Assembly (NCBI GenBank): GCA_010909165.1
Contig: MU008179.1
Coordinates: forward strand, 434,001-498,000
DNA: 64,000 bases
Origin: Anthoceros angustus
Taxonomy: Eukaryota; Plantae; Anthocerotophyta
Direction of reading: 5' to 3'
Shown piece after piece: positions 1-64,000 of this stretch. Within the stretch, counting starts at the first letter, position 1; each line of letters begins with the position of its first letter. Both the position numbers and the translations under genes were made by a program. The notes beneath the pieces were generated by a model, which was not told the origin of the DNA, did no database searches, and saw only the letters and a list, made by a program, of their open reading frames with translations.

Positions 1-761
1 TCCCCGCTTTGTGTATCTTAACACGAACTCGCACTCTCTTCCCACCTCCCCTTCCGGTACACCCCTCTCTCACAAGCATTGTTAATAATTTCCCACCTTG
101 TTACCGTGTTGCAATTTTATGTACCACTTCCAACTTCCAAAGATGGTTTGATGGCTTGGTGTTAAGTTGGTCCATTCTTTCTTCCTTCTCCCACCATCCT
201 AACACAATGCTTGGTCTCTCACTTCATGTACCACTTCAAAATTGCAACACTTTATGGTGGCTTGGTGTTCAAGGTGTCCTTTTCTTATCCACTTCTCACC
301 CCATCTTAACACAATACTTGGTCTCTCTCCTCTCACCTCACCCTCCTATTTATTGCCCCCTTATCACACCCTTTTATACTCTTTCACTTCTCCTCCTCCT
401 TCATGACCGTGAGAAGGACCTCCCCTATCACGACCATTTTATACTCTTCCACTATTCCTCTTTCAACTTGCTTGTTACAATGACCTCTCTCTGCCTGCGT
501 TCCTTCCTTTTACCTCCTTTGCATATACTAATATATACATATATATGTTTGTAGGCTTCAAGACATAAGTATGTGTACGCTTTATGTACACATCCATCTT
601 ATACTTCTATTATATTAGTGTATTTACATGCCTCTTTGTATAATGATATACGCACGTATATAGGCATCAAGACTTGTTTATATAATAATATATATGTGCT
701 AACCCTTACGTCACTCTCATACCTTACATATCTAAGTGTTTGATTTTATTGACAATTTAAA

Positions 762-3230
762 TCAAATTTTTGGACACTTCAATCGTCCTCTATCCTTGCA
801 CCTTTGTTTCCACGATGCAATACGAACTCCACGTGATATGGGCATATGCGTCGCGTGCACCACCAACATGTGCCTCGAATCGGGCGACGCGTTGGTGACT
901 CTTGGACCAACACCAATGGTTTCGTGGTTCCTCCACATCTTCCTACACCTATCCAAATGACCTCTATAACCACTTTCACACCATGTCTTTAAAATACAAT
1001 GCTGGGCTGCAATTGACCATTCCTATGTCACTTGGTCCACCCCTTCGCCAACATCCCACCTTTTCATCCTCTTGCAGCCTTCAACACCGTTGTCTTTGCT
1101 TGACCCTCTTCGCCACCTCCTCGTTTCGTGTGGTCCACCTTGTGGTGGCATTCGACCCACTAGCCTCAATAGCCCTTCACTCGGCCCCATAGGCTGCCAA
1201 ATCACCACTTCCACAATTACAGACGGCAAGCGAATAGCATTCAATCTCTCGATCCGGGTTGCCACCCTACTCACGCTTTTGACACGGATCGTGTGATACG
1301 CCTTGTGTGGCACGCCATCACACCTCCGGGATCCCCACCATCCACGTTGCCTCCGGCATCACTTGACGTGACGCTCCCTGTTGGCACCTTCCTCCATCTT
1401 CCTTCTCTCCACCGGGTTACTGCCTTCCTTCACGACGGCCTTCACCTTCCACCGTTTTCCCTTCTTCCCTGCCATGCACACGCATCACTCCACGCCCCTA
1501 TAGCGAAACCTACATATCACAACCAAGCATTCCATTAACCGTCAACGACTATTTTACCACTCGATTCGATCTGTCCAATCCATGCCTTGCTGCCCACTTC
1601 AACTCATCCAGGTTGCGCCCCTCCCACGTTGGACATACCGTTTCTCGAACTCCTTTGCTCCTCTTGGACCAAAGGGATTCGTCCCATGCTCGTGCTTGCA
1701 ATTCTTGCCCGACGGCGGCTGTGGTGTTGGCCACACACACCATGCTTCGCGTCACCACGGCTTGCGCGCCTTTCTCCATGCCTTCGTTTCACATTAGGCG
1801 GATGCAACCATTTTGCATCCTTCCTTCTCATGCACTTGCGCACCTTCTTGCCCACATTGTGGTTCCTTGTCCGCGATGCACCGCAAACTGGCCACAATAT
1901 CCTCGCGCTCTATACTTGCAAACTCATACTCTACCTTCCTCACTCTTTCGCAAACTTCGTGGCTCGACCATGGCAGATCTCCATTTTGCACACACTAGCT
2001 CCAACACACGCTGGTGGAAGGCCTTCCTCACTCGTCCTTCCTCATCGGACGACTCTTCATCCTCCTCCTCATTCTCTATCCACCCTCCATCGCATAACCG
2101 CTGGCTACCATGTCCACCACGCCCATGTAGCTTGACAACACGCCATGACATCGTCTAATGGCTTACCGGCCGTGCTCCAATTCTCCAATTTCATGTCTGG
2201 CAATGTAGTCGGCATGTCTTCCTCGACCTCGATCCGCCATCTCCACATCTTCCTCCTCGCTCCCCCCATCCTCGCTACCGGTGTCCTCCTCCTCACCGCC
2301 CTCCTCACCATCATAGGCATGCGCTCCTTGGCCCTCCTCCGCAACCGCGTCCACCAGAGACCAGCCTCCACTCCCACTGGAGTCTCCTCCCCTCAAAGGC
2401 TCCCTCCCGCCACGTTGTTGGGGTTGTCCGCCGCCACCGAGCGAAGGTCCACAAACGTATGCCATCTCTCTCGGCAGCTGTGGTCACCCTCTTGTGCACC
2501 ACCACCATGCTCCTCAAGTTGGACACTCAAGCTCCAGACTAAGGCCAATGTCCTCGTTCCTCCGGATGTCGCCCATCCTCCTCCGAGCTTTTGGAATCTC
2601 TCCTGCAGAAGCTGTAGCGTTAGCTCCCCACCGTTGGAGACACCCACTCCACTTCCGGCCGCCACGAGCATCGCCCGCCCCCAGACTCCACTCATGAAGG
2701 TCCCCTCCGGCACCCTCCACCTCTCGCCTTCCGCCCCACGCCATGGGCATCCACCCTCCACTCTGGAATCCTCCACGACCGCGCCCACCTCACTTGCCGC
2801 TTCCACCATCCCCGTGCTTCCATCCAGGCCGCTTCTCCCCGCTGCGCCAAGTCCCTTGCTGGACCATTTTCCGGCCTCTCCTCTCGGCGGGCGCAAACGC
2901 CGTGATGGGCCCCCACCCTCCTCCTTCCGGCGTTATGGGCACGACATCCGCGCGGATTGGCGGCGTTGTTCGGCTTAAGCTTGACCAAATCCTCAAAGTC
3001 AACGTCCCAAACCATGGTCGAGGAAGGCCAACCGAGTCACCACATGCACAATCGACAACGCGACAAAGTGCAGGAACTGGGACGGCGATGGCCGACAGGC
3101 GGTGAGGTAACCTGTGGTGATGGGGAAGAGGGGCAAGAGGAGGGGGAGGAGGCGAAGTCCTAGGGCATGCCGGTGGCTCATGCCATGCATGCTTTTCCGG
3201 GCACAAACTCGAGTTTGCGCCACCACCTAT
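762..3230 (-). pseudogene. Frameshifted ORF of unknown function in CACTA segment, copy 1
   Basis: Purine-rich minus-strand frames (e.g. IENEEEDEESSDEEGRVRK, ELTLQLLQERFQKL) end at the stop at 762. The same frames occur at ~13470-15900, and a diverged homolog lies at ~29780-32215 (+). Confidence 0.45.
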
Positions 3231-3344
3231 ATGTGTACATGTGGCATTCACATGCCTAAAACACCGCAAGCAACCCGGCGATTGTCCACCACACCATTCG
3301 CACATATGGCATCCATGCATGTTTGGCATATATAGGCATCCGTT

Positions 3345-4115
3345 TATGACGATTTTCGTAAGGACAAATTTAGCCCATTATGGATTACCATATCCTCATC
3401 GGAGGAAAATAATTTTTGCCATTGTTCATGCGCATTTCGTGGTCCAAGGACAAAACATTCATTATGTATGGTCATTTCGTGACCCAAGGACAAATGTTCC
3501 TCATTCTCATGACCATGCCTCGTGGTCAATTTTGGCCATTCGGATGACCATTTGAAGCCAAGGACAAATGTTTCCCATTATGGAAGATCATCGTGTTCAC
3601 ATTTATTTGCCATTGTTCATTACCATTTCGTGGTCCAAGGACAATACATTCCATCATGAAGTCATTCGTGACCCAAGGACAAATGTCATTCGTTGACCAT
3701 GTCGTCCGGTCCATTTTTTGCCATCAATGACAATTTCATTAGACCAATGTTTCCCATTGTGATGACCATTCGTAAGAATGACAATTGGTTGACATTTGAT
3801 GACATTCTCCATGACATATGCATTTATCAAATCGTGACCCAAGGACAAATGTTGGATCAATGCCATATCGTCAAGGCCACTTGGCCATTTTGATGACCTT
3901 TAAAGCTGGGACAAATTTTTCCTTGTGGATTGCCACGTGACACAAGGACAAATGATTTGTAGACCAGCATTCCTTCATCCAAGAACAAAATTTTCCATTA
4001 ATCATCCATGGGGTGACCCAAGGACAAGTGTTCGCAATGCCATTTTGGTAATGCCCAGATGTGGCATGCCATTTTGGCGGGCAAGAGAGAACCGCCATGC
4101 TCCAAGGACCATGCA
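3345..4115. repeat. Array of ~10 short (A/G)(C/T)CCAAGGACAAA repeats, resembling CACTA subterminal/internal repeats
   Basis: Motif or close variants at ~3360, 3443, 3483, 3558, 3632, 3671, 3837, 3942, 3978 and 4016. Confidence 0.85.
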
Positions 4116-6949
4116 TGTTCATTTGATATATATGCTTTGCCCTTCTCGATACCACATGCCACCGATCCAGCCAAAGGCCGCGCATTCATAACCCCGTGAC
4201 TTATGACGGTGCATCTCCAACTTGTCCAGGTGTGTAAGAAGAGTAAGATTTAAGCCGGCCATGGCATGGTAGAAAACATGCCATGTGATGGTCGTGTGAA
4301 TTGACGACGCTCCGCTGTTCTATCTACTTCATCTTCTACACCATTGTGCAAGGACGGTGGTGGCACGTGAGAGCCATTCAAGCAAACTAAATGCCCCCAT
4401 TCATTATGCCATGAATGAAGGACCGCCGTATGTGAATTTGCCATATATATGCCAATTCGCTCTCCCATATAATGATGTGCATCGCTCGAGACTCCTGCAT
4501 CCACCAATCAAGCGTCACATGGCGTAACGTGTCATGTATTCACACCTTGGGCAGGACGCCAAGGTGACGGCTCGACGCCACTGGCGCCGCACTGCCGCAA
4601 AGGATATCCGGACCTTGGGAGACATGACATCTACCGTGTTCGCTCTTGCCCGCGCCACCATCACCCTCCATGAATTTACCGCCAACCGCCACTGCTCGAT
4701 TACCGCCATGCCACCGCCATGTCTCCTTTCTCACATGTAAGGAACGGCTGAAATTCAAGATCCTCTCATCCGCAACCCGATGTGGCCTCGGAGGACAAGA
4801 GGCTGCCTAAGGTCGTCGTGTTCCGCTTTAAATGTCACCACCTTGCCCTCGCTTCACGCTACTACCTTTGTTTTGGTCATCTTCGCATCCGGGCGAGCTT
4901 GTCTTCCAGGAAACACGGTCGCTCTACCCGCCATCTATGGCGGACATGTGCAATATGCCGCAACGAGCCCGCCGAAACCACCGTGGGTATCCACGGTAGC
5001 TCGCAGACGAGGCGTGTGTGCATGTCTCCATCTTCACCGCAACGGAAATACCGCGATGGCCATCAAGGATCATATGGGAATGTTGGGGCGCTGTGTCCCG
5101 CCTTCACGGTGTGCCGCCTCCTTTTGGCTATCCTCACGGGGTCTTCCTTCTAGCGAGGTGGTCCTTCTACCGTGCGGCATGGTGTTCGGTGACCGCACAC
5201 GTATGGATTGGGGTTCGGGCCGGAGGCGCGCATGTGAACACTTTTGTTTGGCCCTTTTCTCCAACCTAAAAGGGTGGTGTCCGCATTGTGGATCATTTGA
5301 AGTGTTTGCATCGTTGTTGCGCCGGAAACCGACGGCCATCATCAGGGCCGCAGCTCGCCAATGACGATGGCCATCAAGGATGATGGACGGAGGTTGCTCT
5401 CCTCTTGTCGGCCATCAAGGACCTGGTATGGAGTGCCACCGCCTTGGCTCTGCCGCCTCGATCACGGCAGTCGTGGTGACTAGGGACGGTTTATACCTCA
5501 CAATGTGGGGTATATGATTACCGTAATTAAACGCTGGGATGGGAAAGTCCTTCTTCTTTGATCACTACGTGTACTTCTCATGCCGTCACCCAATAAAACT
5601 CGGCGACTGGCCCCGCTGGCGGAATGGATGGGTATGGTTTGGTGCCCGCTCATACCGTTGACCGACATGACAAGTCACCGTTATGCACGCCCTTCCGAGT
5701 CACGCGTAATAAACAAAGTATGGTGATTGGTGCTATAGCTCTTGTCTCCTCCCTCCTAGATGCACAAGGCATTCTCTAGATTCCGGTCCATTGCATACCT
5801 CGATGGAGAGAATTGGCAAGGATGCGGTGGCAAGCCTCGGAAGTTGAAGGCGAAGGGAGAGAGAGAGAAGGTAAGGGATGTACACGCCACCCTCCCGAGG
5901 GACCGATCCGCCCCGGGTGATGCGAAGGGCAAGAGGAAAGTGGAGGAGCAATCGTCGGCGACGGCATCCGGGCGCCGACGGAGTGCCGCAGCCAAGCCAC
6001 ATTTCCTCCATGGGAAGAAGAGGCCGCATTCAGCTACAATTACAGAGGCCACGATCCAAGGAGGAGGTTGCAAATTGAGTCGCCTGCTTGGATAGAACAA
6101 ACCGCCGATGTGGGGCTTCACGTCCAAGCGCTGCCACGTGGCTCAAGCTACACACTTCACGAATGGAATTGGGATGCGTTGACGAGAGAGATGGAACGCA
6201 CTCATTCGGGTTGCCCTTTCACGTGAATGGCGACGCAACATGGGAGCTTTACAGAGACTTTGAGACCATGAGCTCAACACTATTCCTTGCCGTAGATGAA
6301 GTGGAAATGAAGGAGGTTGTTTACTCCAAGGGGGAAGGCGCCTCCTCCTGAATTTTTTGCTCTACCTTTGCTTGCAAGCTTAGGACGTCCAGGGCCGTTG
6401 TCAAACTTTGCAGATTGTGTGTAATCAACTTTAACACAAAACACGCATCCCCAGATGCAATGACTAACACGCATGTGAACCATCCCCGACCGTTGGTGCC
6501 GACCACCTAGCTAGCCAGCGCGCAAATCCTCCCTTTCCATTGCAGAAGTCACCCCTACACTACGCCCGCCCGCGGGAAGAGTCGGCTAACGCTTGACATA
6601 ACGCCCGGAGCTTCCACCGCTAGCTTGCACCACCGCGCGAACATTGCGGCATCCGCGTTTCGCCAACCGTTTCACCGTCGCCGAGTTGGGATTGGAAGAC
6701 GGTGGTGGCTCGGTCGCATTAAATGTCCAGGCGCGAGGTTCGCAGCCCCGTCTCGGCGTGCATCGCTCGGCGTGCTTTGCCCTCGATCGACTTACCCGCC
6801 GAGGGGTCATCACGGGATCTCCATATTCCACGCGCTTTGTGCTTCCGTCCATGGTTTCGAAAGCACGCCTCCCACGTGTCCTGTGTTTATGGGTCATGAA
6901 GTTGATAGCACTGGGGACGGGCGTTCGGATAACGGATGTACCACCTTTG

Positions 6950-9130
6950 TGGGCCGTGGTTGCCGCCTACGATCACGACCTCGGGAGGATGCCACGAAAT
7001 GCGGTGTACATGTATTGTCCCCGCCGCTGGTGTCGCGAGCTCGCAGCTCGTATTCGCACACATTTCAAGAGAACGTCGCGCCACCGCCCGTCGCGGCCGT
7101 GAGTTCTCGCATCAATGGCCAGCAAATGCACTCCAATTCTAGCTTTAAGGTTTTTTTGGTCGGCGAGCCACGAGCATAGAAGAGCGGCTTTGGCGCCTCA
7201 CACCACGGATTCGGATACGGGCTCGATGGGTCCAGGGGAACCAGCGTGGCCATCCTACCGACCACACTAGTAGTTCCGACGACGAAAGTATGGATGAGGG
7301 TTCGGAGGTGATGATATGCCCGGCGCACATGCGGGAGTTGGAAGCCACGGATGTTGCAAAGGCGGCAGGATGGAGTCCGTGAGCTGTCGACGGCCGCCGT
7401 ATACCACATTGAAGAGGAAGTCCAATCGAAAGAAAGCGGCTAAGCGCAACATCGTTGTGCTGTGTGGCAAACCATGTATGACATCGACGCCGTAACATCA
7501 CTTTTAAAGCTCTTAAGTGTGGATATTTTGCGCCCGAACAAGCCGAAGGACATGTACGAGGCAAAAGTGTTGCACATGTTTGGGCCAAGATACGTGAAAA
7601 TCCATGCTTGTGAAAAGATTGTATTCTATTCGTGGGTGAGTACGCTGGCAGCCCATTGCCCACAGTGGCACGCCGTACAAGGAAGGGTTTGATGAGCGAG
7701 ACGCCTCAAGGTCCTCCGGCATTTCCTCTAAAGACGATTGAAACGCATGTTGAATAGGAATAATGATGACTTGGTACGTCGGGAGGCAAAGCGAGAATGG
7801 GGACATGTCCATGATGGCGATACCCCAACATGGAGAGTATTTGATGCGCTTGAAGGGTTCGGGATGAACCTCGCAACTTGAGGTTGGCATTATGCATGCA
7901 CGGCTTCAACCCCTTTGGTCATGTGTCCGCCAACACGTCCATATGGCCGTTATGCTATTCGCTCACAACATGCCTCGGCTTGGCACAAAGGACCCATGTC
8001 ATCATGCCTCTCATTGTACCAGACCGGCATGGTAAAAATTTTGATGTTTATATGGCGCCCGGTAGAAGAACCGGAAGAGTTGGAGAGGGTGGACATGGAA
8101 GACTTTTCAATACCGTGAACGATCCTAGGAGGCATTTTAGGGGCAGGCCGAACGCCTCATTACCTGTGGTTGGGCACCGATCGGATTGCAAGTGAAAGGG
8201 ACCCGGCGTGTGGATTGGTCGGACTGGATTCCGCTATTCTCATCAATTAAAAAGCGTTTATGTTGGCAAGAGGTGGTTGCCCGGCGATAGCGACGGTGGA
8301 AGACATGGATCGGCACGATGGACGGCGGAACTCCCCCACCCGTGCCACCAACGCTTGATGATGTGGTGATGAGATATGGTACGCAGAGAAGGTGCGCCAC
8401 CAGAGATCCGCATGAGGAAATTTTGGAACGCGGATGTCTTCTGCTTAGGGTGCTCCCATATTGGCCACCCTTGTGATGGCGCCAAAGGATGTCATGCACG
8501 TGAAAAGAACAATGCAGAGGCCATATGGCACACTTTGACGGAGAGCGAGACGACTAGCATCAAGGATGGACATGGAAGCCAATGGAGGGAAAAGGTGGTT
8601 GTGGCCGGTAGGAGAGGCCATTGCCCCGAGGCGCCTTACGCGAAAGACGACCTCCGCCAAGTCATAGAGAGAATTAAACGCATAAAGCCCATGTGCTATG
8701 GGTCTAACATAGGAGCGAAATTAGAGGGGGCAAAGTGCTTGAAGTGCCATGATCGCACATCATGCCGGAAATCATCTTCCCATCGTCCTTCTGCATAGAC
8801 CCGAGGTGTACAAGGCGGTTGTGAAATTGGGTCGATCAGAGATGGATTTTGCCGGACAATACCGGCCATGAAATTCAAGCACAACGAGAAGAGGTCAGGG
8901 TGATGTCTCTCGAAAAGCAATTCCTCCAAAGGTCTTTGATATATCAACCCACCTCATAATACATTTAGTGGACGAGGTGGCTGCATTGGGCCCAGTGCAC
9001 ACCAGGTGGATGTACCCGGTGGATGTACCCGGTTTACATCGATGGTCCATTTGTGTGGCCCCAACTATCTACAAGTCCTGGCTGCCCAGAGGATCATCTA
9101 CTTCAACCAAATTAACCTTTGAATCTGGCA
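6950..9130 (+). pseudogene. CACTA TnpD transposase remnant (transposase-associated Cys domain, Transposase_21, DUF4218), copy 1
   Basis: Motifs across frames: VYMYCP..C, YVKIHACEK, RLALCMHGFNPFG...SIWP, KNFDVYMAP, DVMH.EKN, GLK.HD-like, DEVAALGPVHTRWMYPV. Confidence 0.9.
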
Positions 9131-9449
9131 CCGTTTCTACATTTTCCAAAGTCTGCCTTTCCGTGTCACCAAAGTCATCACCTTCAACTTGCAAAACAGA
9201 AAACGCTGGAGCCTCGTCATGTGGTAGTGTGCCGCTTTTCATCCCATATCGTCAATGCGCTTTCAACCGGCCGCCCGGGTCTCATGGAGTCCTTCTATTC
9301 TCGACCTTCTTTCCAAGCAAGCTATACACTTGCATTTTCCTATCAATGCCACCCTCGCATGAATGACGTGGAAACGAGCACGGACGCAAACGGGTCTCAA
9401 ACGCTTGGCCATCACCGCCTGCTCGATGAATGTTATGAGTAGTTAGACG

Positions 9450-9995
9450 CAAAACACGATTGCGTGTGTTAAAGTTGAGCGGATTTGAGGATTACGAACG
9501 CCGCAAACGGAGCTCTTCATTCTCCTGAACGGACTATTACACGGATTGTATGCATGGCCATCACAAAGTCGCGCCCACATTTATATAAATACGGAGGATA
9601 ACATCGCCGATATGGTACTAAGTCACTCCCTCCTTATAAACATAATAAACATAGAGAAGGACTAGAGAAGGACGGCAGTGACATAATCACCTTAGCAGCT
9701 AAGAGGCAAAGTTAATCACAAAATAACACTTTGCAAGCTTAAGTGGGATATTGAGACCGAAAGGATGAATCAAAATGTATTGGATCCAATCGCTCAGTCA
9801 CTTAGTACGTAGTTCTATAAGCATCTGTGTGTCTAGAGTCGAGTGGGAGTGAGATAGAACATCTCTAACCCATCAAAGATAAACTAGGGTTAATTAGAAG
9901 TGTCGCTTCGATAACTTGATAAGTGAAAAATTTTGTTATTCTTTGAAACGAATGCAAGAGTCAAGTCTCGAGTTTGTCTGCTTTCTTCTCTTTCA
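9450..9995 (+). mobile_element. Ty1/Copia 3' end: RNase H C-terminus, PPT-like AAGTGGGA/GAGTGGGAG, 3' LTR ending TTTCA at 9995
   Basis: YINTEDNIADM.TKSLPPYKHNKHREGL at ~9585-9665 (one frameshift). Purine tracts at 9741 and 9841. LTR start is either 9749 or 9850. Confidence 0.65.
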
Positions 9996-10589
9996 CTCCT
10001 AGGTGTTGTACCAAAGGCAACTTTGTTGTGGCATAGCTAACCTAAGATTATGGTTTTGTTCGCCATACAACCCAAAGAACACCATCGTATCACGAAATAG
10101 CTCATGGAGACAAAGAAGTGGTCAAGAAAAGAAGAAGAAGAAGAAGAAGCGTGAACTCAAGAACCAGCAGCAAATACCGGTAGCGCCATTGAACTGTACC
10201 TCCGTAAGAACCTCAAGAAGAAGAAGAGGAACCCGCAGAGAAGAGGTTGTGGTGACTCGGTGCCCGAGGAGCAACCGGGGTTCCGCCTTGCCCCTCGCCC
10301 TTGTTTAACCCCGATACTCCCTACTCACGCCCTTCGTGTTCTAAGTCCAGATTTCAGATGTCTCCGAAGAAGAAGAAGAGGAAACTCAAGAAAGAGAAGA
10401 GGTTGTAGGTGACTCCCGAGGGGAGCAACTGCTGTCTGGCCTCGTTCTCGCCTCTCGTTTAACCTCGATACCCTACCATCCCTTCGTGTTCTAAGTCATT
10501 TTAAGCATGTCTCGAAGAAGAAGAAAGAGAAGGTCATCCCACAGAGGAGCAACTCGAACGCCACCGGGCCAAGGTACCAACAAAGCACC
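9996..10589 (+). pseudogene. NOP58: NOP58/NOP5 3' remnant (last intron and Lys/Glu-rich tail)
   Basis: cctaggtgttgtacca...caactttgttgtggcat.gctaacctaagattatggtttt and SGQEKKKKKKKRE match 58632-58800, which follows recognisable NOP58 exons. Confidence 0.75.
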
Positions 10590-12603
10590 TGTGAAGGTGG
10601 TTGTCTTACCTCTTGCTGCTTTTGTCGTCAGATCATCCATGAGAACTTGATCAACGCTCCCGCCTCAAATAGTGCCTCATTAACCCCGAGTTCCTTCTCC
10701 GCAGTTGTAGAGAGGTTATGGCTATTAGAGCCCTAGTTAGCACGTTTGAAGATTATACTTTGATTATTACTTAAGCATGTGATATGAATAGGCATCTTAG
10801 ATTAAGTTTTTATAACTACTTTTATATGCTCTTCAAAAACATTGTCTTGGTTCACTTTTTTTTCAATTCATACACTCTTTGTTCTACGCTTCCGTGAAAT
10901 CCATGTGCCTTCACATGGTATCAGAGCCATACAATCGTTGATGTCAATTTGTAGTATTCTAGATTCTGATTAGGATTAGGTTAGAAATCCTGGATGTGGT
11001 CACCCCCACACAGAACGTATAAACACATCAAATATCCTCGAACAAATGTTTCTTCACCCTCAAACATGGCCTCAAGAACACCTCCTCAACTACTCTCAAA
11101 GAATACCTCCACGATAACAACAACAATCAACAACACAATTAAGATTGATTTTAAGGAAAAGACATTCTCAGAACGACAACATTTGGTCCATGCGATGCTG
11201 CCCATTCTTGAGGACAATGACCTCGACAACACGGATGGCACTTATCCCAAACTCACAACAAGAACAAATCCAAAGATCGCATGGATTTGACGGAGAAGAC
11301 CGATAGAAAGCAAGAAATGTGATCTTATCTCGACTTGATAGACCATCCGCCATCACGTGATGTGGGCTGTAGATGCAGCCATAGCATGGACCAACCCTCT
11401 CTACGACGCAGAGATGCAATGAGCGTAATAATGCAACAAAGGCATTTTACCAAATGCGTATGGTGAAAGTGAAGTCGCTTTCCGAACACATAAAGAAGTT
11501 CGTGGCAAGACGGCTCGATTGGCATCTTGTGGGATGACGTTGATCGAGGCTCAAGCAGCCATAGCTTTGCTAAGTTCTCTTCCCGACGCTTATCGACCTT
11601 CAAGACGACACAAAATGGAGTCATAAACAAGCACAACTTGCGCCCAAAAGTGGGCAAGGTTCGATTTCACCACATCATAATTGGGGCTCTCATAGAGGAA
11701 GAAGCCATACGTGGTCAAGCATCAAATGCCATGCCCCAAGGTCAAGCTTCCTTTGTAGCACGAGGTGTAGGGAGAGGAGGACGCGGACGAGGCCATCCTC
11801 CTTATAACAACAGGCCATCTTCATCATCTTCAGCACCAAGGAGGAAAGGAGCCTGCCATTGGTGCCAAGTAGAAGGCCATTACAAAAAAAAGTGTCGTAA
11901 GAAAAAGGCTGGAGAGCCTAGAAGAGGACTGCCACCTTCAACAAATATTGTACAACCAAAATCACAAGTACTCTTAGCAGTATATTTGGCTACCTCCAAG
12001 AATGACACATGCAGTTGATACATTGATAGTGGAGCTTCAGCTCACATTTGTCATACAAGATCCTTCTTTTCATCTTACCACCCTTGTGAACCAGGCATAT
12101 GTGCAACTCCCAAGGCATAATCATGCAGAGAAGTGTTCCATATTCTCAAGCCTAAGCGGTGTGGCGGCCGTCAATGGCTTATTGAAGCCGTTCGAGAGCC
12201 ATCTTTGACCTTTTGGAATCTCACAAATATTAGGCGAAGCTATTTCATCGGCGACTACATCAAGGAGTGACACGATAATCAGCTAGCATTCTGGTGTCAC
12301 TCCTATGAGGGGCCGTCGTAAACCCAATCAACTGATCTTCGTATCTTCTTGAGGCACACGCATGTGCACATATTCCCAAACAACCCGTCAGAAGCTTGAC
12401 GACAAGGCCAGCAAGATGATGTTTGTGGGATATACTGAAGGAATCAAGGGATATAAGTTGGTGAACCCCGAGACTCGGGTCACGTATTCAAGGAGTGTGA
12501 TTATTGAGCAATTTAGGCACGGATAGCGGAGAGGAGAGAAATGGACCATCGTACAGCGTCTGAACCGGTCCAGAAAGGTTGCAATTCCTTTGGATTGACC
12601 TTG
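10590..12603 (+). mobile_element. Ty1/Copia 5' part: LTR 10590-10915, Met-tRNA PBS, gag, zinc knuckle, protease, integrase/SH3 remnant
   Basis: LTR bounded by TGTGAAGG...CCTTCACA. PBS TGGTATCAGAGCC at 10916. CHWCQVEGHYKKKC (~11855), YIDSGASAH (~12017), MFVGYTEGIKGYKL (~12418). Confidence 0.9.
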
Positions 12604-13469
12604 CCCTAGAAAAGGGCACCCCTATATTCTGATCGATGTTGCAATTTTTTGTTACACTTCCACATTGCAACATGTTTTGGAGGGTTGGTATTAAGTTTGT
12701 TAGTTCTGTCCCGTTTGGTGCGCCATCTTAACACGAACACGCACTCTCTCTTCCCCCTCCCCTTGGTACACCCCTCTCACAAGCATTGTTAATAATTTCC
12801 CACCTTGTTACGATCGTGTTGCAATTTCACTTCCAACTTCGCATGGTTTGATGGCTTGGTGTTAAGTTGGTCCATTCTTTCTCTTCCTTCTCCCACCATC
12901 CTAACACAATGCTTGGTCTCTCACTTCATGTACCACTTCAAAATTGCAACACTTTATGGTGGCTTGGTGTTCAAGGTGTCCTTTTCTTATCCACTTCTCA
13001 CCCCATCTTAACACAATACTTGGTCTCTCTCCTCTCCTCACCCTCCTATTTATTGCCCCCTTATCACACCCTTTTATACTCTTTCACTTCTCCTCCTCCT
13101 TCATGGTGAGAAGGACCTCCCCTATCACGCCATTTTATACTCTTCCACTATTCCTCTTTCAACTTGCTTGTTACAATGACCTCTCTCTCGCTGTCCTTCC
13201 TTCCTTTTACCTCCTTTGCATATACTCAATATACATATATATGTTTGTAGGCTTCAAGACATAAGTATGTATGCGTTTATATGTACACATCCATCTGTTA
13301 TACTTCTATTATATTAGTGTATTTACATGCCTCTTTGTATACGTATACGTCGTATATAGGCATCAAGACTTGTTTATATAATAATATATATGTGCTAACC
13401 CACGTCACTCTCACCTTACATATCTAAGTGTTTGATTTTATTGACAATTTAAATCAAATTTTTGGACAC

Positions 13470-15900
13470 TTCAATCGTCCTCTATCCCTTGCACCTTTGT
13501 TTCCACCGATGCAATACGAACTCCACGTGATATGGGCATATGCGGTGCACCACCAACATGTGCCTCGAATCAAGCGACACGCCACTTGGTGACTCTTGGA
13601 CCAACACCAATGGTTTCGTGGTTCCTCCACATCTTCCTACACCTATCCAAATGACCTCTATAACCACAATTACAATTTGCAATGTCAATGCTAGGTACCA
13701 ACCATTCCTATGTCACTTGCGCCACACCCTTCTCGCCACCATCCCACCTCACTCCTCTTGCAGCTTCAACACCGTTGTCTTTGCTTGACCCTCTTCGCCA
13801 AGACCTCCTCGCTTCCCTGGTGTGGTCCACCTTCCGTGGTGGCATTCGACCCACTAGCCTCAATGGCTAGCCCTTCACCCCGGCCCCATAGGCTGCCAAA
13901 TCACCACTTCCACAATGCAGCAAACGAATAGCATTCAATCTCTCGATCCGGGTTGCCACCCTACTCACGCTTTTGACACGGATCGTGTGATACGCCTCGG
14001 TAACGCCATCACACCTCCGGGATCCCCACCATCCACGTTGCCTCCGGCATCACTTGACGGTGACGCCCCCTGCTTGGCACCTTCCTCCATCTTCCTTCTC
14101 TCCACCGGGGTTCAGGCCTTCCTTCACGACTGGCCTTCACCTTCCACCTTCCCTTCCCTTCTTCCCCGCAACATGCACACGCATCACCACACTCCACGCC
14201 CCTATAGCGAAACCTACATATCACAACCAAGCATTCCATTAACCGTCGACTATTTTACCACTCCAAGATTCTAAGATGTCGTCCAATCCATGCCTTGCTG
14301 CCCACTTCAACTCATCCAGGTTGCGCCCTCCCGTTGGACATACCGTTTTCGAACTCCTTTGCTCCTCTGGACCAAAGGGATTCGTCCCATGCTCGGCTTC
14401 TTGCCGACGCTTCTTTGTGGTGTTGGCCACACACCCCATGCGAACGTCACCACGGCTTGCTGCCCTTTCTCCATGCCTTCGTGCTCACATTAGGCGGATG
14501 CAACCATTTTGCATCCTTCCCTTCTCCTCCACTGCGCTTGCCGCACCTTCTTGCCCACATTGTGGTTCCTTGTCCGCGATGCACCGCAAACCGGCCACAA
14601 TATCCTCGCCTATACTTGCAAACTCATACTCTACCTTCCTCACCGCCTTCTCGCAAACTTTCGTCGTGGCTCGACCATGGCACCATCACTCCATTTTGCA
14701 CACACTAGCTCCAACACACGCGGTGGAAGGCCTTCCTCACTCGTCCTTCCTCATCGGACGACTCTTCATCCTCCTCCTCATTCTCTATCCACCCTCCATC
14801 GCATAAGCTCACGCCATGTACACGCCACCACGCCCATGTAGCACACACGGCTATGACATCTAATGGCTTACCGGCCAGTGCTCTCAATTCTCCAATTTCA
14901 TGCGGCAATGTAGTCGGCATGTCTTCCTCGACCTCATCCGCCATCTCCACATCTTCCTCCTCGCTCCCGCTCTCCCCATCCTCGCCCGCGGTGTCCTCCT
15001 CTCACCGCCCTCCTCACCATCATAGGCATGCGCTCCTTGGCCCTCCTCCCGCGCGTCCACCAGACCAGTCTCCACTCCCACTGCGGAGTCTCCTCCCCTC
15101 AAAGGCTCCCTCCGCCACGTTGTTGGGGTTGTCCGTCGCCACCGCGAAGGTCCACAAAACGTGCCATCTCTCTCGGCACCGGTCACCCTCTTGTGCACCA
15201 CCACCATGCTCCTCAAGTTGGACACGCCCTCAAGCTCCAGACTAAGGCCAATGTCCTCGTTCCCTCGGATGTCGGCCTGGCATCCTCCTCGCGACTTTTG
15301 GAATCTCTCCTGCAAGCAGTGTAGCGTTAGCTCCCCACTGTTGGAGACACCCTCCACTTCCGGCTTTCGAGCGCCCGCCTCTTGGCCAGACTCCACTCTG
15401 TGAAGGTTCTCCCCTCCTCCTCCTCTCGCCGCTTCCTCCACGCCATGGGCATCCACCCTCTCCAGTGGAATCGGCTTTCTCACGACCGCGCCCACCTCAC
15501 TTGCGCTTCCACCATCCCGTGTGCTTCCATCCGGTTGGGCGCTTCTCGCTCTGCGCCAAGTCCCTTGCTGTGGACCATTTTCCGGCTTCCGGCCTCCCTC
15601 TCGGCGGCATGGCGCAACGGCGATGGGCCCCTCTCCTCCTTCCGCGGCGGCGTTATGGGCGACATCCACGCGGATTGGCGGCGTTTGTTCGAGCTTAAGC
15701 GGCGGCAAATCCTCAAAGTCAACGTCCCAAACCATGGTCGAGGAAGGCCAACCGAGTCACTGCACATGCACAACGATAACCGCGACAAAGTGAACAGGAA
15801 CTCGGCGATGGATGGCACGAGGGAGGTGAGGTAACCTGTGGTGATGGGGAAGAGGGGCAAGAGGAGGGGGGGAGGCGAGGCGAAGTCCTAGGGCATGCCA
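13470..15900 (-). pseudogene. Frameshifted ORF of unknown function, copy 2
   Basis: Colinear with 762-3230 and includes the 283-aa ORF at 14884-15735. Confidence 0.45.
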
Positions 15901-16054
15901 CCGGTGCCTCATGCATGCTTTTCCCGGGCACAAACTCGGAGTTTGCGCCCACCACCTATAGTGTACATGTGGCATTCACATGCCTAAAACATGCACAACG
16001 GCGATTGTCCACCACACCTCTCGTGCACATATGGCATCCATGCATGTATATATA

Positions 16055-16815
16055 GGCATCCCGTGATGACGATTTTCGTAATCCAAGGACAAATTTAGCC
16101 CATTATGGATTACCATATCCTCATCGAGGAAAATAATTTCCCTTTGCTCATGCGCATTTCGTGGTCCAAGGACAAAACATTCATTATGTATGGTCATTTC
16201 GTGACCCAAGGACAAATGTTCTCATTCTCATGACCATGCGAGTCAATTTTGGCCATTCCGATGACCATTTCGAAGCCAAGGACAAATGTTTCCCATTATG
16301 GAAGATCATTTTGTTCGAAGGACATTTAATTTGCCATTGTTCATTACCATTTCGTGGTCCAAGGACAATACATTTTGCCATCATGAAGTCAATTCGTGAC
16401 CCAAGGACAAATGTTCCTCATTCGTCATGACCATGTCTCATGTCCATTTTTTGCCATCAATGACCATTTCATTAGACATGAATGTTTCCATTGTGATGAC
16501 CACGTAAGAATGACAATTGGTTGACATGGTTGATGACCATTCTCCATTGACATACTTTTGCCATTTTGATGGTACAAGGACATGGATCAGAATACGTCTG
16601 CCATACCACGGACCAGCAAGGACAAATTTTTTTTTATTGCCATTTCTGCACAAGGACAAATGATTCTGTAGAATATTCCTCATCCAAGAACTTTTCATTA
16701 ATCATCCCCATTCGACCCAAGGACAAGTGTTCGAATGGCCATTTGTCCTGTGAATGCCCATGTGTGGAGGAAGGGAAGAGGAGAGGAGGAGACTGCATAT
16801 GCCCGGACCATGCAT
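16055..16815. repeat. CCAAGGACAAA repeat array, copy 2
   Basis: Same motif array as 3345-4115. Confidence 0.85.
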
Positions 16816-19599
16816 GTGTCATTTGATATATTATGCCCTTCTGATACCACATGCTTCCGATCCCATGCCATCTGTCCCACATTATGTAACTTGTCTCCAC
16901 GGTGGCATTAAGCTTAATAAGGTGAAAAAGATTGTGGCATGGCATGGTAAAACATGCCATGTGATGGTCGGCACCTTGACGCTCGTTCGTGATCTACTTC
17001 ATCTTCTACACCATTGTGCAAGGACGGTAGGTGGCACGTGAGAGCCATTCAAGCAAACTAAATGCCCCCATTCATTATGCCATGAATGAAGGACCGTCAG
17101 TATGTGAATTTGCCATATATATGCCAATTCGCGTTCTATATAATGATGTGCATCGTTCGAGACTCCTCATGCCTCCACCAATCAATGGCGTAAGCGTGTC
17201 ATGTATTCACACCTTGGGAGGGCCAGGTGACTCGGCGTCACGTCACTGCCGCAAAGGATATCCGGACCTTGGGAGACATGACATCTACCCGTGTTCCGGC
17301 TCCTCTTGCGGCCCGCCCGCCCCCCATGAATTTACCGCCGTCCATTGACGGCGCGCCATGAGACTGCCATGTCTCCTTTTCTCACATGTGACGGCTGAAA
17401 TTCAAGATCCTCTCATCCGCAACCCGATGTGGCACGGTGGACAGGGGACAAGAAATAAATGGTGTTCCGCTTTAAATGTCACCACCTTGCCCTTTCACGC
17501 TACTACCTTTGTTTTGGTCATCTTGCATCCGGCGAGCTTGTCTTCCGGTGAAACACGCCTCTCGCTCTACCTTGTGCCGTCTATGGCGGACATGTGCAAG
17601 TATGCCGCAACGAGCTTTCGAAACCACCGTGGGTATCCGGTAGCTGACGGGCGTGTGTGCATGTCTCCATCTTCGCCGGAAAATCAGCCGATGGCCATCA
17701 AGGATCATATGGGAATGTTGGGGCGGTGTCCCCGCCACGGCGTGTCATCTCCTTTGCTATCCCCTCCGTCTTCCGTTCGGTGGCGGTGGTTCCTTCTACT
17801 GCTGCGGGCATGGTGTTGGTGACCGCACGGTATGGATTGGGGTTCGGTGGGCGCGCATGTGAACACTTTTGTTTGGCCCTTTTCTCCAACCTAAACGTGT
17901 ATACATTTGTGGATCATGTTGAAGTGTTTGCACATCGTTGTTGCTGGTCTTTGAAGCCGTGATGGCCATCAAGGGCGAGGCTGCGGTTCCACTGTCAATG
18001 GCGATGGCCATCAAGGATGATGGACGGAGGTTGCTCTCCTCTTGTCGGCCATCAAGGACCGGTATGGAGTGCCGCCGCCGCTCTTCTTGTCTCGGATCCG
18101 GCGTCGTCGTGTGACTAGGGACGGTTTATACCTCACAATGTGGGGTATATGATTACCGTAATTAAGCGTTGGGATGGGAAAGTCTTCTTCTTTGATCACT
18201 ACGTGTACTTCTCATGTCACCCAATATAAAACTCGATGACACTCATGCTTGGCGGAATGGATGGGTATGGTTTGGTGCCCGTTCATACCGTTGACGGACA
18301 TGACAAGTCACCGTTGCGCGTCCCTCCGAGTCACGTAATAAACAAAGTATGGTGATTGGTGCTATAGCTCTTTGTCTCCTCCTCCTAGATGCACAAGGCA
18401 TTCTCTAGATTCGGTGCATACCTCGATGGAAATCAAGGATTGCGGTCGCGCAAGCCTCGGAAGTTGAAGGCGAGGAGATTGAGAGAGAAGGTAAGGTAGA
18501 TGTACACCACCCTCCCGTGGACCGATCCGGCCCCGGGTGATGCGAAGGAAAGGAAAGTGGAGGAGCAATCGCTGTGGCGGCGACGGCATCCGGGCGCGAC
18601 GAGTGCCAGCTCCAAGCCACATTTCCTCCATGGGAAGAAGAGGCCGCATTCAGCTACAATTTACAGAGGCCACGATCCAAGGAGGAGGTTGCGAATTGAG
18701 TCGCTGCTTTTGGATAGAACAAAGCTGGATGTGGGGCTTCACCTCCGGCGGCCGTGGCTCAAGCCACACTTCACAAGAATGGAATTGGGATGCGTTGGAC
18801 GAGGAGGCATGGAGCACTCTGCGCGGGTTATGCCCTTTTACGAGAATGGCGCACGCAACATGGGAGCTTCTGAGACTTTGAGACAATGAGCTCAACACTA
18901 TTCCTTGCGTAGATGAAGTGGACATGAAGGAGGTTGTTTACACCAAGGGGAAGGCGCCTCCTCCACGTTTTTCTATTTGCTTGCAAGCTTAGGGCGATCA
19001 AGGCCGTTGTCGAACTTGCATTGTGTGTAATCAACTTTAAATCAAAACACGCATCCCCAAATGCAATGACTACGTGTCAACCATCTCGACCGTTGGTGCC
19101 GACCACCAAGCTAGCCGGTAGCACATCCTCCCTTTCCATTGCGGTCACCCCTACACTCGCCCAACTCCGCCCGTCGGGTGAGTCCTACGCTTGACATAAC
19201 GCCGGCCCCACTCCGCTAGCTTGCCGCACCGTGAACGCGTGCATCGTCAACCGCGTGCTCGCGCCGCCCAATGAGTTGGGATTGGAAGGCGGTGGTGGCC
19301 TGGGTCGCGCAAATTCGCTGCTCATGTCCGGCGAGGTTCGAGTTCTTTATGCATCGTCGTGCATCTCGGCGTAGCCTTTGCCCGATCGGCCGACTTACCC
19401 TCCAGGTGTCATCACGGGCGGGATCTCCATAGCGGTGGCGTTTGTGCTTCCGTCCATGGTTTACGCAAGCGTTCCAGTCCTACGTTTATGCGTGTTTATG
19501 GGTCATGAAGTCATGATAGCACGGTGGGGGCGGGGCGTTACGGATGTACCACCTGCTCGCGTGGTTGCCGTGCCTACCGGATCACCACAGGAGGATGCC

Positions 19600-21730
19600 A
19601 CGAAATCACGGATCGGTGTACATGTATTGTCCGCCGCTGTCGAGAGCTCGCGAGCTCGTATTCACACATTTCAAGAATTCACTGCGCCACTCCGAGCACC
19701 GCGCCGTGAGTTCTCTCGCATCAATGCAAATGCACTCCAATTCTAGCTTTAAGGTGGCTTTTTTTTGGTCGGCGAGACACGAGCGGCATAGAAGAGCGGC
19801 CGTCTTGACGGCGTCTCCCCCAGGATTCGGATACGGGCTCGAGATGCAGCGGGGGAACCGTGGCCATCCTACACTAGTAGTTCCGACGACGAAAGTATGG
19901 ATGAGGTTCGAGGTGATGATATGCGGCGCGCATGGGCGAGTTCTTTGGAAGCCACGGATGTTGCGATAGCGGCGGGGATGGAGTCCAGCGGCTTGTCGAG
20001 CGGGCGAAACGTTATACCACATTGAAGAGGAAGTCCAATCGAAGAAGCGGCTAAGCGCCACCTTTGTTGTTCTGTGTGGCAAACGATGTATGACATCGAT
20101 GGCGTCGGCGTAACATCACTTTTAAAGCTCTTAAGTGTGGATATTTTGCGATTCGAACAAGTAGAAGGACATGTACGAGGCAAAGTCGATGTTGCACATG
20201 TTTGGGCCAAGATACGTGAAAATCCATGCTTGTGAAAAGATTGTATTCTATTCGGGTGAGTACGCGGCAGCGTCCATTGCCCCTGGCAGTACAAGGAAGG
20301 GTTTGATGAGCGAGATTTGTTCCCAAGGTCCTCGGCATTTCCTCAAGACGCGATTGAAACGCATGTTGAATAGGAATAATGATGACTTGGTATGTCGGGA
20401 GGCAAAGCGAGAATGGGGACATGTCCATGATGGCGAACAACATGGAGAGTATTTGATGCGATTGAAGGGTTCGGGATGAACCTCGCAACTTGAGGTTGGC
20501 ATTATGCAGCGCGCTTCAACCCCTTTGGTCACAGTGCATCACGTCCATATGGCCAGTTATGCTGTTATTCACAACATGCCTCCACAGGCTTGCACAAAGG
20601 ACGCCCATGTCATCATGCCTCTCATTGTACGGGCATGGTAAAAATTTTGATGTTTATATGGCGCCCTGGTAGAAGAACTGGAAGAGTTGTGGAGAGGGTG
20701 GACATGGAAGACTTTTCAATACCGTGAACGATCCTAGGAGGCATTTTAGGTGCAGCGGTCTTGAAACGTCATTGCCGACTACCGAGGTTGGGCACCGGAT
20801 TGCAAGTGAAAGGGACCCGGCGTGTGTGGATTGCTCGGACTGGATTCCCTATTCTCATCAATTAAAAAGCGGTTTATGTTGGCAGAGGTGGTTGCCCGAT
20901 AGCGGACGGTGGGAAGACATGGGTACGATGGATGATGCGGAACTCCGCCACCCAGCCACCAACGCGTTTGATGATGTGGTGAAGATGTAGTGCAGAGAAG
21001 GTGCGCCACCGCCGAGATCCGTGAGGAAATTTTGGAACGCGGATGTCTTCTCTTTAGGGTGCTCCCATATTGGCGTCACCTTCTTGTGATGGCGCCAAAG
21101 GATGTCATGCACGTGGAAAAGAACAATGCGAGGCCATATGGCACACTTTGGCGAGGCGAGGCGACCTAGCATCAAGGATGGACATGGAAGCCAATGGAGG
21201 GAAAAGGTGGTTGTGGCGGTAGGGAGGCGCCATTGCCCGGCGTCTTACGTTTTGGACGACCTCCGTCAAGTCATAGAGAATTAAACGCATAAAGCTGCCC
21301 ACGGGATATGGGTCTAACATAGGAGCGAAATTAGAGGGGGCAAAGTGGCAAGAAGTGCCATGATCGCACATCATGCTGGAAATCATCTTCCCATCGCCCT
21401 TCGGGGTATAGACCCGTGAGGTGTACAAGGCGGTTGTGAAATTTCGTCAGACAGATGGATTTGCCACGGACAATACCGCCATGAAATTCAAGCACAACGA
21501 GAAGAGGTCATGGGTGATGTGCTCTTTGAAAAGCAATTCCTCCAAAGGTCTTTGATATATCAACCACCCTCATAATACATTTAGTGGACGTAGGTGGTCG
21601 ATTGGGCCCGGCACACCGTGGATGTACCGGTGGATGTACCGGCTTACATCGATGGTCCATTGTGTAGCCCTAACTATCTACAAGTCACAGCTGCCCGGAG
21701 GATCATCTACTTCAACCAAATTAACCTTGA
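19600..21730 (+). pseudogene. CACTA TnpD transposase remnant, copy 2
   Basis: SVYMYCP, YVKIHACEK, KNFDVYMAPW, DVMHVEKN and GPAHRGCTG/WMYP motifs, colinear with copy 1. Confidence 0.9.
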
Positions 21731-22017
21731 ACTGCACTGCTTTACATTTTCAAAGTCGCCTTTCCGTGTCACCAAAGTCATCACCTTCAACCAAAACAAA
21801 ACGCTGGAGCCTCTGTTCATGCGGTGGTAGTGTGCCGTTTTCATCCCATATCACACTGCTAACTTTCTTCAAGCGGCGGTCATTCCCGAGGTCCGGTGCA
21901 GGGAGTCCTTCATTCGACCCTTCTTTCCAAGCAAGCTATACACTTGTATTTGTATCAATGCCACCGCTCAGACGATCTTCTTTGCCCAAAACTTTCCAGG
22001 GCCCCGCGAAAACTTAT

Positions 22018-22900
22018 TCAAAGTATTTTCTTGAACTCATCGGCTGCCTCCAACCCGTTGACTCTTTGCAACATATACATTGAGCATCATGCGTATTTGT
22101 CAATGGCCACAACGTTCCTTTGAATCTGAATTCTTGCCATCAAAAATGACCCTGATCCTGCAGACAAAGGCCAATAACGATCGTCTTTGTTGGAGAACAT
22201 GTTCACCAACATGCCCAATAAGCCCAAAGGTTTCTGATATGGAGATACGACCATCTTATAACCAGTGTGGTAAATGAGCTTCTTCACCACGCCCATGTCG
22301 GATAACTCTTGGGAGCACCTGTTTGTTGTCTTTCCTGGCGAATAGAGGAGCGTTTCCAACATTGGACTCTATATTCACCGCTTCACCTGCAGTATTCTGC
22401 TTCACGACCACCTAGGTGGGATGTTAGTTTTCTCCATACCTGTAGGTTTGTATGACTCCTTCTCCACACCACGACCTCAAAGCCTCCCTAGCAATCACCC
22501 CTCCACTCCATGCATCAACTATACTCCCGGAACACATTGCTAGTGTTTCTTCTCGTTGAAAGAGCGATGAGCTCTCAATTCTTCAACGAACGGCTTGTCA
22601 TTCTCATGTCGTCAGAACCCTCGAGGAGGTCGCAGGATAGAAGAGAAAGTATACCTCCTATGGCAAGAATCCTTTCATGTCCAAAATATCGCGATGCACT
22701 ACCTGGTATGCAACTTTGTCGGAAGACCTCGGAACTCCCGAACTTTCAAGCCACCGCATCCATGTCCTTGTCGCCATTCGCTTGGCGCTCTTCTTCCATG
22801 CATTTCCAATTCACACGCTATACAAAATCTCAAATGGTTTTGGGAACACAGTGGTCGAGACCTACTTGAGCGTAGTGGAGTCGCGGTCGGCGCATCAAGA
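22018..22900 (-). pseudogene. Beta-class N4-cytosine/N6-adenine DNA methyltransferase (N6_N4_Mtase-like), disrupted as assembled
   Basis: Frame VSPYQKPLGLLGMLVNMFSNKDDR...AGSGSFLMARIQIQRNVVAID (22087-22250) fits the QKP..L...L...S..gD.VLD.F.GSG.T...R..ig.(D/E) signature. Upstream are a VWRK element (~22430) and an IL.(D)PP.G-like candidate catalytic motif (~22615-22640). Confidence 0.72.
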
Positions 22901-25559
22901 AGGCGCCCATGGGGAATAAAACAAGAAGGAGGCGCGGCCACCAAGGCGCGGCATTCTTGATGCGGTGACCGGCAGAGAAAGTGGCCGGCCGATCTGACAA
23001 TATAGAGTTGAATATTCACTTACCATTAGCGAATCTTGTTTGAAATTTCGCCAAGAATATAATAATTTTGAAGGTGAATAATCTCAAGGGGTTTTCATAA
23101 ATAATCTCGAAGGGGGTTTGATGGGCCCTAAAACAGCTTTTGAAGGCATTGCGAAAAGACCTAAAAAAAGGTGTCACCCAAGAAAGTTACTACTTTCCAT
23201 CCGGCAATGTTTGTGTATCGAATGGTGGTCACAAACTCGAACCTCACGGAATAATGCAAAGTAAGGAACGGTGAGGAAGGCCCTCACGGAAGGGGCTGTA
23301 AATTAGCTTTGGAGGAAAATGTGGTTTTGTTATGACACCACAAAAGCCACTTGTGGTATTTCCCTAACACAAGAATATCAAGAACTGACTTACAACATTA
23401 ACTGGGGACCGGAAAACGAGATTTCAACACTCATCCCCGTAGTTCAATCCTTCGTCATCACTTGGTCGACTTCCCTCCATTGTCATCATTATCTTCGCCG
23501 CACTTTGACCTCGCAGTTGTAAGCCACGCGCAACTCGCAGAGCTTATCCCTTATCGCTTTTGTCCAATCATACGATGTTTCGGAGGAGTACCCCACACTG
23601 GACCGACCAAATGCTGGGCTCGATTTGACTGATTGCTTCTAAGGTTAGCCTTCATTCCAAGGTTGCTTCTAAGGTTAGCCCACTGACTTTCGACGGAGTG
23701 CCACGCATGTGGGTGCGGGAAGGAGGGCCACAATGGGCATGCGGAGGGAGGGCGCCGCCGCCGGCGCCTCCGCCTGCTCCACCCGCTTGGGCATAAGGCT
23801 GGTGGTAGGAGGGAGAGCGCCCGGCCTACCGGGCGCCTCCTAGCACCATCGTCGGCAAAGGGAGGGAGCTAGGGAGGCGCCGTGGCGGCTCCTCCTCCCA
23901 AGATGCCCTCGGGTCATGGGCGCCGGCCTGCCGTGCCCAACACGCCCGCCCGCATGGCTGGCCGGGCCGCGCCTCCCAAGACATTTCCATGGGCTGCCGG
24001 CCGCCCCTAGCACCCCGTTTATAGGCGCCTGTCGCCATGCCCCTAGCACACCGTTATATACGGCGGCCGGGCCCTTCAAAGACGCCTCGGCCTGGCCATT
24101 GGCGCCACCAACACGCCATGCCTTGCCCATGCACTACTAGGAAAACGGGCCATTATAGGGCCTTTTTTAGTGGGAGATTTTGTGCTCAAGTCGACGATAA
24201 CGGCTTGGTTTCATGGATTATTTTCAGATAGCCATTCATATTGCTGTGGAGCCAAGAGCCACTACGTATTTAGCCATTGGCTATTCGAAGGACGTGGCAT
24301 AACGAAAGCTACTTTTAATACTTAGGGCTCTTCCGGTTGCAACACGCATAGATCCGATCAATGACTTTACAACAATGAATGTGCTTTATAACAACGCATA
24401 GTAAACACCATCACGCCTGCTTACAACGATTTTCTTTTACAACGGCCCATGGTCTACTTACAATGGGAAGTGGTTTACAACGCATTGTCAAGTTTTACAA
24501 CGGGCTTTTACAACGCAGACATACATATACAACAACACGCTTTACAATGAGGATCAAAGGTATGTGAGCATTCATGCATATGGTATAGGGTTTGAGGAAG
24601 GGTTCAGAACTCGAATGAAAAGGTGGCGCTTTATTGAGAGAGACGTGCTCACCCAAAAACTATGGGTCGGTCACCAAAACAAACACAACATCAACACCGA
24701 ATTAGCACAACAAAACGGGATGGCGACGATCTCACTCGTAATCTACGGATGCGGACGCTGCCAGTCCCGCCTCCGTGCATCCTCTCCTCACCCACCACAC
24801 GCCAATTCCGGTGTTCAATGCCAACCACCTTCTCCAATTCGCCACAAGGAGGTGGTAGCCGTGAAAATCCTCAGCCTGTGCACCCTTCCATTTCCTAACA
24901 TCCGTCCGATTGGCAAACCGCACCTCCTCGCACACGCCTAGCTTGTCAACGTGTTGTGCACCGCATGACGCCAGATATTGGTGAGAAAGGGAGCCGGCTT
25001 GTCGATAAGAGCAGCTCTTTCGGTCGCCCTCAAAATTGCGATCCCATGACCAAGTTGAAAGCCATAGCGCTAGCTTTGCTTCCCTTCCACAACCAGAGCC
25101 GCAAGACAAAGAAAAACCGTGGAACCCATAATCGAAATGAGAATTGAGCATAAGCGCACACGCACAAGAATCAGAAACGAGTTCTCAAAGATGCAACTTT
25201 CCCCAAAGCGCGAGATCTATAACACTACCTCTACAACACTACAAATCGGCACACAACCGATCGGAAAACTCTGGTCGCTGCAATCGCAAGGTGGGCGACA
25301 CGATCTCCGATCAGAAATGAATGAACTCACAACAGTGAAGTGGCTTGAAGGCAATGCCCTTTTGTTGCCGATTAGGCAAATGAGAGGCCGCCAGTGTCTT
25401 GGACCTCGAGTACATTCGCATGCCGCAAGACATGGTCCGGAAGCCAAGTTCAAAATGACTAGTCGAAAAACTCAACATCAACTGGTCATGGCCAAGTACC
25501 ACAAAGTTTATGACCAAGAGGATATGTATTTGACCGAGATGATATGTATTTGATCGTAC

Positions 25560-25860
25560 TCTGCCCAAGACCCAAGGAACCCTAAACCATGGTCCGAAAC
25601 TAGAGAAAAGCTAACTCATGTCCGAACCCAAGGAACCGTAGAAACCATGTTCCTAAACCCAAAGTGTTAACACTAAACCATTTTTCCAAACCCAAGGACT
25701 ACTCAAATCATTGAGTTTAACACTACAAAACCCAAGGACAATGGGGAAACCCATTTCCAGCATTTATAGCCCAAAGGTCACGAACCTCAAATGAAATCAT
25801 GGCCAATATTATAAATCAAACCCCAAAACCCAAGGACATGGGGAAAACCCACAAGCATAG
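25560..25860. repeat. Imperfect tandem ACCCAAGGA...AAACCA repeats inside the nested CACTA
   Basis: acccaagga(a/c) recurs about 5 times at 25568-25840. Confidence 0.7.
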
Positions 25861-26299
25861 CGTTTCAACTTATCCTTGGGTTTCAAAACTCGTAACTACG
25901 TTAGGTTAAATATTCAAATACCAAGCTCAATGCGGCTATAAATGCGTGAATAATGCATGTAAATTAACCTCTCAAAAATAGCCACACGAGACATCGGAGG
26001 AGAAGTGTTCTTCGAGAGAATGCGCTGGAAATACATGTCTTCGCCAAGATGTAAAAGCACCGTAAAAGGGCCCCGTACGCCATCTGCTGCCAGGCATGGA
26101 CTAAGGGAGAGAGTACCGAGACATCTATGAACGCGTCCGCACACCGCCTCTTGTGGTCGTGGATATACCACGTCCATCCCGCACCGAGGAGCGCAAATGC
26201 AGAAGAAGACGGACAAGTGTGGTAAAGGCAAGTTTAGGGTCAAGGTATGCATGAGGCGTTGTTCTTTCTCCGTGGGCTTTTCATTCATGTGTTTGTGTT

Positions 26300-28750
26300 G
26301 TTGTTTTCGTGCCGTTCGCCAGAGCTCTGCTTTTCACAACCAGCAATGGGTGCGATGCCAAAAGCGAAGATAGAATGTCATGCCGAGGCGGACATCGAGA
26401 CAAGGCGATTGGCAACGGCGGCCTCACTGGGATGCGCCCGAGGCCACACCGGAAGGAATCGACGCCGGACCCAACGATGGTTGTGAAAAACAAGAACTTG
26501 GCGATGTCGCCGATCTTAGGGCCGGCGCCAACACCTAAAAGGTAAGTGGGTGCAGAAGAAGTTGAGGACGCAGTACGTGGAAGAAGACGCCAATGGTGAC
26601 GAGGATGAGCGAACATGTCAAAGACATCGCAGCAAGAGGTAGCAAGGGGTGATCGTGGACGAGCTAAGCGCGTACGAGTTAAGGGTGACAAATGGCAAGG
26701 CAAGCGGCTACCAAGTTCGGTCGCAGATTTTGGGAGGCCAACGCGAGGTCGGAGAGTAGGACCAAGCACGATGGAGGGAGTTTAACCAAGAGTCTCAAGG
26801 GCAGAACAGATCACCAAATGCCCTGAGGCATTGGGGTTGACGGGTTTTGGCTTCACCCCATGTTCGGGAGTCGAGGTCCAAGAGGCGAAAGATGAGGAGG
26901 ACAAGTTCCACAAGGTCCGCCTTACCTCGATGAAGATGTCCTTCCAACACAAACCTCACTTATGGGAAATGTGCCACAACAGGGTTTGGCACGAGTTTGC
27001 ACAATGGTGACCTCGGACATCCGCTTTGGATTGTCCAAGAGTGGGAAGGCCCACATGCCGACATGGGTGTATGCGGCTGCCGGAATCCCCGCCCGCAAGT
27101 GCCGCCGACCTCGAGGCAAGGAAGGACGAAGAGGAGGCGACCTTAACCAAGGATGCTGAGGAGGCCGTTGAGAAGGCCGGCGAAGAGGAGGCGGAGTTCA
27201 GGACCGGTAGGGTGTGATTCGTGACCGACACCATTGCACCAAAAGGGACCAAAGAACTAGCCTGCAATGGTTTCGCGTCGAATACACGGCCAATTCTAAC
27301 GAAACAATTTCAAGGTGAGCTCAGACAAGATGAAGGAGTGGCACGACCACGCGTGGTGGTTTGTGATAGCCTCCGTGATCGTGAGATAGCCGATATTTTG
27401 GAAGATGCAGACCGGGAAATGGGAAGGCTGTGATCCGAAGTGGATTCATTTGCTTCTAGGACACCCTTGCCGCCGACGGCGCGGATGATGCGAACAATAC
27501 ATCGGGTCGCCACACAACTGGCCGTGTCAACCCCATCATGAGCATCACAGGGGATGCTCATGCCGGGTACATGGCGAAATCCCTATGACATGTATGGACG
27601 TTGACTTGAGGGCAACAAGCGGCACCAAAACGGAAGAGGAATTTCGACATCCAAAGATGAGGTTCCGCTGTCATATGCATGAAAGCGTAAGTATTCGTCT
27701 GTGAGGAAAATGGTCAGCATGGTTGCGGCGAGGAGGATCCATGCATGGTTGCTTTACAGTTCGTATCGTGCCGATTACGCGACATGCAGGTTATTTTACA
27801 GCTGACAGCCGGGCTTATCAGTTCGAACTCAGTTCGATACAGCCCCGATAGTTCGATAATGAGGTCGGGGTGTAATTCAGCTCGATATTGTGCCCGGAGT
27901 TACACTCGCAAAAGTAGGCTTGTAACTCCATGGTCATTTAATTTGGGTTGAGGCTGGATTTCATCATGAGGTTATGTTGCATGTAATGTTCTAAATCACA
28001 ATTGTCTATGTGTTTTGAATGTTACATATACTACGTGACTCGCCTTCGTGGTTTCCAAGGATAGGGTGCACTACACAATCCGACACATGTGCAACCCCAT
28101 CGTCGATTTTGGGCACACTCGATCTGAAGTGCTTCTTATTGAAAGCACCTTACGCCAAACAATTTCAGCCCATGGAGCTTTCAGTATTGTAGCTCGCTTA
28201 GTGGCACCCGAGGCATTGGAAGAATAACTTGAGAAAGGAGGCTAGGCACTTCTTACATGGGAAGAAAGGGTGCGATAAGTATGTGCCCAAGAGCTTGAAG
28301 AAGGAGCATTGGGATGTTCTCTTGAAACAGAGAAAGATAAGTCGGATGGTGTTGTTGCACCCTCAACAAAAGATTGCTGCGGTGAGGGGGAAAACGTCAG
28401 GTAAGCCATATTCTTGCTTTGGGTTTGAGGTCAAAAGCAATTCATGGACAGAGCCAAGTTTGATAGGCAAGCAACTTTAGAGGAGATCAAGTGGGATCTA
28501 GGCATGGAAATTGGTTGAACAAGTCGAGAGCGCATTGGAAGGAGACTAAAACCACAATTCCATCCTTGGGTCCTCAAGTGGATCAAGGGAAAGTCGATAA
28601 GGTGAATGTCTCGGAATCATGAAGCGGATATGAGAGTGCAGAGTGAGCAGTGTAATGGAGGCAATCAAGAAGAGGGTCCGGATGAAGGTTTCATGGTGGA
28701 ACATCTTCTTGACAGCATGAAAAAGGCTAAGAAAGCCTCACCATAGTTCA
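26300..28750 (+). pseudogene. TnpA-like (Ptta/En-Spm) remnants inside the nested CACTA
   Basis: WKNNLRKEARHF...VPKSLKKEHWDVLLKQRKIS (~28215-28345), and a TGRV..TD.....DADREMGRL..VDSF segment (~27200-27450) resembling TnpA C-terminal domains. Confidence 0.5.
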
Positions 28751-29779
28751 GTCGGACAATAGAGCTTGCACTTCCACCGTAATTTCATGTAATCTTCAAC
28801 CGTAATTGTTGAAGTTCATCTCGTTATGTGGGCTTTGTTCATGCATGTTTGTGAAAGAGGGTTGGCGGTTGTCAAATGGAGTGACAAACTAATCTACTAC
28901 CGATTGTAGGATGCATGGTGTAGTAGGCTTTGCCAAGATAGCGTAGTGGAGTTTTTACGCACTGTAGATTTACAACAAACTTGCTTCATTGCAACGCATT
29001 CGCTTTACAACGGACCCCTATCTCTACTCCCAAAACTTTACAACGAGAGCCTTTTACAACGGGTTTTGTAAATTACTTTAAACGAACTCAGACACGTGGT
29101 CCATTTACAACAAGGTCCGCTAAAGGTACATACTTATTACAACAGGCTCGTGAAAGTTACACGATTACAACGCCATTCTTAGGTTAATCATGGTTAACTA
29201 ACGCCAACTAGTTTGTGGTAATCGAATCATATTAACCCCGCTTAATAAACCGCGGTCAAGATTTAACTCTAGTATATTAACCATGGTTATTGAAGTTGTA
29301 AAATGCGTTGTAAGTGTACCGTAGTAATGTCCGTAAAGGGGTTCCGCGTTGTAAAAGTTTAACCAGTACGGACCACACCGCTTTACATACACCGTATGGG
29401 TTGGACAATACCGTATTCAATACATAATATAGCCCTCAGATATGCGTATATACTTTTACTATGGATATTACTAAGGTGTGTTTACTACGGGGTTTTACTT
29501 GACCTACTTAAAGGGCGTTGTAATGTCTGTAATTCCAAGCAAAAGTATCCTTTCCTAGTAGTGGAAGCCTCCCCATCAAGACGGCCCAGGAAGGTAGAGG
29601 GGCGAGGTGGCACCGAACCCGAGTTGAGTTTGACGACGCCGAGACGCGTGAACCTCCCGCAACCCGGATGCGAGTTGGATTGTGCGTGAACCGAATCAAA
29701 TAGATGAGGAGCTATTTCGTTGGATGAGGTTGGTTTTCGCATCGTTAACGGCAAGTGATGTCTGCGTGCACACGCTCAA

Positions 29780-32215
29780 GTTTGCGTGCCGGATGAGTGC
29801 ATGGTGGACAAACGGGTATCACAGTGCATCTGCATGCCGGGCGCGCCTGCCGGGAGACAAGGGGAGGCAAGTGAGGGTCCGTAACGATTGGCATAAGGGA
29901 TAGTGGAATCGCGAAGGGTAAGCCGGCCGAGGCAGCGGACAGCGCCGACCGACGCACAAGCACTTGATCTGGAATGGCGCAAGCAATTTCTGGAAGGGGG
30001 TGGTGTTCTGACACGCGGTGATGACAGTGTGCAGCGTCTAGATGCTGCTGGCGCGGTGAGTGCGGTGGACAACGATGCACTGGTGAAAGCCTTGATAAAC
30101 AAGCATGGGGTCAAATGGCTGAAGGAGGCCATGCAAAACCACATGAAGCGGGGAAGGGACTGGCGTATTCGCGGCCGAGGGCAAGGCAAGAATCTGGTAC
30201 CGTGAGGACGAAGGTTGTGAATGAACCGGGGAGCCGCAAGATGGCGCGACGCTCAAAGAGGAGAAAGCATAGTGAAACTCTCAAGCATTCCTGCACTGTG
30301 GTCAAGTCCAAGATAAGCCGACACTGCAGATGACGCGACACGCAACTTTGCGTGTGGAAGTCAAGGCGCAATGTAGAGGAAATGGGGGGGAGGACATGGA
30401 AGAAACCGAGCATGGTGGATGACGAAGAGGAAGATGCACTTGCATGGGCGGATGGAGCTGAAGAGGAACGGAAGTTTGAGCCATCAAGTACGAAATTGCA
30501 GCAAAAGAGAGGCTAGCCAAAACGGGGATGGGTCCAAACCCGTGGGGAAAGGGAGGCGTGGCTGGTGGTGAGGTTTGAGAATCAAGATGGGCGGTTCCCA
30601 ACGGAAGAAGAGGAGTATGGGAGGTTGAAGAGGACGATTTCCATGCAGTGGGTCCGCGATAGTGGGGGTTCTCCGAGTTCACTGGGTAAGGCAGGAGTGT
30701 ATGAGAAGACACTAGTAGGTTCAAGCCATTGCAAGGAGAACAAGGGAAATGACCATTTTGCTTAATGACATTGAATTGGAGATGGATCCCGATATGGTGG
30801 CCTTCCGAGGCGACGGAAGGAAGGGGTGGGAGGCAAGGGTGCACGTGGTGGCGACGTGGACGGATGCTAGGGCAAGGAAGGGGCTTGGGAGGAGGAGGCC
30901 AGGAGGCGGGGCACAACGAGACTTGGAAGGGGGAAAGGCGACGATGAACAAGAGCGTGAAGTGGAGACGGGAAGCGGGCATGAGGAGGCGTGAGGGAGGG
31001 AGTGGGGAAACGAGTGACAGTGTGGACGTAATTGTGGTGCCCGCGACACCACGATCGCGCAGGGTTGGTGGAAGTTGCATGCCTGGGAATGGTGTCAATG
31101 GAGGCAGGGCGACGAGGGCTGTGTGAGGTGGGCAGCAAGCAAATACTGGAAAAGAGGTGGAGGAGTGCCCGAGACGGCAAGGTGACGGCCATGTATACGG
31201 AGGGTGGAGGCCGTTGGGAGGAGAAGGAGACGCCAATGGAGGCGTGAACAAGGAGTGGAGGGCGTGAGTCGGGTGGTGGAGCAGAGGGGGCGAACCGTCA
31301 CTGTGAAGGAAACACACTGCAGGCACTATGACAAAAACGCAGGGGGACTAGGGAGGAGCGGTGGCGGAGGACGAGGGGATCACCCTAGCCCATGGTGGCA
31401 GGGCAAAAGGCGCAGAATTAGCATGAGGCGTATGTCGAGGGGAGAGAGAATGAAGGAGGACTAAGAGGGCATCATGTGTGTTTTGATATCGCAAAGGCCA
31501 GGTACGATGGAGGCCGGGGGACAGATGGGGGACGCCGCAGACAACATGGACGCAGCAGGGAGGCAGTCAAGAGGACGATGTGCCTAATGCTGTGACACAT
31601 ATCTTGCAGCCCTGATGCCGAGAGCATGGACGCATAGTGGAGCCCAGCTGAGGCAACGCCACCGCGATAAAGGGTGGAGGCGAAAGAGGAAAATGGAGGA
31701 GGAGTAGAGGCGGCACCCGTGGGCGAGTGACAGGGCACGGGTACATGGAAGAAGGAGGACTAAGAGGAAAATGTCCAGCAAGAAGGGCGTAAGAAACGAG
31801 GAGGGACTGAGGGAAGGTAAGGCAAATGGTCCGCTTTGTTGTGGAAACCCATTAACGCTGATAACTCATGATGGCCATGCTGGTTTGTATGTGTAACGCA
31901 GCGTATGTGGAGGGAAGTGGAGGAAGCTTGCACCAACGCAAGCAAGTGGGAAGAAGAAAATTGGGAATCGAACGGAGGGCGGAAGTTTCGTAGGTGCATA
32001 CGATGACGAGTAGGAAGTGCCTTACATGGAGGCGTAAAAGCATAAGCCGCGATACCAAATCTCCGCACAAAGACAATCTTGTAGGGCATAACCTCATGGT
32101 GATGCGTCACAATAAGGTGATAGGTGGGGACAATATCTTCTTGGGCGCCATGGCGGAAGGATGGCTATTGGTGACGTGGAAGGACAAACCGCAATGCTAT
32201 AAAGTAGGGGTATAA
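29780..32215 (+). pseudogene. Diverged homolog of the unknown CACTA-associated ORF, inverted relative to copies 1 and 2
   Basis: Reverse-complement similarity to 760-2100 (e.g. 31600-31680 vs 1135-1200). The C-terminus WKD....C.K resembles the end of the 762-956 frame. Confidence 0.4.
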
Positions 32216-34504
32216 AGGGCCGCTATTTACACAAATAGTAAATACAAAGTATCGTATCATGAATATGTACATCAAAGGTACGATGTAATACGATGATATA
32301 CAAACTTATTTTATATGAAATTGAATACGTATAGCACTTAGAATAATCTAGTACATTTATCACCGAGATGATACATGCGATAGTATAAGGATGTATTGAC
32401 ATGTATTTATATGGTCGTATTGATGGGCAACGGTAACTACCAAAACGTGGTATTTCAAAGGGCAAAAGTAAAAGGAAAATGGTGGATGGGGAGGAGGTTC
32501 TACCAAGCCTCCAAAAGTGTTACAAGACCTCTTGTAACATTTTAGATGTTGCAATCATGTTGCAATTTTGAGAGAGGCAAACCACCTCTCACTTCATCTT
32601 AACATAATTGCAACACCATTGCAACATGATTGCAACAACGGCCGTGGTATGGTTTCCAAGCCAAAGTGTAACAAGGGGCCCAAAAGTGTTACATGACCCC
32701 AAAATTGCAACATGAGTGTTACATCCAGGGTCCAAATCTTAACATAAAGTGTAACATAGGGTGCCCTTTTCTAGTAGGGTTGCGATGTGAGTGGGAGCGA
32801 TGATGACCAAGTTGTTGAGTGGGAGTCCGAGGATCATGGGAGCGCATACCGCACACATTAATCGCACAAGGGCGGTGCTCATCTGTGTACCCACACCACA
32901 TGCCTGACTTACACCTCCTTAGATCCCTCAGACCATGGGCCCAGAGCCCTATACAACTCGGCACTCAGCTCCACTCCCTCACATCCGCGTGCATGATCCT
33001 CATGATCCGCCAGCACATCGTGGAATGAAGCCTCCTTGGCCCGTAGCCCCCGCCGCGTCGCCCACAAGGGCGCGCACTCCCTTGGCATGAATCCTACCAC
33101 CTTGAAGGTGCGTGACATAACAGGGAGGGACGCGCCTCCTCGATGCTCAACCCGGGCGCACATCCGATCACGCGCTCCTCCTCGCATACGGTAACCACGT
33201 GCCCTGCAAGCCACATCCTTGGAGCCCGCTTTACCTGCTTGTGCACCATCTGCTTCTCCGCACCCATTTCAAAATAATAATTCATTAGTTGGGCCTTTTA
33301 CCAAATTCAAAATGAACCTAGTTTAGATGTCGATATTTACTGATGTTTCTCAAAGATAGGGTTTGTCTCCAACCCCATTTTGGCCCCAACCATCCGTAAA
33401 TGCACATGTCTCATTTCACTGCTTGATTTGCGAACCCACAGCCCATGCATCCGAGCCCAAGAAGACCTGCCCACCGTCCGACAAATGCGGACACACCTTT
33501 GTAAAGTGGCCGGATGATCATGACTTATGCTCCAAAGAGCTGGAGGCACCAACGCCCGCAGACTTATACTCCAAAGAGGTGCAATACACCGGGTTTGGAG
33601 AGGGTTGCGCTAATACTTGTGTAGGCAAGCACTTTCGCCTGTTGCTTGTGCACACTTGCCACCGCACCAACACTCACATCAATTCTCTTTTCAAACCCCG
33701 TGATCGAGCAATCCTGCACGGCAGTGCATACTGCTCGCCCTCCGTTGGAGATAAGCACTTAGATCGCAGATTAGCCTCATGCAGAATTGGACAAGGTAAA
33801 GGATGGTGAGGCCTCCTCAACCGCTCTTGATCAAACTCTTCGTAGCTTACATTTCTTCTTGTCAAGTCCGCATCGCTTTCAACCTTAATCTATCCATGGG
33901 TGGCACATGGAGCAAGTCGATCTTAAATTCAAAATCTCCGAAGCTTGGCTATAGTTCGCCTCTGAACACCTAGTCGCACCACCATAGTGGTGACAAAGGT
34001 AGCCTCACTAAATATTTTGGTCAAAACCCCACCGGGCGACCAGCCCTCTTTCTTCAGATACTACCGGCTCTCACTAGGGCTCTAGGCTGCAGATGCTCTT
34101 ATACTTGTGTTCGATCCGCATGTGCTTTCATTACTCAAGGACAAATCATCTATTCTATTTATTTCGCTTCTCTCGCAAAACATTGTGAAACATTGTCGCC
34201 TTCAAAAGGTTGGCCATTAGAAACCACCATCATACATGTCGAATTTTGGAAAATGTAGCTCATCTAGAAACCAAGGCCTATGCATCTATACGCATCAAAC
34301 TCGAATGAGCTTGACATTTGGCACCAATCAAAGAGATCCAAATTGCAAGTCACTAAGGGGCACATAGAGTAAGGCCAAAAGGTTTTACATGTTGTATACA
34401 AAGCGAATGTGGAATATAACATCAACCAACAAATGATTTTCAAAATAATATTCATGACTTTACGCCTAGATACGGGATGATTTACAAATTTTTCAAACCA
34501 CTAA

Positions 34505-34710
34505 AAATCAACACTCCATCCTGGTATTGATACGCCTCTAGGTTGCTTAACAGTGGAGTTGTTACAAAGTTTTCAAAGCGCAAAAAACAAGCAACCCATC
34601 CTAGTACTAGTCCGACCGAAGAGTGCTAAACCGTAGAGTTCGCAAAGCACCAAAGTGAAGCACCCCATCCTGGTACTAATTCAACCCAAGGGTGCTTAAC
34701 TTTGGAGTTC
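34505..34710. repeat. Three imperfect ~75-bp tandem repeats
   Basis: ccatcct(g/a)gta ... tgct(t/a)aac...gagtt repeated three times. Confidence 0.6.
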
Positions 34711-35299
34711 TTATGCCAATGTGTCTATCTCCACCCTCTACTATGGATGGGATACAAACAATATATATATTTCACGGACGTCCGCCGATCCACTCCACTC
34801 ATTTCCATCTCCGAGGGTTGTATGGTTTGGTGTACCATGTATGCACAATCATAACGCGGATTTATGTCCACATGTGTCCACTTTTCCATTTAGATAATTT
34901 TGGATTGATCAAATGATGTCCAATTTGTCCGAAATTTTTAGAGCAAGGGTGACCATCTAGATGATGCACTCAAAAAAATTCAGCAAGAAAAAGATACATT
35001 TATGGTAGAAACTATTTGTGGTGTGTTTAATTATGAAAGTGCAATTGTAACACTGGAATGTGTGACGCCGCACCACACTGGACGGAGAGAGTCCCTTCCC
35101 ACCGTGTGATCCCAAGAGAGAGAATTATTTGAAATTTAAAATGTATGTTCTCCTCCTCCGGGAGAGAGACTTTAGTTTCAATTTTAAACCTGTTTTCGGG
35201 GGAAGTGCTCGAATGGCTCATCCCGGGGGAGATTCCTATTTTGAAATTTAAGTCATAATCGGCTGTGAAGTTGAGAGTACTTAACGCCCTTACGCGGTT

Positions 35300-38090
35300 G
35301 TCAAAGTTTTTGTGATAGGTGAGGCCATGATTGCGAAGTTGAAGGGTTCAGTGTGGAGACATGGCACTGCAACGGGAAGCGAGGCGGATGCTATTCGACG
35401 CCTCCAAGCATGCTGCTTGGAAACGTACCGGCGAGCAAAGAGGCAAAGTTATCAAAAAAGATTGGCGTAACTCAAAGTGTTCCGCCACCTCTAGTGGTGG
35501 TGTAACCATTAAGGGGCCGACAAGACATGGGGAGTGAAGCTGCACAAGACATGGGGGTTATGGCTTTCAAGGGGCTCAATGGGATGCGACATGATGTTGA
35601 CGCCCACCCGTGGAACCCAGAGTAGCAGGAAGCCTTAGTTCCAGAGCACGAAGGTCCGGCACCGAGCGGTCGAGACGATGTGGGCACGCAAAGAGAGCTA
35701 ACGACCGCCACTTATGGAGGAGGGCCATCCGAGGCATGTTGCCAAGCGATTGCGCGGATCCATTTTCTTGCATAGAACCCGCCATTTTAGTGCAAGGTGT
35801 CCAGGGTGTTGGAACTGCTTTCGGGGTCTTGGTTTCTTCCACGGTGGGGAGGAGGGCGATCGAGAGCCACAAACCAGGGCTTTGGAGTCCATCAGCTGCC
35901 ATGAGAAGGCCGGGTGTCCAAGCAAGCACAAGTTGAAAGCTGCAGACCTTCATGAACATTGTTTCTGCCACAAGATGTGTGCCATTATGGTGTCTTGGGG
36001 TCGTAGACGAGTTGTAGCCGCATGTTCAAGCTCATTACTAAATACATGAGGAGGATGTGTGGTGGGAGGACTAAGGTGAGAGGATCGTGAGCGCCTGGGT
36101 CGTTGGAACAATTTTGAGCAATCATCACGTCCTTCTTCGAACTCTAAGGACGCAAAGCGGCAACGGTGGCGCCATTTGTGTTTCGAAGCAAGCACATCCA
36201 TTTCCTCGATACCTCGGGTGATCGCTGTTCCTTTTCCATTGCCGGACACCATAGCTTGGTATGTAGAGTGTCTACCGCTTGTTGTCGATGGTCTTAGGCT
36301 CTATTGTCTAGATGCCTTGTGCGATTTTTTGACTCAGATGTCACTTGGGGTGAGCGGACTCCGCCACCCACCTTGTGCCATATGTTGTGCTCGTGTTGCC
36401 GCGGCTCAGGCTTGATTACACTTTGCTTGTAAAGTTTGTCACTTCATGATGGAATGAGACTTTGTGGCCGCCTAGACCACATGCCCGATCCAGCTGCTCA
36501 AGTGTCGGTGCACCATGTGCCCCGCTATATGCTCTCCCACGACTAATGAGCGATGATGTTGTTGCCGATGCACGGAGTTCTTCCTCCGATTTAAGATGGA
36601 GCATCCCGAGATCAAGATAGCTCAGCTGCTTGAGAGGTTGAAACCCTTCTACATCAAATCCTGGGGAGCGCAATGTATGTTGTCAGCAGTATCACGTTGA
36701 AATGGCATTTCTAAAGGATGCGCCAACCAACCAAGGGGTGTCCACAAAGGTTCACCCAAGGTGCATGCTTGTGCCTGGCACCGGAGGTGAGCGCTTCACA
36801 AGACCAAAAGGCGAGGGTTGCTTTGGCTCATGGGGAATGGTGCATAGTGTATTGTGCCCTAAAGCACTGATGATGACTTCCATAAGCGGAAGTGTTTAAT
36901 GGGGAATCGTAACTTGTGCGGAGTTCAAAAGCTTCCGCCTAAAGAGGTTAATGCAACCTTGTTGCCCGCAAAGATTGAAGTGGCGCTTTGAATACCAAAA
37001 GCGTCGGGCAAAATGAAGACGGCACTTCCAAGTCCCGAATCAAGCTTATATACAAGGAAACTCACCCATCCGAAATGGTAGAGTTTCTCAAAGGGAAGTT
37101 GAAACATTTCATCACTCATGATTTCGTTCGAGAGATGGCAAGCTTTGGAGTTCCAAGTGTTTGGAGTGGTTTCGAGGATGTCATTGTGTCGATCATTGAT
37201 TTTTCACAAAACTATGCTTTCCAAGTGCGTAACGAGATCCAAAGCATGCATTGGCATAATGATCAGTTACCATTCTTGTCCACGTTTCTTACATGAGGAC
37301 CCGGTCCAATTGTGGAGGAGGACCCATTTTGCAATGTTCAAAAGTTCTATCATTTTACATTAGCGATGACATGCAAAGATGACACACTATTTGTCCAACA
37401 TTGTCTCATGGTTCATCGGGAATGGTTCGAGAAGGTATACTAGACCACGGAGCCGGATGTGGAGTGATGGGGCTGCATCCTCAAGGCTTGGTGCTGTTAT
37501 TTTGTGGCCGACACTCGCATAATCGGTGCAACATGTTGTGGAGTTATTTTGGATCAGTCACGGAAGGAGAACATGATGGTGAGCCATACTAAGAGAGCAC
37601 GCGAAACAAGAATTGTCTCCGCCTCGGTGAGGTTGCAAGGGCGATGTGGTGGATTTTGCGCCCGCCTCTAACGGGCAGCATCTTCAGACACCGATGGCGC
37701 AAAAGTGAAGCGAATTTTTGGCTTGTTGAGAAACTGAGGTAAACCAAGATGAGGTGGGGTGTGCTACCAGTTCCAAAAGCATGCACTCCATTTATGGGTA
37801 TTCTCGGGATGCTTTGAATCCACCTCAAAATGCGACACTTGGCGTGCTTTTGTGGTGCTTGCCAAAGGACATGCTAGGGTGAGAGTGGCCTCGTGAATTT
37901 GGCGCAATGTGACCTTGAAGCCCGAGTGGTGACGTAGAATTGCAACCCGAACGCAGTGGAACCTTGTCGATTTGAACATCGCGAGGCGGAACGAGCTATC
38001 GAGGAAGCCAGAGGATGTCACCGAGATGGCTGAGCTTTTGGAGGAGGCGATAACTTTGTTGTGCAGACACTCGGGATGAAGGGTCAACCT
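35300..38090 (+). pseudogene. Degenerate DDE-type transposase with Cys clusters (DFSENY/SDG..QFK/HGKG..DG family)
   Basis: FK.EHPEIKI...ERLKPFYIK..ERNVCC..YHVEM (~36590-36710), LCPK..DDFHKRKCL.G...CG (~36855-36925), DFSQNYAFQVRNEIQSMHW (37198), WSDGAAS (37460), WSYFGS.HG.GEHDG (~37540-37580), C-terminal ACFCGAC (~37850). The 5' boundary is uncertain. Confidence 0.7.
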
Positions 38091-40389
38091 TCTACTTGGT
38101 CAAGTGCATCGAGTCTTGTCACAAAAGCGGATGTGCTTAGAAAGTGTCCTTGGAGCAATAATACTTTCCTCCTGTGATGAAATAGTAGTAGGCCAAGATT
38201 ACTGTGGGCTTGAGACGGATGTCTTTACACACTAGACCTTAATGAGGCAGACATCTACATGTGCATTGCAAGTAAGTTTGCACTCTTGCAAATGGATGGT
38301 AGACGGACGTGAGGTATTTTAGATGCGACACTCTAGACACATTCGATCGACATGATAGCAATTAGGAATGTGTGTGAGGCGTTGCTTGCTTGGAATGCGG
38401 ATGGCACCTATTGATGCGGATGGCACCTATTGGAACCATGTGCCATATTGCCTCGCGTTATCCATACGAATGGCATCCAAAGTATGTGGTAAATCCTTCA
38501 CGATTGTGTTGTGTAGGCCACAAAACATGCATGGTCCACACTATGTGATAGCGATATTGGTGCCCCTAAGCCTCGGATGTATATCTTCGCGACATCGATG
38601 ATCACACACCGATAGACACATCTTCCGTACATCACCTTCTTACCGACGTCTACCAAAGATTCTAACGACATGGCTGCGATGGCGGTGAGATGAGCGGCAA
38701 GGGCCGGCAATGGCTGGTGTGGTGGCTCAACGTCGCAGTGTGTCGATCCATTGGTGCTGCAGGGAGTGCCGCAGAGCAAATAGCGGACCGACCGTGGGCG
38801 GAGTTGCGAAGGCACCGGCGTTGATCCGCAAGTTCGGCAAGGAAGGCGCAAATTCAAGTATTGCCCGGCTCATGAGCGCAAATCACCGACTATGGCGGAC
38901 GGGAGGAAGATGCCGGATGTGATACCACAAGACAACAAACCCCAACAAGTGTCTCACCACAGAAATGGAGATGGCGGCCGATCACCCCACTTGTGGCTCC
39001 ATCCCTCTAAGTCCCAATCTTGTGATGTAAGAGCTAGTCTAGCTAGCTATCCCATGTATGCACACGAGTTCTAGGAGTCACCCATGAAGTTGGGTTGTAA
39101 TCCCTTAGGACAAAGAAATGCATCCGCTGCTATTTGCAATCGGTTTCATGACTCGGCTAGAAATGAGACTTGGTAGTTTTCAATGTAACCAAAGTTGGTT
39201 TCACCAACGGACCGTGATGTTCATTAGTTTTCACACAATCAAGGTCGATCCGCTATGCACTGATCATGAGTGTGCACAAGTGCACACTCTTCCCAGTAGT
39301 GATGATAGGACCGACGATCGTGGGATTAAAGGATGTCTTCAATGTCTCGACATGTGACTCAAACAAGGTGTGAGAACCCCGACTCATTGCGATCCGATTT
39401 GAAATCGGATGGCACAAAAAAGAGAAGACTGCAATATGTCAATGTCGCAACCTTCTCGATCACCAAAAAGGAATAAGCTCTACTTAGGGGCCTCTTTGCA
39501 TGCAGCCTTCAATGCTACCGCTGGTCGGGTTCATCCAAACATGGTACTTCATTCTTGTTGTTGGGCTCCATCCTCCCTGCTTCAAGGACGACCTTTGTCG
39601 CTTTCACCAGCTTGCACGGAGGACAACCGGACACCAGCCTTCCCTTGTTCAATAGTTCATACACACCGGGACACTTGCTGTAATAGTTCCTTCAATGCCT
39701 GCCCCTTGGGAAGAGCATCACTGCTCCAACAACAATCCGTGGAAGGCATAACTCAGAACCCCTCGATGCACTTGTGACGTAGAAGTTCACGTGTTCATCA
39801 TTGCCTTCCTCACCGCCACCACGTAGTTGTCTCCGCCCACCTGCATCCGGGTCCACCGGCTCGCAACCACTCTTGATTTTATCTCGCTTTGTCTTAGTCG
39901 ATTGCCTTGACTTCCGCTTGACCCCCGGTCCGGACTCTCTCTCTCCGCTCACCGACTGCCATAGATCGCGCATATGATTCGCCCGACGACCGGTGTGACA
40001 TCCGGATGTGTCTCCGCCTCTAGCTCGTTTCTTCCAGCCTGTGACTTCGTGCCCACTACTAGTGACCCTTTTTCCACCTCACGTCGGTGCACTTCACCCG
40101 CCACTTGATCATGCACCAACTCCACACATGGTGGTGGCGGCATACATGCTAGTGTCTCCATCTCCAGCTCATGGTGTGCCAATGGCGCTACAGGGTGGCA
40201 TGGTGTTGACATGTGAAACCTCGCACCTCAACTCTTGGGAAGGCTTGGGGTTCTTGAAGAGCTTGGGGTTCACTGGCCGGCCTCCTCGATCATGTGTGTC
40301 CCTGCAAGGCATCCGCAGCTTCCAAAGCTTCCATGGCCTCCACCACGCCCCGAGGTAAGTTTGGAGGTGTGTCCTTTGTCCGCAGCCTC

Positions 40390-42720
40390 CACTCATCACA
40401 CATCCCGCCAACTCGCTCCTACTTCAGTGTGTCCACTTGCATGCTTAGTTGCCATGACTTGCACCTCCACTCCTGGCTTCCTGACAGAAGGAGGGGTAGC
40501 AACTGAAAGCCTCCTTTCATCCGACGCAGGCACAATACAAATGGAGCCAGGCAAACCCAACCAATGATCTGGTGCCTCGGAAAATAAATTTTGGGTGTTC
40601 CTTATAGGAACACGGCGAGATCCACTAGATAGTAGTGGCAGCTTCTCATAACATGCTGCACAATTGACAAAAGGAATATTGCAAAGATCCTTCGAGTGGT
40701 AGCATAATGTCAACGGGCCAACAAACCGCACAACACAATGAATAAGCCCGCATGTAGATACCGGAGAAGCTACGGGATCTCGTCACCCGACGTTGTACTT
40801 TGTCCAAGTGAGGAAGTGATCGGATCTTTGAGGAGGTTCATGAACTCGGACTCCCATTCCTTACTCGCTCACCTAATCCGATTGTGGGAACTGCTTTCAT
40901 TTTTTGCTCTCATCCATCGGGGTCAACTTCCAAAGATAATCTAGTGCACGGTGTTTGTTGTTTGCAGATGTGAACAAGCATGGCTCGTGGTACATGTGCC
41001 CACAAGACAACATGATTCGCTCAAACCCAAACCACCGCAGGGGCGAAACATCAAAAATAGCCAAAGATTGGTGAGGCAAAGACAAAACCAAGACAAGGGT
41101 CGTGATGAATAACGACTCGGTGCCTCGGGTATTACGGAACAAATAGGGCAAGTTAACAGAGATGGTTGGTGCACTCTTCCTTTCCAATGGCGCAAGAACC
41201 CATCCGTGCCCTTGCCTTGGGACTCGCTCTATCAACCACTTCTTTCGTGATGCAATGCACTCCAACTCATGCGGTCCCATGTGAGTCCGCTTTCATGCTC
41301 ATAACCTTTGATGTCCGAGTCCCAGCTAGCTCCTCCACCCTTTGACAAGGACCTTTTCAAGACCATACCCCTTGCAGCTTGGGTCCCTAAGTGATTCACT
41401 AATGCACGTTGCTCGGAAGATCGGTGTATCCTCAACACCGCATGGATCACCCGATCCAAATCTTCCATCTCTTGTAGGCTTTTACGAATGTCAAAGGCCA
41501 CCTCCCTAATCGCTGCTTCTCCTGCTAGGAGGCCTCTGCGGCTTCAAGGTCGATTCCATGATTGCAATTATCACCTCCTCCACGGCGAAGGTCAGTCACC
41601 GAGTCTCGAGGTTCTCGCAGAGCACAAAATTGCGGATTACACGAGATGACACAATGCCCAGTACACCTACAGACCACCTCGTGGTTGTGTCACATGAGTG
41701 CAACTAGCGTGCCATGTTCCACAGACAGGCTGCTCAGGTGCCCTGGCTTGTCACCGAGCGTGCTCAACACATCACCGAACCTAATCAGGCTAGCAAACTA
41801 GGTGACACTGAAGCAATTCAAGTGACACGCTGTGTCACTTGGCATACCTCAGTGTTTCTCGAATCTCATGCGTAAATCCTGCCCATGTGGGCATCCCGAG
41901 TGACATGACGTGAGCCAAAATTGAGCAAGCAACCAAGGAACAACATGAATTCTAACCAAGATGCAAGCATGACCACCTTACCACTTCCAATGTTTGCATG
42001 CTGAATGTGGACTTACAGATTGTGGTTGTCGTCACACTCACACCCACCATAAGATCTATCTCCGTGGACCTCCCTCTCCAAGCAATCCAAAGATCTTTCA
42101 CCTTGAATACGTTTTCCACCCGTTTTTTGCATGAGCCTCGATGCCCTCCGTGGCTGTTATCGCCCAGCTTAACACGAACTCCTCGAGCTTCTCCATTAGT
42201 ATCCCAAGGCACATCAGGGAATCTTCTTCTCCCTAAGGAGGGCCTCTGCTGTAAATATGGTAGACAAGGTCGCCCACCATCCTCCATTCTTCATCACTTA
42301 GTTTATCATTTTCAAAAATATCCATCATTGGTAGATGGGGTCCAAACCACGATTCAATCACCTCTTTGCCTCCAATCTTTTCACGAGGTCTTATGACTTG
42401 TCTCTAACATTGCACCCATCTTGCCGCATGTTCCCTCTTCATCCTTCCATGTCCAAAGTTGCGGACCTCGCTTAGGTGATCCCTGAGATGGCATCAATCT
42501 TGCTATCTCGCTTAGCCCCCCCCGCCGTTGCTTTGCTATTGTCGTTGATCTCCCTCCCGCCACGCCTCCCGAACATCGCTAGTTGCACTCTCCCGGACTC
42601 CTCATCCTCGATTGGATGAGGATGCTTCTTCCGCTCAAACATAGCCTCGAACATGCAATTAGTTAGAAGCTCACCTAGCCGGAAGCAAGCTCAAGTTGCT
42701 TGTGAACCTCGGACAAAGCT
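40390..42720 (-). mobile_element. Degenerate Ty3/Gypsy gag-pol remnant
   Basis: RFVGP at the integrase C-terminus (~40720), W..DIK.Y-like integrase Zn-region (~41300), A.ALSR-like end of RNase H (~41530). Heavily frameshifted. Confidence 0.5.
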
Positions 42721-44689
42721 TCACCCTTCTCAATGGGGCCTCTCACTAAGCCCGTATCTCTTCGTCGTACATGTGCTTCGCATCATTCGCAAAACATTAA
42801 CAACAAGCAGAAACGCAGCACACACCACATAGACTAAGACAAAGCCACACCTCACCACAAAGGCAAAGCCACAAAACACACCACACATGCAAACCACACA
42901 CCAAAACACACGGACAAAGCCACAAAACCACAACACCACAAGGCTACGGGTTTTGTGTGGCACACCTCACAAAACCCAGTAGCCACACCCCTCATGCATA
43001 GCCAATCATTTTCCGAGCCTATCAATCGGAAAATCGTTCACTGCACGGGAACGCCCATCATATCATTCGTGCACACGCTCTAATTGACACAACAATTTGA
43101 CGGCATCTCGATCTGCACATGCACACAAAGAGCAGCTCACGCCCGACATCGCCAACTTTGACCGATGCATACACCGCCCACACATGTGGAGCCGTCCTAC
43201 CCCAAACCAAACGCAATCACGAGACAAGAGATGTCATAGACACTACACACTACAGATTGCACAGCCACTATAGCCGCAAGAGGCAAAGTAGATGGCTCTT
43301 ATCTCAGTCACAACCGAGCATGCACCACGGGCAGATGTAATCGTAGGCTCATGCGTACATCGCCACACGAGAGCAAGATCGAGTGGAGCAGCAATTGCAT
43401 GATTGCACACACTTGAGGCACACATGCTAACACCACAAAGGTAGCTCATCACATCGCATGACACGGTTTATTCCCCAGATACTGGACCAAACCACACAAA
43501 GCACAACACAACAGAATCGCATCCGAGCGGAAATTGGAACTGGACACTAGGCGGATGCTCCTTTCTTGCTCCCTCTTGCCGAGCGAGGCCCAATGTTTGG
43601 GAGGTGTTCCCACCTTCCACGACATGGACGGGAGCCGCTTCATAAAAATACCGGCTTAGGGACCCGCTGGAGCATTGAGAGAGTCCAGAAAATACACACC
43701 TTTGGGTTGCTTCCACCGCGCCTTCCCTCCCTTTTGCCGCTCTAGTCGAGGGACCGCATTCGCAAACGCCAAGAAATTGTGTGCTTAGCGCCTCACAGAA
43801 ATCAACATGCACTTTGGTGACGGTGGCTTCACTCGCCGTGAAGATGATGGCGTGGCAGCCGCGCTGTTAGCTTCACGCTGGTACGAACGGTACACATTCG
43901 AAATGTATTCGACATATATACTCAGCCATTTGACTATTTTCGAAAAACACTCAAATTATGGCCAATTGTGTCACTGTGCCGCTTGGGTCCGCTTGGGTCA
44001 CTTGTTTTTTTAATACATAACGTGGTACACCAAAGCGGACATACACCCTGGACGCCCGCAAGATTGGGGTCTCAGAAATGCGCCGGACGTCCGCGCAGTT
44101 TTGTGAAATTCGCCAAACGTCCGCGTGATTGGTTCTTTCCTATGTTTTTCACTCTAACAATGGAGATCCTAGTGTTGTGTACTCACATTGCACAAGACGT
44201 CCAACGCTACTTTCTAGAGTCGTAGTTTGGTCCTCTCGAAATGGCCATGATCAGGCTATCGGTTAATGTTCTCTCACAATTGCGCTGGACGTCCGATTAG
44301 CTTGTTTTCGGCTTGCTAATTTACTTTGTTGGCGGACGTCCGCCGTATTTCCTCTGGACTAGTTTTGTTTGGTTTTGCCCACCGCTTCACCTGCTAGGAA
44401 GTACTATCGCCTGCGAAAGAGGTGTTTAGGATTCCTTGTGAAGCTGAAATCCGCGAACCTTCTTCGGCTTAAACCCTGTTACCGTAAGTATTCACGAGAA
44501 AATAACATGGTCAATGTCTTTCAGTACATGTCTAAAGAGTGGTTTTGCTAAAGATGATGCATTTTGGCCCGTTTTCGGGGGTCATTTTTTGGTCTTTAGG
44601 GACCCAAACCCCTTCAATGGAGAATAACCCCTCTGCTGAGAGACGCTGTTATTTTAACTTCTGGACATGCCTCTTTAGTCCAAGCTTAC

Positions 44690-45720
44690 ATAGCAGCCAC
44701 AGATCTTATTGAACCTGCTACACGTGAAGAGGCTTTGTCTGGACCTGACAAGGAGAAGTGGAGGCAGCTATTCAAATTCGAGTATAATAGTTTAATAGAA
44801 AATAATACTTGGGAATTAGTTAAGCTTTCTTATGGTAGAAAGCCTATACAATGCAAGTGGGTGTTTTGCATTAAATTGAAAGATGGTAGTGTAGAACGCT
44901 ACAAGGCACGTTTGTGTGCTAAGGGGTATAGCCAAGTTCGGGTGTTGATTATCATGAAACTTTTTACTTTGTAGTTAAGTTGCGGACTATCGGATACTTG
45001 TTAGCCTCATAGCTTGAGTTAGATTTAGACTCACAACAAATGGATGTTACAATTGCTTTTCTATATGGTAAATTAGAGGAGCTGATTTACATGGAACAAC
45101 TCAAGTGTTTATAGATCCTAAAACAAAGGACTTAGTTTGTAGACTCTTAAGGTGTATTTATGGACTCAAGCAATCTCCTTTGAAGTGGTATCTTGATATT
45201 GATGGTACCCTTATCGAGATTGGCTTTGTTCGTTGTAATTTTGATGAGAATGTATATTTCCTATGCAAAGATGGAAAGCTGGTTATTATTGCTTTATATG
45301 TGGGCGACATCATAATTGCTACGAATAGCGAGTTATTATCAAAAGTGAAGACCACTCTTAGTTCCAAGTACCGGATGAAGGATATTGGGACTCTTACCTA
45401 TTGTCTTGGAGTTCAAATTGCTAGGAATAGGCGGAAGGTACACTTAGTATGTATCAAACCAAATATGTTAAAGAGCTTCTTAATCGTTTCAAGCTTGAGG
45501 CTCATCGTACCACTCCACTTGCGGTGGACAAGTCTTATCTACTCAGAGCCCACCCACGAGGAGGAAGCGAGAGGATGCTTCACACACTTTATAGGAGGCG
45601 ATGGGATGCTTACTCTTCAGTGGACTCGACGATATCACTCATGTTGTTTCTATTGTATCGCAATTCCTTTCTAATCCGGTTTAGCTCATTGGGTTGCGGT
45701 AAACGCATCTATCGTTATGT
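44690..45720 (+). mobile_element. Ty1/Copia reverse transcriptase (RVT_2) remnant
   Basis: NNTWELV...GRKPIQCKWVF, RYKARLCAKGYSQ, QMDV..AFLYG, YGLKQSP..WY, LYVGDIII, MKDIG....CLGVQI. Confidence 0.92.
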
Positions 45721-45903
45721 ATTAGGGGAACGACGCTGGGCGTCACGGCGAGAACGGTCGAGGCCGCAGGCCGAGACCCAGGCCGCACCCGACGAGCGCT
45801 CGCTCGGCGAAGGGAGCGCCGAGGCCGAGACGCGCCTACCACTCGACTTGATCGGTACGATCCGTAAGATCTTTAGAATTGTTGCCTTGTGCAACCACGT
45901 TAG

Positions 45904-48000
45904 AAGTCTTTTTCTCTCTTCGCAGTTTTCACTGTGACTTCGTAGTTTTCACTTTCACTACGCTTACGCTTTTTCACGCTTTTGGGATTTATCTTTTCTA
46001 ACTTTCTTCTCTGGCGTTGAAGGGGTGTACACCGCGATTTCGGATCCGCCTGCCTTCGTAATACTTCTTTCTTTGTTCATTATACGGTCCAGATAGAAAG
46101 TTAATCATTTGAAAATTTCGTCCAAACGGAATATCGCAGGCAATGGTAAATATCGATACATATTAAATTTCACCACTGTAAATATGATATACTAACCTCA
46201 AATAGTGCAAACAACTCCTTTTGATTCTTCGATAACTACAAACAAAAAGAGTTAATATTTTACCTCCATTTCAAGTCGAAGAAGATCTTGCTCGGTAAAT
46301 ACCTTTCTCACTAATGTGAGGCAATGGCTGTGAAGATTTCCCACACTACGGAAATGTGATTGGGCGTTACGCAAAGTATCAACGTTAGAATTTGCATATT
46401 TGGTAAATACAATATTAATTTCCTTGTTTACATAAATTGTTACAACTAACCTTTTGAATGTTTTTGTAGTTTCGGATCTTCCATCGAGTCAACAAGTCCG
46501 GTTTAGCTCCTTATTTTCAATGGCCGATATTTCTACATTACCAAAACACAAATTTCATTAGTACTACATAAAGCGATTCAAATAAACTATACTAAAACAA
46601 TATAAACCGATAACACTTACTTTTGGATCTCCATGTCTTTGCTCTAGGGTTGTCGACCCATCTTCAATTGGTCATTGGATCTTTGAGGCTATGTTCCCAA
46701 ATGGGAACATATCTATTTTTAAAATCTTGGAAGACTTGTGGATACTGAAAGTTATCCATCCATTTTCCAAAATCGACAAATTCTTTCGATGGTCCATACG
46801 TTGGTGCATTATCTTCTGACTCATCTTTTTCCTCTTTTTGTCCTTTGAAAAAACAGTATTGTAAGTTATATACTACTTACAAATATACTAATTATTAATT
46901 ACAAACATATAACAGCAATTACCTGATGAGAGATGGCTGTGTTGTTGATTTTGTCGTCCATTGCTTCAATTTTCTCCTTAATTTCCTTAGCTGTAGCAAC
47001 TTGTTCAGCAGCACTCTGTAAACAAAGACATTAGTATTTATTACTGTAAACAAATACATATAATACTGAGTGTTAGTTGTTTACCTCCAAAATCGACTGA
47101 ATTGAGATCTGATGTCCATTAAACCTCGGACCGAGTCATTGTTTCCAACTCTAATTGAGTTGTTCGGAGATTCTTCTTAATATCCTGTAACCATATACAA
47201 CTATAGTGAGTTGAGATACCTTATAGTCCTAGAAAGTTGGAACCAAGTCTTTACCTTTTAATTTTTTCCAGGTGCACTGCAAAGGAGCTGCAAGTCCTTT
47301 TTGTCCATTGATGTGAACATAGTGTGCTCCGTTAGTACTGTAAGAAAGATATCGAGTTAGAAATGTTCACAGGAGATTCAATTCAGATAATTGAAATGTA
47401 TTACCTTTCTCAACTATCTTTCGTATCTCAATGAGAGGATTTGAACTTGACTGTCATCATATCACGGATCCCCATGGGTGGGAACATGGTTGTTTGATCG
47501 CCAGCTGTTAAGGTTTGTTGGGTCTTTACTATTGTCGTCGCTTTCTGGAAAAACAGTCATTTTAGCCATGGATTCATCAACGGAAAATGGATTTGCGAGG
47601 CGTAAATGATCATTACCTTCTTGGATGTCGACCATTTCATCGTTGCTCTCATTCTCGGATGCCATTACGCAATAAAAGCAACGGCCCAATGAATAACTTG
47701 AACTTTTGGAAAATGCACGAGTGTTTGCGCCATCGCGCGCAGTTGTTGCACAGTGCGGCATGTTGTCTGCATGCCGCGTACTTTCAGCTGAGAAAATATA
47801 CTACGGCAACACAAAGACTGGATATGACTTACGCTCAAACTGGTTTTCGCATGCGTCTCCGTTAAGATATTCTGGACATGCAATTTCAGCTTCCAACGAA
47901 TAGTTAGGAAAAACCCGGTTAGAAATAAAATATGTTTATGGACTTTTGAACTTCGTCAGAGTGATCCAATATCAAGAAATTGCTGACGCGATGCATGCCG
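45904..48000 (-). CDS. AT-rich multi-exon gene or pseudogene of unknown function with short introns
   Basis: GT-AG introns at 47338-47404, 47185-47254, 47016-47084, 46843-46922, 46533-46620 and 46346-46450, several with CTAAC/CTAAT branch points. Exons read e.g. SAAEQVATAKEIKEKIEAMDDKINN and EFVDFGKWMDNFQYPQVFQDFKNRY, with a Lys-rich end. Confidence 0.6.
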
Positions 48001-49399
48001 CTTAACGCGTATTGCGGCATGCCTATAAATACCTCGGCATAAAGTTGACTCGACAAGTTGTTGACACGGACGCGATGTTGACTACGAAGCGTTGTGACCA
48101 ATCGACTCTAGCTACATTTGAACGAGGTTTAAAGACAAGCGTGTACTAAGGAAATTTGAGCGAATGAAGTCGCATGCGACTTCATTTGCATGCAACTGCA
48201 GCCTCTAAAGGTTGAGGGGCGGCGTTAGGTGCGATCTCTTGCATGCGGTGGCACCTGTTGGCGTCTTGAGTCACTCTTGGGAGTTACGTCCGGACGATTA
48301 AGCGAGATTAAGCGAGATTAAAGAGACAGATTAAGCGAGTATGGCAAACGTCAAGCAGATCAGAGAACTATCGAAGACTTGTTAGCGTTTCTTGGTCGTG
48401 ATGGCGCGACTTTTGAAAGCGGAAAACAAAGCGTAGAAAGATAAGTTTGGCTACATGAGCTATTCGTTCGATGACTTCTTGCGGACTCTGAAGGCGTGTG
48501 CGAGGTGTCTCTGAGACTTTCTGCAGCAACAATTCAAGGTAAGGGTTCTTGCAAGCAAACTTACAACGATACGGGCTATTCACGAGCAAAGCAAGAGGCG
48601 CGAGGGCAGTAGGGTGTTAGAGGCTGTGGAAGCAGAATTTTGGTCACCCAAGGCGGGAGGCCCGTGGGATGGGTGGTATTCGAGGCGGTGGGTAGTAGGT
48701 AGGTCGATAGAAGCGGTGGGAAGGCGGTGGGAGGAAGTTCGGGCCATGGCGAGTCGGCGTTCGATCCGGTAGGAAGTAGGAGTAGATAGGAGCATCTATA
48801 GGCATGATAGGTTCCATAAAGTTCCTTGGACCATGGGAAGTAAGAATATTCGGGGATAAAGTTCCTTGGCCTTCGAAGTATTTAGGTTCTGCATGGCTAT
48901 ATATGCCAAATAGGGCTAGTTAAGTTGTAAATAGAAAGTAGCTGCAGGAGTTTTGGACCGGACACATGGCGACCATCCGGGAGGAGCGCAATTAAGGCAG
49001 ATTTGCATGTACCTGCAAATCCTGGTTAGCCAGGGTTTGAACGGGGCGTCAGCGAACCCGGCAGTCACACAGGGGAGGGAGTTGCTGCAAGGAGGAAGGC
49101 GGAGCGAGGCTCTCGTGCGCGTCGGAGGGAGCGCGAACTCAAGGAGGCAAGGCCGAGGCAAGGCGCGCGAGTGGAGGTGCTGAGCAAGGGGCAATGTTGG
49201 AGAGGCGCTGAGGGAAGAGCATGGGCTACCGGCCAAAACGGCGAGTAAAGGGAGAAGTTGTTGAGGGAGATTGAAGGGGCCAAGGTCACCTCTTAGTGGT
49301 TGCGTTGAGGCCTCATCCCGAGGAGCGCTGGAAGCACTTCCCTGTCTCACCCAAACCACCACCTCTTTGCTCTCCACTCTCTTAGCGATAGATTACTTT

Positions 49400-52100
49400 C
49401 CAAACTCTCCAACTTGCTATCCTTGTGTGTGCTCCCAAGGCGTATGGTGAAGATAGTGGAGGACAGAGGGGATACGCCACGGGAGGAAACCTCCACCACA
49501 CCGCCCACAAAGGGAAAAGGGAAGAAACACCCAATTCCGAGTTCAGTGTAGGCGCTCCAAATTTCACCTCGAGATTTGAGCGCTCGAGCGCTATGCGCCG
49601 AGATGAAGATGGAATGGCTACTTGGTGCCTGGTGGCACTTTGCCCCGCCTTGGTCTGGAGTGTGCGCGATTTACGAGAAAGGCGACGGCCACCCCGGAGG
49701 ATGCGATAAATCAAGTCATCCCGGGATGTGGGTACATTTTCCGTGGATACGATTTGACAAGCCCACAAGGGGGATCATTCGCTTTCCAAGAATCGGATCC
49801 GGAGGAGGTTATGAGCATGTTCCTCGACCAAAGGAGGAAGTATGGTCGCAAGGCAATGGCTGGAGGATCTCTTTGTTCAAGGAGCGGTGGAATTTATTCG
49901 CCAAGATATGGCCGGGACTAACGCGGCGCAGGAAGACGACTGGAAATTCCCATTTAATGATGATATATGAGATGTCGGGGAAAGATAGTGGATTGGGCCA
50001 CCATTACGTATGAGCAGTGATTTGCACGGAACCATTTGGTGATGGAGGGAGCAAGAATCGGTTTGTCTCTACCTTCCTCGTACACCTATATCGGAGGAGG
50101 AGGTTCTTACGGTGACAGTGGAAGAAGCCAAGATAAAGCTACTGGTGAGGGTGGTGGAAGGAGAGCCATCACAGCCCCGGAGGATGAAGAGCAGGCGAGG
50201 CCCACAGGCAAGAGCGCCACGCCGCGAACCAACATGAGGCCTCGGGATCGGGAACCCAACAAGAGAAAGGGAAGAGGCCATAGAAGCACCTCCTACGGTG
50301 GAAGGAGGAAAGGATGAGACCACCTACGGAGGGTTGAGGATTGGTAGGCCGACAACACGGTGAGAATGAACCTACGGTGGGACCCGGGAAGGATGGAGGA
50401 CCTACGGTGGGAACTTTACCTCCTACCAAGAGGTAGTAACTGACTGATGGAGGCGTGTGAGAGAGAAGGAGGCGTTGGTGACCTCGCACCAGCGGGAGGA
50501 GGCGAGGGAAGTGTTTGAGAAGCGGCGGCATCCTACAAAGGGTAGTTCTTGAGGTGAGGAAGTGGGCGCGGGATCCATGGACGCCCTAGTGACGTGTCGG
50601 TGGCCGAGTTCGTCTGAACTTGAGACCTCTGAAAGGCTGGAGGGGAGAAGAAATTGAGAGGAGCTCGAAAACCACCTCAGAAGCAACACTCCGTGCTAGA
50701 TCGGCCAAAAGACGGGATGACCACCAAGTTGGTGAATGTGTGGGAAATGATTGACGGGTCTTCTTAGGGGAGGCAAAATCGCCAAGAGGGGAGGAGTTGG
50801 GCCGGAAGGAGGCGGAAGGAAGTTGGAAGCTACCCCAAGGGTAGGGCGAGCAGCGGAGGAGGCGACATCTAGCAAGGCCGAGACCTTGAAGGCAGAAGGA
50901 CCTCCTCAGAAGAGTTGGTTGCCATGGAGCAACGGAAGGAGCATTACAAGGGAAAACGACACTTGGTGAAGCGACAAGGATGGGACAATGTGACCAAGGG
51001 TCACAAGAGGAGCTTTCACGAGAGAACTTTTGGAGCGGCAGCGAAGAAGGCCGACGACCTTACCGCCTATGAGCGGAGGCAAGGCTGCGGAAGGAAGTTT
51101 TGATGGCCCAACGATCTTTGGAGGGTCTTGGTCATTCGAGGGAGGCGGGCGGCTGCCATAGTGAAACACATGGCGATGGAAGCCATGGAGAAAGATAAGG
51201 AGATTGGGAGATTGCCACAGGTTGGAGGGCGTAGTGGAGAAAGAGGCCGCATTGGTAGGAGTGACAGTGGCCGGGTGGGACGAGTCGTCATCCCACTAAG
51301 GGTCCGCATCATGGGCGCACAAAGAAGGAGAGTGGTAGGGTGGCGACCTACTACAACAATCTCCTAGAAGCGATTGAGGAGCGCCATGGAGGAAGACGAA
51401 GAAACGGACCTCACTGCTCGACAAGTGGAATGGCACCGGAGGTGAAACTTTGAGTTGGTACAAGGAAAGGCGGTGCTAGACATAGCCGAACGAGCGAGTC
51501 AAGAAGCACCTACGGCGACGCCAGAACCTCCCGAGACGGTGGAGCTACTGCCGGGAGGAGGAGGCGATGGTAGGATGGTACCTACCAAAGTTCCTACTCG
51601 GGAAGGAAGTGGAGGAGGAGGAGGTGACCCGGAAGGGTACCTCGGCCGAAACCCAGCCGTGAGGGGAACCCCATAGCAAGATCCGAAATGGTAGGAGATG
51701 AACCGCCTACCAAGAAGAGGATGAGGGGAGGAACCCCATCGAGGATGAACGTAGGAGGAATGGAACCTCCTACCACAAGAGGAAGACCTACCACCCAATG
51801 GGGCCGGGGCATACCATAGTCCTCGAGAAGACTCGGAGGTGGATAAGGCTAAGCGACCCGTCGAGGGGGAAGACATTGAAGCTGCAAGGGCGAACAAAAA
51901 GCAGCGAACGTAGGACGTCGGTAGGACCTTTTCAGTAGGACGTTTTGTCCCAAGTGGTGCACACCTTGGGAAGTGTGAGTATTTAAGAGTGGCGGCGGTA
52001 TGAGCGGATAGGATATTCGTCAAGGTGAGCCGGATGAGAGAGGACGAACTGTAAGGGGCCGACAAGAGTCCTATTGTTGGACTTGGCAAGTCGCCTAGCA
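49400..52100 (+). mobile_element. Highly degenerate Ty3/Gypsy remnant
   Basis: KADDL (ADALSR-like, ~51045), AYHSP...E (STAYHPQ-like, ~51810), W..HLGKCEY (~51955). An LTR-like CTATAAAAGGGAGG follows at ~52136. Confidence 0.4.
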
Positions 52101-52927
52101 TTAAACTAGCACGAGTGACTAGTCGACTCCCCACCTATAAAAGGGAGGGTGGAAGAATGAATAAACACCGACCTTGCTTTGTCATGCATTCTTCGCCTCC
52201 GGCGCATCCCTTTGTGTGTGTGTAGCTGACCGCCGCCGCCGACGAAGGCGAAGGGGTTCTCGAGGCCCTCGCGGGTTCGCTCAACGCAGCTCCTCCTCTC
52301 GTGAAAGATTGTTGTTGGATGTGCTTTGTGTTGCCGGTTGGCCTCTGTGGGATCGGGCGCGACCACGCCGCTGTGTTCGTGCACAAAGAATCGCCCGAGA
52401 GAAATACCCAGCTAGTCGCCACCCCAGGCAGTTGTGCCGCAAGGGAGGCGTGCAAACTGGCGAACGTTACGAGTAGAGTTAGATTTGGGGATCGAATGAA
52501 GTGAGCTTGAATGGGATTGTCCGTGAGTTATGTTTCTGTTGAGGAGGGTGAAGGGGTTGGTTATGGGTGTGTCGTTGTAGAGTAAATTGATCGTTGTAGT
52601 TGGCATAGGAGAGTGTTGAGAAGTAAGGAATCCTGGAAGGCGTGGAGCGCGCCAGGCCGATAACCCAAAACGCAACACCGCTTGTTGCCCATACCGAGGA
52701 CAAGTAGACCAAGTGAGGATGAGAGCGAGAGAGTGAGGAACGACGCAAACAATCCGAACCAAATCTCTTGGGATCGAACCTCGTGTTCAACGACCATGGG
52801 ATAAGTGTGGCACTCGAGGCGAGCTCGGGTGGGCTAACCTACCACAAAGGTGACGAAAAAGCGCAAAGTCGAGGTCACAATCAAAAAGGCGATAGTTGAG
52901 GCGATAAGCGGGTCGGAGGTGTCGAAA

Positions 52928-52999
52928 GAAGAAGAAGAAGAAGAAGAAGAAGAAGAAGAAGAAGAAGAAGAAGAAGAAGAAGAAGAAGAAGAAGAAGAA
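52928..52999 (+). repeat. (GAA)24 microsatellite
   Basis: Perfect GAA run, counted directly. Confidence 0.98.
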
Positions 53000-54080
53000 G
53001 CAGGCGGACTAATGTTAGACCTGACTCTCCCTCTTTCAGGCCTGGAGGATCCTCTCTTCTGGTGGGATGGAAGGCCTTAATTTTGCTTCCGTCACCTTGT
53101 TGGGTAGCCAACAGTATGTATTGTTTATGGAAGTGTCTCCGGGACTCGGGAGGTGTGCCCGGTCTATCTAGGGCGCACAACCGATTTTGTGAAGGCTTCT
53201 CATAGCCTAGAGTGGCTCTCCCAGGCAAGAAATGAGGCAGGCTTCCGCCCGCCGAGGAGGTAGGTCTGTTGGGGTGCTAGTCAAGCGTGTGTTGCCATAG
53301 TAGCTGAGAATCTCTGTCACCTCACAGCGCCTAACGCCTCCGGAGAAGGCCGCCGCCCGCGTGAACCCATGCGGGCCCTATCTCCATCGTGCCCACACAT
53401 TTGTAACCAATCCGGCAGCAGGGCACTTGTGGCTGCCAGCATTGTAAGTTATCAAATTTGCAGGTGTTTGATGAAATGGCAGGTGTAAATGCTATCGAGG
53501 GCGCTCATGAGTCACCTGGCACCACTCTTATGATCTAACCGACAGTTTTTCCACGTGCTACGCCTGCCTCCAAGGTGGTTGGTGTAGCATAGTGCTTCTT
53601 AGCTCTTCATAAAAGATGAAGTTGAGCTTTCTGACTCTTCAAAAAAGGCGAAGTTGAGCTTTCTGGCTCGGCCTGCCACACAGACAGAGAAAGGCAAAGT
53701 TGAGCCGTATTTGACCTAGGTACCATATATAGCTCTGTTAATGAATGGGATGTAAATGAATGAATTAAGGAGGCAGAGCCTAAACGTGAGGAGCTTTGAA
53801 ATTATTGGTTCCCCCGAGCCTGTTGCATTCCGATTGGAGGATTAGGAAGGGGCAAAAGCGGCAAGCAGGAAGCCCGGGCGCAAGGCGAGCATGGCTGCAG
53901 ATGAGATATTTTGATGCGTGGAAAGCGAGGATCAGATACACGCAAGGAAAGTGCACACTGCGCAGGCTCGTCAGCGAGCGGACTGGTACAAATAGCGGGC
54001 GGTTGGGCACTGCATTCCAACGATTTCATCCATCAATTTCAGCGCTTCCCGGGTCTCCGAGTCGTCGTGCGAATCGAGCC

Positions 54081-54724
54081 ATGGCAGCATCCCAGCTCCT
54101 GTTCCTGGCCGTGGCCATGGCGGCAGCAGCCCTGGTTGCAGGCGACGCGGAAGTGGTGGTGGATTTCTGCGTGACGGACCCGGCGCCCGGCAACTCCATC
54201 CGACCCACCGGAAGCCCCTGCAAGGCTCTGGCCGACGTCAAGTCCTCCGACTTCAAGTTCACGCTGGTGCCGGGCGCCCCGGGCGGCCGCCTCAACTTCG
54301 GCGTCGCGGTGGGCTTCGCCGACCAGTGGGGCGGGCTCAACGGCCTGCAGGTTGCCATCGCGAGGCTGGATTTCGGAAAGGGCGGCCAGATCCTCCCCAC
54401 CACCACCCGCGCGCCACCGAGATCTTCTACGTGGTGAAGGGCAAGGTGCTGAACGGCTTCATCGACTCCGCCGGCACCCTGTACGAGGAGGTGTTGAGCG
54501 CGGGCCAGGCCTTCGTCTTCCCAGAGGCCTCATCCACTACCAGCAGAACGTGGGCAAGGGCCCCGCCTACGGCATCTCCTCCTTCAACAGCCAGAGCCCC
54601 GGCCTGCAGCTCACATTCAACGCCGTCCTCGAATCCAACCCCTCATTTCCTCCAAGGATCTCGCCCAAACTCTCAACGTCAAGAAGAGCGAGGTCGACTC
54701 CTGCGCAAGGCCTTTGGAGCCTAA
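54081..54724 (+). CDS. Germin-like protein (cupin_1), intronless, secreted; about four 1-bp frameshifts as assembled
   Basis: Signal peptide MAASQLLFLAVAMAAAALVAG, box A DFCV.D, box B GGQI.PHHHPRATEI, box C FP.GLIHYQQNVG, stop TAA at 54722-54724. Confidence 0.92.
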
Positions 54725-55779
54725 TCGTTCAGCACCTGTCCGCCTCCGGATCCGGAGCTTCCTCGTTCAGGTCCCCTAGTGTGTCCCCAGTTGTTCCCAG
54801 TCCTAGTCCAGTCCGGTGACACCAGTGATAGGGATATGTAAGCAAGCGCACCGATTAATGCTCGCTGCGGATTTGATCTTTTGCTTTTCCTTGGGGAGAC
54901 AGTCACGGCCCAGGCCTGGCTGTGCCAGTGGTAGCCATCTCCTCAACGTTTTACATTTTATCACATGACCTTGTGTGAGCACACGTCCCTCTCGGCAACC
55001 CAGTGCCGTACACTCTACGCCCATGAGTTTACTCGTAAACCCTTGGCCTGCATGTGTGCTTTGTGGTGCTAGGTGCGCAAGCTAGTGTTCCATCGTTGTT
55101 CAGCAGACGACTGAATCAGGAACAATGTTCTCGAAACCGGAAGATCAGCAGCCGCATACGCCCGCACCATGCTTCCGGATATGGAACAAGGGTTGAGAGA
55201 TGCAGGTTGTGCGATAAAGGACTTCAGCTACGTCCGAATATCGGAAGGACAACGTACCACACCTCCCACGTGCGCCATGTCTCCGAGTCCCGAACAATAT
55301 TCGCAAGATCCGTTTTGGTCTTGCACCGTGTCCCGACGCCATCCTTCAGACAATCCCGTTTGGAAGGGGCTTCCTTGGTCAGGAACCAGACCTGTTCGCC
55401 CATAATATGGTTTAAAGCCTTTTGACCCATAATATGTTCTGCGCCTCTCCCAAGGTGGCTCCTGCAGCAAAGTGCACTTTGCCTCGGCTCACAACTGCAT
55501 TGAAGGCTGTCAATATTAAAATATTGAAGGCTGTCAATATTAAAATGATGTACGCAGGCATGATGTAGGTATCAGGGAGGCAGATATGCCTGCAATGCAT
55601 GTCAGTGGCCGCAGATTGGTGAACTTGTTGGTTAGCCCTGAAAGCTGCAAGCAGAACAAGGAGAAGGTATGTGGGCAAGGGCCCCGTGGCCAGAACTTGG
55701 GCGGGCCCCTTGCCCAGCCAGATTGAATAAAAGTCTTCTCAGCTTATCTGCATACTCAAAGGCCCCAGCAAAGCTGCAA

Positions 55780-56313
55780 TTGCAAGCAGGAAGCCCGGGC
55801 GCAAAGCGAGCATGGCTGCATATGAGATATTTTGTTGCGTGGAAAGCGAGAGTCAGATACACGTAGGGAAAGTCCTCTTCAAAGCTGCAATTGCCTTGCA
55901 AGCAGGAAGCCCGGGCGCAAAGCGAGCATGGCGGCCCATGGGATTACATGATTTGATGCGTGGAATTTGAAAGCATGGGTCAGATACATGGAGGGTCGAG
56001 ACTCAAAGTATTGGAATAGAACATCCTAGATAGATGGGCACATCCCAGATGTGAACAGTCACGCCCTTTCGGGGTGACTACAAAAGGCACAACGTACCCA
56101 AGGCATTGACTCTTTCCTAATCATTCTTCCTTCTCCTCCATCCCTCTCCACATACGCATAGATTGATCTGCCTGATTTCCTATACAAAGCGCACATGAAC
56201 ATTGCACACTGCACAGGCTCGTAAGCCAACGAACTGGTACAAAAAGCGGGCCGTTGGTCACTGCATTCCAGGTATCCAGCCACGTCATCTCCTCTCGTCG
56301 TCTGGATCGAGCC
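55780..56313 (+). promoter_or_regulatory. Duplicated germin upstream region
   Basis: gcaagcaggaagcccgggcgcaa.gcgagcatgg at ~53860, ~55785 and ~55900. 56200-56270 matches 53945-54020, including the TATA-like tacaaa(t/a)agcggg. Confidence 0.75.
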
Positions 56314-56501
56314 ATGGCCGCATCCCGGCTCCTGCAGCGGCGACGGTCGCAGGCGACGCGGAACTGGCGCTGGACTTCTGCGTAACGGACCCGCCGTCCG
56401 GCAACTCCATCCGGCCCACCGGAGGCGCCTGCACCATGGCCGCATCCCGGCTCCTGTTCCTGGCCCTGGCCATGGCAGCAGCGGCCATGCTCCCAGGCGA
56501 C
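56314..56501 (+). pseudogene. Two tandem germin 5' fragments (56314-56432; 56436-56501)
   Basis: AGDAELALDFCVTDPPSGNSIRPTG and MAASRLLFLALAMAAAAMLPGD are paralogous to the 54081 N-terminus. Confidence 0.9.
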
Positions 56502-56531
56502 TTTCTGCTCATTATACTCCTTCCACCGCAG

Positions 56532-58818
56532 GCTGTCAAGTTCAAGGCTTTTCAAAAGTTTGCAAATACGCTAATACGGCGGAAGCACTTGCGGCAGCCA
56601 CCGCTATTGTGGACGGCAAGGTATCCAAGGGTCTCAAAGTTTTTGAAGAAGGAAGTGCGAGGGGCACACTCGCTACTGCCGATTCAAGACTGGCCAAAAT
56701 CGTCAGCGATAAATTTGTAAAGATAATTGGCATTCTCGCGTCAGTTGATTCACTGGAGTCCCAGTGACAACATGGTCATAATCTTCAGGACGTGCTTTCT
56801 GGTTTGACTGTCACACAACACCAATTGTATATATAACAGCGCAGTCATGGACCTCATGAGAGGAGTCCGCTCACAGCTAGCTGCGCTCATTAGTGGACTT
56901 GCAGGACAACACATGGGTGCCATGAGTCTTGGGCTCTCGCACAGCCTGTCCAGATACGAACTCAAATTTAGTCCTGATAAGGTGCGGACCTGGGATGACC
57001 TTGTAGCGATTAGGTGGAGTTGGAATGCCAGGATCGGGTTTCCTTGTTAATTATTCTGTCTTTTCTGATGTTTCTTGCTCGTTTAAGAATAGCGTCCAAG
57101 CTGAGTTCTCTTTGTTGTTTTGGTCATGGCGTTTCAGGTGGACACCATGATTGTCCAGGCTATTGGGCTTCTAGATGATTTGGATAAGGAATTGAATACA
57201 TATGCTATGCGTGTTCGGGAATGGTATGGGTGGCACTTTCCAGAGCTGGGAAACATTGTTCAGGACAGCATTAAGTACGCAAAAGTAGTGAACTTGATGG
57301 GCAGTAGAGAGTGTGGGCGAAATCGACGTCTCCGGAGTAAGAACTTGCCCTGCTGCATTGCATGCACTTGGTCTTGGTTGCTGGTCAGTTGACGTTGATT
57401 CAGCGCATGATGATGTGCTTGCTTTGCAGATTTTAGAGGAGGAGGTTGAGGCGGAAATGAAGGAAGCTGCTAACGTCTCCATGGGCACAGCAGTTAGTCA
57501 GCACGATATGTTAAATATCAAAGCTCTTTGTGACCAAGTCATAGCCCTTGCAGAATACTGAGGCCAGTTATATGATTATCTGCGAACCAGAATGATTACC
57601 ATTGCACCCAATCTAACTACAATGGTGGGAGAGCTTGTTGGTGCCCAGTTGATCGCACATGCTGGGAGTCTTATCAACCTTGCCAAGCAACCAGCCAGTA
57701 CTGTGCAGATCTTGGGTGCGGAAAAGGCGTGTCGCTGGTCTTGCAGTTGTGTCTGGCGGCCAAGGAGATGTGTGAGGGTGCGGTGAAGGCTTTGCAGAGG
57801 TGGCGCGGCTGACTGATGAGGCGGAGAGGAGCAGGTCGGAGATGGAGGAAAGGGATAGAGCTCGCTGGTCTGCTGAACAGAAGTCTGAAATGGCGGGGCA
57901 GGTGCGGGAGCAAGGGCACCGTGAGTCCGTCGCTGAGCAGCAGGTGCTTGTTATGAGTAGGAAGGTTGACAGCTGGTCTGCTGCTGTTTTGTGGTTATTT
58001 GGTTTTACGTCTTGACTTATGCTTGTGCCATCTGTGATGCAGGCTCTCTTCAGGGCTCTGAAGACAAAGCATGAGACTCCAAAATATGGATTGATCTTTC
58101 ATGCTTCACTCATTGGGCAGGCTCCCCGAAATTCGAAGGAAAATTGCTCGCGTTCTTGCTGCCAAATCTGCCCTGTCAACCCGTGTTGATGCTTTGGGAG
58201 ATGATTCGAACTGCAGTATCGGTCTTGAAGATAGGCTGAAGGTTTGTGCTTTTCTTACTGCAGCTGTGTCTGGATGAGAGTGGCTTGCGAGGTTCACAGT
58301 TCATCCGTGGAACTTGCATTAGGGTCCCGACGTTGTGACGTGTATTTTTATCATGTCTGATATCAGGTGGAGGCCCGCCTAAGGAGTTTAGAGGAGAGCC
58401 CTGAAAAGTTAAGTGGGGCCTCTAAGGGAATGCTAAGATTGAGGCATATGACAAGGACCGAAAGAAGGATGCTCCGGGCCTGATAACCGCTGCCAAGGTA
58501 TATCTGTCTTTTGAGCTCTCCTCTGCATGTTGAGAGAAATCAGAAGGAAAAGCCTGTTCTTTTAGTTGGGAGCTGCTGGGCCCCTATTGCTGTGATCTTC
58601 ATGTGGGTTACCTACCTACCAGTGATGTCACCTAGGTGTTGTACCAGTGAGTGCAACTTTGTTGTGGCATGGCTAACCTAAGATTATGGTTTTCTTCAGT
58701 CATACAGCCAGCAGCCGACTCCACTGTGGGGCTGCCGCAGCCTGCGGAGACAGCAAGTGGTCAAGAAAAGAAGAAGAAGAAGAAGCGTGAGCCCGAAGAA
58801 CCAGCAGCAGCGCCAGTG
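56532..58818 (+). pseudogene. NOP58: NOP58/NOP5 (box C/D snoRNP) copy lacking its first exon; interrupted by Copia in the last exon
   Basis: Exons ~56532-56716, ~56818-56981, 57138-57336, 57430-57726, 58043-58241, 58367-58497 and 58700-58818. Motifs [80 protein letters not shown]. In-frame TGA at 57559-57561. Confidence 0.92.
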
Positions 58819-60190
58819 TGTGAAAGTGATTACTTTGTGAAGCTCGTTACTCTGAATCGGTTTCATGCTAAGGGACACATTGTGAACAGACACGCCTCTT
58901 CGTTGTACAGACTTGTTAAATGCCTTTCACAGGCTCATAAACACACATGCTTTGCTTTTCTCTCCTCGTGTATGTGTGTCTGGTCTGATCGCTTTGGTTC
59001 ATGGTATCAGAGCATGGACAAACTGGACAGACTCTGACTCTGTGCCAGTAACATAAGATTTCAATGGATAGATCACAAAATTCTGTCCGGAATGTTCTGA
59101 GAAATTCAGACATTCTTCTCAACATAGAAATGGAAATTCAGACATTCTGATCAACATTGATCATAAACCTCCACACTGAAACATCTTGGTAATCTAGCCC
59201 AATGGGTACTCAAACACAGCCCGTTTCTAGAGCATATCAGATTGATAAGCTCACCAGTGTCAATTATCACACATGGGCTGCCAGGCTAGAAATGCTCTTA
59301 TTAAGAAATTCACTATGGTCTGTAGTATCAGGCTCTGAAGCAGCCAGCAGCAGGTCATGCTGACCTACCTTTGGCAACTCAAAGATGCACAAGCCCGCTC
59401 CGACATACCCTGCATGTAGGAGCAGATTAATTCCCATAATCAAGAGACTAACAACGTCCAAAGAGATGTGGGACAAATTAAAATCTACCTATGTAGAAAG
59501 CAGCATGGCCTTTAAGTTGCACGCCCAGGAACAATTATCATCCCTAAATTAGCGAAGGAACTCAGTCCTAGATTTTCTCGAGGCATGGCAAGGGTCTTTA
59601 GATTCTTGCATATCCTCGGTCTAACACTAGATGATGAAACACAAGTGATGCACCTTTTGAGAGCATTACCTCCTTCGTGGGAAACTTCATCACTTCACGA
59701 CCAGAGTGTAACAGCAAATAATACATTAACCTTAACTACACTCATCAGCAGGATCATGCATGAGGCTAGGCTGAGACAAGGTAACTCTATTCCGCACTGG
59801 AAATTCTACCGCTCTCTTTGCAAGTGGTAGGAAGCTGGAATCAAACTAGTAAACCCTCTTCTTCTCGGAGGAACTCACCGTCCTCCTCCTAATAATCCTG
59901 CGCATAAGAACAAGACATGTCACTATTGTCAAAAACTAGGTCACATAGCACCGAATGTAGGAAAAGAACGGACAAAGCTGGATTCACAACCCTAATTCAG
60001 ACCAGCCTCGATTAACACCGCATGTGGACAAGACCCTTCCCGTCTTCACCGCTCGCTGGAAACTTGGATTCTAAACATCCTTCTCAAGACTGGCTCCTTG
60101 ATGGAGCAACAGAGCATGTCACCTAGGAGGGATTGGTTTTTCCGATACCTCTTTGCTCCTCAACTGTCTACATGGGAGATAGCTCTCCAC
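58819..60190 (+). mobile_element. Ty1/Copia 5' part: LTR ~58819-59001, Met PBS, gag, zinc knuckle, protease
   Basis: TGTGAAAG start, PBS TGGTATCAGAGC at 59002, NYHTWAARLEMLL, QVMHLLRALPPSW, CHYCQKLGHIA (~59918), protease-like MSPRRDWF. Confidence 0.88.
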
Positions 60191-60289
60191 ATGGGCCGTG
60201 GAGGTCCCGAGGCGGTTACAACTACCCATGGAGGAAGTAGGAGGAGTAATAGGAACCCCGAAGGTGAAGGAAGGTGGAAGCGGCGGGCG

Positions 60290-62688
60290 GCCCTTTGCGA
60301 GAACGCAGCGTCCTCCAACGGATGGTCGATGTCGGACCTCCTGATGCGGAGGAATGCGTTCGATGCGAAGATTATCGTCCACTGGAACATGCTCACCAAG
60401 GTGGATCACCTTGGGGATAATCTGCTAGTGTTCCTCCACGACCTACGGAAAGCCGGCCCAGGGCGGATAATCTTCGCCCGGCCGGGCCAGAAGCTCGCGT
60501 GAGGTGCGAGAAGCCACCTCCGTCGGCGTTATCGCCGTTTTTGATTCATGTGTGGGGGCACGCGAACCTCCTGAAGGAGGGTGAAGAGGAACGAGCACTC
60601 CGGAAAGGGCTGGCCGCTCTACCGGAGGCAGAGGGAAGAGCGCAGGAGGCGGAGGCCCGCCCAGTCCGGAGTAAGAGGGTCCGGGAGGAGGGGCATGGAG
60701 AATTCCAGACTCCATACGTCTGAGCGGACCTCGCCACCGAGGGAAGTGTGGAAGACATCCCCGCTTCCTCCTCCTGGCCCCCCCCGGGCGGTCAGCCTTG
60801 AGGAAGGAGCGGCCAGCGAGTTGGCGGTTCCAGCGGCGTGAGCAACCAACAACAGTACTGGTCCCACGGACTCGGCGGGAACCAAAGAGGCGGAAGACGG
60901 TGCTACCCATCAACGCAGCACCCAGGACGGCGCCCGTGCCCTTGCCTCTGCCAACGGAGTGGCAAGAAGTGGAGGAGGCAGTGCAAAGGGCGGAGAGGGA
61001 CGCTGCCCAAGGAGCGGGAGGCCATGGGCAGCAGCCCCACCCGGAGCCTGTCCTGTCTCCGACCGGGAGAGGCAAAAGGGCCAGCTCCCGGACCCCTTCA
61101 CCACCTCCGAGTCCCAGGAGGAAAAGGGCGGAGAAGGAGTTAGTGGCCAAGAGGGCCAAGGAAGGTGAGGCTCCGGACCTCAGCACTCAGGACCTAAGGG
61201 TCCTGATTAGGTTCGGAGAGCCCAGTCTGGACTCGCTCCGGACTGCAGTATGGCGGTCTTTGACGGACCAGGAGATGCCCGCGCCCACAGCGGACTTTTG
61301 CATCTCTCCCGTGGTGGAAGAAGCAGTGTTAGCTACCGTCATGGACGGTATGCTTTGGGGCCTCAAGGGACAGAGAAGACCCAAGTAGAGGCCACCCGAG
61401 GAGGATGGTGGAACTTCATGGCGGTGGAGGCGGCCCAAGAGGCGGCAGGCGAGTCCTCGCCCAATCGAGGAGGGAAAGCCGGGAGGCGGAGCGAGAGGTC
61501 CGGATGGTCCTTCACAGGCGCGTCACTGAAGGCGCAGGAGGCCCACGACGAGCCGAGGACCTCTCTGCAAGCGGGAGGCGGAGGGAAGAGCGCAGAGGCG
61601 GAGGAGGGTCGTGGCGGTGCGCCGCGACTGGCCGTGGCTCGGCCTAGACCGGCCTGGCCGGCGAGGCTCGTGAAGGCGGCGGAGGCGGAGGCGCGGCAAA
61701 GGTCGGCCGGGATCTACCGACGTGATCGAACCGTGGAGAGAAGCGGCGGGCGGCTAACTAAAGGCGAGCAGTGGCGGCGGAACAAGCGGGCGAGCTGGAA
61801 GAGATGGAGGCCAGCACCCGGGAAATAGGGGACCTCCGGGTGCAGCAGGAAGTGGAGGAGCGGCGACAGGAGCTGGAGGACAGCAAGGACACCCTGGAGC
61901 TGCAACTCCAAGATGCGTCGGAGCAACATGGGATTCTCAATGGGAGAATCCAAGACTTCGAGCAGGAGATTGAGCGCCTCCAGCTTCGCCTGAAGACGGA
62001 GGAGAATAGGCGGCGATCCAAGGAATTGGACGTCGCCAGGCTGAAGAAGGAGCTGGAGGAAGCCAGGAGTCGGGCGGAGATACCGGCCCGCCTGGAGAAG
62101 GAAGTGGCGGACCTCCGGGTAAGGATGAACGGAGGGACGAGAGCGCTGGAGGAGGAGCAGAGGCTGCTTGTCCGATTGCGGGAAGCAGAGGGGGAGCTCA
62201 GCTCCATGGCCAGCAAGTTGGTGGAGCTGCAACGACGAAGGGAGGAGGAGCACGTCGAGCAGCAGCAAAGGCTGCAGGAGGTGTCGGAGGCCGCCTTGGC
62301 GGCATCAAGGGAGTCCGCCCGGCTTCAATTGGCAAGCCCGGGCGACGGAGACGCCAGTCGGCCGGGCAACACGCCCGGCCAAGCACCTCTAGAGGAGGGA
62401 GTACCGTGCTCCGGGCCCATGTGGAGGAGGCATTCAACAAGTCGACTCGACTTTGCCTACTACCACGCAGAGCTTCTCAAGGCATCGGAGGTGCCGCGCC
62501 ACCTCGGTGGGATTTCAGACGGGTCAGAAGGAGGAGCGAGGGAGGAAGGCCCCGGAGATAGCACGGCCACGTGGACCTTAGGAGCGCTGTTTGACGACGA
62601 CAGCAGCAGCGGCGAGGGGGAGCAGCTGGAGGAGCCGGACGTAGGGAAGGACCGTGCAGCCACCCGCGATTTTCCCCAAGGATACTGA
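60290..62688 (+). CDS. Retroelement-associated low-complexity/coiled-coil ORF (frameshifted; includes the 196-aa and 305-aa ORFs)
   Basis: 61771-62688 is E/R/L/Q-rich with heptad-like periodicity, and the overlapping upstream frames have a similar GC-rich composition. Resembles accessory ORFs of Tat/Athila-type Gypsy elements (inference). Confidence 0.5.
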
Positions 62689-62998
62689 GTGAAGTGTGAA
62701 TGGTGAGAGGAACGGACCAGAGGGACGAGAGACAAACCTGAATGACACAGACGCGAATGAGTCCTTAAACGTTTGGCCACGCCGGGCCTGTCCGGTGAAT
62801 GTTACGGGTAGTTAGTCGTAAAACGAGGAATGTGTGTGTGGGGTTTAAAACGGGCGCTATGTGAGGTGAGAAACGATTGAAACGTGGCCAACGGAGCCTA
62901 TCATTCTCTTGGGAACGGACCTCCTTACTACAACGACACGGGATTGTGGCGCCTGGCCGTGAAAAGTCGCGCCACAACGACCAAAATCACAAGTACTC

Positions 62999-63254
62999 TG
63001 ATGAGAATCAATAGCTCTTAGATAGAAGAGAAACAATGGAATGAATTGATTAATGAGTAAAGTACAAGCCTTTAAATAGGCTGGGTGGTTGGTGGTTACA
63101 ACAATATGTTGTTGTAACCATAAGTAGTTGCAACCATAAGTTGTTGCAACTATAAGTTGTTGTAACAACTAACTACCTAAAGCCCTAGCTCTAAATTAAT
63201 GTTTAAGTAATGAGGCCCTAATGAATAGTGCCCTAAGCTAGACCTATTTCATCA
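62999..63254 (-). mobile_element. 3' LTR (256 bp) of a minus-strand LTR retrotransposon whose body extends to the right
   Basis: Ends TGATGA...TCATCA, minus-strand TATA CCTATTTAAA (~63075), adjacent PPT AGTGGGAG (63255-63262) and a second one at ~63320. Confidence 0.7.
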
Positions 63255-64000
63255 CTCCCACTCACTATGAATGTAGGGGTGAATTCTAGCTTCAAAATGA
63301 GGTCTAAATCATAGATAGACTCCCACTTAATCAAAAGTTATAAGCCTAAGAAAAAGTCAAACTTAAGCTTATTGATGAATAATAAGCCTGAAATAGAAAA
63401 CTTAATATGTCCACCAAAATATTCACCAGAATAAGGTTGACAAATAATAGCTCGAAATAGGCTTAAAAGAGAGGCCTAAAATAAATAAATAAATCAGGCG
63501 CGGGCCTGAAAATAAAAGGCTTTAAATGGATAAGCCCGATATGGGCTTATCCTAAATCAGCCCCGGCCACGCCGATGGCAGTGGCGTACGGCCGTTAAGG
63601 CCTTCCGCACCGGCCGCGGCACGGGGGTGTCGGGAGGATAGCCGTCATTGTCGGCTCTCCTCCTCCCCCCGGGCATCGCGCTCCGCGCACATCGAGCTTC
63701 TCGGCTGCTCGCGCCCATCGCGCTGGCGCCCGCCGCCGCGCTCGCGCGCGCTCGCCCGCGCTCCGCGCCGCTGCGCCGCGCTCAGCGCCCGCTGTTGTGG
63801 GCACTTGGCGCGCTCCCCGGGGGCAGCGTGGTCTTGTGGTCGCTCCCTCACATAAAAATGCGGATGGATTTGCGCTCCTTGATGTGAACCTGATGTTGCT
63901 CCGCCTCTGTTAATGCATGATTGTTCGTTGTTGCGATTGAGTATTGTTGCATTATAATATGGCCGCGCCTCATAACGGTGAGATTCCATGTCCATTTGCC

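Follow-up and report, generated by a model that had tools for sequence, protein, structure and literature searches.

Inside an old transposon in Anthoceros angustus lies a broken gene that resembles those of prokaryotic DNA methyltransferases, which raises the question of whether a plant CACTA element once carried a DNA-modifying enzyme of its own. A sequence-only reading of the window, by which we mean the whole 64,000-nucleotide stretch that was analysed, had proposed just this, namely a transposon family bearing a writer of 4mC or 6mA. We examined what the gene fragment is, whether it belongs to the transposon, whether its breaks are real and what its product might have done.

The longest open piece of the gene, 91 amino acids on the minus strand at 22087-22362, holds the QKP and GxG (SAM-binding) motifs. 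YQKP lies at 22239-22228, preceded by S-P (S-P-Y-Q-K-P) and with all four of its residues unchanged throughout the family alignment, and the motif I loop of FxGxG type, AGSGS, at 22161-22147; the positions that had been reported for the frame and for both motifs were exact. In a frameshift-tolerant alignment with the minus strand, residues 15-308 of a relative, P0001, span 22875 to 22048 (score 179); together with tblastn, this delimits the whole methyltransferase-like domain at 22048-22875. The alignment path requires about nine frameshifts and four in-frame stops, with some of the frameshift positions in the far N-terminal part probably over-fitted. Upstream of the open piece, and on the same strand, VWRKL (the 'W.K' element, 22425-22439) is equivalent to the family's invariant C-V-W-x-K-x-N, and ILRPPRGF (22615-22638) stands, in decayed form, at the motif IV position where the family has L-D-L-P-R-G-L. 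Ahead of it, VVHRDILDMKGFLP (V-V-H-R-D-I-L-D-M-K-G-F-L-P, 22661-22702) corresponds to the strand and helix that precede motif IV, for which the relatives have I-I-N-A-D-M-L-K-M-P-E-F-L-E-P, and two further landmarks, C-S-G-S-I-V-D-A-W (22534-22508) and L-L-Y-S-P-G-K (22350-22330), are collinear with the relatives. Taken alone, the N-terminal half (22363-22860) scored 57 against P0003 and 50 against P0001, compared with 31 +/- 5 for shuffled DNA, and these scores were reached by 0 of 200 and 1 of 200 shuffles, respectively; the W.K and IL-RPP-RG segments that had been noticed upstream are present and collinear with the relatives. The minus strand keeps the circularly permuted motif order of the beta class (motif IV equivalent, W.K, QKP, GSG). 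Across the same interval the plus strand encodes nothing recognisable, nor does it continue TnpD, the neighbouring transposase gene. As it stands in the window, the gene copy is dead and does nothing.

We used profile searches with the 91-residue piece to place it among known proteins. Its match to Pfam PF01555 (N6_N4_Mtase) is at E 0.0041 and 17.5 bits, under the cutoff of 26.7, and covers positions 163-211 of the 221 in the profile. Four independent results bear this match out. Of 1.84 billion representative proteins, searched exhaustively with HMMER, only five matched (E 6.5e-7 to 5.9e-4), and all five of these relatives, P0001-P0005, are above the PF01555 cutoff, at 30-56 bits. The window piece, itself under the cutoff, is linked to these relatives at E 6.5e-7 across the whole protein library. 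P0001-P0004 are 44-46% identical to the piece. In tblastn the relatives match the window only at 22335-22036 (E 4e-15 to 8e-11), in alignments that continue through the stop at 22087. The best matches in a translated search of phage genomes were all methyltransferases, with a top E of 0.01 at 31% identity, and 96 of the 100 nearest ESM-Atlas clusters were PF01555 (score 0.94, 182-188 shared features). The best PDB match by sequence was the beta-class adenine methyltransferase M1.HpyAVI, at E ~0.9, with QKP, GSG and R-N aligning sensibly. An NCBIfam scan of the piece gave one chance match only, and a word-match protein search with it, a method limited by word matches and query length, gave no relatives. 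Nor did the family profile find close relatives among viral and metagenome sequences, where it returned ordinary phage or bacterial methyltransferases that align through their C-terminal part only, at 26-52% identity.

The fold was modelled with AlphaFold2 on P0003, an intact relative, from a 13-row alignment, so that the query was this protein and not the window's broken copy. The model has a pTM of 0.61 and a mean pLDDT of 54, with the core strands and the C-terminal half at 70-89. A Foldseek search of the PDB with it gave 38 matches at E <= 0.001, every one a beta-class amino DNA methyltransferase (best E 1.9e-7, probability 1.00, TM 0.31-0.58), including CcrM, rotifer N4CMT, TTHA0409, M.BceJIV, M.MboIIA, M.RsrI, M1.HpyAVI and M.PvuII. 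The sequence profile, for its part, aligns only the C-terminal 50-70 residues to solved beta-class enzymes. On the evidence of the model, P0003 is a protein of Rossmann-type beta-class methyltransferase fold, and we regard it as almost certain that the pseudogene derives from a gene for the PF01555-type beta-class amino-methyltransferase fold. The class assignment first made from the position of motif IV ahead of QKP and GxG is upheld by relatives that pass PF01555 and by the resemblance of the P0003 model to CcrM, N4CMT and M.RsrI.

To see where the window piece falls within this class, we built a maximum-likelihood tree from the C-terminal 87 columns, with 24 bacterial and metagenomic rows. 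The piece falls in a clade with P0001-P0006 (support 98/97), separate from all 24 of those rows, and stands beside P0001 on a branch of length 1.71, as expected for a pseudogene. P0001-P0004 and P0008 represent at least five paralogues, all from a single run, SRR33208241, on contigs of 1.9-16 kb, with protein identities of 41-50% among P0001, P0003 and P0008 and of 41-58% among the paralogues. Broken frames occur in several of the relatives, L003 and L004 among them, as is typical of transposon-borne genes. Contig L003 also bears what looks like a host gene, for an ESD4-like protease whose closest counterparts are in Selaginella (70% identity) and a moss; this places SRR33208241 in a land plant, probably a seed-free one. 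A conserved coding region with no assigned function lies upstream in the relatives (L001:3-572, L003:4647-5285); neither frameshift-tolerant alignment nor relaxed tblastx detected homology to it in the 2 kb upstream of the pseudogene. No ParB-like or other N-terminal domain matched Pfam at E 10 in the upstream ORFs of the window or of L003 and L004; ESM-Atlas, an unreliable search here, gave no ParB in the relatives' upstream region either, and decay or divergence could hide such a domain. Nor did the longer pieces around the pseudogene or in the relatives give a Pfam match to a SET domain. The pseudogene is, then, a dead member of a small land-plant protein family with the beta-class methyltransferase fold, one that seems not to have been described before.

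Membership of the fold class does not settle what the family did, and here motif IV is the critical element. The catalytic tetrapeptide (D/S)PP(Y/F/W/H) is absent from the window, which has R-P-P-R-G, and from the three relatives that cover the motif (P0001, P0003 and P0008), all of which have L-D-L-P-R-G-L, that is, D-L-P-R-G. The bacterial matches of the same search have D-P-P-F or D-I-P-Y at this position. It had been suggested that ILRPPRGF becomes ILADPP once three missing bases are restored. However, the window's I-L-R-P-P-R-G-F lies two substitutions from the family motif without any indel, so the restoration is unsupported; with D-L-P-R-G in the relatives, it appears as an artefact of expectation. 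The aromatic residue of motif IV bears on amino-group methylation. Its replacement by arginine makes methyl transfer to N6-adenine or N4-cytosine by this family doubtful, as far as the motif allows a judgement, and the same three relatives speak against calling the protein a 4mC or 6mA writer. Conversely, QKP, the GxG loop and R-N are kept among the paralogues, which argues for a retained fold that would still bind SAM. Marchantia DN4MT1 keeps a catalytic motif of TSPPY (bioRxiv 10.1101/2021.02.12.428880), and the present family, with D-L-P-R-G, is therefore not of the DN4MT1 kind.

We then asked how the pseudogene relates to the transposon. TnpD copy 2 and the pseudogene are both held by a CACTA-superfamily element of 20,176 bp (12604-32779), bounded by terminal inverted repeats of 22-24 nt at 12604-12625 (plus strand) and 32756-32779 (minus strand), the right one with a 3-nt insertion relative to the left. 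Both repeats begin CCCTA, one base off the canonical CACTA, and they contain a 16-nt exact inverted pair, unique in the window, at 12606-12621 (plus) and 32759-32774 (minus). A 3-bp target-site duplication, TTG, flanks the two ends (12601-12603 and 32780-32782). Clusters of the motifs TGTTGCAAT and ATTGCAACA lie at the left (12578-12944) and right (32547-32705) subterminal regions, the right one with a perfect 20-nt inverted pair, and GC skew is mirrored at the element's ends, the left lying at about -0.24 to -0.30 and the right at about +0.39. The element inserted into a remnant of retrotransposon pol, which forms its left flank and retains an integrase SH3-like domain (12353-12523, plus strand; Pfam SH3_retrovirus, E 3e-12). 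The TnpD-bearing left half of the element, at 12725-21965 on the plus strand, is 84% identical by self-BLAST to a first copy at 15-9353. In copy 1 the Transposase_21 (tnp2) piece of TnpD is at 7854-8192 (plus strand; Pfam E 1e-11, 44.9 bits) and the DUF4218 piece at 8872-9363 (plus strand; Pfam E 1.3e-9, 38.3 bits), corresponding to ~20460-20800 and ~21485-21975 in copy 2; TnpD is decayed in both copies. The pseudogene stands tail-to-tail with decayed TnpD, and from 21965, where homology between the copies stops, it is 53 bp to the end of the frame first noticed, in agreement with the close spacing originally described, and 83 bp to the last aligned codon. We consider it very probable that the pseudogene lies inside the element's borders. 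The inverted-repeat borders and the clade shared with land-plant paralogues also bear out the view that the host of the gene is a plant transposon and not a bacterial contaminant.

The right half of the element is less informative. Copy 1 loses homology at 9353, the equivalent of 21965 in copy 2, probably because a retroelement starts there, and the 64-kb window contains no second copy of the right half (21966-32779). With copy 1 ending before the position of the pseudogene, the window gives one view only of this half. Pfam searches of the longer pieces of the element, on both strands, gave neither a SET domain nor TnpA. TnpD seems to end soon after DUF4218, and the element may therefore be a rearranged, non-autonomous derivative, of a kind in which foreign pieces are common.

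The many breaks in the pseudogene could reflect errors of assembly rather than decay, and the sequence-only reading had suggested that the window's error profile left room for intact copies. We used the two TnpD-bearing copies to examine this. Between them there are 982 substitutions and 316 indel events, only 116 of the latter being one base long. Of these one-base indels, 17% fall in homopolymer runs of at least three bases, and such runs make up 15% of all bases. One-base indels thus show no preference for homopolymers over the background, so the breaks are not homopolymer artefacts and that suggestion is unsupported; TnpD, moreover, is as broken as the methyltransferase-like gene. Judged from the assembly alone, the frame breaks look like real decay.

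We can now state the explanation that we prefer, to which, taken as a whole, we would assign a probability of roughly 0.6. The locus is on this view a dead plant gene for a beta-class amino-methyltransferase-fold protein inside an old 20.2-kb transposon of the CACTA/EnSpm superfamily, carried along when this copy of the element inserted into the retrotransposon remnant; its homology, the fold of an intact relative, its state as a pseudogene and the borders of the element are established. In the ancestral, active element the gene would have been an accessory gene, by analogy with the amino-methyltransferase genes that Plavaka/EnSpm and Sola1 elements carry in algae. The product is predicted to bind S-adenosyl-methionine, from the GxG loop and QKP conserved among the paralogues, and would act on or bind the element's own DNA. 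Because D-L-P-R-G replaces the catalytic D-P-P-Y, the product may lack any methylating activity on exocyclic amines; it might be a non-catalytic binder of DNA or SAM, or have another substrate.

How general such an arrangement was is a separate matter. The idea of a CACTA cargo holds for this copy, which sits inside an element beside TnpD, but at the level of the transposon family it is unsupported: copy 1 ends earlier, TnpD is missing from all five contigs that bear relatives (1.9-16 kb), and on one of these the relative's neighbour is the ESD4-like gene of apparent host type. That the methyltransferase-like gene was regular cargo of this CACTA family is possible, at slightly less than even odds. 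The more specific proposition seems rather unlikely, namely that a land-plant CACTA family regularly bears, tail-to-tail with TnpD, a methyltransferase-fold gene with conserved D-L-P-R-G, whose product would make an unusual mark or be a SAM-dependent, non-catalytic binder of element DNA, as a counterpart of the algal Plavaka and Sola1 methylases.

The capture of gene fragments by plant CACTAs is well established, and it is from this that the principal competitor to an accessory gene arises. On this account the CACTA lineage took up, once, a fragment of a methyltransferase-like gene from the host or from another transposon (a Sola1-type element, for example), and the fragment never worked as an accessory gene. 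Such a capture would explain why only the methyltransferase domain is detectable, with the relatives' upstream region missing from the 2 kb upstream, why TnpD looks truncated beside the pseudogene and why the relatives are unlinked to TnpD on their own contigs. However, nearly the whole domain is present as one collinear block, the missing upstream region could have been erased by decay, and transposons of the same superfamily bear amino-methyltransferase accessory genes in red algae; we consider one-off capture unlikely. A related possibility is that the pseudogene came in with a remnant of some other transposon, again perhaps of Sola1 type, that inserted into the CACTA element and then decayed. 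The roughly 10 kb of the element's right half without recognisable content would leave space for such a remnant, but the pseudogene is not enclosed by any inverted- or direct-repeat pair that could mark the ends of a nested element, neither the window nor the relatives gave a ParB-like part, and no second transposase was recognised between 21966 and 32779 by Pfam, though Pfam has no Sola model. We regard this nested origin as distinctly improbable.

The simplest dismissal of the locus would be that the resemblance is due to chance, or that the DNA is a bacterial contaminant or a very recent bacterial transfer. The window's own Pfam score, under the curated cutoff, is the one observation in its favour. 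Against it, the link to proteins that themselves pass Pfam is at E 6.5e-7 in a search of 1.84 billion proteins, the motifs are collinear across the whole domain, and inverted repeats mark the ends of the plant transposon that contains the gene. It also groups with land-plant paralogues and not with bacterial or metagenomic proteins, and the best phage identity is 31%, compared with 44-46% for the plant relatives. We therefore take chance, contamination and very recent bacterial transfer to be effectively refuted.

If the gene was indeed an accessory gene of the element, it would not be the first transposon-borne amino-methyltransferase, since EnSpm/Plavaka and Sola1 cases have been published from red and brown algae. 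[quoted passage not shown] 2025, bioRxiv 10.1101/2025.02.11.637652). The present locus resembles the PAG2 case, compared here by its description, in being a giant EnSpm/CACTA-superfamily transposon with a gene of amino DNA methylase type besides its transposase. It differs in that we found no SET, ParB or 2OG oxygenase, and in having a land-plant host and a plant TnpD (tnp2) transposase. In Ectocarpus, Sola1-1_Ec32 carries a gene for ParB plus an N4C/N6A methyltransferase opposite the transposase; its authors note that transposons of green and red algae have comparable proteins (PMC12477816), and the accessory protein was proposed to bind and mark the DNA of its own element. Both there and here a prokaryote-type amino-methyltransferase gene lies on a DNA transposon, on the strand opposite the transposase, whereas the window and the intact relatives gave no sign of a ParB-like part, and the carrier here is a CACTA with TnpD and a 3-bp target duplication. 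More broadly, Iyer et al. (2016) described several amino-methyltransferases of microbial eukaryotes with links to transposons and to ParB, and judged the methyltransferase domain of the DIRS1 retrotransposon to be catalytically dead but retained (PMC4738411). The DIRS1 domain is a precedent for a non-catalytic role, though the enzyme family and the transposon class differ from those here, as they do for the TET/JBP genes on fungal KDZ/Plavaka elements, which are also nucleic-acid-modifying domains on eukaryotic transposons. We found no published account of such cargo on a land-plant CACTA, the published cases being algal elements.

Host genes and bacterial enzymes of the same class provide a second set of comparisons. 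The N4CMT of bdelloid rotifers is a host 4mC writer of PF01555 type (PMC8885841; PDB 8s9m/8s9o). It shares its fold class with Marchantia DN4MT1a/b and with the present family, and is among the best structural matches of P0003. DN4MT1 and N4CMT are, however, host genes with demonstrated activity, whereas the present family has D-L-P-R-G, is multi-copy and is partly broken. With CcrM, M.RsrI, M.MboIIA, M1.HpyAVI, M.PvuII and TTHA0409 the family has in common the motif order, QKP, the GxG SAM loop and the fold; unlike bacterial and phage beta-class enzymes, it has arginine for the aromatic residue of motif IV, no restriction partner and a eukaryotic context.

The value of this particular locus is limited by the fact that its copy is dead and that linkage to a CACTA is seen in one copy only. 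The family nevertheless poses a biochemical question, through its conserved D-L-P-R-G, of whether the protein is active, retargeted or non-catalytic. A transposon equipped with a DNA-modifying enzyme of its own could determine its epigenetic state. Such elements may plausibly also have brought methyltransferases of prokaryotic type, the 4mC writers of Marchantia and rotifers for example, into eukaryotic genomes. If a land-plant CACTA bore such a gene, this kind of cargo would reach the best-studied superfamily of plant DNA transposons.

The left half of the CACTA family occurs twice in the window, in direct orientation and at 84% identity (15-9353 and 12725-21965). The first copy extends past the start of the window, and from the offset its left inverted repeat is expected some 106 bp ahead of position 1. 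Comparison of the two copies gave 529 transitions to 453 transversions and 316 indels, two thirds of them of at least 2 bp; only 100 of 934 CpG sites had TpG or CpA in the other copy. This spectrum of divergence is odd, being atypical of the decay of plant transposons.

Homology in the first copy is lost where a decayed LTR-retrotransposon gag-pol remnant begins (9354-12603). Within it are a stretch rich in lysine, a weak zinc knuckle at roughly 11850-11900 and, at 12353-12523, an integrase SH3-like domain; the remnant is in turn interrupted by the 20-kb CACTA that carries the second copy. The arrangement is a nesting in three layers. Towards its right end, the 20-kb element has a dense array of TGTTGCAAT / ATTGCAACA units (32545-32725) with several hairpin-capable inverted pairs, one of them a perfect 20-nt pair (32547-32566 and 32618-32637), and this array probably represents the element's subterminal protein-binding repeats.

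About 700 bp upstream of the 5' end of the methyltransferase-like pseudogene lies a G+C-rich, low-complexity block coding for arginine and proline (23554-24133), which is open on both strands and has no family match. Elsewhere, an open piece on the plus strand (36979-37293) contains I-D-F-S-Q-N-Y ... Q-S-M-H-W-H-N-D-Q, which looks like a transposase motif; Pfam gave no significant match to this piece. Local repeats lie within 53861-56433 (53861-53952 and 55782-55873, 92% similar; 53952-54222 and 56203-56433, 72% similar).

In the land-plant contigs holding the pseudogene's nearest relatives, a conserved coding region adjoins the methyltransferase domain on its upstream side (L001:3-753 and L003:4468-5285). 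It matches no Pfam family and is 58-66% identical among paralogues; the full protein of these relatives is probably far longer than the called ORFs. At 5-9 kb from the broken paralogue of L003 lie an ESD4-like SUMO protease ORF, 324 codons uninterrupted and 70% identical to that of Selaginella (L003:11918-12892, minus strand), and a RecQ-like helicase fragment (L003:15394-15961, plus strand), which may be either host genes or transposon cargo.
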